Source: Selaginella moellendorffii (lineage: Eukaryota; Plantae; Lycopodiophyta). From it: a DNA stretch of 64,000 bases. The notes beneath the pieces are model-generated. The model saw only the letters and a list, made by a program, of their open reading frames with translations, was not told the origin of the DNA and did no database searches. The stretch is from positions 2,759,668 to 2,823,667 of the forward strand of contig NW_003314270.1 of the NCBI RefSeq assembly GCF_000143415.4, written 5' to 3'. The position numbers and the translations under genes were made by a program. Numbering within the stretch: position 1 is the first letter of the stretch; each line of letters begins with the position of its first letter. Of the stretch, positions 1 through 64,000 are shown piece after piece.

Positions 1-5
1 GCTGA

Positions 6-77
6 GGGGGTGTAGCTCAGATGGTAGAGCAATTGATTCACATGTGATAGGTAAGGGGATCGATGCCCTCACTTCCA
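6..77 (+). pseudogene. tRNA-Ala-derived pseudogene (anticodon now reads CAC)
   Basis: GGGGGTGTAGCTCAGATGGTAGAGC...GGGGATCGATGCCCTCACTTCCA is a plant tRNA-Ala body with G3:U70. The anticodon stem is mismatched (ATTGA/GTGAT) and the T-stem is one base short. A T-run (Pol III terminator) follows from 78. Confidence 0.8.
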
Positions 78-166
78 TTTTTTTTGTCATGGTTGAAAAG
101 ATAAAATCGGAAAATGCCGGATCAAAAGCATTTCTCCTCTCTATTATCTTCACTTAAATTTGGAAG

Positions 167-239
167 TGGAGGAGAGGGGCATCGATCCCCTCACCTATCG
201 CATGCAAAGCGATCGCTCTACCATCTGAGCTACGCCCAA
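167..239 (-). tRNA. tRNA-Ala(TGC), probably pseudogene (acceptor stem has 3 mismatches)
   Basis: Reverse complement: TTGGGCG TA GCTC AGATGGTA GAGC G ATCGC TT TGC AT GCGAT AGGTG AGGGG ATCGATG CCCCT CTCCTCC A. D, anticodon and T arms are intact; positions 1, 2 and 6 are unpaired. Confidence 0.8.
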
Positions 240-605
240 GAAATTTGAGTCCACTCTTTTAAGGTCCAACGAATTTGTTCAATAGCATCATCGACCACGA
301 AGATCTCCCACAAGATCTGGCCAGCAAGAGCAAGTTACTTTTGGATTTTAATCAAATCCCAGCTCTCATCCAGTCCATAATGTTAGAATCGACGATCATA
401 TTTCTTGCAGTTGGTCCTACCATTCATTCGAGAAAATCAAAGATGAGGAATAAGGAATATTTGACTATTCTTAATAGTTAGAATTCGTTAACGATGGTTA
501 AGATTTAGGGCTTGCGAGGAGCAAGCCATCGCAGGAAATGTAAGCGCCTATCACTGTTTCCGATCGATCGCGAGCGAAATCTCTCCTCTTCTAACTCTAC
601 TGCAG

Positions 606-1758
606 ATGGAGGCGATGCTGAAAATCGTCCTGGCGATGCTTGTGGCGGCTCTCGTCGCCGCGCGGGGACTTGTGAAGAAATCCCTCTCGCCATCGGGAGC
701 TGTGGCGGGTTTCGTGGTGCTATCGCTGTCCATGGCCTCGGGAATCCGGTAGAAATCTTGTCCTGGTTGTGTGGGAATTCTTTTCTGTGCTTCTTTGTTC
801 TTGGACTGTTGTGTGTTGAAATTCTTTTTTTGATTTTCAAGGTTTGGAGCTCTCGTCCTGGCGTTTTACTTGAGTTCCTCGTTCCTCACGAAGTATAAGT
901 CCGATGAAAAACGAGGCGTGGACGACGATTTCAAGGAGGGTGGCCAACGAGACTGGTAAGTTTGTAGATTTTGCCCAAGTTTTTCCTACTTTGTGAGTTT
1001 GTTCTTGTAGAGAGTGTTGAATAAATTCTTTTCGTAGGCTCCAGGTTCTTGCCAACAGTGCGGGTGGAACTTTGCTATCGCTCGCTGTGGCATATTATAC
1101 TGGCTGGGAAGACAAGTGTATGGATTCCAAGGGGGATGCTCTTGTCACTGGCCTTCTCGGAGGAATTCTCGGCTACTATGCTTGCTGCGCGGGAGATACT
1201 TGGTCGTCCGAGGTTGGAGTCCTTAGCAAAAGCCAACCACGCTTGATCACGACAATGCAGGCAAGCAAAGGAAAAACTTCGAGAGTGAATTCTTTGAAAC
1301 TTTATCTTTGTCTTTCAGGTGGTACCTCGAGGTACCAACGGTGGAGTTACACTGCTGGGAACTGCTGCTGCTGCTGTTGGAGGAGCTTTCATCGGTCTGG
1401 TTTACGTTCTAACAGGGATGCTCACGACTCCATGTCGAGGAAGCACGATGCTTCGCCAGTGGGAGGCTTTGCCGCTTGGATGCCTCGCAGGATTCATTGG
1501 TAGCTTAATGGATTCGCTGCTTGGAGCAACCGTCCAGTTCTCTGGAATGTGCAAAGTGAGAAAGAAGGCAAGTTTCTTGAAAGCTTTTTGCTAGTTCTCT
1601 TGTTTACAATCTCTGCCGTGGAACAGGTTGTGGGAAAACCAGGGCCGACTGTAAAACGAATTACGGGAGAGGATTTTCTGAGCAATAACGGTGTGAATTT
1701 CGCCTCCGCGTTGCTTACTTCTTTGGTAACTGCTGCGATTAGCCTTCTCGTCTTCTAA
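606..1758 (+). CDS. PGR: TMEM19/DUF92 integral membrane protein (PGR-like), 5 exons
   Basis: Spliced product MEAMLKIVLAML...KKSLSPSGA...FKEGGQRDW...YACCAGDTWSSEVG...VPRGTNGGVT...GSLMDSLLGATVQFSG...LSNNGVNF carries the DUF92 motifs. Introns 3 and 4 (1261-1318, 1568-1626) are GC-AG. Confidence 0.9.
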
Positions 1759-3299
1759 GAAGTCGGTTGGGCTTTCGGTGGCTAAATAACAAGATAACCT
1801 TTTAACAAACTCTCGAGAGAAGAGAGAAGAAGAGAAGGTTGACGTGTCTGACATGAATCTCTCCAGCACGGCAATCCAAGCGACAGGTACTTTATTTATT
1901 TTTTATATGCTTCACTTTAAACGTTTCTCGAGGACTAATATACCAAAATTCTACTGTGGAGGGGAGCTCTTCCACTGCAGACGTATCCTTGAGAGTCCCT
2001 CGTGAATTCCTTCTCTTTAAAAAACTTTCCTTCTCATCCGTCTAGAGCAGACAACAAGATAGTTGGGACGATGAAAGCCGGTCAGATATTTACAATTTGG
2101 CTGATGATGATCAATAAAGGTATGTAACTTCGCTTTGTGTTTTACTAGATTTTTAACTTCTCAGTTACTAAAAATTGATGTTTCTCCAGAAAGTATCCAT
2201 CAACAAAATACATACCATCCTCCCGATAAACTGTTGACAAATTTTTTAGCATGAAACGTTTACAATGCTGATAATATACTTGCAAATAACACCCCCTTAG
2301 ATTGTTTGCAATATAGGAAGTTTGTCATTATTTAAAAGAGGTTCTGAATTACTTTAGGAGACAAAGTATTAGATATCAACAAAGGTGAATTTTGATGTTT
2401 ACCTTCAACTTAGTACATGCTCTTGAATGTCAAACAAGTCAATCTTCATTTCCCAACACATACCCTGGAATAATAATGGTTGTTGCTTTTTTTCTACACA
2501 TACAGTGATCTGGTGAGAAGTTAATGTTAGACATGTATCCTGATAAATAGATAGATACAATATCTAAATATATAAGTAGACAGATAGACATACTTGAGAA
2601 ATACTGGCCACAGTTTAAGATTATGAAATTTCATAAAAATTTCAAGTTTAAAATTATAAAATTTTAATAGCAAGTGCAAAAAGAGCATGGACACAAATAT
2701 AAAATTGAAATATTGGAAGATTATTAAAACACTACAGGATTGATAAATAAATTATTACCTACACCCTTAGTGCTCCAGTTTTATATTTTTCTCTGGACAT
2801 TTGGAGTGAACTGAGTAACAGCAACTTCAATCATGAAGAGGACACATTTATCATTTCCTTAAAAACCATATTAAAAATTAAATAGAAGTTACTCTTACCA
2901 TAGTTTATGACAATAAGATCTCCAACTTGACTTTTCTTAGAAAGATCTACCATGTTGTCTATTGTTCTATTTGGGCCAGTAGTAATAATTTGATGAGTCA
3001 CATTGTGTTCCTTCCTTGTAAGATAAAAAATTTACTTTGAAAAAAATTATAAAACAAAAAAAGAACTTAAAGGATCATCGAGATATAAGATATCTTTAAA
3101 CTCAAAGCAATATTGATATGGCACCTCATGCAAAAAATCAACATACTCTTCCATAGTATAGTGTTATGAGATTATGTATTTGTATATTCCCTTTATATGT
3201 ATATGGTTCCAAAATTTTCTAAGCAAGCTCTGCATTATACATAATAAATTACATTAACTTTTATATTAATTACTAATTACCTTGGTTTTAGTAGACTTT

Positions 3300-3410
3300 G
3301 GAGCTCTTATTGAGCTTGTGCTGGAGCAAGGGGGCCATGACACTAACACCCATCTTGGCAATCTCCTCTTCCAGATGTATGGTAGTTGCGGATTGCTGCG
3401 AAAGGCCATC
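3300..3410 (+). pseudogene. PPR protein fragment
   Basis: GHDTNTHLGNLLFQMYGSCG resembles the PLS-class PPR motif (GNLLIQMYGKCG). No flanking motifs are in frame. Confidence 0.55.
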
Positions 3411-3469
3411 AAAGTCTTCCTGTGGTTCAGTGCCTACTTGTGGACCAATTGTCTTCTTAGTTCACATTG

Positions 3470-3924
3470 TTTCAATGCTGTTGCAGTAAAATCTCATGAG
3501 GAACTCAATGTCTTGCATTCAACTAACTTAAATTGGATACATATCAGAAAAGTGAAGCAATGATCGACAATTCTAAGCAACCAAAGCTCCTTACCCGCTA
3601 GGAAGCCAAGAAGCGTTTACTCCTACAAGCAAAAGAAGTAAGGTTTTGATTCATGAGAGAGAGAGAGAGAAAGTAATTTGAAGGGCCCTGGCATCAAGTG
3701 GTGTATGTGCATATGTACTATAAGAGCAGTGAGTCTGATTGTTGTTTTCTCAGTGCTGTTACAATAAAATCTCGTGAGGAATTTGCTCCATGCCTTGCTT
3801 TTGACAGCTTGAATTGGATACATACCACAGAAGTGTAGCACAGAGCTAAGCAACTGAAGCTCCTTGCCCCTAGGAAGGAGGGAGCGCTTACTCCTACAAG
3901 CAAAAGATATAAGTTCTTGATTCC

Positions 3925-3966
<42 letters not shown>

Positions 3967-4015
3967 AAAGGCCCGGACATCAAGGTGGTATGTACTTACT
4001 ATAAGAGCAGTGTGT
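3470..4015. repeat. Diverged ~280-bp tandem duplication, each unit with a (GA)n tract; (GA)18 at 3927-3962
   Basis: Units at ~3473-3735 and ~3751-4012 share tgctgtt.ca.taaaatctc.tgaggaa, aattggatacata, aagctcctt.ccc, tactcctacaagcaaaaga and ctataagagcagtg. Confidence 0.75.
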
Positions 4016-4399
4016 TTGACTGCCATTGCCCACATCCAACCTGGGAAATTTAAAAGTTGTAGTGCTAAAATCCTAGTGAAATTGCATAAAGATTATAGGA
4101 GAATGAAAAGAAAGTAACACATACTAAAAAGTACAGCACATTAGTCAATTGATCACCATCACCAATTCTTCAATCTCATTTTATGGCAAGCTAGAGAACA
4201 CTTACAGTGCACCATTGCCACCGATCACATGTCACTATAACAGATTGTCATCCTTAAGATCAATATTGCCCCTTTATATAAACTCTATTAAATGTCCCAA
4301 GGGAAGATATCTAGAGCAATTGCTTGGCCATTTTATAAGATTATGAGATATTTAACATTGCTTTTCAGCAGAACTCAACTTCCCTTTGATGAGTCGAGG

Positions 4400-5480
4400 A
4401 GTACTAGAAATATCCATTGGGACCGGAGTAGTAGGTTCAGGAGTATGCCCCGAAGACTCAAGTTGAGATTCCTAAGTCTGGGACGGGAAAACGGCGGTGC
4501 GGTGATTTTCCTGACGACGTTCAAAGAGACGATTGTCGCATCGAACAACTTTGTTGATGGCATCCGACAGGTCCGTGGGATCCTCTATAGTGAGCAACAA
4601 ATCCTTGACACCTTTGTTGAGGCCGAAACGAAATTGATCAATCAAGGCCCGCTCATCCCACTGAGTGTCCAAAGCAAGGAGTTGGAACTCTACAGCATAG
4701 ATTGAGGCAGGACGAGACCCTTGAGAGAGACGTTTCATCTTTGTAGTGGTAGTCCGAACCCGATCCATCTTGCCAAAACATGCTTTGAGCTTCTCTTTGA
4801 ACAACTGAAGATCCATCAGCACGACCTCTTTCATGCTCTTCTCTAGGAGAGGAGAAAACCATAACAAAGTTGCACCTTCAAGCAACATCCCGATAGCACC
4901 GATTTGAGACTCGGGAGTGGGGTACCGCCAATGTTGAAGTGCGAAGATCAGCTCCATCTAATTCAAGAATCCATGAAGCTTTGAACGCTTGCCTAAAAAT
5001 TTCACTGGGAAACTCACCTTCGGTTCAGGAACTTTGCTGGATCCTTGAGCTGAAAGTGAAGCAAGCTCCTGCTGGCGAAGAAGGGTCACCTTCAACTTCG
5101 TATTCTCAGATTAGATTTTTGCAAGGACTTCGGCAAAGAAATCAAAATGGCTTGGAAACTCCATTGGCAAAGAAGAAAGAAAAAAGGGGGAAAAAGGCAA
5201 AGGCAATCAAACAATCAAAACAAGCTAAATCAAAAATGAAAAAACATAATCTGAATCAAACTGTCAAGACCCCCAACAAGATCAAGACTAGAAAATGTAG
5301 AAGACAAAGAGAAAAGTTAGTGGAAACGAAAAAAAGGCCTTACACTAGCGTTAATTTAGATTGTGGATAAATGGAACAAGGCTAACCTATATATACTATA
5401 AGTTGATGAAGCTCCACCACTCTTGGATCGAAGACGGCCTAAATATAATTGAGGTCAAGGAGGCACCATGTCATCATCAG
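4400..5480 (-). mobile_element. Ty3/gypsy remnant: gag fragment plus probable 5' LTR end
   Basis: ORF 4472-4957 (LLEGATLLWF...LSQGSRPASIYAVEFQLLA...WDERALIDQFRFGL) matches the retrotransposon gag domain. A ...cttgaca terminus lies at 5262 on the minus strand. Outer limits are uncertain. Confidence 0.75.
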
Positions 5481-6959
5481 AAATGTGGCTCGAGATTCAA
5501 GAGTCATACGGGAAATCAGAAAGTTAAAAATAGGAAGTGTCTTGAGAGTCAGGAATGTGGTCTGTAAGTCAGGAATTCAGCAAGAGTCAAGAATGTGGCA
5601 AGAATTGGGGAATTCAAGAATTCGGCAAGAGTCAGGAATGTGGCAAGAATTAGGGGATTCCTAATAGAATGCATGTGGGCCTGCATACTTGTATGTCTTG
5701 CTACTATAATATAGTTTATATTTCCCTGTAATCTATTTTTTTTCTAGAAAGTTGGCATAAGTGTAAAAAAGAATATATATGTAATGGAGTAGATGGTCAT
5801 TAGAATGATAAATATTCTAGCATGTGTATCTTGAATTCTAGAAGCTCTTCTATTCACAACTAGACTAGGATTTTGAAATCTCATTTCTAAGATTGACATT
5901 TCAAGAATCTGAGTATTATTAGTGTCATAATAAATAAACCTCATTCCCAAGACTAAAATTTAATATATAAATTGTCAAGAAAAGTTAGTTATTATAATAT
6001 TTTTGTTATCTTTATGCTCTTTAGAAAACTAAAAAGTTTAATATAGAAATGGCTCAAAGGAAAGTCACTATTACTCATATTTGGGTCTCTAGCATCTCAT
6101 ATCACTCTCCACCTCTATTCCCAAGTTCTAGTAATATTCCACCTTCACCTCTACCATAACTATATTACAATCCTCTTTCTATTGATGGCTTTTATAAAGT
6201 TAAACTAATATAAAATTTTAAATATTGTTATTACCTCAAACACTTCAAGAGCAATGCTACATATTTTTGCAAGATCTTGCTTTTGGTATAACAAAACTGC
6301 TTAAAAACACAAAATCCTATTATATTCAATGTCTATTATGCTAGTTTTTTTTTGATACAACAAATGTTTTTATGGGTCTACAAACTTTTCTTGAGCACTA
6401 TAGCAATTGCCTAATAATGGGTTTAAAAAGTATACATATATAATAAATTTAAAAACAAGTTATAGACCCATACCCACTATTGCTGCATAGTGAGGAATAA
6501 CATCCCCTTAGAAAGCATTGCATTAGCTAGTGCAAAATATAGGTTTTTTCAGGATATTTTACAATGAAGTGTAAGATTTAGTGCCTTTAAAAGAATATAT
6601 ATATAAGGAAATGATATTAGTTATAGGGAGCATACTCACTTCAGTGTAAATCCTTGGTTCGACGATCACACTCACGACTGTCTATCACCAAGACCGATCA
6701 AGGGTGGCCAGTGGAGCTCTACGCCAGAAGCTCCAGACTAGGAACGTTTCAGAAACTTGCGTACATGGATCTCTCATACTCTATCGATCGCGACGATTTC
6801 ATCACAGAATATCGATCGCGACCCCAAGAACAAGAATTCTGGAAATCCAGCGCGTCCCAGGCCGTCGCCAGCACATCGCGGGCTTTTATGCAATTTTCCC
6901 TTGGCCTTTAAAAAGTTCTTGGTTTGGAACAAGAGCCAAGCAAAAACCAAACTAGGATT

Positions 6960-7570
6960 TCAAAAGTAGATGTCCGTGCACGAATCCATATGCTCCACGA
7001 AGCCCTCAAGATCAATCTCAAAAGCAGTTCCCTACCTCTCCAGAACAAAATCTTCCAGAGCAGGATGCTTGAACACCTCTTCAGCGGGGAAAGCCATCTT
7101 GAACCTCCTTTGCCCCATGACCGGCAGCCCACAAAAAACTTGTAGCTCCCCTTTCGAGCCATCTCGTCGTACTCGAGAGAAAACGCAAACACCAGATTCA
7201 CAGACTCAAGCGCGAGAGAATCCAGCAAGTTCATTGTCCTCGTTGGTGAACGCAACTTCTCCCACAAACCCGTCGCTGCTCTTGGCTCCTCTCGGTTACA
7301 GCGCAAAATCCACCTTCTTGATCACGCCGGAGGAAAGGATCAAATGAGGGAACTCAAAACATACCCTCCTCATGCCGGTCTCGGGTATGAGGGTGGCCGC
7401 CATCCACGTCCGAGCTTGGCTATGGAAATCCCCGCGCACCAACAAGCTGCCATTCTCGTATTGCACGCCATACCTCGTGATCTCTTCGTAGTTTAGCAGC
7501 GCCTTGGCTTCCTCCTCGGTCACGCCATCGCACACAAGAAACGAAGCCTCTCTGGCGAGTAACATCATCG
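6960..7570 (-). pseudogene. Uma2-like PD-(D/E)XK restriction-endonuclease-fold protein relic
   Basis: Joined frames read YENGSLLVRGDFHSQ...IKKVDFAL*PRG...FVGEVAFTNE / SVNLVFAFSL / MAFPAEEVF...FEIDLEGF. The H, D..P and EVA spacing matches Uma2-type nucleases. Contains stops and two frameshifts. Confidence 0.5.
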
Positions 7571-9839
7571 AGCACGAGCTTAAACTTACTCTAACCCTAA
7601 TATTGGTTGTGAAGTTTAGGAATTTCACCCTTTCTTCAAATTTGATTAACTTTGATTCTTTAGTTTGAATTTTCTCTTTTTTGTTAATTTTTTGTTGAAG
7701 CTTGTTTTCTCTTGATCTTGTGCATTTTTATTATTGAATCTTAATGGATTGTGATGCTTGTAGATTCTTGATTCATTAAACTTGGAGTTTAAAAATTTTC
7801 TTTGAATTAAGTTTTTGAGCAGGAAAACTTAGGCTGACGTGTTTGACAAAAGGTGCCACGTGTTCCCCAACACGGGCCTGCCCGGCAAGTGCTTGTGGCT
7901 GAGAGCGCGTGCCACATGCCCTTTTTAACTTCTTCCAGAGCTCTACAAATTTCTCGTTTCGATCGATCAAAGTGAAGTCCAGAGTAATGGCTGCAACGCA
8001 GAGATTTGGCTTCAACTCTTCCCCAGTGGGGGCTGTCGAGGTAAGAATGAGTGAAAAGAATTTTCCAGAACAACTCTCTTGCACAGAACTTTAGAGCCGA
8101 ATCCTCGAGGCGATGGAGTAGATTAACAGCCAGGGCCTCTGGAAGTGATCCGAGCGATCAAAGTGATTCAACAAGCGATGGAAGTGAGTGAAATTCCTCT
8201 TGTTTTTCCTTCTCTGATCACAGCACGGCGTTGGATTGATTTCTCGCAGAGGAAAGTAGCACAGGCACCGACTGGGACAAGGCTTGGTCGAGCTACAAAA
8301 CGGAAACTCGAAGAAAGCCTCTGTTTAACTTCAACATGGAGCAGTACGTTTCTCGGAAACCAATTCACAGGAACTTTTCTGTCACCGAGGAAGTGGACGA
8401 GTTTCGCAAGAGCGAGAGAGCAACGCTGGATGCCTGGACGGATCCAAAGTTCACATACGCGGGCTTCAGCGTGATCGTCTGCTTGTTTGTCTACATGGTG
8501 ATCAACACTCCACACGCATAGAGAAGAAAGAAGCAAAGAAGAAAGAACTCACGACTTATTTGAAAAATTGCTAGCAGCGCGATGTACAGAAATTAAATGA
8601 TGAATGGTCATTGGTTCTCGTTGTTTATTTTCTTGAGCTCGCTCATGTTCGTGGTCTCGACGCTGTGACACACGCAAGGAACAGCGTTAGAACACGCAAG
8701 AAGTGGCTAGTTTCGAATTGCTTTCTTACGTGCTTCCTATCAGTGAAATCCTTTGCAGCTTGGTCACTTCTCCACCGCTCTGGTTGTCTTCAATAAAGAC
8801 TGTCACGCTACACTTCATCCAAATTAGCGGATTGGACACGAAAGCTCGATGCGTACTCTACCTTCGAACGTTTTGGAATTTCACGTACTTGAGCAGCACT
8901 GGCTTTCCCTGTTTCAAGAGATCGAGTGTCAAAAGGACAACTTCGCAAGAACAAACAACATACCTTTAAATGCTCAGGGGTCAGAGTGATCACATCGTTT
9001 GGAGGAAAATCCCCAACATTACTGAAAGAATGCAAAGACAAATCAATCCATGATACGAGAGAAAACGATAGCCTCGTACCTGAAACCCATGTTTTGGCGA
9101 TTGGCAAAGAGCCTGACCGTCTTTGGTCCTGGCAAAACACAAAAAAGTTGAGTTTCGTTACAAAAGAAAAATCTACCGCGCTATACCTTCGTCGGCAGGG
9201 GCTTTGATCATCACCGAATGGAGCTTCACGACCTGATTGAAAGGAATGTAGAGCAGCAGCTGCTCGTCGGTATCACTCTCGAGATACAATTCGTCGTCCT
9301 CTCTGTATGCCTGAATTGTTACTAGAACTTAAAATCACTGCCAGACAAAGAATGGAAAAGGAAATCCCTGTCGCTGACCTTCTTGAGCGCGTTCGCGTGC
9401 GTGTGATTTGCGCTCTCGTTTAGGCATTCTACCATGGACCAGTCCACGAATTCCACGAGATCCGCCTAAAACACCAGAGAAAATCCCCAGAAATCCCATC
9501 AAACGATCAAAATCTCACTTACAGGCCCGGCGATCGTCGAAGGAACTGGCGTCGCGGCTACGCTCACTGCTGCCGCCATGGATTCGCTCCTCTACCCAAA
9601 CCCTAAATGTCGAATCTAGAGAATCAACGCTCTACATTGTTGTAGTGATGTCAGCCGTTGATCCTAGACCCACGTGGAAATCATTCTCCTTCGTCATGAG
9701 TAGGGTTTTGCTGTCTATTCTTTTGCGATTTCAATCAAGCCGATGCGCTCCTGAAATCGCGAAGATCGGAGCTGCGGCATCGATCTGCTGAGGAGAATCG
9801 GCGTGATTCGTAGGAGTTTCCAACCCTAGGCGCTCCAGG

Positions 9840-12354
9840 ATGAGTCGCGGCCGCGGAAGAGTGCTTCCAGCCCTCGCAATTGCGGTCTTGATCTTCACGA
9901 CGTCGTGCTGGGGGAAATTTCTAGTGGAGAAGAATAGCATCAGCATTACCACGCCTGACAGCATCAAAGGTACATACGATAGTGCCATAGGGAATTTTGG
10001 CGTGCCGCAGTATGGGGGTAGTATGGTCGGAAATGTAGTCTATCCAGAGAAGGGCGCCACGGCATGCCGGAATTTCTCGGAGTTTGGCATCACTTTCAAA
10101 GGCCTCAAGAGTGGAGGCCTTCCCACAGTTTTGCTCGTGGATAGAGGAGGTAAGAAAAATTGATTCTTTTGTTTGGGTAGTGGATGAAGTTCATTTCCTT
10201 TTCTTCTTCCAGATTGCTACTTTGCATTGAAAGTATGGCACGCTCAGCTCGCGGGAGCTGCTGCTGTTCTTGTAGCGGACGACAAAACTGAGCCACTGAT
10301 CACTATGGATTCTCCGGAGGAAGATAACGTTTCCGCGGAGTACGTCCAAAACATAACTATACCCTCTGCATTGGTGGAGAAATCGTTCGGGGACAAGCTC
10401 AAGGCAGCTCTCCAAGCGAAGGACATGGTGAACATCAATCTCGACTGGCGAGAGTCATTGCCTCATCCAGACGACCGCGTGGAGTACGAGTTTTGGACGA
10501 ACAGCAATGACGAGTGTGGACCGAAGTGTGAGGCGCAGCGGGAGTTTGTCAAGAACTTTAAAGGCGCCGCGCAGATTCTCGAGCAGGGGGGATACACGCA
10601 GTTTACTCCTCACTACATCACATGGTACTGCCCCGACGCGTTTATACTCAGCAAGCAGTGCAAGTCTCAGTGCATCAACCATGGCCGCTACTGTGCTCCT
10701 GATCCGGAACAAGACTTCAATCATGGGTACGATGGAAAGGATGTGGTGGTCGAGAATTTGAGGCAGCTTTGCGTTCACAAAGTCGCCACTGAGATGAAGC
10801 GTTCGTGGGTGTGGTGGGACTACGTGACCGACTTTCAGATCAGGTGTCCGATGAAGGATAAGAAGTATAACAAGGATTGTGCCGAGGAAGTCTTGAAGTC
10901 GTTGCGTAAGTTTTTTGCATACATTTTCCTTTTCGCGGCTCACTTACATGAGTTTCATTTCAGGCTTGCCGATTGATAAAGTGCAGAAATGCATGGGAAA
11001 CCCTGAGGCTGATTCAGAGAATACAGTGTTGAAGGAAGAACAAGATGCGCAGGTAAGAGGCTTAATTTTATGATCCGAGGATCCCTATGGAAATTTTTTA
11101 CTCAGGTGGGACATGGTAGCCGCAGTGATGTTACAATTCTTCCTACATTGATCATCAATAATAGGCAGTATAGAGGGAAGCTAGACAAAGGAGCGGTGCT
11201 GAAAGCAGTGTGTGCTGGCTTTCAAGAGACTACCGAGCCGGCTGTCTGCCTAAGTGAAGGTATGGTGTTATTGTTGATGCGATGGTTAGCCTGAAAACTA
11301 ACTTAACGAGCTACACAGGAATGGAAACGAATGAGTGTTTGACGAACAATGGGGGGTGTTGGGAAAATAAAAAAGCCAATGTCACTGCATGCAAGGTAGG
11401 TTCTGCTTCCAGTTCTATGGACCACTGAATCGTCTCTGTTGTGGTGCAGGATACCTTCCGGGGCCGAGTTTGTGAGTGCCCCGTGGTGCAAGGTGTGCAG
11501 TTCGACGGAGATGGTTATAGCCACTGCGAAGGTGCGTAGCTCAAGCCGAGAGCCCAACTTAACTGACACTGATTTCGCTCGCAGCTGTTGCCTCTTTACG
11601 GTGCAAGATCGACAATGGCGGTTGCTGGCACGACACGCGCGATGGTGTGCGTCACTCGGCCTGTCAGGTGTTAGAATACTCTCTCCGACGAGAGAGTTTC
11701 CGTTTTTCTTGTCTGACCGCTTTGGCATCGTCTCGTTTCAGGAAACGCATACAAAAGGTTGCGAGTGCCCCGCCGGTTTCAGGGGCGACGGAGTGAACCA
11801 GTGCGAGGGTGAGACAAAGGCATCTTGTCTTGCACTTCGTTGCCAGCGCTTTGGCCAACCTTCAAAGTACTAACGTGTTTGTTATATGCTTTTCTAGATG
11901 TCGATGAATGCAAGAGCAAGCTCGCCTGTCAGTGTAAGGAATGCCACTGCAAGAACACATGGGGGAGTTATGACTGCCAGTGCGACGGAAATCTCCTCTA
12001 CATCAAAGAGCACGACACTTGCATCAGTGAGTCAAATCCCTTCCCAAATCTCTCCTCCTTGTTTTGGCTCATCCCTGTCCTCTTCCCAGGTAAAATAAGT
12101 GTTACGAGAGTAGGATGGTCAGCAACATTCTTTATTCTGGCGGGCTTGGCCGTTGTTGGAGCTGTTGGCTACGTTATTTACAAGTATAGAATCCGGGTAC
12201 GTGATCTCTCTGGCATTCATTCCGGTTGGTATTGAGCTGTGTGGCTGCTGGTTGGCAGTCTTATATGGATTCGGAGATTAGAGCGATCATGGCGCAGTAC
12301 ATGCCTCTGGACAGCCAGAACGAAGTCCACCGCCACCTCGAGGAGGAAGCGTAG
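9840..12354 (+). CDS. VSR: Vacuolar sorting receptor (BP-80/VSR family), multi-exon
   Basis: Signal peptide, [24 protein letters not shown] domain, [17 protein letters not shown], three EGF repeats, TM helix and cytosolic [19 protein letters not shown] tail. Introns are GT-AG. Confidence 0.97.
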
Positions 12355-13373
12355 TGATTGATTGGGTGTAAGTCGATCGTTCGTTCGTTTGTTGATGCCA
12401 TTTCTCCGTGTGTAACTTTAGAGGCTGTCCCTTTGTTTTTTTCCCAGAACACTTGCGCTGCATTGTAAACCTGGAGAGATCAGGCCCCGTCTCTTCGCTC
12501 GCTTTCTCCGTTTTGTATTTCCACTTCGCTCTTGTAGGTAGGCATTGTACATAGTACCAGAATGAAAAAAAAAAAAGAGAAAACTTTAGGAGTACGCAGA
12601 GCTGGATGGACAATCGACTGGAAAGATAAAATATAAAAACATTGTAAAGACCTTACAACTTTGTCGCTGTTAATTCTATAACGGAGTGGCTGGCTGGCTG
12701 GCTTGTACGCTTTCCCTGCCTCGAAAGAACACAGAAAACCATGAGAAGGATTACAAAAAGAGCTTTGACCGTGATTCTGTGACTCTGACTCCCTCACCGA
12801 GTAGTCCAATTCGCAGTGATCCAAATCGTTCGGATGGTCGTTTTCTTTTCTCTCATCTGTGCAGGCTTTAAGGATCCAGACAAAATTTGCTGCAGGCGGG
12901 GGGCCTCCGCGTGGTCCATAGCTTTGTGTTTGCCACACCAACCCAAAGTAGAATATCTCCTGGGGAGAGAAAAAGAAGAATTTATAGAGATCGATCGATC
13001 GATCCCCTTTTGCTTCCAAGCAAAGTGTTCTTCCTTCTTTGCCTCCCTGTGCGAGCTGAGCTTGCTAGCTTTAATATAGATTTCACGATACCTTCTCCTG
13101 ATTCGTCCCGAAAAACTATAGACTTTGCGCACCCATCCCCCTGCAATGATGGTGTGAGAGCTCTTAAAACCATAGCAACGAACCAAACTAGCAAGAAAGA
13201 AAAAGAATTCTTCTTCTCTTCTCGAGAGAAGAAAGAAGGAATGGTGGTCGCGGGACTTACTTGTCACGACGACAATGAGTTTAAATTCGAGCTCCTATCC
13301 TCCTGGAACAATCAATGGGCCGAGAAATCGTGAGAGGGGAAGCTCGAGAGAGAAATTCAATCGAGAAGGTCAC

Positions 13374-13826
13374 TCACTTTGAGATTCCAAATCGCTTCTT
13401 GAGCCACCGGATGACGCTGAATCCCTTGCCCTTGCCGGTAGCGGCCGGGCACGATTTAATCGGGGGCTTGAGCTCCACCACTGGCGTCGCCGCGCCGGTC
13501 GTGTTTGTGCTGGTCGACTTGGAGAGATTGTGGTGATCCTTGAGCTCCAGCACGGGCGAGAAGATTTGCATGGCGGTGCCGACGGTGCTGCCCACGCTGC
13601 CCACGCTGCGGCTGCGGCTGAGCTGCGCGGTGGCCTTGGCGTCGCCATGATCGATCGTCGCGGAGATCGCCGAAATCTGTCCCAGCGGCGCCGGGTGCTC
13701 CATCCCGGCCGGATCTTGATCTTGCTTCCGGAACATACCTTGATCCGTGAATGTCCAATTCTCCGCCCAGCTCATCCCCGACGATCCCTGCCGCCGGAAC
13801 GAAATCCCTCTCGTCAGCGTTGCCAT
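13374..13826 (-). CDS. MASS/At1g15400-family protein (MAPK substrate family), single exon, 150 aa
   Basis: N-terminal ISFRRQGSSG motif, central SRSRS and basic C-terminus (WLKKRFG) are diagnostic of this family. Confidence 0.8.
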   Translation of the reverse strand: MATLTRGISFRRQGSSGMSWAENWTFTDQGMFRKQDQDPAGMEHPAPLGQISAISATIDHGDAKATAQLSRSRSVGSVGSTVGTAMQIFSPVLELKDHHNLSKSTSTNTTGAATPVVELKPPIKSCPAATGKGKGFSVIRWLKKRFGISK

Positions 13827-14198
13827 GGCAGCGAAATCTCTCGCGGGATCCCTGGATTCTACCGCTCTGCGCGATTTTCCAGAGAGATCCTTCGATCCCG
13901 CACGGCGCCACTACCTAGAATCTATCTATGCGATCGTGACGCTAGAGATTTTCGCAAAGCATCGCCATCGCGTGCTCGTCTCCCCCGTCTTCTTCCTCGT
14001 CACAGCAAACCAAGAAAACCAAGAACATATCGCCCTGTTTAAAAACCCCGTACGGCTGAGATTCGTGGAGAATATCCCCAGTTTATAAGAACGGATGGGA
14101 TTTGCCGCGAATATCCCCCACAACTGAGGGAATCTCCTTCCTTTTAGTGGGCATATAATTCCACCACTCACTCTCTTTTTACGTGTAGGGTTTCTGCG

Positions 14199-15740
14199 AT
14201 GAGGTTTGTCGTTCTCTTCTTTTTACTTTCGGACGATTGATCGATCGATTCTCTCGCAATTGCAGTGGAACAGCGCCAGCAGCAGCATCATCGGCCGCAA
14301 ATGTGGGATCGCTGGATTTAAATCCTCCCTCGATGGAGCTCCAGCGGCGGATCAAGGAGGCGACCGATACCCCGCGAGAGAATCAAAAGGATTTTCGCCT
14401 GGAGCATCTCAAACAGCTGCCCTGGCCCGACGCGGCTTACATCCGAGAGGCGAGGAGAAGAGTCCTTGACAAAGAAGGATTTATCATCGACATGGATGGA
14501 GTGATTTATCGTGGCGATCATTTGCTTCCAGGCGTCAATGAGGTACTCTATCAAATGTTCTCCCCTCTTTTTCTCTGGTTGTATGTGTTTGTGTTTACTT
14601 CTCCTTTTAGTAGCTAGTTTCCTTTTGAAAAGCTTGTACGTGTTGTTTGTGCTCGAAGTCCACCTCGATGATATGTGCTAATGCCACCCGTCAATCCTCA
14701 ATGCAGTTTGTAGCGTGGCTCACCGATCATGGAAAGCGTTTCGTCTTTCTTACGAATTCCAGTGACAAGACGCCAGACGAGCTACACAGAAAGCTCTCTC
14801 GTCTCGGCGTTGTTTCTCACGGATCTAATTTCTACACTTCAGCAATGGTAAGCAAGCCTTTTAGTTTCTACGTATCCAGCTAAAACTCACAGTTTTCTTT
14901 TCAGGCAACGGCGGCCTTTCTTACAAGCCAAAAGCCGCAAGGCAGTGCTTACGTCATCGGAGATCCGGGTCTTCATCAGGTACGTGTAAAATCTGAATTT
15001 GAGATCGGAAAAAAGCTCAAGGGTGACTTGCAGGCGCTCTACGCTTGTGGATATGTTATGAACGATGTTAACCCGGACTATGTTGTGGTCGGCGAAACAC
15101 GCAACTACAGGTAAGAAACGAGGCCATTGAAGTTCTTGCTTTTATGTAAGAGTGGAATTTACAGCTATGAGAAAATAGAACACGCCGTGCATTTGGTTCT
15201 AAACGGCGCTAAACTTATAGGAACGAACTGCGATAAAACGGATCCGAGCCCTGCTTATCCAGGAGAGGTAGAATGTTTGCTTGTCTATACCCAGGAACAA
15301 ACGAAAACTAACGTAAGTAACTTTCAGGTCATACCAGCTGCTGGTTCATTGATAACTCCCATTGAGAAGGCCTCTGGCGTGAACGCTTATTTCGTTGGAA
15401 AGGTAAAGTCCTAGAAAACATGGATTGGATGACTGAAACCTTTTCTTACAGCCAAATCCTCTGATGATGAGGAGCGCTCTATCAGTGCTCGGAACGAAAA
15501 GAGTAGAGACTGTAATTATCGGCGATAGGATGGATACCGATATTCTAGGCGGCCTTGAGGTAAGATCGACTTTATTCAGCGAAAACAGATTCTAAACGTT
15601 TTCCGTTTTTCTAGGCTGGGATTGATTCTGTGCTCGTTCTCAGCGGGGTGACATCGTTGCAAGACACGAGGCAATGGTCTTTCCTGCCGCGGTTCGTGCT
15701 GCGTGGTATTTTTGATTTAGTAGACAGCAGCGGGAGCTAA
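14199..15740 (+). CDS. HAD-superfamily subfamily IIA phosphatase, NagD-like, multi-exon
   Basis: Motifs [33 protein letters not shown] and [16 protein letters not shown]. The start is inferred from a micro-exon ATGAG|gt at 14199; the alternative ATG is at 14333. Confidence 0.9.
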
Positions 15741-15741
15741 G

Positions 15742-16508
15742 TTAAGTTCTCAACCCGCCATTGTCATTCCTCGGTTTGCATTTTTGGAGCTCCAGCGCAA
15801 CCTGTAACGTGCGAAGAACAGTATTGACAACAGCGATTCTTTTCATGGACGAAGATCCAGATATTTTCTACGTACCGTCATGTAGCCGGGATGGGTGCCA
15901 ATGGCAGCGATCACCTGTCGAGCAGAGCTTATTTGGAGACAATTCCAAAGAAAGAAGACTTTGACGCACCGTTTCAAACTTTTCACCTCGGACGTTTAAG
16001 CGGACGACTTGCATTCCTTTGCGAACGGTGACGCCTTGGTAGACCTCTTGATCCGCGTAGACAACCGCGCTCGTTGCAATCAGCTGGTCGCCGACTTCTA
16101 CCAGGCCACTCTTCTCTGCGTTGCCTCCTGGTGAAACTTCGGCCACGAAAATGTTGCCTGCAGCGTCCTCCTCAAGGATCATGCCTGTTCGAAATGAAAC
16201 ATCAAAATAAGAAATGGAGGAGTGTTTGTTGCTTGTTCTTCTTCCTAGATATACAGACCCAAAGGTTTTCTTAGCTCCACTTTGACTCTGCTGCATCCGG
16301 GTGGAGGAGCATCTTCCGAGGAGCTGCTGCTGATTTGTGGTTGATTCGTTGGAGATGTTCTAAGAATGAATTTCTTGTGCTTGGGCAGAAGAATGGTCTT
16401 TTCACCTGCATAGAATTGGAAAGGATATGTATGCACACTACCTCGATTTCTAGCTAGGAGGATCCTTGTAGCACAGGAGCAGCAAGGCCATGGATTGACC
16501 AAGGCCAT
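15742..16508 (-). CDS. PDZ-domain protein with probable plastid transit peptide, 4 exons
   Basis: MALVNPW...Ser-rich leader, then VELRKPLG|MILEED...VSPGGNAEKSGLVEVGDQLIATS...FET|VIAAIGTHPGYMT|VALELQKC...LRT*. Splice sites are canonical. Confidence 0.8.
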
Positions 16509-16599
16509 GCCTTTTACCACACACCACTGATTTAAATGAAATGGATATTCTTTAAATGGTAGAAAGCCGGTCGATCCCTTAACAACTCAACACTGTGCC

Positions 16600-16790
16600 T
16601 CTTGCGGCCCAGGGAAGAGATGGATGCGTTCGAGCAGCAGCTCCGCTGCGCGAGCCAAAGCCAGAGATTCCACTTCCCTTCGTCCGAGGGAGCTGTGTGG
16701 GAGGCAGATCAAGTTTTGGATTGCATAATAAAAAGGCGCTGCAGGATGAGATCCAGAAGCTCGAAGCCCATGAGCTGCTTCGATGGATCC
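16600..16790 (+). pseudogene. Relic C-terminus of an older paralogue of the 7TM gene (second copy ~20255-20430)
   Basis: RPREEMDAFEQQL...SQRFHFPSSEGAVWEA and QDEIQKLE align to RPKEEMDNFEQEL...SQRIHFPSSEGAIWEA...DEIRKLE of the adjacent gene. Confidence 0.75.
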
Positions 16791-16915
16791 GTGATCTACG
16801 AGACCAGGCAAAGTTCCAGGACCAAGAGGTGATAAAGAATTAATAATCTCGGGTTGAGAAAGTCAAGAACGAGGGCTGGAAGAACAGATAGAGATCGAGC
16901 GAGTTTCCCTCGTCC

Positions 16916-18098
16916 ATGGCGTCTGGATGTTGCAACCAAGGGTGTTACATGAAAGTGGTGCCCAGTGATCCAGACACTCCCTACGACTTCACACTCTTGG
17001 CATTTGCTTTGGCCGCGACAATTCCATTCATCGTGGCGAATGGCGCGCTCTTCGCCCATCGCGGGCGCTCCTACTTTCGAGCGCAGGGAGGTGTGTATCT
17101 CATCCTAGGGAGTTCGCTAGCGGGCTTAGTCTGGATAGCATCCCAGTTCGTCAACAATGACCACTTCAGCAGGATCGGGCCGCTCAGGAGCTGCTTGCTG
17201 TGGACGTTCTGGCTCCAGGGGACGGCTATTTGCCTGTGGTTCGTGCTCACTATTCTCCGGCTTGCTCGGATGTACGAGCTCAGCAAGAACATCGACAACT
17301 GGTCGTGGAAATACTACGTTTTCGTCGCCCTGTGCCTGCTTCCCAACGTCATCCTGTCCACCGTTGCTAGCTTGAGTGACTTCCATGAACACGAGAGAAG
17401 GTACAGTTCATGGCTTGCGATGTTTCACCTCTTTCTCTCTCGGACTGATTGCTCTTGATGCCAGCGTTCGGTTGTGCAAGCTAAGCAAGAACTGGAAAAC
17501 CACCGTCTTCTCCGTGTATACTCCATACTGGCTGGTGCTCATCTTCTTCATCTATAAGCTGCGCAAGCAGGAGGATCCACTGCTATCTACCGAGTACAGG
17601 GACACTGTGGACTACTTGGCTGTGACTATCGTCATTATCATGCTCGCCAGCATGGCGGATGTGACGATAACTAGCGATACTATCCCTGGCAGATGCGCCC
17701 TAACGTTTTCAACATGCTGCCTCGTGTTCTTCAACTTTTGGATACGCTTCGGGTGGCCGATTTATCTGTGTCTCTTCAGGCCCAAAGAGGAGATGGACAA
17801 CTTCGAGCAGGAGCTAACTTACGGTGGTGCCCAAGCTCTGGACATGGTTTGCAGCCAAAGGATACACTTCCCTTCCAGTGAAGGTGCTATTTGGGAAGCT
17901 TTCTCCAAAGCTAGTGACGATCGGGACAGATACAAGGTATAGCTTGCTTCTATCTCTTCTTCTTCTTGCTCTCTAGCTAATGCTACACTGAAACAGGATG
18001 AAATACGGAAGCTGGAATTGCAGAAAGCGTTGCTGGAAGGGAAGATCCTAGAGTTACAAATGCAAAAGAGAAAAGCACTTGGATCTGGTCACTCTTAA
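16916..18098 (+). CDS. Seven-transmembrane protein similar to the 7TM domain of plant RGS1, with coiled-coil tail and no RGS domain (copy A)
   Basis: Exons 16916-17400, 17465-17936, 17997-18098. Seven hydrophobic segments; MASGC start, CLLWTFWLQG, LLP, ECL2 Cys; tail DEIRKLELQKALLEGKILELQ. Confidence 0.75.
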
Positions 18099-18476
18099 AG
18101 TTAATCTCTCAATTGACTTTTTTCTTTCTTTTTGATTCTTTACTTGACTTTCAGTCCAGACTTATCTTCATCATTATATATATAGAGAGATATTTAAATA
18201 TCTATAGAAAATTATAAAGCAAAATAACTACACTTAATTAGAAAACTTGAAATAACTGCTTACACTATCAGGAGATTGAAAGAATACTTATTACCATGAA
18301 GTCGTTAATTTTTCTCTGTACAATAAACATCAAACTCGTGAGTGTTACAAAGAGCCATCCCAAAATCGCGCTCGCGGATCAGGAGAAACGAAAAATGAAG
18401 AAAAAAGAGAAACTAGAAATCCCTTTTGGTGTGGTGTCAGTGGTGTTGGTTTGTTGTCTGTCACAGCCCCGATGGA

Positions 18477-20172
18477 TCAATCCTCCATGTTCCCCTGCAA
18501 TATGGACAGCTCCCCTTCCTTCATAAGTATGTCCTCCTCCAGGAGATGAACTCTTCGCTTGAGCACTTCCACCTCGGCACTCATTCGCAGGGCCTCTCGT
18601 CCCAATTGCTCCGCCTCGCTTTTGATCGAGTCCCTCTCCTTTCTCGTTCTCACCAGCTCCTCCTTGACTTTGCTCCAGTCCTGGACCCGATCGTTCAGTC
18701 CGCGTTGGAGCCAAGTTATCTTCTCCTCCTTCTCGGCAAGCTGTGCAAACATCACCCAAGTTCTACCATCAGAAAAGCAAATAAATGCGAGAGAGAGAGA
18801 GAGATGGAGTACCTTGTGCTCGAGGCTAATCACTCGCTGGGCGGCCTCGTCCACGAGTGCTTGCAGCTTCACAGCGTCCTTCTTCAGCACGAAACGATCC
18901 TCCACGGTCCTTTTCGTTTCAACGTCTTGGTGCTCGAGCTCCACTTCTCGCGCGCACAGCTTCTCCCTCAACAGCACGCAATGCATGTCTTGCACCTTGA
19001 GCCATGAGCTCCTCTTTCAAATCGTTAGGTTGCTCTTTCATCTGGACAAAGCACAATCACAGTTTGATTAGAACAAAGTAGCCACGACAAAGCTTTTACC
19101 TGCTCCAGCTCGGTCTCGCTTTTCTGGCAAAGCTCCGATTCTTGTTTGAGCCTCGTTTGAAGGTCCACAATCTCCTTCTCCTTTGCATTGTACAGCCTGA
19201 ACAGCTCTTCATTTCTACCCGTCAGTCGTTGGATCCGTGTCTCGAGCGTCTTTCTGGCCTCGGACATGTTTTGCTCCAGCCCCTGAATCGTCACATCCTT
19301 TTTCCCGCACTCCGTACGCGCTGCAAAAGCTCTGATTCACGCTCCAGCAACTTGTCTTTCATCAATTCCAGTCGCTCGCTCATTTGGTTGAGCTGCTCGG
19401 CAGACACCTGCACATTGTCGGACTGATATGGTAAGATGCCAAGAGCAAAAAAGATAAAGCGCTCTCACCTCTAAACACTTTTGAACGTCGCACTCCGTGT
19501 CTTCATTCCCGTCCTCGCTTACCCTTTTCCTGAAGGCCGCCTGCTTGGCTACGATTCCCTGTAGGAGCCTGTTCGTCTTCACTACAGCTTGTAACCGTGT
19601 TTCTAGCCATTTGAAATCTTTGTCTTTATCCTGTAGCTGCAGCTTCCGCTTCGCGATCTCGTCCTGTAAGCTTTTGACCTCCTTGTCGACATTTTTCTTA
19701 CGCGATTCCATTTCGCGGATAGAGTCGGTTTTTGTCTTCTCCTCCCTCAATGCTTCTACCAGGCCACTCTTCTCTGCGTTGCCTCCTGGTGAAACTTCGG
19801 CCACGAAAATGTTGCCTGCAGAGTCCTCCTCAAGGATCATGCCTGTTCGAAATGAAACATCAAAATAAGAAATGGAGGAGTGTTTGTTGCTTGTTCTTCT
19901 CCTTAGATATACAGACCCAAAGGTTTTCTTAGCTCCACTTTGACTCTGCTGCATCCGGGTGGAGGAGCATCTTCCGAGGAACTGCTGCTGCTGATGATTT
20001 GTGGTTGATTCGTTGGAGATGTTCTAAGAATGAATTTCTTGTGCTTGGGCAGAAGAACGGTCTTTTCACCTGCATAGAATTGGAAAGGATATATATGCAC
20101 ACTACCTGGATTTCTAGCTAGGAGGATCCTTGTCGCACAGGAGCAGCAAGGCCATGGATTGACCAAGGCCAT
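18477..20172 (-). pseudogene. Chimeric gene at the duplication junction: PDZ gene 5' part fused in frame to coiled-coil gene 3' part; frameshift at ~19325
   Basis: ...GGNAEKSGLVE|ALREEKTKTDS... reads through the junction. A4 at 19325-19328 versus A5 at 23149-23153 gives an early TGA at 19291-19293. Confidence 0.75.
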
Positions 20173-20569
20173 GCCTTTACCACACACCCCTGATTTAAAT
20201 GAAATGGATATTCTTTAAATGGTAGAAAGCCGCGTGGCCCGTCTATCAGCAGTGTGCCCCAAGGGAAGAGATGGATGCGTTCGAGCAGCAGCTGACCAGC
20301 GCCGCTGCGCGAGCCAAAGCCAGAGATTCCGCTTCCCTTCGTCCGAGGGAGCTGTGTGGGAGGCAGATCTAATAAAAAAGCGCTGCAGGATGAGATCCAG
20401 AAGCTCGAAGCCCAGGAGCTGCTTCTCCAGGAGAAGATGGATCCGTGATCTATGAGACCAGGCAAAGTTCCAACACCAAGAGGTGATAAAGAAGTAATAA
20501 TCTCAGGTTGAGAAAGTCAAGAACGGGGGCTGGAAGAACAGATAGAGGTCGAGCGAGTTGCCCTCGTCC

Positions 20570-21749
20570 ATGGCGTCTGGATGTTGCAACCAAGGGTGTT
20601 ACATGAAAGTGGTGCCCAGTGATCCAGACACTCCCTACGACTTCACACTCCTGGCATTTGCTTTGGCCGCGACAATTCCATTCATCGTGGCGAATGGCGC
20701 GCTCTTCGCCCATCGCGGGCGCTCCTACTTTCGAGCGCAGGGAGGTGTGTATCTCATCTTAGGGAGTTCGCTAGCGGGCTTAGTCTGGATAGCATCCCAG
20801 TTCGTCAACAATGACCACTTCAGCAGGATCGGGCCGCTCAGGAGCTGCTTGCTGTGGACGTTCTGGCTCCAGGGGACGGCTATTTGCCTGTGGTTCGTGC
20901 TCACTATTCTCCGGCTTGCTCGGATGTACGAGCTCAGCAAGAACATCGACAACTGGTCGTGGAAATACTACGTTTTCGTCGCCCTGTGCCTGCTTCCCAA
21001 CGTCATCCTGTCCACCGTTGCTAGCTTGAGTGACTTCCATGAACACGAGAGAAGGTACAGTTCATGGCTTCCGATGTTTCATCTCTTTCTCTCTCGGACT
21101 GATTGCTCTTGATGCCAGCGTTCGGTTGTGCAAGCTAAGCAAGAACTGGAAAACCACCGTCTTCTCCGTGTATACTCCATACTGGCTGGTGCTCATCTTC
21201 GTCATCTATCAGCTGCGCAACCAGGAGGATCCACTGCTATCTACCGAGTACAGGGACACTGTGGACTACTTGGCTGTAACTACCGTCATTGTCATGCTCG
21301 GCGGCATGCCGGATTGGACGATCACTAGCGATACTATCCCAGGCAGATGCGCCCTAACGTTTTCGACATGCTGCCTCGTGTTCTTCAACTTTTGGATACG
21401 CTTCGGGTGGCCGATTTATCTGTGTCTCTTCAGGCCCAAAGAGGAGATGGACAACTTCGAGCAGGAGCTAACTTACGGTGGTGCCCAAGCTCTGGACATG
21501 GTTTACAGCCAAAGGATACACTTCCCTTCCAGTGAAGGTGCTATTTGGGAAGCTTTCTCCAAAGCTAGTGACGATCGGGACAGATACAAGGTAGGGCTTG
21601 CTTCTATCTTTTCTTCTTGTTGCTCTCTAGCTAATGCTACACTGAAACAGGATGAAATACGGAAGCTAAAATTGCAGAAAGCGTTGCTGGAAGGGAAGAT
21701 CCTAGAGTTACAAATGCAAAAGAGAAAAGCATTTAGATCTCAGGAATGA
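20570..21749 (+). CDS. RGS1-like 7TM protein without RGS domain (copy B)
   Basis: Same three-exon structure as copy A. Open frame ending ...QKRKAFRSQE*. Confidence 0.75.
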
Positions 21750-21868
21750 CCCGCATCCCATCCTCCACCAGATTCTAAAATATGCCGTTTTAATTGACTT
21801 TTTTCTTTCTTTTTTTATTCTTTACTTGACTTTCAATCTAGATCTATCTTTGTCATTATATATAAAGA

Positions 21869-22027
21869 TGTGAAGTCAAAATATACAATTACAAAGCATA
21901 GTGGGATTTTAGTAATTATTGAATTGGTTTCAATATGGAACATTCACTCTTATATATAAATTAAGGTTTATAGGTTAATTGGTATGTATATTTTCTATAT
22001 TCCCTTTGCATATTTCAAACACTTACA
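21869..22027 (+). mobile_element. Degenerate solo LTR related to the LTR at 60432-60607
   Basis: TGTGA...TTACA ends. Shares agtgggatttt.gta, attggtttcaat and attttctatattcccttt with 60432-60607. Absent from duplication copy A. Confidence 0.75.
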
Positions 22028-22293
22028 GAGTATTTATAAAAAATTATAAAGCAAATTAACTACACTTAATTAGAAAACTTTAAATAACTGCTTTGAAAGA
22101 ATACTTATTACCATGAAGTCGTTAATTTTTCTCTGTACAATAAACATCAAACTCGTGAGTGTTACAAAGAGCCATCCCAAAATCGCGCTCGCGGATCAGG
22201 AGAAACGAAAAATGAAGAAAAAAAAGAAACTAGAAATCCCTTTTGGTGTGGTGTCAGTGGTGTTGGTTTGTTGTCTGTCACAGCCCCGATGGA

Positions 22294-22600
22294 TCAATCC
22301 TCCATGTTCCCCTGCAATATGGACAGCTCCCCTTCCTTCATAAGTATGTCCTCCTCCAGGAGATGAACTCTTCGCTTGAGCACTTCCACCTCGGCACTCA
22401 TTCGCAGGGCCTCTCGTCCCAATTGCTCCGCCTCGCTTTTGATCGAGTCCCTCTCCTTTCTCGTTCTCACCAGCTCCTCCTTGACTTTGCTCCAGTCCTG
22501 GACCCGATCGTTCAGTCCGCGTTGGAGCCAAGTTATCTTCTCCTCCTTCTCGGCAAGCTGTGCAAACATCACCCAAGTTCTACCATCAGAAAAGCAAATA

Positions 22601-22640
<40 letters not shown>

Positions 22641-25600
22641 TACCTTGTGCTCGAGGCTAATCACTCGCTGGGCGGCCTCGTCCACGAGTGCTTGCAGCTT
22701 CACAGCGTCCTTCTTCAGCACGAAACGATCCTCCACGGTCCTTTTCGTTTCAACGTCGTGGTGCTCGAGCTCCACTTCTCGCGCGCACAGCTTCTCCCTC
22801 AACAGCACGCAATGCATGTCTTGCACCTTTAGCTCCTCTTTGAGATCGTTAGATTGCTCTTTCATCTGGGCAAAGCACAATCACAGTTTGATTAGAACAA
22901 AGTAACCACGACAAAGCTTTTACCTGTTCCAGCTCGGTCTCGCTTTTCTGGCGAAGCTCCGATTCTTGTTTGAGCCTCGTTTGAAGGTCCACAATCTCCT
23001 TCTCCTTTGCATTGTACAGCCTGAACAGCTCTTCATTTCTACCCGTCAGTCGTTGGATCCGTGTCTCGAGCGTCTTTCTGGCCTCGGACATGTTTTGCTC
23101 CAGCCCCTGAATCGTCACATCCTTTTTCCCGCACTCCGTACGCGCTGCAAAAAGCTCTGATTCACGCTCCAGCAACTTGTCTTTCATCAATTCCAGTCGC
23201 TCGCTCATTTGGTTGAGCTGCTCGGCAGACACCTGCACATTGTCGGACTGATAAGGTAAGAGCAAAAAAGATAAAGCGCCCTCACCTCTAAACACTTTTG
23301 AACGTCGCACTCTGTGTCTTCATTCCCGTCCTCGCTTACCCTTTTCCTGAAGGCCGCCTGCTTGGCTACGATTCCCTGTAGGAGCCTGTTCGTCTTCACT
23401 ACAGCTTGTAACCGTGTTTCTAGCCATTTGAAATCTTTGTCTTTATCCTGTAGCTGCAGCTTCCGCTTCGCGATCTCGTCCTGTAAGCTTTTGACCTCCT
23501 CGTCGACATTTTTCTTACGCGATTCCATCTCGCGGATAGAGTCGGTTTTTGTCTTCTCCTCCCTCAATGCGGTGCTGAGCTTGATCGTGAGGATCGAGTT
23601 GTGTTCTTGCAGCTCATAAATCTGTGTTTTCAGCCTGTCTACCTCCGAGTGATATTCAAAGCCAGGCTTTACAGTGCCGTTGCTGCCATCCCTCTCTTCG
23701 ACCTTTGCTTTGTCCACGAGTTTCTTCAGCTCCCGCCTCACGGCTGTTGCTTCGCGGTTTGAAGCATCTAATTCGCGACGTAGGCCCTGTTCTATTGTAC
23801 TCAGTCTCACGAGCTCGTTTTGCAGCCTCACGACGGCTTTGTCTTTTTCCTGTGGCCTCGAATCTGTAACGTTATTGAGCCCATTGTAGAGACCTTGGAT
23901 GCTTTTTTCGTGGTCTGTACACAGCTGCTGTAGCCTGGCCACCAGACGACGTAGATCCGTATTCTCATCCTCCTTTTCTTGACAAGACTTTCTCAAGGAC
24001 GCAAGTTCATCTTCTGTATGCATGCTCTGCTTACGGGTGTTGACAGAGGATTCCCGTATCTCCAAAATAACTTTCTCTGCCTCGTCTAGCTTCTTCTTGT
24101 GTGTCGCAATCTGATCTTCATACTGCCTTATCTGTTCCCGCAGGCCTTTCTCCCTAGCAGCCATTGACGCTGTCTCCTTTTGCAAGCTTACATTATTCTC
24201 CGCAATGTCCCGGACTCTTCCCTTAAGCCTTGTCTCCTCCATCTGTGCCTTCTCCAGTCTCGCTATCCAATCTGCCTCCCTTCGCTGTAATTCCTCTTCC
24301 AATGAAGTCTGCTGGTCAGATTTTTCTCTTTCCGAGGTAACCGCGGCTAACTCAAGTCTTCTCTTCATGAGTGCCAATCCATCCTTGATGGTTACTTGCT
24401 CAAGAAGACGTTGCTTGGCTTCTGAAGCAGCCTCCAGCGCCAGCCTGAGCTTTTGCTCCAGCAACTCCCGCGCCCTGCTCTGCACGTCGGGAGTTTCCTG
24501 GACGCCATCAAAATCCGAGTCGTCACTTAAGTAGGAATCTGCCAGCTCTGCTTTCACGGCCTGGACTTGCTTCTCCGCTTCACTTGCACGTTCTTGAGCT
24601 ACGTAGTGCATGTTGTCAACTTGGTCCTCGTACTCCTTTAGTTTGTTATCTAAGTTCATTAGCTCACTGTCAGTTTTAAGGGCCTCCCGCCTGCCTAGTG
24701 GAAACATTTCCCTGGATCTGGAGTTCCTGAAGCTACCGTAGCTGAGGTATCGATTGTCGGAAAAATCCAGAATGATCTCGTTGGGATCAACCTCTGCTGC
24801 ACTCGATTCATTGAGATAACTTTTGAGAGCGCGGGTGGAATTGGAGTCCTTGTAAGGGCTGCTGTTAGCCACCCCACTGCTGCCTTCAGAAAAGCTAGCC
24901 GGCGCTCTCAAGTCCTTCTTCGAGCCACCGGTCCCCCGAATAGCCTTGGCCAGCTTCTCAGCGACAAGCCTGGCGCCTTTAGCCTTCCCAGGCGCCTTGT
25001 CATTGTCCCTACGAAACTTGTATGGAACAATGGCTTCGTCATACTCGACGATTGCTCGCCTCTCCCCGAACGAATTCGAGCCCGAAGTAGCTACTGACAA
25101 ATTCTCTGCCGAGTCTGTCCTACCATGACCTCGCGTTCTGCCAGGACTTAAGTGTGACACGAAGCTGGACAGCATTGCAAACGGTCCCTCTGCGGAAGGA
25201 TTTCCATCCTCAAACCTGTGCTGACTCGACTTTGCTTTGGAGTCTCCAGAAAATGGCATCCGCAGCCTGGGAGCGCTCTTAGTCCGTTTGGCATGCTGCC
25301 TTTCCTTGCCAAGTCCAGGGGGCCTGAAAATTCAAGCGAACAGTTCAGAGAACACGAAGAAGAATTTGTCTGTAAACCAAAACAAAGAAACTCACGGTTG
25401 TAGTACTGTGTCCATGCTGGGCCTGTATCTTGACTCGGCTGTGCTCCTTGTTTCATCCGTCAAGGCACGCATCCTATGGGCCGACTGGAAGTAAGCCGTG
25501 GGAGAGCAAGCCCGCACGCTGAGAACTTGCTTCTCCTCGCAATCGTCCTCGCAATACGGGCCACTGCGAGAAGCCGGCGACGCCAGGTCCATCTCTATAC

Positions 25601-25925
25601 TCCTTCCTGGATGCGCTAGCCTTCTCGCCGCTGCCAGAGCCGCCTTTTCCTCCTTACTTGGTGGAGTAGCGTCCCACATTTTCCCCTCTTTTGGGAGAGT
25701 GTGCTCCCTCCTGCTGACGGCCCTGGTTTCTTCCCCGCGAGGAGTCGTGCTGCGACCCCATTTGAAAGGAGATCTCGAGCGAGCTGGGGATTTCTGGCGA
25801 GCGGCGGGCGCTGTGACGCATTCCTTGTCCTGCGTCAGGGTGCTTTGGCTGGAGACGTCCTTGAGAGGGGAGGGAGATTCGCCGGACGATGCCGGGGAGA
25901 GGATGGAGGGAAAAATCCGCCTCAT
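22294..25925 (-). CDS. Long coiled-coil protein, At3g55060/At2g39300-like, multi-exon
   Basis: MRRIFPS start. Conserved ELQRREADW...EETRLKGRVRDIAENNVSLQKE and C-terminal LEEDILMKEGELSILQ. The intron at ~25325-25395 joins the two large ORFs in frame. Confidence 0.8.
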
Positions 25926-26468
25926 CTCATCGACTTCCAGCACGGCAGCACCAGCATTGATCCTGTTTCGCCCAAAGGGAAAATTTTTCAAAGCTCTTGA
26001 TCACTCCACATTGATGAGAACTCTCGCTTACCTCGAAAAGGAGAGTCGAGTGATCCTGCGCCTTTCTCCAGTCAACCTCGCAGCCGGCGCTTTCGCAGCG
26101 CTCAATCACCGCCAGTGCCGTAATTGCTGAAGAGGACCGCCCGCTCCATTCGATTCCACTTCGTCCCCGCGGCACAGGACCGACGACGCTGCCGAAATTT
26201 CGATCCACAGGCGCGTCTTGCCCGCATCCAAGCGATATTTCGCTCGAAAGGCCTCGAGAATCGCTGAGAATCTCCGAGAAGCAGCAGCTTTCCCCCCGAG
26301 ACTCCCAGGATCAATCAAAAGCGCTTGAAACAGCGCTCGCGCCTGGCGTCGCGGCACCTGGTGGAGTGAAGCTCACAGAGAACCGCCGAAAACCTAAAGG
26401 AGCAGCGGCAGCGCCTAGGCTGAAGTAAACAAGCACAAAGAAGAAAGGAACCTTGCTACTTATTTATC

Positions 26469-26654
26469 GTTTAGTATAGTAGAACGATAATAAGGCAATA
26501 GAAAATTATAGCGTTGGTAGATGTGTCTCATGGGCATTACCATGCCCATCCAGCACGCTCCACTGAACACGTCATGCATAGAGCGTCCCAAGAGCGTCCC
26601 ATGCCCATGCATACGAATTGGCGCCAATGGGGCCATTGCTATTCTATACTAAAC
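26469..26654. mobile_element. Possible Tourist-like MITE
   Basis: 11-bp inverted termini GTTTAGTATAG / CTATACTAAAC, nearby TTA/TAA and palindromic internal motifs. Confidence 0.4.
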
Positions 26655-27377
26655 AGCGTAAGATGCGCGCGGCAAAAATGGTTTTGAAATTACCATGACC
26701 GCGGAATTAAGGAGCAATAGTGGGGGGCGTGGTAGGAATTTTGGGCCTGTCCGTACATCCCATTTCATGCCACCTGGCAGCGAAAGCAAGCAAACGTCCT
26801 TGTTCCTGGAGATATGAGGAAGATTCCCTCTTGTCTAACCTCGGATGCCTTAATTCGTCCACCGTTTGGCACCTAGAAAATTCCTATCAACTGTTGTTAG
26901 TCGTGAATCGTGGTGGTGGAAGGAGGAACCCTAGAAATTTCTCAATGGAGCGAGAATGGGTGATGTTTTCGGTGCGTCGTTACTCAAACTCTTTCCACCT
27001 CGTGGTGTGTGGCGGCATTAACAAAGGATTCCACGAAGAACAGATCGACTCGTATGAAAACTAAATGCAAAGGTTGGGAAAACATGGGATTTCATTAAGA
27101 TTTCATGACCTTTTTAGCGGCTTAGAACATTCGGTACGTGGCGCGGATCTGTGCACACATGATCGTTCGTTCCCGTGTTCTTGTTCTACGTTGTTTTTAA
27201 ATGGTTAGCGTTAGATTATGATTGACCTGGCTCAAGATTGTTTGCCCACGCTCTTTTCCTCTCCCAGGTTTTCTTGTTTGTTTTTCATCTCGAATGTATG
27301 TATGCTGCCCAAGGTTCATCATTGGGAAACTGGCAAAAGGAAAAACCCATGGAGCAAACAAGCAAACTTCCTCTCAC

Positions 27378-27400
27378 TGTGTGTGTGTGTGTGTGTGTGT
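27378..27400. repeat. (TG)n microsatellite
   Basis: Direct reading. Confidence 0.95.
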
Positions 27401-29100
27401 CAGGGGGGTTGAACAAGACACACACAGGCTTCACGCATGCTTCCCAACCAAACCAACACAAAGGACTCCCTCTCACTCTCTGGAGACGGAAAAGGCTGCA
27501 AAGGGTCAGCTAGGCAGCCAGGAACAAAAGCAAGCTTTTTTGTGAAATCTGGTGCTGCCAGAGAGGCCAGCCATCACCACAATCCGGTTGTTGCTTGCCA
27601 GCATTCTCGCAAATCCAGCCCGTTTAGCCGATCCAAATCGAGTCAATCCTCCAGAAACTATGACATTGCTTATTATGGTTTGCAGTTTTGGGCCACTACT
27701 CCTCTTGAGTGCTCAAATCTGAGATCTTGAGCTCCTGAGAGGATTCATCCTAAACTAAGAACTTTTCCCTTCTCTCACCTCCCTTTCCAGAGCAGAGGTT
27801 GGTACAAGCTTCCTTTGAGGAATAGTGCAAACCAACCTGGCATGCTGATCTGGTTGGGGCATTTTTATTTCTATGCTTTCTTTATGGTTATTTTTTACCT
27901 CTTTTTTCTTCAAGCTTTGAAGCTAAAAAGTGGTGTTTGGCATGTGAGGTTGATTCCCTTGAAAGAAAGGGCAAGCAGCAATGACAACAATGCAGCACAC
28001 ACCCACACACATACACTCACTCACTTCCCTTTACAATCCAGCATTTGTGCTGGATTGGGTAGCAATTGGAATGCATTTGGGTTGGTCCCCTCTCTCTGCT
28101 TTTGCCCTCTATAACTTAGAGAACAAAACACTTTTCCCTTGGAAAGAGGTGGAAGCTTTTGCAGGTGTAGTGTGTACCACAGGTAAGCAGGCAGCTCCAC
28201 CACCTGAAGCCCACTATCATTGCTTATGAGTGAAATGGAAATAATCATACACTCTCACAGCTTCACCAGGAGTTGTAAGCCTCACTCTCAGTGTTGGTCA
28301 AGAGAAATCACCCACCCAGCCTTGGATTCCTTTGAAGCAAGGCTAAAGCTTTTTGTTTATTACTTTTACTGTACAGGGCCCCGTGACCACTGTTCGTAAA
28401 AAACAGAAGTTACCAGGTACAATCATTCAGGTTCTCCAGGAAACCGTTTTCAGCAAATGATAGTGCAAATCAGAGCTGGTAAACTGCGTCAACTTGTGCT
28501 CGATCGCAAATGGAATCTAGCAGTTTGCATGCAATTTGCTATAGACAATGGCATTTGCACTTTCTCCCGTAATCTTCTTAAGATCGTCTTCAAAGAAAAA
28601 AAATGAAACAAGGATGCATGGTCCGCTCTTTGTGTGTGACGCCACCTTTTATAGGCGTTACATAAGCAAAACAAAGGAGGCCTCTCATTCCATCGATGGT
28701 TCACGCAGAATGACTGGACGATGAGACCTCGCTCGTACTCTACGACACGCGCCAAAGCGTAGCGAGCAAACAAACAAAACAAACAAACAAACAAGGAGAA
28801 GGGAAGCTCAGTGTGGCTGCAAGGGCGAAAGCGAGAGCAGAGCAGACCTGACTGTGAACAGCGACTCTCACTGAAGTTGACCCTGTGATGAACCCACTCA
28901 AGCTTCCCTGCTCTTTTATATCTTTTTTTTTAGTTTGATTTTCGTCAGAAATTCTGCATGGTCCTAGTACCGAAATCACTGTTTTGCACAAGTATGTCTG
29001 TACAAAAACTTCCACTTTTCAGTGGTTATACAGACAAATGGATCTCTAACAAATATCCCATCTCGGGCTAAACGACGCGTCAGTTTGAGGGTTTTAGAGC

Positions 29101-30496
29101 ATGAAGAACAGCTCGTCCTGGATCATCGGAGCGCTGCTGCTGGTATCGCTTGCCAAAGCTACTTCAGGTAAGCTTGTTTGTGAGCTATCTCTTGCTCAAA
29201 ACATTTGTTCTAGTGGAGCCTGGGTTTACTGTCAAGACCTTGTTTGATCTCGGCAAGCACTCGGCAAATGCCTTTGCCTTGTATCCAGACCCGCGGAACA
29301 AGTTTGTGTTGGCGCTTGATTCCAGTGGCAATCGCATATGGAAGCTGAGACTGCCACTCTCGCAGAGTAAGCACTAGAAGCTTTTCTTATGCTTTGTTTT
29401 GTGGCTTCAAAGCTTAAGAATTTTTTTTTCCTCTAGACAGCAGCTTGGAAGCTTTTGCCGGTTCATTCGTGGGGGAGTCCGGCTATGTCGACGGCCCCGC
29501 GGCAAAGTCACTTTTTAATCGCCCACAAAGCCTTGCTATTTGCGACAATGGCGCGGTCTTTGTGGCGGATACGAGGAACTTGGCTATACGCAAAATCAGC
29601 AAGGATGGCGAAGGTAGTTTCGTTTCCTCTTTTAAAAATCTCTAGAACATTTTTTCTAGTTCCAACAGTGACCACCATTGCCGGAGGTAGCTCTCGAAAG
29701 CCAGGCTTTGCCGACGGCCCCGGAGACACAGCTCGTTTCTCAAGCGAGTTTAGCTTGGCGTGTTCTTGTGGCTCCTTACTCATAGCCGATCGCGGGAACC
29801 GGCTGATTCGCGAGATACAAATCGATGATCCAAAGTCGTGTGATTCAAGCGATTCAGCCGTTTCAGGTGACTTCTCATCCTTTACCTGGATTTTTTTCTT
29901 TCGATTGGATTTAAAACTCCTGCTTTTTGTTGATTTCATGATCAGGATCACAAAAATGGGCTTTAATTCCCGTAGTGCTGCTTGGCGTCTGTCTGGGGAT
30001 GCCTCTGGGAGCTTTTATAATCTGGAAGATACTTGATCAGCGGTGCCGGCAAGTAAGTTTCACGAGCAAAGCTGGTGACTCTTATGAAAATATTTCTAGG
30101 CAGGCGATCAGCTGGGAAACACTGAAAGATTGCTGGCGGGCGTTCCGGAGGACGATGATCTGCAAGTTCGGCAGCAGAAGCGAACTTGCTAGCGCCGTCT
30201 TTAGTCTTTTCCTTCTTGTATGTCATCAGGCACAGCTCCTCGCGTCTGTCTTCTTTGGTGTTGCACACGAAGTAAAAACGAAGCCAACTGCGCCTGTCAA
30301 ACAAGATCAAGACCTCCACTCTCTCCTTGGAAACACGAAAGATGAGCCTCCAGACCTCATTGATTTCATGGACTTGGAATCTTCTGTTGCTCCTTCTCGC
30401 CCTCTTTCTTTTCCGGATTTGAGGAATTTGACTATGGAGCTCGAGTGTTTGGAGAAGTTCCAGCAGGAATTCAAGGACAAGCGCAAGCACAGCTAA
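29101..30496 (+). CDS. NHL-repeat protein with signal peptide and TM segment (copy 1, apparently intact)
   Basis: MKNSSSWIIGALLL signal; GESGYVDGP...FNRPQSLAI...VFVADTRNLAIRKI; VTTIAGG...GFADGPG..ARFS; LLIADRGNRLIREI; TM segment; late DLIDF motif. Confidence 0.85.
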
Positions 30497-30560
30497 GAAT
30501 GTGCTCACACAAGCTTTGTTTTTCCACTCTTCTTGAATAGTCCATTGTTTTACAAATAGG

Positions 30561-30690
30561 TTGACGCTCATGTTCCGGCGGAAGGCGTTCCTCCGGCGAG
30601 GAGATGGACGAGCTCGAGTTCCAACGATCTGGTGACCGAGTACCAGCAGTACCGGGACGCTTCCATGACGACGATGACTTTGGGGAGGAT
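30561..30690 (+). pseudogene. Beta-tubulin C-terminal fragment (copy 1)
   Basis: Successive frames give [11 protein letters not shown] / GEEMDELEF / NDLVTEYQQYRDAS / DDDDFGED, versus beta-tubulin [44 protein letters not shown]. Confidence 0.85.
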
Positions 30691-30814
30691 CCAACTCGCC
30701 TCGCAATCCACAGCGTAAAAACCATTCTCTTTTTTCACAAAGGCAAAAGTATTACTATTTTTTTCCAAGTCAAGGGTTAGGTTATACTTTCTCGCTTGGA
30801 TTTTTCTATTCGAG

Positions 30815-31630
30815 ATGTCGGAACGCGCGGTTTCGTCAGGTATGGATGCTTCTCTCCATCAAGAAGCTATGGTCTCTCGTGATCATGGGCCTCCAACGCT
30901 TGGCCGCCGAGCTCCAGCGCCCTGGCATGGCGGCCATCACCGAGCTTCACACCCGCGAGCTCCAGCTCCAGCGCATCGAGCAGCGCATGGACACCACCGT
31001 CCTCGAGCATCTCATGGAGGCCACGAGCCAGCGCCAGCTTTAGCTCCAGTTCCAGCTCCGGCTCCAGCGCCAGCTGCTTTCGTTCATGCTCGCGGCCACC
31101 ACCCTGGTGATCGAGCTCCAGCGCCTCGCCACCACGATCCAGCTCCAGCAGCAGCGGTGTACTATCATCATCACGGTGATGGAGCTCCTCTGGTTGTTCA
31201 CCACCATCACCATGGTCACCATCATGGAGGCCACCACCATCACCATGGTCACCATCATGGAGGCCGCCACCACCACCACCACCACCACCACCACCGTCGC
31301 GACGGTCACAACGCAGCGATGGCCACACCGACACCCGCGGCAGTGGTTACAGTGGCTCGGAGGACGCCCTGGTCGCTGCTCCAGCTTCTTCTCTGGGTTT
31401 TGGTTGCGATCTTGGTGCTGCTTGCGTGCTGTTTGCTAGTGCGATGGATGTTATCTCGAAGGAAACAGCGCAGGAATGCGATCTTTCAGGACCCTCAGTG
31501 GCGGATCGAAGTGACGAATCCTCTGGCAGTTGTGGTGGACGATTCTCTGACTGAGAAGAAAGAGCCCGAGTGGAGGATTAAAGTGCTAAACGCACAGGAG
31601 GAAGACGATTCTCTGACTATGAGCTTGTGA
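30815..31630 (+). CDS. His-rich, Ala-Pro-rich single-pass membrane protein (copy 1)
   Basis: 271-aa ORF with (AP)n, poly-His, TM LLLWVLVAILVLLACCLLV, basic stop-transfer RRKQRR and a duplicated WRI.V.N....DDSLT tail motif. Frame is preserved in all three copies. Confidence 0.65.
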   Translation: MSERAVSSGMDASLHQEAMVSRDHGPPTLGRRAPAPWHGGHHRASHPRAPAPAHRAAHGHHRPRASHGGHEPAPALAPVPAPAPAPAAFVHARGHHPGDRAPAPRHHDPAPAAAVYYHHHGDGAPLVVHHHHHGHHHGGHHHHHGHHHGGRHHHHHHHHHRRDGHNAAMATPTPAAVVTVARRTPWSLLQLLLWVLVAILVLLACCLLVRWMLSRRKQRRNAIFQDPQWRIEVTNPLAVVVDDSLTEKKEPEWRIKVLNAQEEDDSLTMSL

Positions 31631-33375
31631 AAGTACGGTGCTACCAGCATAGCGAGTGCTCGAGAGGTTTAAGCGGCGGGATTAGTGTGGTCTAAACGGC
31701 ACCTGACGATGCCTTGCTCTCATGAGGTACCGAGTCTGTGATCTGGACGCTCAAACGATTGATACTGCAGTGGAGGGCCTGTTCCAGTGTTTGGAGTGAA
31801 GAAGACACAGAGAGCTTCGTCGATCTGCAAAGGTTATATTCGTCGCGACAATCTCTATGCAAGGTGTCGAAGCCTCGTCAAGTTTTTAAACGAATACCCC
31901 GGAAGCAACATCGTGGACTATCTTGATTGCCGGCTATGCTCAGCACAACGAACCGGGATGCTGATAAACTATCGTGGCAGAACTGAAGGCTTGGGCAGCT
32001 CTGGCAATTGGGAAGGTAATTCACTTGACTATCTCCAGATATAGAGACGAAGTCATTGCGTCCGTGGCCAACTCAAAGCGAGCATGTAGTACTGTGAAGG
32101 ACTGCCGAGTTATGGTCACCTGCGGCTTTGTTCTGGAAGTCTTAAAACCGGACGGGATTGCTTTCACTTCATCCTCACTGAGTGTAGCGATGCTGACTTG
32201 GTCGACACAGCAACCCAGGCAATGAGCTGATCGTAGGTAACTCCAGATCTGGAGCACTTTCACTGTATGGTGGTGAGGCTGTCGAGATGGCGAAAACGAT
32301 ATGCTTTATCGACTTTTATTTATTGATAAAGAAGAATGTGTGGAATGTTTGAAGGAGATTAAGTAGTTGATTTCACCGTATCTTTTATTAGCTAATAATT
32401 TTATTATTTTGGCAAAAAAATAAAAAAATTTAATGGAGAGGCTATAACTTAAATAGTATGGAAAGGTGGTTTTAAAGAATTATAACTTTGTTTCTCTTTC
32501 TCTTTTCTGTCGACATTTTTGGTTCTGAATCCAAGCAATTCATGGATTCAGAATGCATACTCTAACGTTTGAATTTGAACACATACTTGACCAATTTGGT
32601 TATAAATCTGGATTTGAATCACAAATTCTCCATGCTCTTCGTGATCAAACCTTGGTTGTTCATTTTGCCTTTATCTTATGGTGATTTACTATAGGATAAT
32701 CACGAAATGGAACTTAAACCTTTCATGTGGCTCCATTTTTTTTGACATCCAACACTAACATCCGCAAAATGGTAAAAACCACATATGCTACATTTGGTAT
32801 CAGAGAATGAGTTTCGGCAAATACTATCTAATGAGATTGAGTAATTAGTCTCATTGCATATGCAGAGATGAAAATGATGATCTGAGTGGGTACACATTTG
32901 AGTGCAATCGTTCCTTGAGTATGGTTTTGGTTACCTTTTTATACCATACTATGTGAATTTGCTCTTGGGCTCATAAGATGGATTGAGGAGTTCCGTTTGC
33001 ACAAGTTTGCGCTTGGGCTCATGAGTGAGGCACATTAGCAACTCATGGTTACACCTTGAGTTGGCAAGATTAATATTATTCTATTGGTGATTCCATGAGT
33101 TGTTCCATGTATCGTCGGTGAAAGTAAACCTCCCATGGGTTTGCTATGAGTGGCAAATAAGCTGGTCTATAGCTGTTTAGCATGACACTAGTAGATCCTT
33201 CCTATACATAATTATAAGTGGATCAATCAAGATTGTAGGGGTTAGTCTATTGGTTTAAGTAATCATTGTTGCGCTCTCTCATAAACTTTTCTTGGATTGA
33301 ACTGAAGGCAGTGCAGACGCAAGCTTGAGGTTTTGTCAAAGATGAGACCGAAAATAGAGTTATTAAAGACAAAAG

Positions 33376-33569
33376 TGTAAGCAACCAAAGAGAACGACTT
33401 GAGAGACGGTCCATGGGATTCAAATATAGAGGGAAAGGGCCCATAAATAAGAGTGCACCCCTTTTCCAATTGGTTAAGGGTCTTGGGATATTTGGGGTTA
33501 AATGTCCTTGGGTTTGAATGGTACTGGTCCCGGGTGACCTCCCGGGAAGTCTAAATTTAGGAGCTTACA
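33376..33569 (+). mobile_element. 194-bp solo LTR carrying a 5S rRNA internal-control-region segment (Cassandra-like)
   Basis: TGTAAGC...GCTTACA perfect 7-bp inverted ends with AAAG direct repeats on both sides. 33497-33551 aligns to plant 5S rRNA +51 to +104 (about 41/55 by eye, including GGGTGACCTCCcGGGAAGTC). Confidence 0.75.
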
Positions 33570-34613
33570 AAAGGATCAAACACGTAAATTATCTTCTCTT
33601 CTTTGAGATATAATTTGTAACAAAGAGTGACTCATTGCTCATGTTCACATCATGCAATCAAGAATCCCTACATTGATGCATGTTGGAAATAATAGTCTTA
33701 CAAGTAGTGAGTTGTGAGATGAATAGCGGTGAAACATTAAACCATTTTGTTTAGGCTTGCTATTGAAAACTTAGGTTACAATGCTCAATTCTTTTCTGGG
33801 GAACCTTGCTATTGCCCCTTGAGTAGCTCGGTGTTGGATTAGTTTTGAATTTGGTCGAAAAGAGAGTGGTATGAACTTGTCCATGTTATGAATAAAAGTT
33901 AGTGGTGTTAAGTGTTGTAAATCTTTATCGGTGGGGTGTGGCATTTATGTTGCATTTTATCAAATCGAGTTGGCACTTGATAGTCATATAAACCTTTATA
34001 GTAATGACATGGGAGTTTCTCATGGTGTTGCTCAATTGATGATCAAGTCATTGTGATTTTTATATCATATCTATGTGATAATGAGTAATACGTTTACGAA
34101 GTTGCTTGGTTAAACGATGATCAACCCCAAAATGGTTGATGGTGAGGCTAGTCTACTTACATGTAGTAACATTGTAGTAGCTTTGATTGAATTCTCGAAG
34201 ATGATCCATTATGCTAAGTTTAAGTTGATTTTTTGTTTCCTTAAGTTTGTCTATTGAGGTGTTGGAAAGGGTTATAGCATTCACTTGTTATGGCTTGTTG
34301 ATTATCTATTAGCACTTAAAGTAGATTGTTGGATGGAGAAGATGTGTAGTTAGGGCATTAACATCATTAGCACTTGTGTTAATGGAAATGGCATTATTAT
34401 TTCAAGTGATAAGGAATTCTTCTTAGAACTTGATTTTCCATACCATTTTTTTTTTTAGTGTTTTGAGCTTCGCATTGGATCTTGAAGGTGGTTGAAAAAA
34501 AGTGTTAAGTGTAATGTGGATGTCCGAAGATGTGGTCTTCGTGATCAAACCTTGGATGTTCATTTTGCATTTTGCAAATATCGGTATTAGATGTAAAAAA
34601 AAATAGGCAAAGA

Positions 34614-35012
34614 TGTAGCGCATGTGATCATAGGATGAGATTTGGATATACTGTCACCGTGAATCCTAGGAACCTTGCGGGATAAATGGGGATAAAATAG
34701 CCACTAAGGGCTCTCTCATCAAGCAATTTCCCCTTTTCTAATTGGCTTAAAGGGAGAGAGATAAGGTGTGCTACAGTTATTCCCCTTGGCTCAGTAGGGG
34801 TTGTTAGTCAATAGTCAATGAGAACATTGACATCTCTGAAGGGGGGGTGAGTGTAACACATGTGATCATGGGATAAGATTTGGATATACTATCACTGTAG
34901 ATCCTTGAAACCTTGTGGGATAAATGGGGATAAAATAGCCATAAGGGCTCTCTCATCAAGCAATTGCCCCTTTTCCAGTTGGCTTAAGGGGAGAGAGATA
35001 AGGTGTGCTATA
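34614..35012 (+). mobile_element. TRIM with internal deletion (LTR 34614-34775, LTR 34852-35012)
   Basis: Two ~160-bp direct repeats that are the reverse complement of the LTRs at 52160-54204. PPT gaagggggggtgag precedes the second LTR. The PBS region is deleted. Confidence 0.85.
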
Positions 35013-35017
35013 ATTAG

Positions 35018-38000
35018 GTGATATTGACAATCAGTTCGGACTGGTTGGAGGACATTCGGGCTTCATATGGAAGTGATTCATTGGCGAAGGCAATCTTATG
35101 CCGTGCGGGGTTGTTAAAGCAGAGCCTTGGTAGCAAAGTAGCAAAAGTTGCTAGTTGTACTAATGCAAAGCTTCACTTCTTAGTTCGGGATGGGCTTATA
35201 TTCTATAAGCAAAAAAGATTGTATCTTCCCTCTAAGGATCTTCAGCAGTTATTTTTGTGGGAACATCATGATGTTCTAGCAACAGGACATGGTGGACAGC
35301 GAAAGACTCTAGCTTCGTTGAAAAAGGGATTTTTCTAGTCTGGTTGGAAGGTGATGTAGCGAATTATGTCCGTTCCTGCCCTATATGCCAGCAATGTAAG
35401 CACAGAACTGAGAAGTAAGCTGGAAAGTTGCGATGCATTCCAGCACCGGCATGGCCATTTCAAAGTGTGACACTTGATTTTGTCACTTGCTTGCCGAAGT
35501 CTAAGGGTTATGATACTTTGATGGTGGTTGTGGATCGGTTGTCGAAGATTGCACACTTCATTCCAACTGTGGGAACAGTAAATGTGAAACAAGCAGCAAA
35601 GCTCTTTTTCCATGAAGTAGTGCGGGTTTGTGGTCTTCCTGAAGAGATAATCTCGGATAGAGATTCGAGGTTTACAGGGAAGTTTTGGGGCACACTATTC
35701 CAGTTGTTTGGTACCATGTTAAAATTTAGTATGGTTTATCATCCTCAAACAGATGGGCAGACTGAACGCATGAATGCTCAAGTTGAGGATTATCTACAGT
35801 ACTATGTTGCGGCGGACCAACGCGACTGGGTTGAGCATTTAGATACAACAGAAATTTGTTATAACAACACATTTCACAACGCTATAGGCTGTTCTCCATG
35901 GGAAATGCTGCAAAGGAATGCTCATGGGGTCCCTCAACAGATTGTTGTACCGAAACCAATGACCAAAATGTTGGTCCTAGCCGTTGAGACTTATGCGGAG
36001 CAGCTACGCCAAGGTTGGTCTAGAGCTACTGAGGCAATGGGCAAAGCTCAGGATAGGTGTCGACATGATAAGGACCAGCATCGTCGGGATGTATCTTATC
36101 AAGTGGGAGATCAGGTGTGGTTATCTTCCCGGAACTTGCACATTAAGGGTTCTTTATCTCAGAAGCTCTTGCCGAGATATGTTGGACCCTATCGGGTGTT
36201 AAAACGAATTGGTGATGTATCCTATCGATTGGATCTTCTTGTGGAGATGTCCAATATTCATAATGTATTTCATGCCAATCTATTGGCTCCTTACACTATG
36301 GATATTGAGCGCCACGGGGAAATTCCTCCACTGCCAACAGTTGTGGATGGTGAACCTGAATACAAAGTTGAACGAATTCTGGCATGTCATCGGAAACGTG
36401 GTGGTCGTGTAAAGGAATATCTAGTTAAGTGGAAAGGTTACCCGACTTGTGAATCAACTTGGGAACCTCTTTGTAATCTTACCCATACTCGTGAGCTTAT
36501 CACGGAGTATAAGAGTAATAAAGACTAGCTTTTGTAAAAATCTTGTAATAAATCTTGCAAATCAATAAAGAATATATTTCTATAAACCAAAGTGTCGTTT
36601 CTCTCGTTCGATAGTACTTGGGTCAATTTTGGCAGGCTAACTTCGGCACTTTGGTGCATGGGTTCAATCCATAACCATGGGGATAACTATTATAGACTGA
36701 TCACAAGTCCCCGCCTCTCTCTCGATAACTCATTTTCGAAAAAGGGCGTGGTCGTGTAAACAACTTAATCTGCCAATTTATAATAGTTGTTTAAATCTTC
36801 CCGATTTCTTGCTTAGGGGAAGTTGGGCCTCTGGCCTTCTCCCTATGTCCTTGCGGGCAGGGATGTATCATTCCTTTGTAAGCCGAGTGGTATTCGGAGT
36901 AGCAAGGGTGGCTAACTCTGTTAGTCATTTCCTTGTCGGTGACAGCCGGAGGGTGTCTGAGTCTTAACGTTTTTGAACGTAGAGGAGAGGTCGTTCCATA
37001 ACTCATTTAAGTCAATGTGTTTCCCACATAGTGTGCTTTCCGTTAACTTTCGGAGTTGTTTCCTTGACGGTTTGCTAGACTTGGGTATGCATTGACGAGG
37101 ACGTCGATCTTCCCCAAGGGGGGAAGAGTGTCGCAAATGTGACTTCGGGTATCGAAAGATACTTGTTGACTAGTCCTTACGGGCACTCTTTCTTTACTGC
37201 CACGATGGTAGGAGGTCGGTACTGCTGGTCCCTTTTATGGTCTCCACCCAAGCTAGTTGAGAAACTGGTCATCGTGTGTGCACTTGACCAAATGAGCATA
37301 AGGACGGAATTCCTACATGCTATTTGTCAAGCATACTTGACCTGGTTAGAGAAACTCATTCGTTGACTTGCACTTGCTAGTGTTGGGAACCCCCGCGATA
37401 TTGAGACTAGTCCCTCAATATTCGCTAGATGATAGCTTACCATGTCTGCCAAACACCCTCGCTATCATGTCCTTTGTGTTAGTCTCATTTTGGTTCCAAG
37501 TGCTATTTATGGAAAGTGTCTAGATTAGCTCATTTGGCATATCTACGGAATGTAGAGATCGGCCTGAACACAATAGTGTTTGTCCTGTGCCCAAATTTGC
37601 AATCTAGTGCCATTCCATATTTAGTAAGTTTTGGACTTGTCCCAGAGACTAACTTCTAGTACTAAGGGAGGCTTGGGGTGAAAGCCCAAAGCGTGTGTCC
37701 CACAGGGGGAGGGGGGGGGGGGGTTCCAAATGTATAGTAGGGATAGTGGTTGGAATGCATGTTCGACCACTTGAGACATTAGTTTGGCTCCCATTGGGCT
37801 GTGTCGCTCCTTGTTCTGCGTCCGGCTTGGGTCTAAGCCCAAGCTCCATGCTGCTCTAGTCAATGGAGTACCCTCCTCCTCGCGTTAGGCCACCGGTATG
37901 CCAAAATTGTGCCAGACTCCGTCTAACACCATTTTGCGTGCAGGTGCTGGATACAGGGAGCTAGTGCTCGTGGGATTGTACCGGACCCTCATTTCGTACC

Positions 38001-38042
38001 GCAACGGGCTTGGAGTTCGACTCCAAATTCATGTGCGTTACA
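35018..38042 (+). mobile_element. Chromovirus (Ty3/gypsy) 3' half: disrupted integrase-chromodomain ORF, PPT and 914-bp 3' LTR (37129-38042)
   Basis: HHD...GHGG zinc finger, DFVT, VVVDRLSK, IISDRDSRFT, YHPQTDGQTER, GPY motif, chromodomain EYKVERIL...YLVKWKGY...STWEP. PPT aaggggggaagag, then TGTCGC...TTACA. Confidence 0.92.
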
Positions 38043-39790
38043 AAAGATGTCTGATGTTTAGCATGCTATTGGATCATGAGAATTTGTGTTAAGGTGAACC
38101 TATGTGAAGTTGTTAATAGAAGGAAGTTGGTTGAGTCTTGAAAGTTTTCATTCCTACACTAAGAGTCATTTTTTTTAGGATGGAAAATTTTCTACAAATT
38201 TTCTTAAACTTTTCCAATAGCCAATCTGGATCTGGATCTAGATCGGCAATTGGAAAAGTCTAAAAATATTTGTGGAAAATTTTCCATCCTAAAAAAGGAA
38301 TAACTCTTCACCTTAACACAAATTCTTGTGATCTAATAGCATATTAAGCATTGAACATCTTTGCCTATTTTTTTTTAGATCCAACATCGACATCCACAAA
38401 ATGCAAAATAAACATCCAAGGCTTGATCACGAAGAGCATGGAGAATTTGTGATTCAGATCCAGATTCAGAACCAAATTAGTCGAGTATGTGTTCAAATTC
38501 AAACGCATACTCAAATTCATGCATACTCGGATTCAGATCTAGATGAAAACTTTATTTTTGGACTCAACTTGACTAAATATTAAACTTGCTGTTTTTAATC
38601 TAATTTAAAAAACATTTATGAAAGAATACAATAATGACCATTTGAACCTCGATCCATTTATAATCATACATAGTAAGGATCCACTATTGTCGTATTAAAC
38701 AGTTATGAACCAATTTATTTACCACCCATAGCAAGCCTATAGGAAATTTATTTTTACCTATGATACTATAGTAATAACTCATCCAATAATCTTGTCAACT
38801 TATTAAATTGCTAATGTGTCTAGTACATCTCAATATGTACAAGCAAAACTTTATACAATATGGTAGATGACTTCTTGAGCAATCCAAATTCAAAAGTTTA
38901 CATTTGAGGATCATATGCTTAAATTGATATTGTGCATATCATAAGACTTAATCAAGAGAGAATACCTAATTTGAAGCAAGTAATATTGAGTGAATTTTGT
39001 AGTATTTAAACTCAAAAATGCTTAGCCCTAAATATTCTAAGATTCTAAATCTCTTTATATTGAAACCTTAATGAGATTTCTGAAATTGTTCTCTTTAATT
39101 ATTTACAACTAAATTTTTTTATCGTTTATATATAAATAAACAAATGAGATAATATTTCAATAGACTTTATCACAAAATATTTTAAGGAAATAATGCTATC
39201 TAGATTGTTATGGATTAGTTAACGAAGAGCTTCTCAATGAAGATGACAATTTAAACTTTTAAACTGATTATGGAATGATTAGGATCTGCAAATGTAAACC
39301 TATTTCACAAAGACCTTGGCAAATATATAACATTATAAGCAAATGTGTTACACAGACATGCTTGGCAGCAGTCGTGCCATTCCCATCACAATCTCTTAGC
39401 ATGAAGGCTGAATGCGTTCAGCCCTGAAATTGAACGTTCCATGCTTGAACGTCTGTGATATTTTGGGATGAAATCATTGCAATGATCTGATATTCTCTCA
39501 CAGTAGAATTAGTGCTCGATATGGATAATCAAACTGGCAACATTTTCCAAAGAACATGAGATAATCCTAAAGCTTATATAGCATACCTTTCTCGATGGAT
39601 CTTAGTTGTTCTTATCCATTGTTCATGAATGGTCCTAGTACCAAAATCCATGTTTTCCACTGCCTTGCTTGATGATAACTCTTTGTAGCTTGCGAATGGC
39701 GTGAACACACAGTTCAATTATGATTCATGGGTAGTTAACCACATAGGAAATGGATCTTCTAACCATCTCAGGCAGGTTTTAGAGCACGAT

Positions 39791-41265
39791 ATGCAGAACA
39801 GCTCGGCTTGGATCATCGGAGCGCTGCTGCTCGCCTCGCTTGCTAATGACGCTAGTGAGTTTAACTCTCTTGCTTGTTCTGGGTTTACTGTCAAGACCTT
39901 GTTTGATCTCGACAAGCACTCGGTAAATGCCCTTGGCTTGTATATGGACCTGCGGAACAAGATTGTGTTGGCGCTCGATTCTAGTGGCAATCGTATATGG
40001 AAGCTGAGACTGCCACTCTCGCACGCTGCTGACGATCCTCATACCCTTGGGGAGCGTCTGGAAGAGGCGCCACTCGCTGCACGGGGAATTCTCGACTGGA
40101 GTAAGCACTAGAGGCTTTTCTTATAAAGCGTAAGAGTTTTTTTTTCCTCTAGACAGCAGCTTGGAAGCTTTTGCCGGTTCATTCGTGGGGGAGTCCGGCT
40201 ATGTCGACGGCCCCGCGGTAAAGTCACTTTTTAATCGCCCACAAACCTTGCTATTTGCGACAATGGCGCGGTCTTTGTGGCGGATACGAGGAACTTGGCT
40301 ATACGCAAAATCAGCAAGGATGGCGAAGGTAGTTTCGTTTTCTCTTTTAAAAATCTCTAGAACATTTTTTCTAGTTCCAACAGTGACCACCATTGCCGGA
40401 GGTAGCTCTCGAAAGCCAGGGTTTGCCGACGGCCCCGGAGACACAGCTCGTTTCTCAAGCGAGTTTAGCTTGGCGTGTTCTTGTGGCTCCTTACTCATAG
40501 CCGATCGCGGGAACCGGCTGATTCGCGAGATACAAATCGATGATCCAAAGTCGCGTGATTCAAGCGATTCAGCCGTTTCAGGTGACTTCTCATCCTTTAC
40601 CAGGATTTTTTTCTTTCGATTGGATTTAAAACTCCTGCTTTTTGTTGATTTCATGATCAGGACCACAAAAATGGGCTTTAATTCCCGTAGTGCTGCTTGG
40701 CATCTGTCTGGAGATGCCTCTGGGAGCTTTTATAATCTGGAAGATACTTGATCAGCGGTGCCGGCAAGTAAGTTTCACGAGCAAAGCTGGTGACTCTTAT
40801 GAAAATATTTCTAGGCAGGCGATCAGCTGGGAAACACTGAAAGATTGCTGGCGGGCGTTCCGGAGGACGATGATCTGCAAGTTCGGCAGCAGAAGCGAAC
40901 TTGCTAGCGCCGTCTTTAGTCTTTTCCTGCTTGTATGTCATCAGGCACAGCTCCTCGCGTCTGTCTTCTTTGGTGTTGCACACGAAGTAAAAACGAAGCC
41001 AACTGCGCCTGTCAAACAAGATCAAGACCTCCACTCTCTCCTTGGAAACACGAAAGATGAGCCTCGAGACCTCATTGATTTCATGGAACTCTCCCAACTT
41101 GGAATCTTCTGTTGCTCCTTCTCGCCCTCTTCCTTTTCCGGATTCGAGGAATTTGACTATGGAGCTCGAGTGTTTGGAGAAGTTCCAGCAGGAATTCAAG
41201 GACAAGCTCAAGCACAGCTAAGAATGTGCTCACACAAGCTTTGTTTTTCCACTCTTCTTGAATAG
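39791..41265 (+). pseudogene. NHL-repeat gene copy 2, frameshifted
   Basis: 1-bp deletion near 40246 (cacaaaccttg vs cacaaagccttg) and a 10-bp indel near 41088 relative to copy 1. Confidence 0.8.
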
Positions 41266-41285
41266 TCCATTGTTTTACAAGTAGG

Positions 41286-41415
41286 TTGACGCTCATGTTC
41301 TGGCGGAAGGCGTTCCTCCGGCGAGGAGATGGACGAGCTCGAGTTCCAACGATCTGGTGACCGATTACCAGCAGTACCGGGACGCTTCCATGACGACGAT
41401 GACTTTGGGGAGGAT
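41286..41415 (+). pseudogene. Beta-tubulin C-terminal fragment (copy 2)
   Basis: Near-identical to 30561-30690. Confidence 0.8.
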
Positions 41416-41539
41416 CCAACTCGCCGCGCAATCCACAGCGTGAAAACCATTCTCTTTTTTCACAAAGGCAAAAGTATTACTATTTTTTTCCAAGTCAAGG
41501 GTTAGGTTATATTTTCTCGCTTGGATTTTTCTATTCGAG

Positions 41540-42373
41540 ATGTCGGAACGCGCGGTTTCGTCAGGTATGGATGCTTCTCTCCATCAAGAAGCTATGGTCT
41601 CTCGTGATCATGAGCCTCCAACGCTTGGCCGCCGAGCTCCAGCGCCCTGGCATGGCGGCCATCACCGAGCTTCACACCCGCGAGCTCCAGCTCCAGCTCC
41701 AGCGCATCGAGCAGCGCATGGACACCACCGTCCTCGAGCATCTCATGGAGGCCACGAGCCAGCGCCAGCTTTAGCTCCAGTTCTTCAAGGTGGCGCTCCA
41801 GTTCCAGCTCCGGCTCCAGCGCCAGCTGCTTTCGTTCATGCTCGAGGCCACCACCCTGGTGATCGAGCTCCAGCGCCTCGCCACCACGATCCAGCTCCAG
41901 CAGCAGCGGTGTACCATCATCATCACGGTGATGGAGCTCCTCTGGTTGTTCACCACCATCACCATGGTCACCATCATGGAGGCCACCACCATCACCATGG
42001 TCACCATCATGGAGGCCGCCACCACCACCACCACCACCACCATCGTCGCGACGGTCACAACGCAGCGATGGCCACACCGACACCCGCGGCAGTGGTTACA
42101 GTGGCTCGGAGGACGCCCTGGTCGCTGCTCCCGCTTCTTCTCTGGGTTTTGGTTGCGATCTTGGTGCTGCTTGCGTGCTGTTTGCTAGTGCGATGGATGT
42201 TATCTCGAAGGAAACAGCGCAGGAATGCGATCTTTCAGGACCCTCAGTGGCGGATCGAAGTGACGAATCCTCTGGCAGTTGTGGTGGACGATTCTCTGAC
42301 TGAGAAGAAAGAGTGGAGGATTAAAGTGCTAAACGCACAGGAGGAAGACGATTCTCTGACTATGAGATTGTGA
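41540..42373 (+). CDS. His/Ala-Pro-rich single-pass membrane protein (copy 2)
   Basis: 277-aa ORF differing from copy 1 by substitutions and in-frame indels only. Confidence 0.65.
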   Translation: MSERAVSSGMDASLHQEAMVSRDHEPPTLGRRAPAPWHGGHHRASHPRAPAPAPAHRAAHGHHRPRASHGGHEPAPALAPVLQGGAPVPAPAPAPAAFVHARGHHPGDRAPAPRHHDPAPAAAVYHHHHGDGAPLVVHHHHHGHHHGGHHHHHGHHHGGRHHHHHHHHRRDGHNAAMATPTPAAVVTVARRTPWSLLPLLLWVLVAILVLLACCLLVRWMLSRRKQRRNAIFQDPQWRIEVTNPLAVVVDDSLTEKKEWRIKVLNAQEEDDSLTMRL

Positions 42374-44024
42374 ATGTACGGTGCTACCAGCATAGCGAGT
42401 GCTCGAGAGGTTTAAGCGGCGGAATTAGTGTGGTCTCTGGCTTCGCTCTAAACGGCACCAACTGACGATGCCTTGCTCTCATGAAGTACCGAGGCCGCTC
42501 AAACGGTTGATACTGCATTGGAGGGCCTGTTCCAGTGTTTGAAGTGAAGAAGACACAGAGAGCTTGGTCGATCTGCAAAGGTTATATTCGTCGCGAAAAT
42601 CTCTATGCAAGGTGTTGAAGCCTCGTCAAGTTTTTAAACGAATACCCCCGAAGCAACATTGTGGACTATCTTGATTGCCGGCTATCACAAGGAACCGGAC
42701 GAGCTGTTTCAACGGATGCTGATAAACTTTCGTGGCAGAACTGAAGGCTTGGGCAGCTCTGGCAATTGGGAAGGTAATTCACTTGACTATCTCCAGATAT
42801 AGAGACGAAGTCATTGCGTCCGTGGCCAACTCAAAGCGAGAGTATCACTGGTGCTGAGCACGTAGTACTGTGAAGGACTGCCGAGTTATGGTCACTTGCG
42901 GCTTTGTTCTGGAAGTCTTAAAACCGGACGGGATTGCTTTCACTTCATCCTCACTGAGTGTAGCGATGCTGGCTTGGTCGACACAGCAACCCAGGCAATG
43001 AGCTGATCGTAGGTAACTCCAGATCTGGAGCACTTTCACTGTATGGTGGTGAGGCTGTCGAGATGGCGAAAACGATATGCTTTATCGACTTTTATTTATT
43101 GATAAAGAAGAATGTGTGGAATGTTTGAAGGAGATTAAGTAGTTGATTTCACCGTATCTTTTATTAGCTAATAATTTTATTATTTTGGCAAAAAAATAAA
43201 AAAATTTAACGGGAGAGGCTATAACTTAAATAGTATGGAAAGGTGGTTTTAAATAATTATAAGGAATAACTTTGTTTCTCTTTGTTTCTCTTTTCTGTCA
43301 ACATTTTTGGTTCTGAAACACAAAGTTGTCTGAGTGTGTGCCAGTGGTCTAATGTGGATAGCAAGCTCAACAACTTTACAATAGACTAGGCATGTCAAAG
43401 AGAGAGTTAGCATTTGCTAGTTTTTAACCTTGAGTTAGGTTTGGAGCAACAAGAAATAGCAACTTAACTAATAAAAGATGACAAAATCAACTATAAATCC
43501 ACTTAATCTCCTTCAAACATTATTCTACCTTTTTAATAAATAAAAGTAGAAATAAAATTTAATGCATAAAATAATCAGCATAACCCAAGCTTTTCGCATC
43601 CTCTAGAAAGTTCAAAATTCAGTTTGTGTCAATACTTTCTTGGCTCCCAAAACCAATCCATTATTGAGTAATGCCAAGAAAAATCCTTACAATCATTTCT
43701 GAGAGTATACTCACAACAGCCCTTCGTTCCACCAGCTTTTGAGGACTTGCAGTGATGAGGGTCATACTTCTTTAGGAATTCATCCAGGTCTGGAACATCA
43801 TCTACCCCAATATTTTGCCCAAAATGCATAATAATTTTACTTTTTTTGACAATACTTTATATGCTAGAAGTTTAATAGGAGGAGAGAGAAAAATTAATGG
43901 AAAGGCTATTTTTAAAATAGTATGGTTAGAAGAGCATAGTGAAGATGGGATACCAAAGTGGTTATAAAAATTATAAGAAATAAAGGAGTGTTGCTTTGGC
44001 ATTTCGCTCTGTTTCAAGCCGAAC

Positions 44025-45100
44025 ATGATCACTTGGGAAGTGGAAGAATGTTATAGCCAGACAAGAAGCAAGCTGCAGCCTACGTGCATATGGGACTGTA
44101 GGCAAAATTTAAAAGAAGCTCAAACACCGACAAACATGGAATCATTCATAAGTTTGTCCTTATGGGATAAAACTCATGTACATAGGGAGTATATGTTTGT
44201 GGCAAGGAGTCTGGTGGATCTGTATGCAAGGAATGGGAGCATGGAAGATTCATGCAGGATGGGTGCGAAGTGTGGATATGAATCCAATGTATTTGTCATG
44301 AGCAGCCTCATGGACATGTGGAAGTGTCAGAAGTGTTTGGGAGGATGAAGAACCATGATGTTGGTTGTATGGAATATATGGGACATGCACCTTGAGCTCT
44401 TCTATCAGATGTAATGAGATGCTAGAAATGCTCAGAATTTGCATGAAGCAAAAAAACATTGTTTCATGGGATATATTGAGTATAAACCTCAAAATGTCCA
44501 CCTTTGCTCTCAAGCTCTACAAGCAAGCTAGCAGCCAAACACTCAGGCTTAGCAGCAAAGGTGGACATTTTGAGGGAATCTAGACAAGAATCTGCCACTC
44601 GTGTGCTTGCTCATCATATTGGGAAGTGTGGAGACATGGCTAATGATTGAGAAGTTTAAGTGTGTCACTGTCACAATGACATACTTCTGCATAAAATTAA
44701 TCCTCATCCAAAGGAAATAAATGCAAAGGGATATAATAGTGACACATCATTGTTCCCACTGTTACCTCTCTTTAAACCACTATGGCCTGGCTTTAATCCA
44801 ATGGAGTGTGCTGCCACCACCTTGCCAATGCCTCAAGATTACCTTGAATTTGATTTTGCCCACTTTGTTGATACAATTGGTATTGGAAGTGTACGAGAAA
44901 GCCACTGGAAAGAGATTGTGTTTGGCCCTCAAGTTTTGCTTTGGGAGTTCTTTTGTCTTCTTCTCCTGGAGCAATTGATTCATGCCCATGACAAAAGACT
45001 CTCCAGAATCAGATTCAATGGTGCTTCCAATTTGTTGGCACTTTTGCGCAAAGAGGGAAGAGTCCACAAGCTCCACATGAAAGGTAGCCTGAACATGAGA
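44025..45100 (+). pseudogene. Degenerate PLS-class PPR gene
   Basis: Fragments FVARSLVDLYARNGSMEDS, GYESNVFVMSSLMDM and KNIVSW, broken by stops and frameshifts. Confidence 0.7.
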
Positions 45101-48100
45101 TAATTGGTAATTTCCTTTAGATGGGGGACATTGTCATTTAAGGGGCATTACTATATTGAAGTGTGAGAGATTTGGTGCAGATAAGAATAAAGAGGCAAAC
45201 TGGCTTTTTGCTCTAGCTCTAGTTATGGAATATAGATGTTTGTAGATAGATTGGTTTCTTTTGCTATGTGTGTTCTTACAAGTTCTATATCCAAGTCAAG
45301 TTATACATTGAGTCTATTCACCTCCTTGATGTCATTTTAAACTCTTAATTTGGCTCTTGTTTTAAAATGATGTCATCAACAGTTTCTTCATCCTCATCAT
45401 GACTATCATTACTAATGTTATACTCTTCATTAGGATGAGCATCCCCCCCTCCCCCTCCCCCCATAAAGAACAATTTGAATGAAATCAACAAGCTCTAAAT
45501 CCCTAAACCATGAAATATTTTTATGGTTTTGTTTTAGATATGGTAATTTCATTAAGGATTTCTAAATGATTTAACAAAGGTTCTTTATGCTTCATTTGTG
45601 AAGAAGTTTGAAAAAGTTGAAAAAGTTGATGCAAAGGATATTGTCTTTGAATGTGTATGTTAATTCTATGATCACTACTTTAATTTCATGAATGTTTGCT
45701 AAAGATGAAATGTTTTATCAATGGTTTGAGTTTGGTGGATGTGTAGCAAAAAGTCAAAAAAGATTTTCTAGAAAAATTGATTGATGCCATCACTAAAGCA
45801 ACTCAGCCACCTATGCTCAATAGGATGGTTAATGGGGTAGACAACATGATAACCAATTACCCAATGCTTCATATTTAAAGAAGAAATTATTATTATTGCA
45901 TCAGATCTCAAAGAATGAAGATGACAATAAGGTTAAAAACCTTTGTTTGGACCAACAAGGTGGAGGGCAAATGTTTTAATTTTTACAAAGTTGGATATTA
46001 TAGAAAAAGTTGTTCTCTTGTGAAGGGTCAAAGGATGTTAAGGTGAATATAATGGAATTCATTATAAATACATCTCAAGAGTATTTTACATTCACTTTTT
46101 TATATTTTGTGATAAAATTTCAAGAACCTCAAGGTTTTATAAAGCTTAATGGTTTTATGCACAATAAACTTATGAAAACCAAAGGGGATATTTAGACAAA
46201 CCAAGTTTTTTCACCACCCTGAAGTTTAAAAGATAGCGTGACATCTAGATCAAAAAGTAGCTTATAGAATGATAAAACAACTTGGTTTCTCTATAGAGTG
46301 ACAAGATTACATTTTATCTTTCAAAGAAGACAAAATGATGATATTTCATCCCTAATAACTATACTTTTGGACTCAACTTGACTAAATATTAAACTTATTG
46401 TTTTTAATCTAATTTAAGAAAAGTTTATGAAAGAATACAATAATGACTATTTGAACCTTGATCCACTTATAATCATACATAGTAAGGATCCACTAATGTT
46501 GTACTAAACAACTATGAACCAACTTATTTGCCACTTATAGCAAGCCTATAGGAAATTTATTCTTACCTATGGTACTATAGTAATAAGTCATCCAATAAAT
46601 TAATATTAATCTTGTCAACTCATTAAATTGCTAATTTGCCTAGTACATCTTAATAAGTACAAATAAAACTTTATACAATATGGTAGATGACTTCCCGAGA
46701 AATCTAAATTCAAAAATTTACATTTGGAGATCATATGTTTGAATTGATATTTTGCATATCGTGAGTGAGTAAGGCTCTTTTTGCCTATACTTGCATTCTT
46801 GCTTCTGCCTGCAAAATAATGACAAACAAATAAAAACAAAAATGTAGAGAAGAGAAAAAAAGAAGAAGAATGAAAAAAGAATAGGAGAGAACTCAATTTC
46901 AAACCCCAAAGGTGTGAGTAAGGATAAATATATATCACTCTTTCAACTCTACTTTGCACAAATAGTCATAGGCTAGAGAAAAAATAGTTACTTCAATGCA
47001 AATGCATACAATAGTGAGTGGGGGTTATTTTTTAGCACGACTAAGTGCTGTTTATATACTACATAATTTTATGACCAATCTTAACTCCTTCACACATATT
47101 TATGATGAGCATTCTATAGATTGGGCATTTCTTCTTTGGATGCCTAAGTTTAAGTGTAAATCCAACTTCCTTTTTTTGCTATGCTTGGGAAAATATACAA
47201 GATAAAGCATTTACCTCTTCACCATTTCCCCACAACAAAACTATTGCTTGTCCTCAGGTAGTCAGATTCTCCAAATCCTACTCTAGACTATTGAACTTGA
47301 TCTTCATAGTGATGAGTTTGATGCTTTGACATAGATCGTCAAGTTCCTGATACAAGATTTAATTTTGCTAGTCAAGCATTGCAATGTGCTGGTCTTGGCA
47401 GTTGATACGCTCTGCATCGATGGATGTGGAAGTTGAGATTGCACTCTTGAGTTCTTGAATTATGTGGCACTGATGATTCTACTTGCCTATGACTCCATTC
47501 ACTTTTTTGGTGATTGTCTTGAGGTAGTTCAAGACTTACATATGGTTTTTCGTAGTTTCTTCGTCTTCTACTAGCTGCATAAGCTCATCAATTGGCTATT
47601 TGCCTCCTCCCTTGATGTGTTGAGCAAGCTCCTCCATAAAGCTTTGGACTGCTGGCTTGTTTAGTTGTTTTGTGGCCTTGTGAGCGAAGGCGTGACTAGC
47701 CTTGACTTTGTAATGCTATTGCAGTATCTACTGCTGCTATGGCTGCTTCAATTCACTAGATTGATTGGCTCAGAATATGTCACTGTCAAATGCATAAGTG
47801 GACTGGAGAAGACTAAGCCCATACTCTAATTCATCTAGACCCTCTTTTGTAGCCTCATCTTCTTCGTCTTAGTGAGTTTTTTGGTTGTGATCTTCTTGGC
47901 TTGTACTCACCTCATTAGTTGTGTCTACAACCAATGGTTTTGCGGCATTTATAGGCACGTCGTATGTCACCTTATCTGTGAACTTAGGTAGATTATCATG
48001 ATGAATCCTTACAAAGGCTTCATCCACGAGCTTATCCATAATTTTGTACCTTAAAATATTGACAATATTTATGCTTATATCTTCATGATACTTCCTTAAA

Positions 48101-51100
48101 CAATTTAAATTTACTATTGCAATATCATCCCTATTTAAGGTGTGCACTTCAGTCGTTCCTAGACAAAATAAATGGACCATTCCATTTTTTCTCGAATTAA
48201 TTTCCAAAAGTATCTATTTTGCTTTGATACTAAAGGACCTTATCTTTTTACATAAGCTCGCAAGAGATTTTTAATTGTCTATCATGCCTAGCTTTTTTAG
48301 CTTTTTGAATTGCATGTAAGGTTTAAATTGCTCTAAGCTTAAGCTAGTTTAAGTTTTCTATTTGAGCAAGTATTTGCTTAAGAGCTTGTTTTTCGTCTAA
48401 GCCATTTTTAATTGCAGGGAATTATAAATTCCATATGTGTTAAAGCTTCTTGGCCATAAGTAAGACGAAATGGTGTTATGCCTATGGATATTTTATATGC
48501 AATCCTATAAGCTCACAAAGCATCTAGAATTTTCTTATCCTAGTCTTTTTGATTGTCTTTTACAATCTTTTTCAAGATATTTTTAAGCACTTTATTAGTA
48601 GATTCAGCCTAGCCATTCCCTTGCAAGTAATATGATGTGGACCTTTTGTGCTTAAAGATAAATTCTTGTATAACAATTTTTATATCTGTTATAATCTTCT
48701 TAGGTAAACCAAATTTTATAATGATGTTTTCATAGAGGTATTTGGTAATGTTAGTAGCTGAGGCCTGTTTCATAGGTATAACTTTTGCCTATTTAGTCAC
48801 ATAACCAATAACGACTAAAATGTATTTATTCCTTTTATTATTTGTCACCATAGACTCATAAAATCCAATATGAAATGCTTCATATGGATAGGTAAGATTT
48901 AATTCATGAATTTACTTTTTATGTGGTAGTTTATACCTTTGACAAATGTTATAATTTTTTGCAAAAAATTGCTGTATCTTTCCAAATTGTAAGCCACCAC
49001 AACCTTGTTTGTAATACTTTCTTAGCAATGATTTCATTTACAAAATAATCTCTTGATAGGTTTGAATAAACTTCCCTTAAGATTTCATTTTTTTCTTTGT
49101 GCCTATTAACACATCTTATGTTCCATTGATGCCTAATTTATATTTAGGGGGAAATTTTTTATAGTCATACCAATTTCTGGTATAGGGGCTTCTTGCCAGG
49201 TACTTCTTTGAGTATTATATAAATATCAACTTTTGAAATTGGCTAAATTTAAAATAAGACTTTTAAAATTTATTGTTCTTAAGAATCGTTTAATTCTTCC
49301 TCATAATCATAAGATTGAGTTTGAGGGGTTGATATTTCTTTTCTAACTATATAGTGGAAATAATAGGCACAAATCTTTTCTAATTACCCTACTCTATATG
49401 CACAAAACCATTTTTCCAAGCAATTATTAGCCAAGATTTACCTAGTAGAGTTTTGTAAGTAAAATTTTGTCTTGTCATTTTAGAAAAAACGTAATTGAAT
49501 TTGTACTTTAGGCTAACTATATTAGTTAAGACATTTGTAATAATTCCAATGGGCCTGATGCTTTGGTTATCTGTTATTCGTATATTAAATGGGATTGGTT
49601 GAATTAGGCTTAGGCTTAATTTTTTGCAAATACTCTCTTGTAGAATATTTACACTTGAGCCACTATCAATAAATGTTCTAGATAATAGATTCTTGCCAAT
49701 CTTTATATCAATTGTAGAAACTTCATCATCATATTCTTTTAGCTCAATTATAATGGCTATAGAGGGGATTAAAGTTTCTTTCTTCTTAGATAAAAACTTT
49801 ATAAGCAATGTAGCTCTAAAGTAAAGTGTTATAGTTAAAAGTTGGACTAGAATGACTGTGATTCCAAAATTAAAATGTTTTTTACTGCCTTCTTTTTATC
49901 CTTATCATATAACTTTAGTATAGAATTTTCCTTTTGCATTAATGGTAAATTCATGTTAACTTATAAAGGCATAAAGATGATTTTAATATTTATTGATCTT
50001 AGAAATCGTTTAAGCTTTCCTCCCAATCATAAGATTGAGTTTTGAGGGGTTAACCTTTCTTTTTTAACTATATAGTGGAAGTAATAGGCATAAATGTTTT
50101 CTAGTTGCCCTATTCTATATGCATAAAACCATTTTTCTAAGTAATTTTTAGCCAAGGTTTGCCTAGTAGAGTTTTATAAGTAAAATTTTGTCATATCATT
50201 TTAAGCATGATATAATTAAGTTTGTACTTTAGGCTAACCACATTGGTTAAGGCATTTTTAATAATTCTAATGGGCTTAATGCTTTAGTCATCTGCTATTT
50301 ATATATTAAATGGGGCTGGTTGAATTGGGCCTAGGCTTAATTTTTTGCAAATACTCTTTTCTAGAATCCTAGGCCATAACTCTGACAAAGTTTGTGATAT
50401 TACTAGTTGCTCTGGAAGGGCCTATTAGTCACTCTTAAGAGTAAACATTTAGCTTCCCAATCAATTTCAAAATGGGGATGGCTTTCCTCTAGAGACAAAA
50501 TGTCTAAAATATTTTTTATACAAAAATCCTAGAAATGTTTTGAGCAATAAACTTTATTTTTTACAACGTATCTATCTTACTCAAGTATGGTCTATTTTAA
50601 AAGATTTTTACTCCACAAAATTTTGTTGCCCATCAATCTAGATTTGGGATTGATCCAATGTCTATTAGCCTTATTATCAACAAATTAATCTCTCCACTTA
50701 TGTGCGTAGAAGAATCTTCCCTTTTTGCCCATGCTTAGTGTAGTTAAAATTAAGGTTTCTGGTGCATAATAGTCAATTTCGGAGTAACTTACCTATTTTA
50801 TAATGGGTTTTACCTTTTAACTTATAGCTAACCTTGCCCTTATAAATGTGGAATTAGAACGAATGGTTTATTGCTCCTGGCAAATTTTAGGTAAAGCTCT
50901 TTTAAATTAATTTAAACAGAGTGTGGAGACCATTTTGTGAAATTGCCTTATGGAATCAATGTAAGGGTCAAATTATCTAGTGTATGATAGCATTTTTTAA
51001 ATGAATTTACTTATATAATGATATTAAATAGCTTTTTGAGTATGTGATAGCTTATTCGTGGAAGACTTTGTTTCAAATCTAAATAAAAATTGGTTTTCAA

Positions 51101-52159
51101 AGTAAATTTCTCTCTAGCCTCTTTGCCAACAAGTAGTAATGGTCAATAAAAGTCTCTACTCAAGCTTGTATAATAAAGTTTTGAGCTTTGTAATGTATTT
51201 TAAAATTTCTAGGAGTATCTGAAGATATTTCACCTTTTTAAACAAAACCCATTTTATCTTTAAGCTTGTTCTAGTTCTTCAGAGATCAAAGTAGTGTCTC
51301 TAAGATTAACACCTATGCCTAACAGCAAGCTTTGCAACTCTCTATTTTGCATTTATGGCATGAAGCTTCTCAACTGCTTTGTTTAGCAAAAGCTCGATTA
51401 ACATAGCGGGTGATTTATGTGTTCCAAATATAGGTGGAAATTGAGCTATAACTTTTACTAGAGTAATTGTATAATTTTGCCTACATAAAAAATATTCACT
51501 AGGTGGAAATTTTCTTCTATAAGGAGGTATATACACCTGTGGATCACGTCTCATAAAAAGTGATTCATACTTTGTAAAGGGTGTTTCACACATAAAGTGG
51601 TGAGTATTTCCCTTAGCAATTGAGCGTCGCTCAACTGGTCTAAAAGGCAAATTTTCACACCTATTCACTTATATATTTATTCTTTGTCCATACCTCACTT
51701 TAGGAGATATGGAGCGTGTTTCACATAATTGCCCTTGATTCCTCCCTATGAGGTTAGATGTGATGTGAGTGCTCTCAAAATCTATAAAAGAGTGGCATCT
51801 TTCATATTGAGCAGTGTTTGTAATTTGGGTAATCTCTTTATATACAAGAGATGAGCCTTGATTAATTTTCCTAAGTGTACTAGATGTAGAGCGATTCGAA
51901 CAATTAGAGTGGTTCGTGATAACGGCTTTTGAATTCTCAATTTGTGAGTTTTGTTTAAGTATTATAAGGTTTTGCAATATGTGTAGTAGAATTAAACTCA
52001 AGACAAATGTACTCTCAAATTGTGTTTGAGTAATTGTCCATGCTAAAGGACCTTGGATCAAAGCCTTGAGACAGCACAATGTTCTAATTGTGATTCTATC
52101 TTTATTAAAGCCTTATAAGATTTAGCTGAATAATTCCCTAATTTATTCTTCACTAAGGC

Positions 52160-54204
52160 TGTAGTGCACCTTATCTCTCCCCTTAAGCCAACTGGAAAAG
52201 GGGCAATTGCTTGATGAGAGAGCCCTTAGTGGCTATTTTATCCCCATTTATCCCCCAAAGTTCCAAGGATCCACGGTGACAGTATATCTAAATCTCATCC
52301 CATGATCACATGCGTTACACTCACCCCCCCTTCAGAGATGTCAATGTCCTCATTGAACAACCCCTACTAAGCCAAGGGAAATCAGCACCTCCATTTCCAC
52401 ACTGAATCTATCAATCCTTCTATTGTGTAGACTAGCTATTCCATATGAGGCAACTAGTCATCCACCCGTACCGTAGTCCCACGGTGGATACCTTCGTCCG
52501 TGGATACTCCACACAAGAGGAAGGACGTATGCATGGATGCCCAATACGTACAATTTCAAATTTAGGGGTAGGAATATACCTTGCTCAAGGGTATATTATA
52601 TTTTTAAGTAGCCACTAATCAATGAGAATCGAACCCGTGCCATTTGCTCCGATACCAACTGTAGTGCACCTTATCTCTCTCCCCTTAATCCAACTGGAAA
52701 AGGAGCAATTGCTTGATGAAAGAGCCCTTAGTGGCTATTTTATCCCCATTTATCCCCCAAGATTCCAAGGATCCACGGTGACAGTATATCTAAATCTCAT
52801 CCCATGATCACATGCGTTACACTCACCCCCCCTTCAGAGATGTCAATGTCCTCATTGAACAACCCCTACTAAGCCAAGGGAAATCAGCACCTCCATTTCC
52901 ACACTGAATCTATCAATCCTTCTATTGTGTAGACTAGCTATTCCATATGAGGCAACTAGTCATCCACCCGTACCGTAGTCCCATGGTGGATACCTTCGTC
53001 CGTGGATACTCCACACAAGAGGAAGGACGTACGCATGGATGCCCAATACGTACAATTTCAAATTTAGGGGTAGGAATATACCTTGCTCAAGGGTATATTA
53101 TATTTTTAAGTAGCCACTAATCAATGAGAATCGAACCCGTGCCATTTGCTCCGATACCAACTGTAGTGCACCTTATCTCTCTTCTCTTAATCCAACTGGA
53201 AAAGGAGCAATTGCTTGATGAAAGAGCCCTTAGTGGCTATTTTATCCCCATTTATCCCCCAAGATTCCAAGGATCCACGGTGACAGTATATCCAAATCTC
53301 ATCCCATGATCACATGCGCTACACTCACCCCCTCTTCAGAGATGTCAATGTCCTCATTGACTATTGACTAATAACCCCTACTAAGCCAAGGGGAACCAGC
53401 ACCTCTATTTCCGCATTGAATCTACTAATCCTTCCATTGTGTAGACTAACTATTCCATATGAGGCAACTAGTCATCCACCCGTACCGTAGTCCCACGGTG
53501 GATACCTTCATCTGTGGATACTCCACACAAGAGGAAGGACATACGCATGGATGCCCAATACGTATGATTTCAAATTTAGGGGTAGGAATATACTTTGCTC
53601 AAGGGTATATTATATTTTTAAGTAGCCACTAATCAATGGGAATCGAACCCGTGCCATTTGCTCCGATACCAAACAAGAGGAAGGCCGTACGCATGGATGC
53701 CCAATACGTACGATTTCAAATTTAGGTGGATACCTTCGTCTGTGGATACTCCACACAAGAGGAAGGACATACGCATGGATGCCCAATACGTATGATTTCA
53801 AATTTAGGGGTAGGAATATACCTTGCTCAAGGTATATTATATTTTTAAGTAGCCACTAATCAATGGGAATCGAACCCGTGCCATTTGCTCCGATACCAAG
53901 AGGAAGGCCGTACGCATGGATGCCCAATACATACGATTTCAAATTTAGGGGCAGGAATATACTTTGCTCAAGGGTATATTATATTTTTAAGTAGCCACTA
54001 ATCAATGGGAATCGAACCCATGCCATTTGCTCCGATACCAACTGTAGCATACCTTATCTCTCTCCCCTTAAGCCAACTGGAAAAGGGGCAATTGCTTAAT
54101 GAGAGAGCCCTTAGTAGCTATTTTATCCCCATTTATCCCCTAACGTTCCAAGGATCCATGGTGACAGTATATCTAAATCTCATCCCATGATCACATGCGC
54201 TACA
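52160..54204 (-). mobile_element. Tandem-array TRIM: four ~160-bp LTRs (52160-52319, 52660-52821, 53162-53323, 54043-54204)
   Basis: TG...CA ends; perfect 5-bp TSD AAGGC (52155-52159, 54205-54209); PBS TGGTATCGGAGC (tRNA-iMet type); PPT gaagggggggtgag; ~502-bp period; non-coding. Confidence 0.93.
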
Positions 54205-54539
54205 AAGGCTAACTTTAGCTTTCTTTAAGTTAGAGCCAATGACAAGAGTTACAGGTGTCCAATTTTCTTATTTATCTATGCCTAAAAAAATTATGACACA
54301 TTGCTGAAAAATATATCTTCTAAAAGCTCAAGTAAGAACTTGCTCAGAAAAAAAGAATTCTATAGTAGTTAATTGTGTTTTCTAAATTCCATTATTTCTT
54401 CTTTTAGATTTTTCTCAAGAAATTACTACTTAAAAAATTTGAACTTGAGCTTAGCAATATATACCAAACTAAACAACTTAGGTAACTTTTTAAAGGAAAA
54501 TAAAGTTTAGTGCAATAGTATCGACCCAAGTTATGTCCT

Positions 54540-55442
54540 TGTTGCAAATGTGACTTCGGGTATTGAAAGATACTTGTCGGCCAGTCCTAACGAACACTCT
54601 TTCCTTACTACCACGACGGTAAGAGGTCAATACTGCTGGTTCCTTTTATGGTCTCCACCCAGGAATTTTGTTCTTATACTTGTTTGACTAGTTTCTCAAC
54701 TAGCTTTTCATCCGGCCCAAACACCGTATTTGTCAAGCATACTTGACCTAATTAGAGAAACTCATTCGTTGACTTGCAGTTGCTAGTGTTAAGAACCCCC
54801 TTGATATTGAGTCTAATCTCTCAATATCATTACATTCTCCCAAACACCCTTGCTATCATGCCTTTTGTATTGGTTTTATCTCGTTCTATTGGCTAATTAT
54901 GGAAAGTGTCTAGATTTGCTAATTTGGCATATCTACGGAATGTAAAGATTAGCTTGAACACAATAGTGTTTATCCCATATCCAAATTCGCAATATAAAGA
55001 CATTCCATATTTAGTAAGTTTCAAACTTGTCCCCAGAGACTAGCTCTTGGAACTAAGGGAGGCTTGGGGTAAAAGCCCAAAGTATATATTCCTCAAGGGG
55101 GGGGGGGGGGGGGCGGCTATGGGTAGTTCCAAATGTATAGTAGGGATAGTGGTTGGAATGCATGTCCAACCATCTTAAATATTAGTTTGGCTCACATTGG
55201 GCTGTGTCGTTCCTTATTCTACGTCCAACTTAGGCCTGAACTCAAGCTCCATGCTACTTCAGTCGGTGGAGTACCCTCCTTACATTAGGGCATCGGTATG
55301 CCAAAATTGTGCTAGACACCGTCTGACACCATTTTGCGTGTAAATCCTAGATACGGGGAGTTGGTGCTTGTGGGGTTGTACTGGACCCTCGTTTTGAAGT
55401 GCAATGGGCTTGGAGTTCAACTCCAAATTCATATGCACTATA
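54540..55442 (+). mobile_element. Solo LTR of the chromovirus at 37129-38042
   Basis: Colinear with 37129-38042 over ~900 bp. Flanks GTCCT/GTTTT are consistent with a decayed TSD. Confidence 0.85.
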
Positions 55443-57020
55443 GTTTTTCCAAACTTCAATTTGTGTCAATTTTAAACTTGTCCCATACTTTATAGCTTAA
55501 GTGATGGTTAAAAAACTATTGTTCTTGTGTTATCATAACACTAAGCCATTACAATCACAAAAAATAGCTCTTTCATTCAATATTGTTTGGGCTTAAAGCT
55601 TCTACAATCACTAAAGAGATCTATTTGTGCTTCCTAGTGCTAAACATGTTTGGAATTCATAAATAATTTTTCCCCAGCTGTTTTTGAAGCCAAAAAGTAA
55701 CAGTTTATCCCACCATGATCACCAAAAGTGAGTAAAGCTTATTTTGCTTATACTCACGTTCTTACCCCTATTTGCAAAAATAGTGACAAATAAACAAAAA
55801 CAAAAATGTAGATTAAAGAAGAATGAGAAGAGAATAGAAGAGAATTTAATTTTGAGTACTCTTTATTCTTTTTATGAGTAAAGATAATCATATATCACTC
55901 TCTCAACTCTACTTTGCATAAAGAGTTATAGATGGGAGAAAAGATAATTAATTCAATGCAAATGCATATAATAAATGAGGGGTTATTTTCCAACATGTTT
56001 AAGTGTTATTTATATATTATATAATTTTATAACCATTCCTAATTGCTTCACGCTTGTCTATGATGAGTGTTGCCTAGGTCAAGTCTTTTTTCTTTGAATG
56101 CTTAAACTTAGGCATAACTCCATTTTACCTACGATTCTTTTTTTTCCTCTACCTAGGAAAATACATAAAATAAAATGTTTACCTCTTTATTAGCAAGAAT
56201 TAACCAAGAGAGGATACCCAATTGGAAGCAAGTACTATTGAGTGAGGTTGGGCAATTAGTAGTATTTAAACTAAAAAATGCTTAGCACTAAATATCCTAA
56301 GATCCTAAATCTCTTTGTATTTAAACCTTAATGAATAATTTCTCAAATTATTCTCCTTAATTATTTACAAATAACTTTTTTATCTAAACAAATGAGATAA
56401 ATGAGATATCATTTCAATAGCCTTTATCACTAATTTGCACAAAATATTTTAAAGAAATAATGCTATCTAGATTGTTATAGATTAGTTAACAAAGAGCTTC
56501 TCAATGAAAATGACAATTTAAACTTTTAAGCTGATTATGAGTGGTTAGGATCTGCAAATAGAAAGTTCACTGTAAACCTATTTCACAAAGACCTTGTATA
56601 ACATGCTTGGCAGCAGTTGTGCCATTCCCATCACAATCTCTTTCAGCCTTGAATTTGAACATTCCATGCTTGATCTGGGAGTGGGACGTATGTGATATTT
56701 TGGGATGAAATCATTGCAATGATCTGATAGAATTAGTGCTCGATATGGATAATCACCCACCAGAACTGGCAACATCATAATATAATCTTAAAGCTTCTTC
56801 ATATATAGCATACCTTCTCGATGGATCTTAGTTGTTCTTATCCATTGTTCATGAATGGTCCTAGTACCAAAATCCATGTGTTTCCACGGCCTTGCTTGAT
56901 GATAACTCTTTTTAGCTTGCGAATGGCGTGAACACACAGTTCAATTATGATTCAAGAGTATTTAACCACATAGGAAATGGATCTTCTAACCATCTCAGGC
57001 TAAACGTTTTAGAGCATGAT

Positions 57021-58475
57021 ATGAAGAACAGCTCGGCTTGGATCATCGGAGCGCTGCTGCTCGCCTCGCTTGCTAATGACGCTAGTGAGTTTAACTTTCT
57101 TGCTTGTTCTGGGTTTACTGTCAAGACCTTGTTTGATCTCGACAAGCACTCGGTAAATGCCTTTGGCTTGTATATGGACCTGCGGAACAAGTTTGTGTTG
57201 GCGCTCGATTCTAGTGGCAATCGTATATGGAAGCTGAGACTGCCACTCTCGCACGCTGCTGACGATCTGGAAGAGGCACCACTCGCTGCACGGGGAATTC
57301 TCGACTGGAGTAAGCACTAGAGGCTTTTCTTATAAAGCGTAAGAGTTTTTTTTTCCTCTAGATAGCAGCTTGGAAGCTCTTGCCGGTTCACTCGTGGGGG
57401 AGTCCGGCTATGTCGACGGCCCCGCGGCAAAGTCACTTTTTAATCGCCCACAAAGCCTTGCTATTTGTGACAATGGCGCGGTCTTTGTGGCGGATACGAG
57501 GAACTTGGCTATACGCAAAATCAGCAAGGATGGCGAAGGCAGTTTCGTTTTCCCTTTTAAAAATCTCTAGAACATTTTTTCTGTTTCCAACAGTGACCAC
57601 CATTGCCGGAGGTAGCTCTCGAAAGCCAGGCTTTGCCGATGGCCCCGGAGACACAGCTCGTTTCTCAAGCGAGTTTAGGTTGGCGTGTTCTTGTGGCTCC
57701 TTACTCATAGCCGATCGCGGGAACCGGTTGATTCGCGAGATACAAATCGATGATCCAAAGTCATGTGATTCAAGCGATTCAGCCGTTTCCGGTGACTTCT
57801 CGTCCTTTGCCTTGATTTTTTTCTTTCGATTGGATTTAAAACTCCTGCTTTTTGTTGATTTCATGATCAGGATCACAAAAATGGGCTTTAATTCCCGTAG
57901 TGCTGCTTGGCATCTGTCTGGAGATGCCTCTGGGAGCTTTTATAATCTGGAAGATACTTGATCAGCGGTGCCGGCAAGTAAGTTTCACGAGCAACGCTGG
58001 TGACGCTTATGAAAATATTTCTAGGCAGGCGATCAGCTGGGAAACACTGAAAGATTGCTGGCGGGCGTTCCGGAGGACGATGATCTGCAAGTTCGGCAGC
58101 AGAAGCGAACTTGCTAGCGCCGTCTTTAGTCTTTTCCTGCTTGTATATCATCAGGCACAGCTGCTCGCGTCTGTCTTCTTTGGTGTTGCACAAAATGAAG
58201 CAACGAAGCCAACTGCGCCTGTCAAACAAGATCAAGACCTCCACTCTCTCCTTGGAAACACGAAAGATGAGCCTCCAGACCTCATTGATTTCATGGAACT
58301 CTCCCAACTTGGAATTTTCTGTTGCTCCTTCTCGCCCTCTTCCTTTTCCGGATTCGAGGAATTTGACTATGGAGCTCGAGTGTTTGGAGAAGTTCCAGCA
58401 GGAATTCAAGGACAAGCTCAAGCACAGCTAAGAATCCGCTCACACAAGCTTTGTTTTTCCACTCTTCTTGAATAG
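57021..58475 (+). CDS. NHL-repeat gene copy 3 (altered, possibly pseudogene)
   Basis: Intron 1 collapsed in frame, in-frame insertion at ~57253-57307, GT->GC donor change at ~57539, and a 10-bp indel that changes the C-terminus. Confidence 0.6.
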
Positions 58476-58495
58476 TCCATTGTTTTACAAATAGG

Positions 58496-58625
58496 TTGAC
58501 GCTCATGTTCCGGCGGAAGGCGTTCCTCCGGCGAGGAGATGGACGAGCTCGAGTTCCAACGATCTGGTGACCGAGTACCAGCAGTACCGGGACGCTTCCA
58601 TGACGACGATGACTTTGGGGAGGAT
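58496..58625 (+). pseudogene. Beta-tubulin C-terminal fragment (copy 3)
   Basis: Near-identical to 30561-30690. Confidence 0.8.
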
Positions 58626-58749
58626 CCAACTCGCCTCGCAATCCACAGCGTAAAAACCATTCTCTTTTTTCACAAAGGCAAAAGTATTACTATTTTTTTC
58701 CAAGTCAAGGGTTAGGTTATACTTTCTCGCTTGGATTTTTCTATTCGAG

Positions 58750-59619
58750 ATGTCGGAACGCGCGGTTTCGTCAGGTATGGATGCTTCTCTCCATCAAGAA
58801 GCTATGGTCTCTCGTGATCATGGGCCTCCAACGCTTGGCCGCCGAGCTCCAGCGCCCTGGCATGGCGGCCATCACCGAGCTTCACACCCGCGAGCTCCAG
58901 CTCCAGCTCCAGCGCATCGAGCAGCACATGGACACCACCGTCCTCGAGCATCTCATGGAGGCCACGAGCCAGCGCCAGCTTTAGCTCCAGTTCTTCAAGG
59001 TGGCGCTCCAGTTCCAGCTCCGGCTCCAGCGCCAGCTGCTTTCGTTCATGCTCGCGGCCACCACCCTGGCGATCGAGCTCCAGCGCCTCGCCACCACGAT
59101 CCAGCTCCAGCGCCTCGCCACCACGATCCAGCTCCAGCAGCAGCGGTGTACCATCATCATCACGTTGATGGAGCTCCTCTGGTTGTTCACCACCATCACC
59201 ATGGTCACCATCATGGAGGCCACCACCATCATCATGGTCACCATCATGGAGGCCACCACCACCACCACCACCACCACCACCATCGTCGCGACGGTCACAA
59301 CGCAGCGATGGCCACACCGACACCCGCGGCAGTGGTTACAGTGGCTCGGAGGACGCCCTGGTCGCTGCTCCCGCTTCTTCTCTGGGTTTTGGTTGCGATC
59401 TTGGTGCTGCTTGCGTGCTGTTTGCTAGTGCGATGGATGTTATCTCGAAGGAAACAGCGCAGGAATGCGATCTTTCAGGACCCTCAGTGGCGGATCGAAG
59501 TGACAAATCCTCTGGCAGTTGTGGTGGACGATTCTCTGACTGAGAAGAAAGAGCCCGAGTGGAGGATTAAAGTGCTAAACGCACAGGAGGAAGACGATTC
59601 TCTGACTATGAGCTTGTGA
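58750..59619 (+). CDS. His/Ala-Pro-rich single-pass membrane protein (copy 3)
   Basis: 289-aa ORF with an extra in-frame PAPAPRHHD repeat. Confidence 0.65.
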   Translation: MSERAVSSGMDASLHQEAMVSRDHGPPTLGRRAPAPWHGGHHRASHPRAPAPAPAHRAAHGHHRPRASHGGHEPAPALAPVLQGGAPVPAPAPAPAAFVHARGHHPGDRAPAPRHHDPAPAPRHHDPAPAAAVYHHHHVDGAPLVVHHHHHGHHHGGHHHHHGHHHGGHHHHHHHHHHRRDGHNAAMATPTPAAVVTVARRTPWSLLPLLLWVLVAILVLLACCLLVRWMLSRRKQRRNAIFQDPQWRIEVTNPLAVVVDDSLTEKKEPEWRIKVLNAQEEDDSLTMSL

Positions 59620-60431
59620 AAGTACGGTGCTACCAGCATAGCGAGTGCTCGAGAGGTTTAAGCGGCGGGATTAGTGTGGTCTAAACGGCACCAACTGACG
59701 ATGCCTTGGTCTCATGAGGTACCGAGTCTGTGATCTGGACGCTCAAACGATTGATACTGCAGTGGAGGGCCTGTTCCAGTGTTTGGAGTGAAGAAGACAC
59801 AGAGAGCTTCGTCGATCTGCAAAGGTTATATTTGTCGCGACAATCTCTATGCAAGGTGTCGAAGCCTCGTCAAGTTTTAAACGAATACCCCGGAAGCAAC
59901 ATCGTGGACTATCTTGATTGCCGGCTATGCTCAGCACAACGAACCGGGATGCTGATAAACTATCGTGGCAGAACTGAAGGCTTGGGCAGCTCTGGCAATT
60001 GGGAAGGTAATTCACTTGACTATCTCCAGATATAGAGACGAAGTCATTGCGTCCGTGGCCAACTCAAAGCGAGCATGTAGTACTGTGAAGGACTGCCGAG
60101 TTATGGTCACCTGCGGCTTTGTTCTGGAAGTCTTAAAACCGGACGGGATTGCTTTCACTTCATCCTCACTGAGTGTAGCGATGCTGACTTGGTCGACACA
60201 GCAACCCAGGCAATGAGCTGATCGTAGGTAACTCCAGATCTGGAGCACTTTCACTGTATGGTGGTGAGGCTGTCGAGATGGCGAAAACGATATGCTTTAT
60301 CAACTTTTATTTATTGATAAAGAAGAATATGTGGAATGTTTGAAGGAGATTAAGTAGTTGATTTCACCGTATCTTTTATTAGCTAATAATTTTATTATTT
60401 TGGCAAAATAAAAAAATAAAAAAATAATGGA

Positions 60432-63400
60432 TGTGAGGGCCAAGTGTATGGCTACGATGCCGTATACTACTATTAGTGTAGTGGGATTTTGGTAGCCGTC
60501 ATATTGGTTTCAATCCAGACCACTCGCTCCTGTATATAAGCTAGGGTTTTTGGGCTAATTGATATGCACATTTTCTATATTCCCTTTCGATATTCCAAGC
60601 ACTCACATTAGTGGAGATGAGGGGCACTTTTGATTGTCCCTGAGGAGTGTTTGGATTTGGGATTTTGGTTTAGATCTAGCTTTTTCCATTTCCTTTCTTT
60701 TGTTATTTCCTTTTAAGATTTTGGTTTAGATCTAACTTTTTGCATTGTTTAGATCTACCATTTCCTTCTAGCTTTTTGTCATTTCTCTTCTTTTGCTCTT
60801 TCTTTTTCATCCGTCTCCATGGCAGATCAGCAATCTCCTCCTTTGACTCTGGAGCAGCAGTTGGTCAAATTGCTTGATGCTATGCGCTTGCAATTGAACA
60901 ACCAAACTCAGTTGATGGCGGCGTTCACGGCACATGGTACAACTCCTCCTGCTTTTGGTGCCAATCCTCGCGTTCGGCCGGAGTTCTTTCGTGGGAATCC
61001 TGGGGATGATATGTACCATTGGTTCGATCACTTCATGGTGATTGCCACATATCATTCTTGGGATGATGCTCGACGTTTGCGTGAGTTTCCCACGTGTCTC
61101 CAAGGGACGGCGTTGCAGTGGTACAATGGTTTGGGAGCAGCCACTTGCGGGGATTGGAGTGTTCTTCCGGATGTCTTCAAACGCGCCTTCGGACATGCCG
61201 ATGACTATGATGATGCTTTCCAACAATTGCATCGTCTTCGCCAAGGGCCATCTGAGTCAGTGATGCAATTTGGCGTTCGTTTCTGAAGTCTTTTGCTTCG
61301 TGCGGAGCCAAATATGTTGGAGCGGATCAAGCTAGGAATGTTGTGGCCAGCACTTCGTCAAGATCTTGTCGGACTTGTGCATGCACTTGCTCCCGCCACC
61401 CTTGACGATGCTCTTCGCTTGGCACAATGTTATGAGATATCGCCTCTCCCACTTCTCGCTGCACGTCCTTCAGCTCCTCTTCCTATAGGTGATGGTCCTG
61501 TTCCAATGGAGGTTGATGCTGCTGCTGCTCGAGTCCAAGGACAAGGGCGAGGATGTGGTCGTGGCTATGATATTCGCTGCTGGGTATGTGATGAAGTTGG
61601 TCATACTTATCGGCGTTGTCGGCATTTTCCGGATTGGCGACCTCCATTTCCTGGGTGGAGACCTTGGCGTCAGCAACGTCCCGTTGGTGCTGCTGCAGTG
61701 GAACGTTTGGACACCGAGATGCATCCAGGAAATGAGGAGTCGCGTGAGTAACGGAGGAACCTTGCGCGAATAAGTTAGTGACCCCTCCATCTTTCTTTCG
61801 GGAGTATCATCAAGGGGTTCACTCAGCACCAGTTCATCTAGTGTTTACTTTACAAGCTCTTTTTTATAACAAGAGGTCTCCTCTTCTTCTCTCCATGTTG
61901 GTTGATACAGGTTCGAGTTTATCTTCTATTGCTCGACCTGTTGCCACACGTTGCCGTCTACACTTGCGTCGTGTGGCGAAACCAGTTTTCATTCTTTATG
62001 GCAACGGCTGTACACATGCATGTGCACGGGATGAGGCGGACCTGGTTGTGTGTGTGGGCGATCTCGAACTTGAGTTACAATCCTTGCAAGTGGTGCCGAG
62101 TCAAGCTTTTGACCTCATTCTTGGTATGGATTGGTTGCAGCGCAATCATGCCAAGTGTGACTTTGAGGCTTCTCCCCCTTGTCTCATACTTCCTTATGTT
62201 TCATTTATTCCTCTTACTTCTGTCCCTCTTCGTCCCTCTACTTCTACCTTTGCTTCCATTACTTTTGTTCCCCCACTATTTCCTCCTATATTTCCATCTT
62301 GTTCTGCTCTTCCCTTTTTTGATCCCTCCGACGATCTTTGTGTTGCAGCGGTGGACCGGCTCATGAAGGAGTATTCTGATCTCTTTGAATTTGACCTATC
62401 GTCTGGGGCCAAGATTGCCACACGTCATCCAATTCCAACCGGGGATGCTCGTCCAATCAAGGTTCCCGTTCGTCGTCGGTCACCCAAGGAGATCCGGATT
62501 TTACGTGCAAATGTCAAGGAGATGTTGGAGAAAGGAGTTATTCGGAAGTCGTGGAGTCCTTGGGCATATGAACCTCATCTTGTGACGAAGCCTGATGGGA
62601 GTATTCGTTTCTGCATCGACTATCGCCCGTTAAACGAAGTGACGATCCCAGATGTGTACCCTCTTCCTCACACTGCTGATCTCTTGGATCGTCTGGGGCG
62701 AAGTCGTTGGTTCACCAAGCTAGATCTTGCTTCGGGGTACTGGCAAGTACCGATGGCCGACGAAGATATTCCTAAGACCGCTTTTCGTACATCATTTGGT
62801 TTGTACGAATTTTTGGTGATGCCGTTTGGTTTGAACAATACTCCAGCAACTTTCCAGCGGATGATGGATGAGGTTCTTTGCGATATGCCGGAGGTGACTG
62901 CTGACTTCATTGATGATGTCTTGATCCACTCGGAGGGGACGTGGGAGGAGCACGTTCGTGATGTTTGTAAAGTGTTGGATCGGCTACACGACGTTGGTTT
63001 AAAGCTGAAGCGGTCGAAGTGCATAATTGGATCCAAGGACACAACTTATCTTGGGTACCGTATTTCTCGTGAGGGTTTGCAAGTTGATCCTGACAAACTT
63101 GTGGCTATTCTAAAGTTCCTTACTCCGAAGTGTGTGAATGATGTGCAGCACTTCTTCGGCAAGGTGCAGTATCTCGAGCGTTTTGTGGATCATCTTTCTG
63201 ATCGCACTACACCATTGCGAGTGTTGCTGAAGTCATCAACGTCATCTTTCATTTGGTCTCCGGATTGTGAGCGGGCATTCGGAGATCTCAAAGAGTTATT
63301 GACAACTCCTCCGGTTTTGGCATATCTTGACTACACTCGACCTTTTATTTTGCGCATGGATGCTTCTGACATTGGTCTTGGAGGTGTGTTGATGCAAGAG

Positions 63401-64000
63401 AGCTCGAGTGTGCCTAGTCAGTGCCATCCCATTGCATATATAAGCCGTACATTACAACCAGTGGAGATGAACTACTCCACAACAGAGAAGGAGTGTTTAG
63501 GGGTTTCGAGAAACTTCATGCATATCTACATGGTTATCGGACGTTACTTGAAGGTGACCATATTGTTGTTACTTCGTTATTAAAGCGGAAGAACCAGGTT
63601 GGTCGTACTGCTTGGTGGGCTTTGAAGCTTCAGATATATGATTTTGATGTTGTTCACCGCCCAGGGAGTTCTATGGCTGATGCTGATGCCCTTTCTCGAG
63701 CTCTTCTTCCTTCTTCACTCTCTTCTCATGTTTCTGACGAGCTTGTCGTTCCAGCATCTGTGGATTTTCTAGACGAGGATTCTGTGCCGTCGGCAGTTGC
63801 TGTACTTGACGTTCAATGTCCACAAGGTGCAGAGCAAGATCTACCTTCCCTTGATGAGGTTCGCGAGGCTCAAAAGATTGAGCCATGGATTCGAAGGCTT
63901 CGAGATGGGTTTGAGAATCCTGCATCACTTGCTGATGACTTGCCTTTCCGGCATTTACATTCTCAATATCGTCTTGAAGGTGGCCTTTTTTATTTTGTGG
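60432..64000 (+). mobile_element. Ty3/gypsy retrotransposon, 5' part: LTR 60432-60607, tRNA-Ala-type PBS, gag, pol; runs off the window
   Basis: TGTGAG...CTCACA LTR; PBS tagtggagatgaggggca; gag 60819-61751 with internal TGA and knuckle CWVCDEVGHTYRRC; pol with LVDTGSS (protease), FIDD (RT) and DASDIGLGGVL (RNase H, frameshifted near 63500). Confidence 0.95.

Follow-up and report, generated by a model that had tools for sequence, protein, structure and literature searches.

The window analysed here is a stretch of 64,000 nucleotides from Selaginella moellendorffii (contig NW_003314270.1, positions 2,759,668 to 2,823,667). Positions 16916-21749 of the window delimit exactly two intact, neighbouring three-exon genes, each encoding a seven-transmembrane (7TM) protein (Table 1). 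All four introns of the two copies are GT..AG, and both reading frames are intact. Exon by exon, the translation of copy 1 matched the public hypothetical protein SELMODRAFT_440217 (P0006; 352 aa), and that of copy 2 matched SELMODRAFT_409045 (P0007; 351 aa). In copy 1, exon 1 covers the N-terminus, TM1-TM4, and the start of ECL2, and it ends after the first two bases of Ser162, whose codon (AGC) is split by intron 1. Exon 2 encodes ECL2 Cys166, TM5-TM7, helix 8, and the FPSSEGAIWEAF motif, ending at Lys319. The leucine-zipper-like tail, DEIRKLELQKALLEGKILELQMQKRKALGSGHS, is encoded on a phase-0 exon of its own. We consider it likely that both genes are functional, that they arose by a recent duplication, and that they belong to a family, so far undescribed, of seed-free land plants in which a class C-type 7TM domain stands alone and is followed by a leucine zipper. 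No paper on the family was found in the literature.

Table 1. Features of the 7TM gene pair and its duplication units (window positions)
Feature	Position	Strand	Basis
Tandem duplication unit 1, 3,658 bp	16095..19752	.	blastn self-comparison; repeat families agree
Relic 1, pseudogenised 3' end of a P0010-type paralog	16593..16840	+	tblastn
Copy 1 exon 1	16916..17400	+	translation = P0006 residues 1-161
Copy 1 exon 2	17465..17936	+	translation = P0006 residues 163-319
Copy 1 exon 3, 33-aa tail and stop	17997..18098	+	translation, heptad register, modelled helix
Tandem duplication unit 2, 3,818 bp	19753..23570	.	blastn self-comparison; repeat families agree
Relic 2, same P0010-type 3' fragment, interrupted by stops and frameshifts	20208..20530	+	tblastn
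Copy 2 exon 1	20570..21054	+	translation = P0007 residues 1-161
Copy 2 exon 2	21119..21590	+	translation = P0007 residues 163-319
Copy 2 exon 3, 32-aa tail and stop codon	21651..21749	+	translation

Both gene models were compared with contigs from sequencing runs, which were taken as RNA by guess because their contigs are without introns. Spliced contigs from three or four studies supported both introns and the tail exon. Intron 1 was seen as contig joints, and the junction between exon 2 and the tail exon was seen as loose ends in several studies. In copy 1, the joint 17398>17463 (cut +2), equivalent to 17400|17465, was present in spliced contigs of X1 and X9, and loose ends at 17937 and 17995 led directly into the tail exon and back out of it. 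In copy 2, the joint 21052>21117 (cut +2) was found in X6, contigs 21248-21395 and 21388-21576 matched exon 2 with zero mismatches, and loose ends at 21591 and 21649 marked the exon 2/3 junction. The 3' UTR of copy 2 was unspliced, with contig 21670-21903 colinear with the genome. An RGS exon was sought in the contigs of both genes and none was reached; the transcripts finish in the tail exon and the unspliced 3' UTR.

A blastn self-comparison of the locus aligned 16095-18086 with 19753-21740 at 94.8% and 18199-19753 with 22031-23570 at 96.0%, and neither this comparison nor the repeat families gave a third duplication unit. Unit 1 contains a relic and 7TM copy 1, flanked by the 5' portion of a PDZ gene and the 3' portion of a coiled-coil gene, both on the minus strand. 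The tandem duplication of copies 1 and 2 is recent. The original prediction held that a relic upstream of copy 1 preserves the same tail, so that the RGS-less form would predate the latest duplication. The relic is real and recurs in unit 2, but it derives from a P0010-like paralog type and not from the type of the adjacent gene. Relic 1 keeps the end of TM7, helix 8, the FPSSEG motif, and the tail, the last in another frame; tblastn with P0010 gave 73% over 16593-16706 and 60% over 16742-16840, while P0006 gave only 60%. At least part of relic 2 is transcribed as an upstream leader of copy 2, as contigs 20336-20658 (X1) and 20380-20658 (X3) continue into exon 1 with no splice. The relics point to an older two-gene arrangement that existed before the recent tandem duplication. 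The proposed age of the RGS-less form held, and the tree and the tail-inclusive alignment of the two subfamilies described below place it even before the split between liverworts and vascular plants.

The truncated relics beside both genes, a dN/dS of about 0.5 between copies 1 and 2 (calculated from just 20 differences and hence little informative), and the fused or fragmentary public models at other loci would agree with decaying duplicates or annotation artefacts that have no function. However, both copies retain intact frames and canonical splice sites, and several studies contained spliced contigs, some of them free of mismatches to copy 2. Moreover, members of the family from lycophytes are 37-43% identical to those from ferns and liverworts, with invariant residues throughout. 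Against these data, decay or artefact is close to refuted.

A cysteine pair between TM3 and ECL2 is typical of GPCRs. The copy 1 product had been predicted to be GPCR-like, with seven hydrophobic helices, cysteines at the top of TM3 and in ECL2, a basic ICL1, and a heptad tail in place of an RGS domain, and all of these features were found. A hydropathy scan gave seven peaks, and an AlphaFold2 model built on a 33-row alignment (mean pLDDT 82) contained seven TM helices, helix 8, and a further helix over residues 300-349. The cysteines, C93 and C166, are invariant across 25-33 relatives (alignments of 33 and 25 sequences) and form a putative GPCR-type disulfide pair. The basic ICL1, HRGRSYFRAQ, corresponds to residues 48-57, and the N-terminus consists of 21 residues with four cysteines. 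The tail comprises about four heptads, with Y318, L325, L332, and L339 at d positions and I322, K329, and I336 at a positions. L325 and L332, seven residues apart, are invariant in 13 sequences from both subfamilies, and the pLDDT is 83-88 over residues 311-340. As in the GABA-B type, the tail is a cytoplasmic helix beyond TM7 built of heptads whose a/d positions are hydrophobic. A PDB profile search with the tail returned only weak matches to leucine zippers and coiled coils and no RGS domain. An RGS box (PF00615) was matched neither by the exons of either gene nor by P0006, and the land-plant profiles matched no RGS chain in the PDB.

The predicted fold was closest to class C receptors. When the model was compared with 48,161 chains by VIA-align, the best match was Drosophila GABA-B (Z 21.2, 255 aa, rmsd 3.3), followed by GPR156 (Z 20.8 and 20.7), mGlu2 (19.7), GABA-B1 (19.1), and GPR158 (19.1). 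The class C matches, which comprised GABA-B, GPR156, mGlu, GPR158, CaSR, TAS1R, and GPRC5D, ranged from Z 21.2 to 17.4, whereas class A reached at most 16.0, adhesion receptors 15.3, and Frizzled 14.1; the chance level for helical bundles is about 13-14. The best 47 Foldseek matches were all class C, and the nearest clusters in the ESM protein language model were GPR156 and 7tm_3 (score 0.90, 199/256 features). Judged by the predicted model, the fold is that of class C. The proteins share the seven-helix fold (Z 19-21) and the TM3-ECL2 cysteine pair with the TM domains of GABA-B and GPR156, and, like GPR156 and GPRC5D, they are without a Venus-flytrap ectodomain. They differ from class C receptors in that identity to the solved chains is just 9-14%, in that Pfam 7tm_3 misses the window's proteins, and in that the host is a land plant. 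GABA-B1/B2 also carry a cytoplasmic coiled coil after TM7, but the Selaginella tail is much shorter, about four heptads in a 352-aa protein.

The link to class C was also followed by sequence. Pfam 7tm_3 (PF00003) gave no match to the exons at E <= 10 or to P0006 at E <= 0.01, yet it matched 14 of the 46 relatives found by HMMER (see below). Its gathering score is 33.5 bits; the subfamily-B-type P0022 scored 53.6 bits, P0050 45.7, P0044 40.8, and Adiantum P0014 33.9, while the Selaginella subfamily B protein P0027 scored 28.6 bits, under the cutoff. The alignment by hhalign of the Selaginella subfamily with proteins passing the 7tm_3 cutoff had a probability of 98.9 and an E of 2e-17 over 257 columns. 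A mixed-family profile of 33 sequences reached GABA-B2 (E 2.2e-6) and mGlu4 (E 6.5e-6) in the PDB. Land-plant-only profiles reached no class C chain in the PDB by sequence, and the sequence link to class C is therefore transitive. These alignments show homology between the proteins and members of Pfam 7tm_3.

The GPCR likeness would be less telling if the proteins were another kind of seven-helix membrane protein, such as a transporter or scaffold, that merely shares a common helical-bundle arrangement. Such a view is consistent with the lack of any Pfam match in the window's proteins, with an ESM Atlas shape search that gave unrelated bacterial membrane proteins, and with the middling Z that helical bundles obtain by chance. 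However, the class C Z of 19-21 extends over 240-255 residues and lies 3-5 units above classes A, B, and F, and both the hhalign match to proteins passing the 7tm_3 cutoff and the invariant TM3/ECL2 cysteine pair argue against it. We regard a non-GPCR protein as highly improbable.

A phmmer/HMMER search covered 1.84 billion representatives and gave 46 matches at E <= 0.001. Relatives with the same tail were present in liverworts, lycophytes, and ferns. The tail-bearing relatives form two old subfamilies, A and B, each of which includes both a lycophyte and a liverwort member; the profiles of the two align at E 5.9e-34 with the tail included. Selaginella has many near-identical paralogs, with at least 8 entries in subfamily A and at least 2 in subfamily B, and a Marchantia member, Mp1g05640, belongs to subfamily B. 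No seed-plant member was found among the identified relatives. In the tree, the land-plant subfamilies A and B make up their own clade (support 91/92), and RGS-bearing protists fall outside it at an unresolved position. The 'GPCR family 3' proteins of Zoopagomycota (Dimargaris, Martensiomyces, Dipsacomyces) are related in sequence (phmmer E 6e-7 to 6e-5; hhalign E 2e-17) and are likewise 7TM-only and of similar size. In contrast to the land-plant proteins, they form a separate, strongly supported clade, do not have the conserved leucine-zipper tail, and mostly pass the 7tm_3 cutoff.

The 7TM-RGS architecture has been reviewed by de Mendoza et al. 2014 (PMC3971589). The sole relatives with other domains were proteins of this type, namely P0026 from Ancoracysta twista (E 4.2e-12), P0030 from Muranothrix gubernata (E 2.9e-9), and an RGS+LRR protein, P0038. 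These RGS-bearing relatives are protist proteins (phmmer E 4e-12 to 4e-6) in which the RGS box follows helix 8 (Pfam E 1e-14 to 1e-17). Between the land-plant family and the protist 7TM-RGS proteins, hhalign gave a probability of 100 and an E of 2.4e-47 over 261 columns, stopping just after helix 8. The two groups are thus homologous along the full length of the 7TM domain and helix 8 and share the invariant residues D24, C93, W96, W99, R115, P143, C166, and G237-R238. They differ in what comes after helix 8, which is an RGS box in the protists and a leucine zipper in the land-plant family.

Plant 7TM-RGS1 (AtRGS1 and the Selaginella ortholog) also resembles the family in its short N-terminus, seven helices, helix 8, and cytoplasmic module. 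At the invariant positions of the family, AtRGS1 presumably carries the MASGC...GC.PSDY start, C.LW..W...G, LLP, the ECL2 Cys, and SR/GR before TM7; the label "RGS1-like" is plausible for the Selaginella proteins. Unlike RGS1, however, the Selaginella family has no RGS box, linker, or C-tail phosphosites, and RGS1 is reported missing in liverworts (PMC3386157, PMC3718340), which have the tail family.

The family might have arisen as a plant 7TM-RGS1 paralog in which the coiled-coil exon replaced a lost RGS box. The restriction of other domains to 7TM-RGS relatives, an hhalign match that spans the whole 7TM domain and helix 8 and ends where the RGS linker begins, and the presumed AtRGS1 motifs would favour this origin; the phase-0 exon of the tail would suit an exon-level swap, and a single canonical 7TM-RGS gene is likewise present in Selaginella (Urano 2012, PMC3386157). 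However, the 46 matches included no RGS-bearing protein from a streptophyte, in a search that needed about 35 bits and could miss a weak true relation. The protist RGS-bearers lie outside the A+B clade, so that the box may have been lost or may never have been present, and the tail profile matches only coiled coils in the PDB. Loss from an RGS1 paralog is a possible origin, which we hold to be somewhat doubtful. GPR158/GPR179 with RGS7-G-beta-5 offer another comparison, as they have a class C-type 7TM domain (GPR158 fold match Z 19.1) with a functional tie to a separate RGS protein, and the 7TM module and RGS can thus work in trans as in cis. GPR158 differs in its large ectodomain and in the long tail with which it recruits RGS7.

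GABA-B1 and GABA-B2 pair through a C-terminal coiled coil, by which one subunit also regulates the other's surface expression. By analogy, the tail of the Selaginella proteins may zip together two protomers, either identical copies or different paralogs. With a class C (GABA-B/GPR156/glutamate-type) 7TM domain alone, the product would be receptor-like, its N-terminus outside and its C-terminus inside the cell. A ligand, if there is one, would have to bind inside the helix bundle because the 21-residue, four-cysteine N-terminus is too short for a Venus-flytrap domain. Where some protists have the 7TM module fused to an RGS box, the land-plant polypeptide runs from a conserved helix 8 into the leucine zipper, and the output would not be GTPase acceleration in cis but possibly a conformational signal to G-alpha/XLG or another partner at helix 8 or the tail. 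We infer that the product is receptor-like, pairs by means of the tail, and has lost GAP activity.

The same GABA-B precedent would also fit proteins that do not signal themselves but associate with other 7TM proteins, such as Selaginella RGS1 or the paralogs, and act as decoy or regulatory subunits for trafficking or activity. The minimal extracellular part of 21 residues together with a conserved pairing tail, and the many near-identical Selaginella paralogs, are in line with such a role. However, Marchantia, reportedly devoid of RGS genes (PMC3386157), retains Mp1g05640, and an RGS1-dependent role therefore cannot be general. We judge a mere partner role to be quite unlikely. A bolder proposal, also unlikely, is that seed-free land plants keep a true class C GPCR. 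That GPCR would be dimeric and tail-zipped, bind a small ligand in the bundle, and serve as a G-alpha/XLG activator or a GAP-independent regulator.

The prevailing view of G-protein signalling in plants is that it operates without classical receptors. To our knowledge, RGS1 is the one well-studied plant 7TM regulator, and we know of no ligand or class for its membrane domain. The predicted model suggests that the 7TM module of the 7TM-RGS type is class C-like, and the family shows that in plants it also stands alone with a pairing helix. This stand-alone family has persisted from the last shared ancestor of liverworts and vascular plants, and in tractable plants, Marchantia among them, it lets the 7TM module be studied separately from GAP activity. 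If the proteins were true class C GPCRs, this would contradict the view that plant G proteins have no receptor-type 7TM partners except RGS1. It would also contradict the supposed absence of the Glutamate (class C) family from plants, as stated in the survey of Krishnan et al. 2012 (PMC3251606). In that case Marchantia, with a subfamily B gene and reportedly without RGS1, would be a clean system for asking which stimulus is perceived by the 7TM module of 7TM-RGS proteins. The distribution also raises the question of why no identified relative comes from a seed plant. Some public gene models at other loci (P0009, P0062, P0005, and P0003) are fusions or fragments.

The two tandem 7TM genes, copy 1 and copy 2, each consist of three exons separated by introns of 64 and 60 nt, and all four introns are bounded by GT..AG. 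The exon translations were checked exon by exon and were the same as the public proteins P0006 for copy 1 (SELMODRAFT_440217, XP_002967766, 352 aa) and P0007 for copy 2 (SELMODRAFT_409045, XP_002967767, 351 aa). The codon split by an intron is AGC, which encodes Ser162. When the four exon translations were scanned with Pfam, only noise appeared (NADHdh, MatE, and DUFs), all below cutoff. The coordinates of the features are listed in the following table.

Features of the tandem 7TM locus, with positions in the window
Feature	Coordinates	Strand	Remarks
Unit 1	16095-19752		tandem unit
Unit 2	19753-23570		tandem unit
PDZ-domain gene	15868-16296	-	flanking; Pfam PDZ E 1e-5; part of it is first in unit order; in unit 2 merely a copy cut at the junction
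Relic 1	16593-16840	+	short 7TM-gene relic, second in unit order; closer to P0010 paralog type than to adjacent gene
Copy 1 exon 1	16916-17400	+	intact 7TM gene, third in unit order
Copy 1 exon 2	17465-17936	+
Copy 1 exon 3	17997-18098	+
Coiled-coil gene, unit 1	18301-19753	-	long gene; 3' part, fourth in unit order
Coiled-coil gene introns	18741-18812, 19042-19099, 19405-19465	-
GA/CT microsatellite, unit 1	~18780-18800		in coiled-coil gene
Chimeric 205-aa ORF	19337-19954	-	made by duplication junction at 19753
Relic 2	20208-20530	+	second in unit order; closer to P0010 paralog type than to adjacent gene
Copy 2 exon 1	20570-21054	+	intact 7TM gene, third in unit order
Copy 2 exon 2	21119-21590	+
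Copy 2 intron 2	21591-21650	+
Copy 2 exon 3	21651-21749	+
Coiled-coil gene, unit 2	22031-23570	-	fourth in unit order
GA/CT microsatellite, unit 2	~22590-22640		in coiled-coil gene

Expression was investigated with four sequencing runs from four studies, stored as contigs and compared with positions 16500-22100. The runs are presumed to be RNA, the argument for which is that their contigs lack introns. Intron 1 was skipped at the predicted GT..AG sites in copy 1 (runs X1 and X9) and in copy 2 (X6). Loose ends of contigs in X1, X3, and X6 at 17937/17995 and 21591/21649 lead from the end of exon 2 directly to the tail exon, reading …GACAGATACA/AG-G/ATGAAATACGGAAGCT, and support the exon 2-tail exon junction of the proposed last exon. 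A contig at 21670-21903 was colinear with the genome across the stop codon and the 3' UTR. Some contigs match both copies because these are nearly identical; contigs at 21248-21395 and 21388-21576 matched copy 2 without mismatch, and the one at 17557-17763 matched copy 1 with one mismatch. Splicing to an RGS exon would have refuted the original prediction, and no contig showed it for either gene. In copy 2, intron 2 has no in-frame stop and therefore gives one 239-aa ORF in the ORF listing; its retention would add 20 residues (VGLASIFSSCCSLANATLKQ) before the tail. Unlike copy 2, copy 1 has a stop codon in this intron. No contig retaining intron 2 of copy 2 was found among the contigs listed.

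The original prediction described a protein with seven transmembrane helices and a heptad tail. Hydropathy analysis gave seven peaks, and an AlphaFold2 model computed from a 33-row alignment (mean pLDDT 82, pTM 0.74) contained seven TM helices at residues 22-47, 60-80, 93-123, 132-153, 170-194, 200-228, and 235-266, followed by helix 8 at 269-281 and a long helix at 300-349, so that the seven-TM claim held. The N-terminus has only 21 residues, including four cysteines, and the protein therefore has no ectodomain. We infer an N-out, C-in topology, which fits the basic ICL1 (HRGRSYFRAQ) and extracellular C93 and C166. Among 25-33 relatives, C93, W99, C166, and R238 were invariant, with near invariance at D24, W96, and R115; the 7TM alignment of 25 sequences added W108 and P143 as invariant positions and H83, G104, and G237 as nearly invariant ones. 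The product of the tail exon is DEIRKLELQKALLEGKILELQMQKRKA, in which Y318, L325, L332, and L339 occupy d positions and I322, K329, and I336 occupy a positions. The heptad tail was borne out by this d-position series, with L325 and L332 invariant in 13 of 13 land-plant sequences. A phmmer search of P0006 against PDB sequences returned only weak coiled-coil matches, to the tail.

The structure searches agreed with the predicted GPCR-like character. The best 47 Foldseek matches of the model in the PDB were all class C receptors. In VIA-align against 48,161 representatives, Drosophila GABA-B ranked first (Z 21.2, 255 residues, rmsd 3.3), followed by GPR156 (20.8 and 20.7), mGlu2 (19.7), human GABA-B1 (19.1), GPR158 (19.1), and then mGlu1/5, CaSR, TAS1R, and GPRC5D; class A chains scored from Z 16.0 down, adhesion 15.3, and Frizzled 14.1. 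UniProt automatically labels the protein 'GPCR family 2 profile 2'. This label was rejected as the wrong class because class C chains (Z 19-21) outscore adhesion/secretin-class chains (Z about 15). An independent ESM feature search found GPR156 and 7tm_3 clusters (0.90); with the 7tm_3 clusters excluded, scores were at most 0.77, with one RGS cluster at 0.76, which is below the useful level. An ESM Atlas shape search was uninformative, returning only unrelated bacterial membrane proteins. By sequence, no class C chain in the PDB was matched at E <= 1 or 0.1 with the land-plant-only alignments A4 and A7 or the 7TM-only alignment A5; the mixed profile A3, which includes fungal members, was the only one to match PDB class C chains. 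Of the labels for the membrane domain, class C/7TM-RGS-type has the best support.

A word-index search found Selaginella paralogs only, and the same search with A3 found only these and Kickxellomycotina proteins. HMMER was run exhaustively against 1.84 billion representatives and yielded 46 proteins at E <= 0.001. The named land-plant matches among them came from Diphasiastrum complanatum (two genes), Psilotum nudum, Adiantum nelumboides, Riccia sorocarpa, Marchantia polymorpha (Mp1g05640/MARPO_0005s0043), and M. paleacea, together with a second Selaginella subfamily (LOC9657419, LOC9653485). The full-length land-plant members examined had no RGS box and ended in a heptad tail. Pfam 7tm_3 was matched by 14 of the 46 relatives, several Zoopagomycota fungi included; P0022, a subfamily-B-type protein whose origin is not on record, reached 53.6 bits. 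The Selaginella subfamily aligned with the proteins passing the 7tm_3 cutoff over 257 columns (hhalign probability 98.9, E 2e-17).

We also considered whether the tail could be a degenerate remnant of an RGS domain. A Pfam RGS box follows the 7TM region in three proteins: P0026 of Ancoracysta twista, P0030 of Muranothrix gubernata, and the unnamed RGS+LRR protein P0038. The land-plant family aligned with the protist 7TM-RGS proteins over 261 columns (hhalign probability 100, E 2.4e-47). This alignment stops directly past helix 8, and in the PDB the tail profile matched no RGS domain; the remnant reading was rejected. With the RGS region of P0030 as query, only P0030 itself was retrieved. The 46 HMMER matches included no streptophyte RGS protein, but in a library of this size a match takes about 35 bits, so that a weak relation would escape. 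AtRGS1 may share the MASGC start and the invariant positions of the family, which is a lead towards a putative RGS1 link; nothing was found in the literature on AtRGS1 with 7tm_3 or on MASGC with RGS1. Canonical 7TM-RGS genes reportedly number one in Selaginella and none in Marchantia (Urano 2012, PMC3386157; PMC3718340). De Mendoza et al. 2014 (PMC3971589) recorded 7TM-RGS architectures among early fungi as well as among many bikonts. According to Krishnan et al. 2012 (PMC3251606), the Glutamate (class C) family is absent from plants. No paper on the present family was found by locus tags or by concept. The receptor-like 7TM protein would have no GAP domain in cis, and it may pair through its tail.

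Seven environmental or unnamed proteins (P0028, P0033, P0040, P0043, P0045, P0047, and P0049) form a separate clade of 7TM relatives. Their C-terminal regions align with the protist RGS box in A3 (e.g., FLDYC, FINWC, FLVWC) and fail Pfam RGS at E 0.01. These regions are possibly RGS-like domains that have diverged.

A maximum-likelihood tree of the 7TM region (31 rows, LG+C20) resolved subfamily A, with Selaginella, Diphasiastrum, Psilotum, and Riccia (support 100/100), and subfamily B, with Selaginella, Diphasiastrum, and Marchantia (100/99). The two form one clade (91/92). The fungal group was separate, and the RGS-bearing protists fell outside the A+B clade at a position that the tree does not settle. 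Profiles of the two subfamilies aligned over 316 columns, tail included (probability 99.9, E 5.9e-34). Since lycophytes and a liverwort occur in each subfamily and the tails of the two are homologous, the RGS-less, zipper-tailed form must be at least as old as the ancestor that liverworts share with vascular plants, far older than the latest duplication that it had been predicted to predate. The observation of two RGS-less 7TM genes with a heptad tail was confirmed, and its interpretation as a GPCR-like family with a putative pairing tail, older than the local duplication, was largely right.

Self-comparison by blastn showed exactly two tandem units, 95-96% identical. Each contains a pseudogenised 3' end of a 7TM gene; the one upstream of copy 1 had originally been read as preserving the tail of its neighbour. 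A tail is indeed kept, but it is the longer one of the paralog P0010 (QDEIQKLEA..DLRDQAKFQD), and the relics are 73% identical to the P0010 type versus 60% to the adjacent gene type. Therefore, an older pair [P0010-type][P0006-type] existed, and its first member had already decayed when duplication of the 3.7-kb unit took place. Copies 1 and 2 differ by 20 changes, mostly in TM5-TM6 (dS 0.031, dN/dS about 0.5); with 7 synonymous and 13 non-synonymous, these are too few to show selection. Upstream of copy 2, transcripts include the tail region of the relic in an unspliced leader, 20336-20658, that runs into exon 1 (X1, X3), and the relic upstream of copy 1 (16500-16873) was covered by one run, X3. 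At other Selaginella loci, the public models P0009 (LOC9636668, 640 aa) and P0062 (SELMODRAFT_406059, 982 aa) join an intact 7TM gene to a P0010-type copy that has decayed upstream of it, P0062 apparently including more; here the annotators probably merged a relic and a gene arranged as in the window.

In the chimeric ORF, the PDZ gene contributes its first 67 residues, with the cut within the PDZ domain at ...SGLVE, and the downstream exons of the coiled-coil gene follow in frame. All contigs reaching 19753 depart from the local sequence there and continue like one of the parental copies, at 16094 or 23571, and no chimera transcript was seen among them. The coiled-coil gene, which weakly matches a filament-like plant protein, is covered by spliced contigs. 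It contains a short ERERER-coding GA/CT microsatellite, the unit 2 version of which exceeds that of unit 1 in length; this in part explains why the repeat spacing between the units shifts (3817 to 3831).

Follow-up and report, generated by a model that had tools for sequence, protein, structure and literature searches.

The 194-bp unit at positions 33376–33569 of the plus strand of the analysed Selaginella moellendorffii DNA is probably the solo LTR of a miniature gene-less LTR retrotransposon (TRIM), and this LTR carries a copy of the 5S rRNA internal control region. Positions refer to the window, the whole stretch of 64,000 nucleotides that was analysed. The unit is most likely a member of the Cassandra-type (TRIMp3) design in S. 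moellendorffii, as judged from its arrangement. To our knowledge, Cassandra is the only experimentally validated Pol III-driven LTR retrotransposon. The literature found places Cassandra in ferns, monocots, and dicots, and the open literature that was searched (Repbase and subscription journals were outside its scope) contained no report linking it to Selaginella or lycophytes. Gao et al. 2016 (PMC4717578) annotated eight subfamilies of TRIM from S. moellendorffii (SmoRetroS...); according to this paper, Cassandra is the only TRIM family in which 5S sequences were found, and those of lycophytes are described as lacking them. From the same species, Kojima 2024 (PMC10886601) lists only Helenus-1_SMo, which is of the tRNA type.

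A sequence-only reading of the window had proposed a solo LTR built on a backbone that is shared with a neighbouring TRIM. The solo LTR part of this proposal stands, carried by the discrete insertion, the LTR-type TG...CA ends, and the sense-oriented 5S control region, whereas the shared backbone is not supported. The features of the unit and its flanks are listed in Table 1.

Table 1. Positions of the 5S-promoter unit, its parts, and related features in the window. Box positions follow the vertebrate numbering of the control region, and box identities are given relative to the 5S sequence 5S_L007.
Feature	Position	Strand	Basis
Probable solo LTR (194 bp) of a 5S-promoter, Cassandra-type miniature LTR retrotransposon	33376–33569	+	TG...CA ends; single copy; paralog without the unit
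5′ terminal inverted repeat TGTAAGC	33376–33382	+	Reverse complement of 33563–33569
3′ terminal inverted repeat GCTTACA	33563–33569	+	Direct reading
Putative target-site duplication, left copy AAAG (5-nt: AAAAG)	33372–33375	.	Direct reading; A-rich context
Putative target-site duplication, right copy AAAG (5-nt: AAAGG)	33570–33573	.	Direct reading
Host repeat, left flank of the LTR	33057–33365	+	Paralog 46353–46622 on the minus strand
Right flank, paralog homology resumes right after the LTR	33572–33620	+	Score 39 versus 26.2 ± 4.0 for shuffles
Predicted Pol III start (position 1 of the 5S frame)	33447	+	Alignment register to 5S genes
23-nt quasi-palindromic motif, common to tRNA-box TRIM LTRs	33458–33480	+	BLAST; core counts
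Only T4 run in the unit; putative leaky Pol III terminator defining a short R	33462–33465	+	+16 to +19 of the 5S frame
A-box equivalent (5S 50–64) GGTTAAATGTCCTTG	33496–33510	+	10/15; 2 mismatches to the Cassandra query RGTTAAGYRHGY (PMC7215508)
5S rRNA-derived module (internal control region, 5S 51–104)	33497–33551	+	43/55 versus plant 5S genes
Intermediate-element equivalent (5S 67–72) TTTGAA	33513–33518	+	3/6
C-box equivalent (5S 80–97) GGTCCCGGGTGACCTCCCG	33526–33544	+	15/18 and a 1-nt insertion; 4 mismatches to RRRATRGGTRACY
Copies of the motif in TRIM LTRs	34730–34753, 34967–34990, 52180–52203, 52682–52703, 53186–53205, 54065–54088

The 5S rRNA-derived module

Plant 5S references were obtained by scanning metagenome contigs with the 20-mer GGGTGACCTCCYGGGAAGTC and checking the matching loci with Rfam. 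Ten of the fetched loci contain 54 Rfam-confirmed 5S genes, the best of which scores 112 bits. The set used for alignment consists of 93 distinct plant-type 5S-gene-like sequences from metagenome contigs, Rfam-confirmed with scores of 70–112 bits. In the best local alignment to these 93 sequences, LTR positions 33497–33551 correspond to 5S positions 51–104, with 43 of the 55 positions identical and one 1-nt insertion. The alignment has a score of 29, compared with 8.2 ± 1.2 for shuffled sequences (maximum of 15 in 1000 shuffles, z about 17). Removal of the anchoring 20-mer leaves a score of 15, compared with 7.7 ± 1.2 for shuffles. The C-variant of the 20-mer, GGGTGACCTCCCGGGAAGTC, has an exact match in the unit and makes up the core of a Beta vulgaris 5S primer from the literature (PMC5672272). 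The coordinates given by the alignment are the same as those at which the A box, intermediate element, and C box of 5S had been recognised in the sequence-only reading.

The Rfam 5S model (RF00001), proposed earlier as a check of the module, assigns the unit 15.7 bits, which is below the gathering score of 38, and its alignment includes a 40-to-8-nt internal gap. The E-value of the RF00001 match is 2 for the search of 551 nt with 4227 families, and about 5e-4 for the 5S family alone. With only 15.7 bits from RF00001, the module is a fragment of the promoter rather than a gene. Identity between the unit and the 5′ half of 5S is about 30%, the level expected by chance. None of the 120 loci carrying 5S sequences exhibits 5S similarity to the unit upstream of about 33490, and none of the metagenome 5S loci is similar to the LTR upstream of its position ~110. 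Therefore, the module represents the promoter part alone, and the unit, which is devoid of the first 50 nt of 5S, cannot encode 5S rRNA. The 5S part is not followed by a terminator at its 3′ end, and the predicted RNA of positions 33447–33569 does not fold better than shuffled sequences (z −0.7).

The module is oriented in the sense direction, is located in the 3′ third of the LTR (63–91% of its length), and stops 18 nt short of the LTR end. The intermediate element is poorly conserved in this copy, since only three of its six positions are identical. The sequences GGTTAAGGGTCTTGGG and GGTTAAATGTCCTTGGG, positioned 24 nt apart within 33472–33519, might represent a tandem duplication of the A-box region of 5S. 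The putative duplicate at 33472–33487, which overlaps the 3′ half of the 23-nt motif, is identical at 14 of 17 positions and is not significant (p≈0.1).

Predicted transcription start and T-run

The register of the alignment to 5S genes places the predicted Pol III start where it had been proposed from the letters of the window, and a scan for T-runs agrees with the proposed position of the T4 relative to this start (Table 1). The T4 is the sole run of at least four T in the unit and is located 30 nt upstream of the A box. In printed Cassandra sequences, for example that of Saruma henryi (dt599514), a run of four to five T is positioned 36–37 nt upstream of box A (PMC7215508 supplement). Another printed Cassandra with such a T-run is a tandem array that has the PBS TGGTATCAGAGC (PMC7215508 supplement). 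The Cassandra T-runs are located at about +9 to +13 of the 5S frame, compared with +16 to +19 in the 194-bp unit, and a T-run of this kind is absent at that place in the real 5S genes of the fetched set. The T-run layout of the unit is of the same kind as that of published angiosperm Cassandra. According to the summary of Kalendar et al. 2008 given by Kojima 2024 (PMC10886601), the 5S part of the 5′ LTR is where Cassandra RNA begins and that of the 3′ LTR is where it finishes, which results in an 18-bp R (terminal duplication).

By analogy with Cassandra, TFIIIA and TFIIIC bound to the internal promoter of an intact element would position Pol III near 33447, at a distance of about 50 nt upstream from the A box. 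The polymerase would then pass the weak T4 of the 5′ LTR, cross the PBS and the internal domain, and stop at the equivalent T4 of the 3′ LTR, so that an R repeat of about 16–19 nt would be available for strand transfer. An autonomous element would provide reverse transcription and integration in trans. The solo LTR would be the remnant left after recombination of the two LTRs of such an element. To judge from its sequence, the present copy is an inert relic, and it has drifted in the A box, in the intermediate element, and in the C box, which has also gained an insertion.

Relationship to Cassandra

The feature that defines Cassandra, a 5S control region within the LTR, is present in the unit as a diverged copy. 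The layout of the unit also agrees with a Pol III T-run that would give rise to a short R. The LTR is short and contains the A box, intermediate element, and C box of 5S in the sense orientation, as do the LTRs of Cassandra from ferns and angiosperms (Kalendar et al. 2008; PMC7215508; PMC10853983). Furthermore, the T-run is within the first ~20 nt of the 5S frame, and the LTR has TG...CA ends with a TGTAA start, as in Cassandra. The 5S part is close to the 3′ end of the LTR, similar to that of fern Cassandra, in which the PBS is 8 nt from the 5S part (PMC7215508), compared with 18 nt to the LTR end here. In contrast, the 194-bp LTR is shorter than those of Cassandra, which measure about 240–350 bp, and its host is a lycophyte. 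Only 5S positions 51–104 are recognisable in the Selaginella LTR; in being limited to the promoter part, the module resembles the ~70-bp "core" that all Cassandras have in common (PMC10853983). The strict IUPAC Cassandra query (PMC7215508), RGTTAAGYRHGY and RRRATRGGTRACY separated by 15–25 nt, does not match the unit, which has two and four mismatches to the two halves and a 19-nt spacer; this query is operational and based on euphyllophytes, and is not a biological definition.

We see an even chance that lycophytes acquired the 5S promoter by an independent capture, in which case the unit would not descend from euphyllophyte Cassandra and would still be the solo LTR of a 5S-promoter TRIM. The restriction of the 5S similarity to the promoter part (51–104), as in the Ajax elements, is consistent with such a capture, and so is the position of the 5S part within the LTR, which is roughly in the middle in the 81 Cassandras surveyed (PMC10853983). 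The 5S variant of the unit (ACTGG, CCTCCCGGG) best fits one subgroup of the fetched 5S genes, which points to a local 5S type, and Kojima 2024 argues that captures of this kind recur (PMC10886601). Additionally, a 51-nt Nephrolepis Cassandra LTR fragment, rebuilt from two published primers, has no significant similarity to the unit. However, across plants the identity among Cassandra LTRs is only about 44%, and the missing similarity outside the 5S part therefore says little. The T-run just after the predicted start, which is common to the unit and Cassandra, and the 5S part abutting the LTR end, as in fern Cassandra, argue for descent from Cassandra.

A 5S-promoter LTR in Selaginella would mean either that this design dates back further, to the base of vascular plants, or that it has arisen again independently in plants. 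Both meanings bear on how often LTR elements capture small-RNA promoters, which is the subject of Kojima's "TRIMp3" idea. One solo LTR adds little alone, and its value lies in the dated, bounded insertion and in the motif that it has in common with the tRNA-box TRIM.

The motif shared with the tRNA-box TRIM

The segment CCCCTTTTCCAATTGGTTAAGGG of the unit (33458–33480) aligns to the motif CCCCTTTTCCAGTTGGCTTAAGGG of the TRIM LTRs with 22 identical positions, one mismatch, and one gap (BLAST E 0.003 in the window). The motif core CCTTTTCCARTTGG occurs seven times in the window, in the unit and in six TRIM LTRs, compared with 0.16 occurrences expected, and an A variant of the core is present in one TRIM copy. 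The near-identity of the two motifs, remarked on in the sequence-only reading, is thus real and non-random. The match has the same orientation as the 5S module and the polarity of the TRIM LTRs; the motif is quasi-palindromic and therefore speaks only weakly for the polarity of the LTR.

The same reading had interpreted the motif as a sign of two related lineages on a shared backbone, an interpretation that the comparison of the LTRs does not support. When the motif was masked and the terminal bases were fixed, the left part of the 5S LTR aligned to the tRNA-box TRIM LTR with a z of 1.3, and 226 of 2000 shuffles were at least as good. The right parts of the same two LTRs gave a z of 0.6 relative to shuffles. 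Since there is no detectable similarity beyond the motif and generic TG/CA ends, a shared backbone is unsupported. Ends of the TGTAA.../...CTACA type and a tRNA-iMet PBS are also found in a third adjacent element (PBS-like TGGTATCAGAGA at 32795), and these features are therefore not specific to the pair formed by the 5S LTR and the TRIM. The shared 23-nt block could originate from recombination of co-packaged RNAs, from strongly diverged common descent, or from a convergent functional element. An origin of the motif from a tRNA D-arm/A-box was considered and rejected, because the Rfam tRNA model had no hit at E≤10 on the TRIM or on the 5S LTR.

It is conceivable, and in our estimate improbable, that the motif, composed of the T4 and the quasi-palindrome, is a portable cassette that was exchanged by template switching between 5S-promoter and tRNA-promoter TRIMs sharing one Selaginella helper, and that the Cassandra-type design existed at or before the lycophyte-euphyllophyte split. 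The cassette would act as a leaky terminator for Pol III and define the R region, and perhaps also act as an A-box-like or helper-recognition element. Such an exchange would mean that Pol III-driven mini-retrotransposons swap promoter modules around a common core.

The tRNA-box TRIM contains the heptamer CAGTTGG twice (52640–52720 on the minus strand and equivalents), once inside the 23-nt motif and once at the junction of the LTR and the PBS. The distance to the B box GGTTCGATTC is ~52 nt for the copy in the motif, which is a more tRNA-like A–B spacing than the ~18 nt of the junction copy. The plus-strand tRNA-box TRIM at 34614–35016 has kept two LTRs and the PPT-proximal internal part, and its PBS and B-box part are missing, whereas the minus-strand array at 52160–54204 retains the PBS and the B-box part. 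In the metagenome contig L067, a 5S fragment that lacks the initial ~40 nt of 5S is located at 146–240 on the minus strand. The sequence CCTTTTCCAATTGG occurs exactly at 2547–2560 on the other strand (plus) of this contig, ~2.4 kb from the 5S fragment; its flanks are unrelated to the Selaginella motif, and the match is probably a coincidence.

Borders of the insertion

The unit begins with TGTAAGCAAC, preceded by ATTAAAGACAAAAG, and finishes with GGAGCTTACA, followed by AAAGGATCAAAC. Its ends form a perfect 7-nt terminal inverted repeat, with TG at the start and CA at the finish, and it is flanked on both sides by an exact 4-nt AAAG; the 5-nt reading of this duplication matches at four of five positions (Table 1). 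A 5-nt target-site duplication is typical of plant TRIMs. Because of the A-rich context, the AAAG duplication alone is weak evidence. Direct reading bears out the unit and flanks proposed in the sequence-only reading, and the insertion is backed by comparison with an inverted paralog of the surrounding repeat.

The left flank (33057–33365) belongs to another repeat, of which the inverted paralog at 46353–46622 is ~77% identical. The homology to the paralog reaches 33375, the last base before the unit, and resumes at ~33572 with a score that exceeds that of shuffles (Table 1). When the unit is deleted in silico, the joined flanks align to the paralog across the insertion site. The uninterrupted paralog presents an empty-site-like pattern in a sister copy, which supports a discrete insertion, and by this comparison the borders of the unit coincide with the TG...CA ends, give or take a few bases. 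A stretch of about 9 nt in the paralog aligns to either flank, and the target-site duplication could thus be read as a longer, imperfect one of 9–11 nt.

Palindromic ends alone do not give LTR polarity, which speaks against the solo LTR. The right flank, AAAGGATCAAAC, is not a PBS, and other elements account for the PBS matches found in the window. A MITE (non-autonomous DNA transposon), or a different kind of short repeat that is bounded by 7-bp terminal inverted repeats and holds a 5S fragment by chance, would agree with the perfect 7-nt terminal inverted repeat, the short direct repeat, and the small size of the unit, as well as with a locus at which no PBS or PPT is visible. We consider this very unlikely, because the TG...CA ends together with the TGTAA start are an LTR signature, and because the ends resemble those of the neighbouring TRIM LTRs (TGTAAC/TGTAGC...CTACA, followed by a tRNA-iMet PBS). 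Furthermore, a 4–5-bp duplication suits LTR integrases better than the common MITE superfamilies, which counts against a MITE. It is likewise very unlikely that the unit represents a SINE derived from 5S (SINE3-like) or a decayed 5S pseudogene that is a mere passenger in an unrelated repeat, as could be read from its 5S promoter fragment and from the Rfam alignment of 33478–33566 as a 5S with a 32-nt internal deletion, because it has no A-rich or LINE-like tail, has its 5S part at the 3′ end and not at the head, has insertion borders that coincide with the TG...CA ends, and matches the 5′ half of 5S at chance level only.

Within the window, the 194-bp unit is present in a single copy. The LTR-specific 23-mer had no matches in the metagenome contigs. 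Among the metagenome loci matching the 5S 20-mer, which are 5S genes and fragments only, none has a tRNA-iMet PBS within 400 nt. A protein search with the translated LTR (a 63-aa open frame on the minus strand) was blank.

Genomic neighbourhood

An ORF of 684 aa located 8 kb upstream encodes a protein 100% identical to one of S. moellendorffii, and scaffold GL377574.1 of GCA_000143415.2 is 100% identical to positions 22000–35925 of the window. The window is therefore nuclear DNA of this spikemoss and corresponds roughly to GL377574.1:2759668–2823667. The scaffold of the other haplotype, GL377699.1, is without the whole segment 32530–43455. The 10.9-kb structural difference between the window and this scaffold has direct repeats at its borders, and the missing segment holds the 5S LTR and a TRIM-chromovirus chimera. 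A repeat of ~3.4 kb is present in two copies in the window (29117–32529 and 39776–43317) and in one copy in GL377699.1, which misses the ~7 kb between them. The chromovirus integrase ORF of the window matched no Selaginella proteins. The annotated genes near the unit are all spliced.

The segment 32783–32806, which reads ...GCTACA, TT, and TGGTATCAGAGA, resembles an LTR 3′ end with a PBS of the tRNA-iMet type behind it. It is probably part of the element into which the 194-bp unit inserted, the sister copy of which is at 46353–46622. At the beginning of the window, an inverted pair of tRNA-like sequences is located at 6–77 (plus strand) and 167–237 (minus strand), with Rfam tRNA scores of 37.2 and 38.5 bits, respectively, which reach the gathering score, and with no ARAGORN call. 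The tRNA-like sequence at 6–77 is followed by a T8 run. The pair could be diverged tRNA genes or the heads of tRNA-derived repeats.

Comparison with known systems

The unit is homologous to positions 51–104 of the 5S rRNA gene (RF00001), including a 20-nt exact stretch. It differs from the gene in its sub-threshold RF00001 score, in a region corresponding to the first 50 nt that is unrelated, and in having no 3′ terminator, and thus it is not a gene. Like the unit, SINE3 is a mobile element that uses the 5S internal promoter. However, in SINE3 the 5S part forms the head at the 5′ end, the tail is LINE-related, and TG...CA ends are lacking, which is not the organization found in the unit. The Ajax TRIMs of nemerteans (PMC10886601) are similar to the Selaginella unit in that their LTRs are 154–163 bp long and contain the promoter part of 5S alone (box A, intermediate element, and box C), with no 5S-like fold. 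They differ in their animal host and in a PBS for tRNA-Leu, and their origin is almost certainly independent.

The tRNA-box TRIM (52160–54204 and 34614–35016) and Helenus-1_SMo come from the same genome as the 5S LTR and resemble it in their miniature LTR design and in having candidate Pol III promoter boxes. The tRNA-box TRIM additionally has the 23-nt motif and ends of the TGTAA.../...ACA type. Both differ from the 5S LTR in that their promoter module is of the tRNA type and not of the 5S type, and the body of the TRIM LTR is unalignable to the 5S LTR outside the motif. Helenus-1_SMo, with a 120-bp LTR and an 85-bp internal part, represents yet another family. Since S. moellendorffii also has tRNA-promoter TRIMs, it is a natural place for a side-by-side comparison of the promoter types.

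What the first reader, a model, noticed from the sequence alone, without database searches (positions are those of the whole stretch)
52160..54204. TRIM with an apparent tRNA-type (type 2) Pol III promoter split across the LTR-PBS junction
Seen on the minus (sense) strand of the 5'-most unit: an A-box-like TGGCTTAAGGG near the LTR 3' end (54075-54065), the iMet PBS (54040-54029), then a perfect tRNA T-arm ATGGG-TTCGATT-CCCAT (54021-54005) containing a canonical B box GGTTCGATTCC, 57 nt after the A-box start. The only T4 run on the sense strand of the ~502-bp unit (ccccTTTTcc) lies 5 nt upstream of the A box. Known: Cassandra TRIMs use a 5S-derived Pol III promoter. Inference: this family uses a tRNA-type promoter that is complete only at an LTR followed by a PBS, so 3' and solo LTRs would be silent. 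Initiation just upstream of the T4 and termination at the same T4 in the next LTR would define a very short R region. Caveats: the 5' T4 must be read through, the A box is a loose match, and it is mutated (TGGATT) in the two middle LTRs.
Basis: partly seen in the sequence, partly recalled or inferred. Interest (0 to 1): 0.85.

Follow-up and report, generated by a model that had tools for sequence, protein, structure and literature searches.

The report
Spikemoss mini-retrotransposon with tRNA-like promoter motifs
This is a tandem array of a very abundant, gene-less miniature LTR retrotransposon of the spikemoss Selaginella moellendorffii that really does carry tRNA-gene-like promoter boxes straddling its repeat/primer-site junction, but nothing yet shows RNA polymerase III uses them, and tRNA-promoter mini-retrotransposons were already described in this species in 2024.

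Summary
Observation confirmed. Positions 52160-54204 (sense = minus strand) are one insertion with a 5-bp target duplication (GCCTT). It is a tandemly arrayed TRIM: four 160-162-bp LTRs, three internal domains, and an initiator-tRNA PBS 2 nt after each of LTR1-3. A box, PBS, T-arm/B box and the single T4 per unit lie exactly where stated.

The B box is non-random, with exact matches only in this element. The A box is at chance level in its 11-nt form but exact in a 12-nt form. T4 depletion is not significant. In-window copies show no excess conservation of either box. No full tRNA-like fold exists. The 5-bp T-stem is perfect only in unit 1.

New here: the LTR's T4/A-box hairpin block is homologous to a 5S-carrying, Cassandra-like solo LTR in the same window.

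RNA-seq raw reads showed essentially no expression, so the polymerase question is untested.

The general idea is published: Helenus and "TRIMp3" (Kojima 2024) include a S. moellendorffii family. This family differs in having only a B box, placed outside the LTR.

First readers flagged the same motif on other pieces of this genome, without follow-up.

Verdict: a real element and real motifs. A split Pol III promoter is plausible (about 0.3) but unproven.

The parts
52160..54204 (-). Whole tandemly arrayed TRIM insertion: 4 LTRs and 3 internal domains, basic unit 502 bp
   Evidence: Repeat families with 502-bp spacing; sequence read; self-BLAST
54205..54209 (-). 5' target-site duplication GCCTT
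52155..52159 (-). 3' target-site duplication GCCTT
54043..54204 (-). LTR1 (TG...CA), intact A-box-like motif; about 93% identical to LTR3 and LTR4
53162..53323 (-). LTR2, A-box position reads TGGATTAAGAGA
52660..52821 (-). LTR3, A-box position reads TGGATTAAGGGG
52160..52319 (-). LTR4 (3'-most), intact A-box-like motif but no PBS or B box behind it
54064..54088 (-). LTR hairpin block CCCCTTTTCCAGTTGGCTTAAGGGG, holding T4 (54084-54081) and the 12-nt A-box-like motif (54075-54064). Homologous block in the Cassandra-like LTR at 33459-33481. Also present in LTR4 at 52203-52179
54118..54128 (-). TATA-like GGATAAAATAG, invariant in all 6 LTR copies in the window. Also at 53247-53237, 52745-52735 and 52243-52233. 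A CAA at 54094-54092 follows it
54029..54040 (-). PBS TGGTATCGGAGC, 2 nt after the LTR end. Further copies at 53898-53887, 53671-53660, 53159-53148 and 52657-52646
   Evidence: Same PBS as Helenus-1_SMo
54005..54021 (-). T-arm-like hairpin with an exact B box at 54018-54008. Exact B boxes also at 53876-53866 and 53649-53639. Variant ..TTCT at 53137-53127 and 52635-52625
53324..53337 (-). Polypurine tract GAAGAGGGGGTGAG abutting LTR2. Equivalent tracts at 52835-52822 and 52333-52320
52363..52374 (-). Second exact 12-nt A-box-like motif TGGCTTAGTAGG, in the loop of a CCCC/GGGG hairpin near the PPT. Also at 52876-52865 and 53388-53377. No B box lies downstream of it
53672..54042 (-). Rearranged part of internal domain 1: two extra copies of the PBS-to-about-+140 segment, joined at short microhomologies next to the PBS
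34614..35012 (+). Second copy of the family (about 90% identical), with the PBS, T-arm and most of the internal domain deleted
33376..33569 (+). Cassandra-like solo LTR with a 5S-like 3' part. It shares the T4/hairpin block and about 70 nt of weaker similarity with this TRIM's LTR

Best explanation
This is one insertion of a tandemly arrayed, non-autonomous miniature LTR retrotransposon (TA-TRIM) of Selaginella moellendorffii. The family is very abundant.

Shown by structure:
- It is copied by the standard LTR-element route. Initiator tRNA primes at the PBS, a polypurine tract primes the plus strand, and a helper element's integrase makes a 5-bp duplication.
- The array and the extra PBS-proximal duplications are of the kinds known from other TRIM arrays.

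Inferred:
- Its genomic RNA most likely starts just downstream of the invariant TATA-like block of the LTR, around the CAA at 54094-54092, and has a very short R around the T4 hairpin.
- I lean towards a conventional (Pol II-type) LTR promoter, or an element that is now silent.
- On that reading the T-arm/B-box motif after the PBS is a tRNA-related leader segment. It either acts in cis with the PBS or primer tRNA, or is a relic. It is not the element's working promoter.
- The motifs of a plant type-2 Pol III promoter are nevertheless all present, so that reading stays a serious rival (see rivals).
For: Structure:
- TG..CA LTRs, PBS, PPT and a perfect 5-bp TSD.
- No long ORF on the sense strand.
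- 14,085 DNA contig pieces of the same species laid on the array.
- The organism is fixed by a 100% match of a window ORF to a S. moellendorffii protein.
- Tandem TRIM arrays are common and were reported for five S. moellendorffii subfamilies (PMC4717578).

Against a dedicated tRNA-type unit:
- ARAGORN and the Rfam tRNA model find nothing here. Only the 17-nt T-arm scores, through tmRNA models. The tRNA model does pick up two tRNA-like sequences at 6-77 and 167-237.
- The A-box motif lies inside a hairpin block shared with the Cassandra-like LTR. There it reads TGGTTAAGGG and is not an A box.
- A second exact A-box-like motif sits in a similar hairpin near the PPT with no B box after it.
- The most conserved LTR block is the TATA-like region (0 of 11 variable columns), not the A box (4 of 12).
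- T4 would lie at about +4 to +13 of a Pol III transcript.
Against: - The B box is an exact 11/11 match found nowhere else in 64 kb (3 against 0.31 expected).
- Its sequence, rather than the RNA stem, is what the copies share. The stem is only 3 bp in 4 of 5 copies and no more stable than shuffles. That fits a DNA-level site better than an RNA hairpin.
- The 12-nt A-box form is exact at a permitted distance.
- The LTR is related to a 5S (Pol III) TRIM LTR.
- All three local TRIM families share TTTTCCA near the LTR 3' part.
- No polyadenylated or any other transcripts were seen, so Pol II use is not shown either.
Confidence: 0.5

Rival explanations
1. Split type-2 Pol III promoter. TFIIIC binds the B box just after the PBS and the A-box-like motif at the LTR end. 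TFIIIB sits on the TATA-like block. Pol III starts near the CAA, reads through the weak T4 in the 5' LTR and stops at the same T4 in the next LTR. The result is a roughly 500-nt RNA with an R of about 10-15 nt. Only LTR+PBS junctions are promoter-competent. The family would be a Cassandra relative whose 5S-type internal promoter was replaced by a tRNA-type one.
For: - The B box is exact and non-random.
- The 12-nt A-box form is exact, 57 nt upstream.
- TATA-like and CAA elements lie upstream, as in plant tRNA genes (PMC13578239).
- The unit length of 502 nt is within the range of known Pol III TRIMs (PMC10886601).
- The LTR is homologous to a 5S-carrying LTR. There too the only T4 lies about 17 nt after the predicted 5S-type start.
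- Helenus-1_SMo in the same genome also has a T4 (TTTTCCA) between its tRNA-like unit and the PBS that full-length RNA must read through.
- The B-box sequence is kept where the RNA stem is not.
- The absence of reads in a cDNA library is what a non-polyadenylated RNA would give.
Against: - There is no transcript evidence at all.
- In-window copies show no excess conservation of the boxes.
- The A box is mutated in 2 of 6 LTRs and the B box in 2 of 5 units.
- The 11-nt A-box match is at chance level, and the 12-nt form was chosen after the fact.
- T4 within the first ~13 nt should abort many transcripts.
- There is no tRNA-like fold.
- The A-box motif is explained equally well as part of a conserved hairpin.
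Confidence: 0.3
2. Fossil or chance. The T-arm-like 13-17-mer is a remnant of a tRNA or SINE fragment picked up next to the PBS, for example by template switching during reverse transcription. Alternatively it is a chance B-box match in one of many repeat families. It has no present function. At most it is an orphan TFIIIC site.
For: - It lies 8 nt from the PBS, where tRNA-related sequence is most easily acquired.
- The first internal domain shows that template-switch-like joins next to the PBS do occur in this family.
- Only a half-tRNA motif is present.
- Some genomic copies carry a CpG-decayed version, GGTTTGATT (loose-end consensus of DNA contigs).
- The scan read thousands of windows, so one chance B box in some family is expected.
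Against: - The motif is present in every unit here, and first readers noted it on at least three other pieces of the genome. It is therefore a family feature kept through amplification.
- An exact A-box-like partner, TATA and CAA at fitting distances would all have to be coincidence.
Confidence: 0.15

Closest known systems
Helenus-1_SMo and the 'TRIMp3' class (Kojima 2024, PMC10886601)
   Same: Same species. Both are TRIMs with the same PBS (TGGTATCGGAGC) and 5-bp TSDs. Both carry tRNA-type box motifs and a T4 (TTTTCCA) in the LTR 3' part that full-length RNA must pass.
   Different: Helenus has a complete tRNA-like sequence (A and B boxes) inside a 120-bp LTR, with an 85-bp internal part. Here the LTR is 160-162 bp and the internal part about 340 bp. 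No tRNA-like fold is detectable. The B box lies outside the LTR, after the PBS, so the putative promoter is split. Kojima's screen looked only at LTRs and would not have found this.
Cassandra TRIMs (5S-derived type-1 promoter in the LTR; Kalendar 2008, cited from my own knowledge and through PMC7215508)
   Same: Both are TRIMs with an iMet PBS and form tandem arrays. The LTR here shares a significant 24-nt hairpin block (22 matches, 1 gap) and about 70 nt of weaker similarity with the 5S-carrying solo LTR at 33376-33569.
   Different: No 5S box C or other 5S similarity is found in this LTR. The segment that carries the 5S control region in the relative is replaced by about 21 nt.
Tandemly arrayed TRIMs (TA-TRIM, SmoRetroS subfamilies; Gao et al. 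2016, PMC4717578)
   Same: L4I3-type array under one TSD. S. moellendorffii has 8 TRIM subfamilies (1,177 complete elements, 10,158 copies), five of them with arrays.
   Different: That paper mentions neither tRNA nor polymerase III (0 occurrences of either term).
tRNA genes and tRNA-derived SINEs (type-2 Pol III promoters)
   Same: B-box consensus, an acceptable A box, A-B spacing inside the functional range, and upstream TATA-like and CAA elements.
   Different: No cloverleaf and no acceptor or anticodon arms. The element is mobilised as an LTR element, not by a LINE. The terminator lies upstream of the A box.

Membership tests
[quoted passage not shown] | Two short direct terminal repeats (TG...CA) around a short non-coding internal domain | tested here: met
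   160-162-bp LTRs and an internal domain of about 340 bp. Only short ORFs, the longer ones antisense
[quoted passage not shown] | PBS complementary to a tRNA 3' end next to the 5' LTR, and a PPT next to the 3' LTR | tested here: met
   TGGTATCGGAGC lies 2 nt after the LTR. A purine tract abuts the next LTR. The S. moellendorffii iMet tRNA itself was not available; the PBS equals that of Helenus-1_SMo
[quoted passage not shown] | Target-site duplication of 4-6 bp | tested here: met
   GCCTT on both sides of the whole array
TA-TRIM (tandemly arrayed TRIM) | Three or more LTRs alternating with internal domains | tested here: met
   4 LTRs and 3 internal domains with 502-bp spacing
Helenus | tRNA-derived sequence with A and B boxes inside the LTR | tested here: not met
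   No tRNA hit by ARAGORN or Rfam. The B box is outside the LTR. There is no similarity in layout to the Helenus-1_SMo LTR
Cassandra | [quoted passage not shown] | tested here: not met
   No 5S hit even at E<=10 on the LTR alone. Only the TTAAG core of box A is present, and there is no box C. There is partial LTR homology to a local 5S-carrying LTR
TRIMp3 (TRIM with a Pol III promoter) | [quoted passage not shown] | tested here: inconclusive
   The motifs are present. No transcripts were seen in RNA reads. No conservation excess
Type-2 Pol III transcription unit | A box and B box at 30-90 bp, with a start about 10-20 bp upstream of the A box | tested here: met
   Motif level only: a 57-nt start-to-start distance, and the CAA 17-19 nt before the A box
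Type-2 Pol III transcription unit | T-run terminator downstream of the unit and none inside it | tested here: inconclusive
   There is one T4 per 502 nt, but this is not a significant depletion (P=0.29). It lies just after the predicted start
Type-2 Pol III transcription unit | Actual Pol III/TFIIIC occupancy and uncapped transcripts | not testable with these tools
   Only one cDNA raw-read run could be laid, and it gave 8 reads, 7 of them from another locus

The most novel reading that the evidence does not exclude
A lycophyte TRIM lineage related to Cassandra lost the 5S-type internal promoter and now runs on a split tRNA-type Pol III promoter. The A box is at the end of the LTR and the B box lies just beyond the PBS, so only an LTR followed by a PBS can fire. 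A weak T4 shared by the three local TRIM families defines a 10-15-nt R. That would be a third, structurally distinct solution for Pol III-driven LTR retrotransposition within one genome.
Probability: 0.3. Interest if true: 0.7.

Novelty: new variant of a known kind. Interest (0 to 1): 0.45.

Why it matters
How gene-less LTR retrotransposons get transcribed, and who mobilises them, is still open even for Cassandra.

If this family uses a B box placed after its PBS, Pol III promoters would have been recruited by TRIMs in at least three different architectures within one small genome: 5S in the LTR, a whole tRNA in the LTR, and split across the LTR-PBS junction. It would also give a built-in explanation of why solo and 3' LTRs stay silent.

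The family appears to be high-copy (14,085 DNA contig pieces matched it). Thousands of B boxes would then also be potential TFIIIC sites with possible chromatin effects.

If it is not used, the finding is an ordinary member of a catalogued repeat class.

Tried and rejected
1. Full tRNA or tRNA-like cloverleaf across LTR end, PBS and T-arm: rejected (ARAGORN 0 genes; Rfam gives only a T-arm fragment).

2. Sense-strand T4 depletion as evidence: rejected (P=0.29).

3. The T-arm as a stable RNA hairpin, dimerisation or packaging stem: weak. It scores -5.5 kcal/mol in unit 1, has only 3 bp in the other copies, and z-scores are near 0.

4. PBS:T-loop pairing (AUCGGA with UUCGAU) as a PBS-masking stem: it is the predicted minimum-energy fold, but no better than shuffles.

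5. Extended PBS, that is, the complement of the initiator-tRNA T-arm: it does not fit my recalled plant iMet sequence and an 8-nt spacer intervenes. No Selaginella iMet sequence was available to test it.

6. Derivation of the A-box motif from 5S box A: only the TTAAG core matches Kalendar's consensus. Kept as a lead only.

7. Collecting more genomic copies failed by every route:
- The antisense 61-aa ORF as a protein query found nothing.
- Two metagenome pattern scans found nothing.
- The chromovirus integrase ORF found no Selaginella proteins.
- Exact-protein look-ups of two window ORFs were not on record.
- A search of earlier findings by sequence was blank.

8. RNA evidence:
- The cDNA raw-read run gave 8 reads in 9.2 million. 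Seven of them are a 44-nt LTR-like motif inside another transcript.
- A run only guessed to be RNA held one LTR-plus-flank contig and one 134-nt adapter-flanked fragment starting at the LTR/PBS border. That is too little to interpret.

Full report
**What is there**

Read on the minus strand, 52160-54204 is a single insertion bounded by a perfect 5-bp duplication, GCCTT (54209-54205 and 52159-52155).
- It holds four LTRs of 160-162 bp that begin TG and end CA: 54204-54043, 53323-53162, 52821-52660 and 52319-52160.
- The LTRs alternate with three internal domains. The regular spacing is 502 bp.
- LTR1, LTR2 and LTR3 are each followed after 2 nt by TGGTATCGGAGC. LTR4 runs straight into the target-site duplication. 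Each of the three downstream LTRs is preceded by a purine tract.
- No tRNA gene and no coding capacity are present.
- The first internal domain carries two extra copies of the segment from the PBS to about +140, joined at 2-3-nt microhomologies.
- A second copy of the family, about 90% identical, lies at 34614-35012. It has lost the PBS, the T-arm and most of the internal domain.

The organism is Selaginella moellendorffii. A 684-aa window ORF is 100% identical to a RefSeq protein of that species, as earlier notes of this scan had said.

**The motifs**

B box:
- GGTTCGATTCC is an exact match to GGTTCGANNCC.
- In 64 kb such matches occur only in this element (3 found against 0.31 expected).
- Two of the five PBS-proximal copies read ..TTCT instead.
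- The perfect 5-bp stem is peculiar to unit 1, where CATGGG replaces CACGGG at a CpG. The other four copies pair only GGG/CCC, and none folds better than shuffled sequence.
- So the copies share the B-box sequence rather than an RNA hairpin.

A box:
- TGGCTTAAGGG is a 2-mismatch match to the 11-nt consensus. That is chance level (247 against 233).
- With one more D-loop position (TRGCNNARNNGG) it is exact. That pattern is rare: 13 against 6.5 expected, and 8 of the 13 lie in copies of this element. I chose that form after seeing the sequence.
- A second exact match (TGGCTTAGTAGG) sits near the PPT in a similar CCCC/GGGG hairpin, with no B box after it.

Upstream elements:
- An invariant TATA-like block (GGATAAAATAG, 54128-54118) and a CAA (54094-54092) lie upstream of the A box.
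- These are the kinds of upstream elements described for land-plant tRNA genes, though they are said to be weaker outside angiosperms (PMC13578239).
- They fit a Pol II TATA/initiator just as well.

Terminator:
- One T4 per 502-nt unit is correct but not a significant depletion (2.4 expected, P=0.29).

tRNA-like fold:
- ARAGORN and the Rfam tRNA model see no tRNA-like fold here.
- The same Rfam model scores two tRNA-like sequences at 6-77 and 167-237 above its threshold. The negative result is therefore meaningful.

**Relatives**

The central LTR block CCCCTTTTCCAGTTGGCTTAAGGG holds the T4 and the A-box motif.
- It recurs with 22 matches and one gap in the solo LTR at 33376-33569. About 70 nt of weaker similarity surrounds it. 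No shuffle out of 2000 reached either alignment score.
- That LTR carries a 5S-like 3' part (GGGTGACCTCCCGGGAAGTC; a weak Rfam 5S hit). It is therefore Cassandra-like.
- In both LTRs the block folds into a hairpin.
- This TRIM's LTR thus looks like a relative of the local Cassandra-type LTR that lacks the 5S control region.
- In the 5S-bearing relative the only T4 also lies about 17 nt after the start predicted from the 5S alignment.
- Helenus-1_SMo has TTTTCCA between its tRNA-like unit and the PBS. All three local TRIM families therefore share a T4 that any full-length RNA must pass in the 5' LTR.

**Literature**

- Kojima (2024, PMC10886601) described Helenus, TRIMs with a tRNA-like sequence inside the LTR. 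He proposed the class name TRIMp3 for TRIMs with Pol III promoters. The only plant Helenus is Helenus-1_SMo of this species, with a 120-bp LTR, an 85-bp internal part and the same PBS.
- His screen compared tRNAs and SINEs with LTRs only. An element whose B box lies in the internal domain would have been missed.
- Gao et al. (2016, PMC4717578) catalogued 8 TRIM subfamilies, with 10,158 copies and tandem arrays, in this genome. They do not mention tRNA or polymerase III.
- The element class, the array and the general idea are therefore known. The split layout and the link to the Cassandra-like LTR are not described in what I could read.

**Reads**

- DNA contigs of the species gave 14,085 pieces on the array. 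The family is very abundant.
- One loose-end consensus shows copies with a CpG-decayed B box.
- A cDNA raw-read run gave 8 reads out of 9.2 million read. Seven of them are a 44-nt LTR-hairpin-like motif embedded in another transcript.
- The family is therefore essentially absent from that library. A silenced Pol II element and a non-polyadenylated Pol III RNA would both give this result.
- A run only guessed to be RNA held an LTR-plus-flank contig and a 134-nt adapter-flanked fragment beginning at the LTR/PBS border. I do not build on it.

**Conservation**

- Among the six LTR copies in the window, 20% of columns vary. The A box has 4 of 12 variable columns, the T4 has 0 of 4, and the TATA-like block has 0 of 11.
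- Among the five PBS-proximal segments, 9% of columns vary. The B box has 1 of 11.
- There is no excess conservation of the boxes. However, the array units are not independent, and conservation among dead copies is a weak test anyway.
- All attempts to fetch more copies failed.

**Judgement**

The element is a tandemly arrayed TRIM replicated by the ordinary tRNA-primed route.

The Pol III reading is coherent and has circumstantial support:
- an exact B box kept as sequence rather than as a stem;
- a fitting A box, TATA and CAA;
- kinship with a 5S TRIM;
- a shared T4.

It also has weaknesses:
- no expression or occupancy evidence;
- an awkward T4 at about +4 to +13;
- a competing explanation for the A-box motif as part of a conserved hairpin.

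My odds:
- about 0.5 on a conventional or silent TRIM whose T-arm motif is a tRNA-related leader element or relic;
- about 0.3 on a working split Pol III promoter;
- about 0.15 on a pure fossil or chance.

First readers noted the same motif on at least three other pieces of this genome (s1-399037, s1-388367, s1-403014), with no follow-up on record.

Noticed in passing
window 6-77 (+) and 167-237 (-): Two tRNA-like sequences score above the Rfam tRNA gathering threshold (37.2 and 38.5 bits). They lie in inverted orientation about 90 nt apart, and the first is followed by a T8 run. ARAGORN did not call them. Together they form a long hairpin that also scores weakly as a MIR2670-like precursor.
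   Followed up: partly
window 53672-54042 (-): The first internal domain holds two extra copies of the PBS-to-about-+140 segment, plus a partial one. All are joined within 1-3 nt of the PBS start at short microhomologies (CTCTTG/GTTGG). This looks like repeated template switching at the end of the minus-strand template, or slippage after insertion.
   Followed up: partly
window 34614-35012 (+): A second copy of the same TRIM has an internal deletion. It removes the PBS, the T-arm and about 270 nt, joining GTTA directly to TTCCCCTTGG. The copy is directly followed by chromovirus integrase/chromodomain coding sequence (ORF 35428-36528). Another first-reader note (s1-339433) covers this.
   Followed up: partly
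window 33376-33569 (+): This Cassandra-like solo LTR has a degenerate 5S 3' half and only one T4. That T4 lies upstream of the 5S control region rather than downstream, as in 5S genes. The LTR also contains what looks like a short duplication of the GGTTAAG..CTTGGG (5S box A-like) segment.
   Followed up: partly
window 54054-54097 (laid reads): Seven cDNA reads carry a 44-nt variant of the LTR hairpin block (T5 instead of T4, CAATTGG) flanked on both sides by unrelated sequence. A relative of this motif therefore sits inside some expressed transcript elsewhere in the genome.
   Followed up: no
window 53909-54042 (contig of run X19): A 134-nt fragment is flanked by sequencing adapters on both sides. 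It starts at the first base after the LTR (the U5/PBS border). That is where an RNA template would end after RNase H removal of R-U5. It is a single low-depth contig from a run only guessed to be RNA.
   Followed up: no
window 61778-63583 (+): A Ty3/gypsy protease-RT-RNase H ORF (601 aa) lies 7.5 kb from the array. No copy of the TRIM's PBS lies near it within the window.
   Followed up: no
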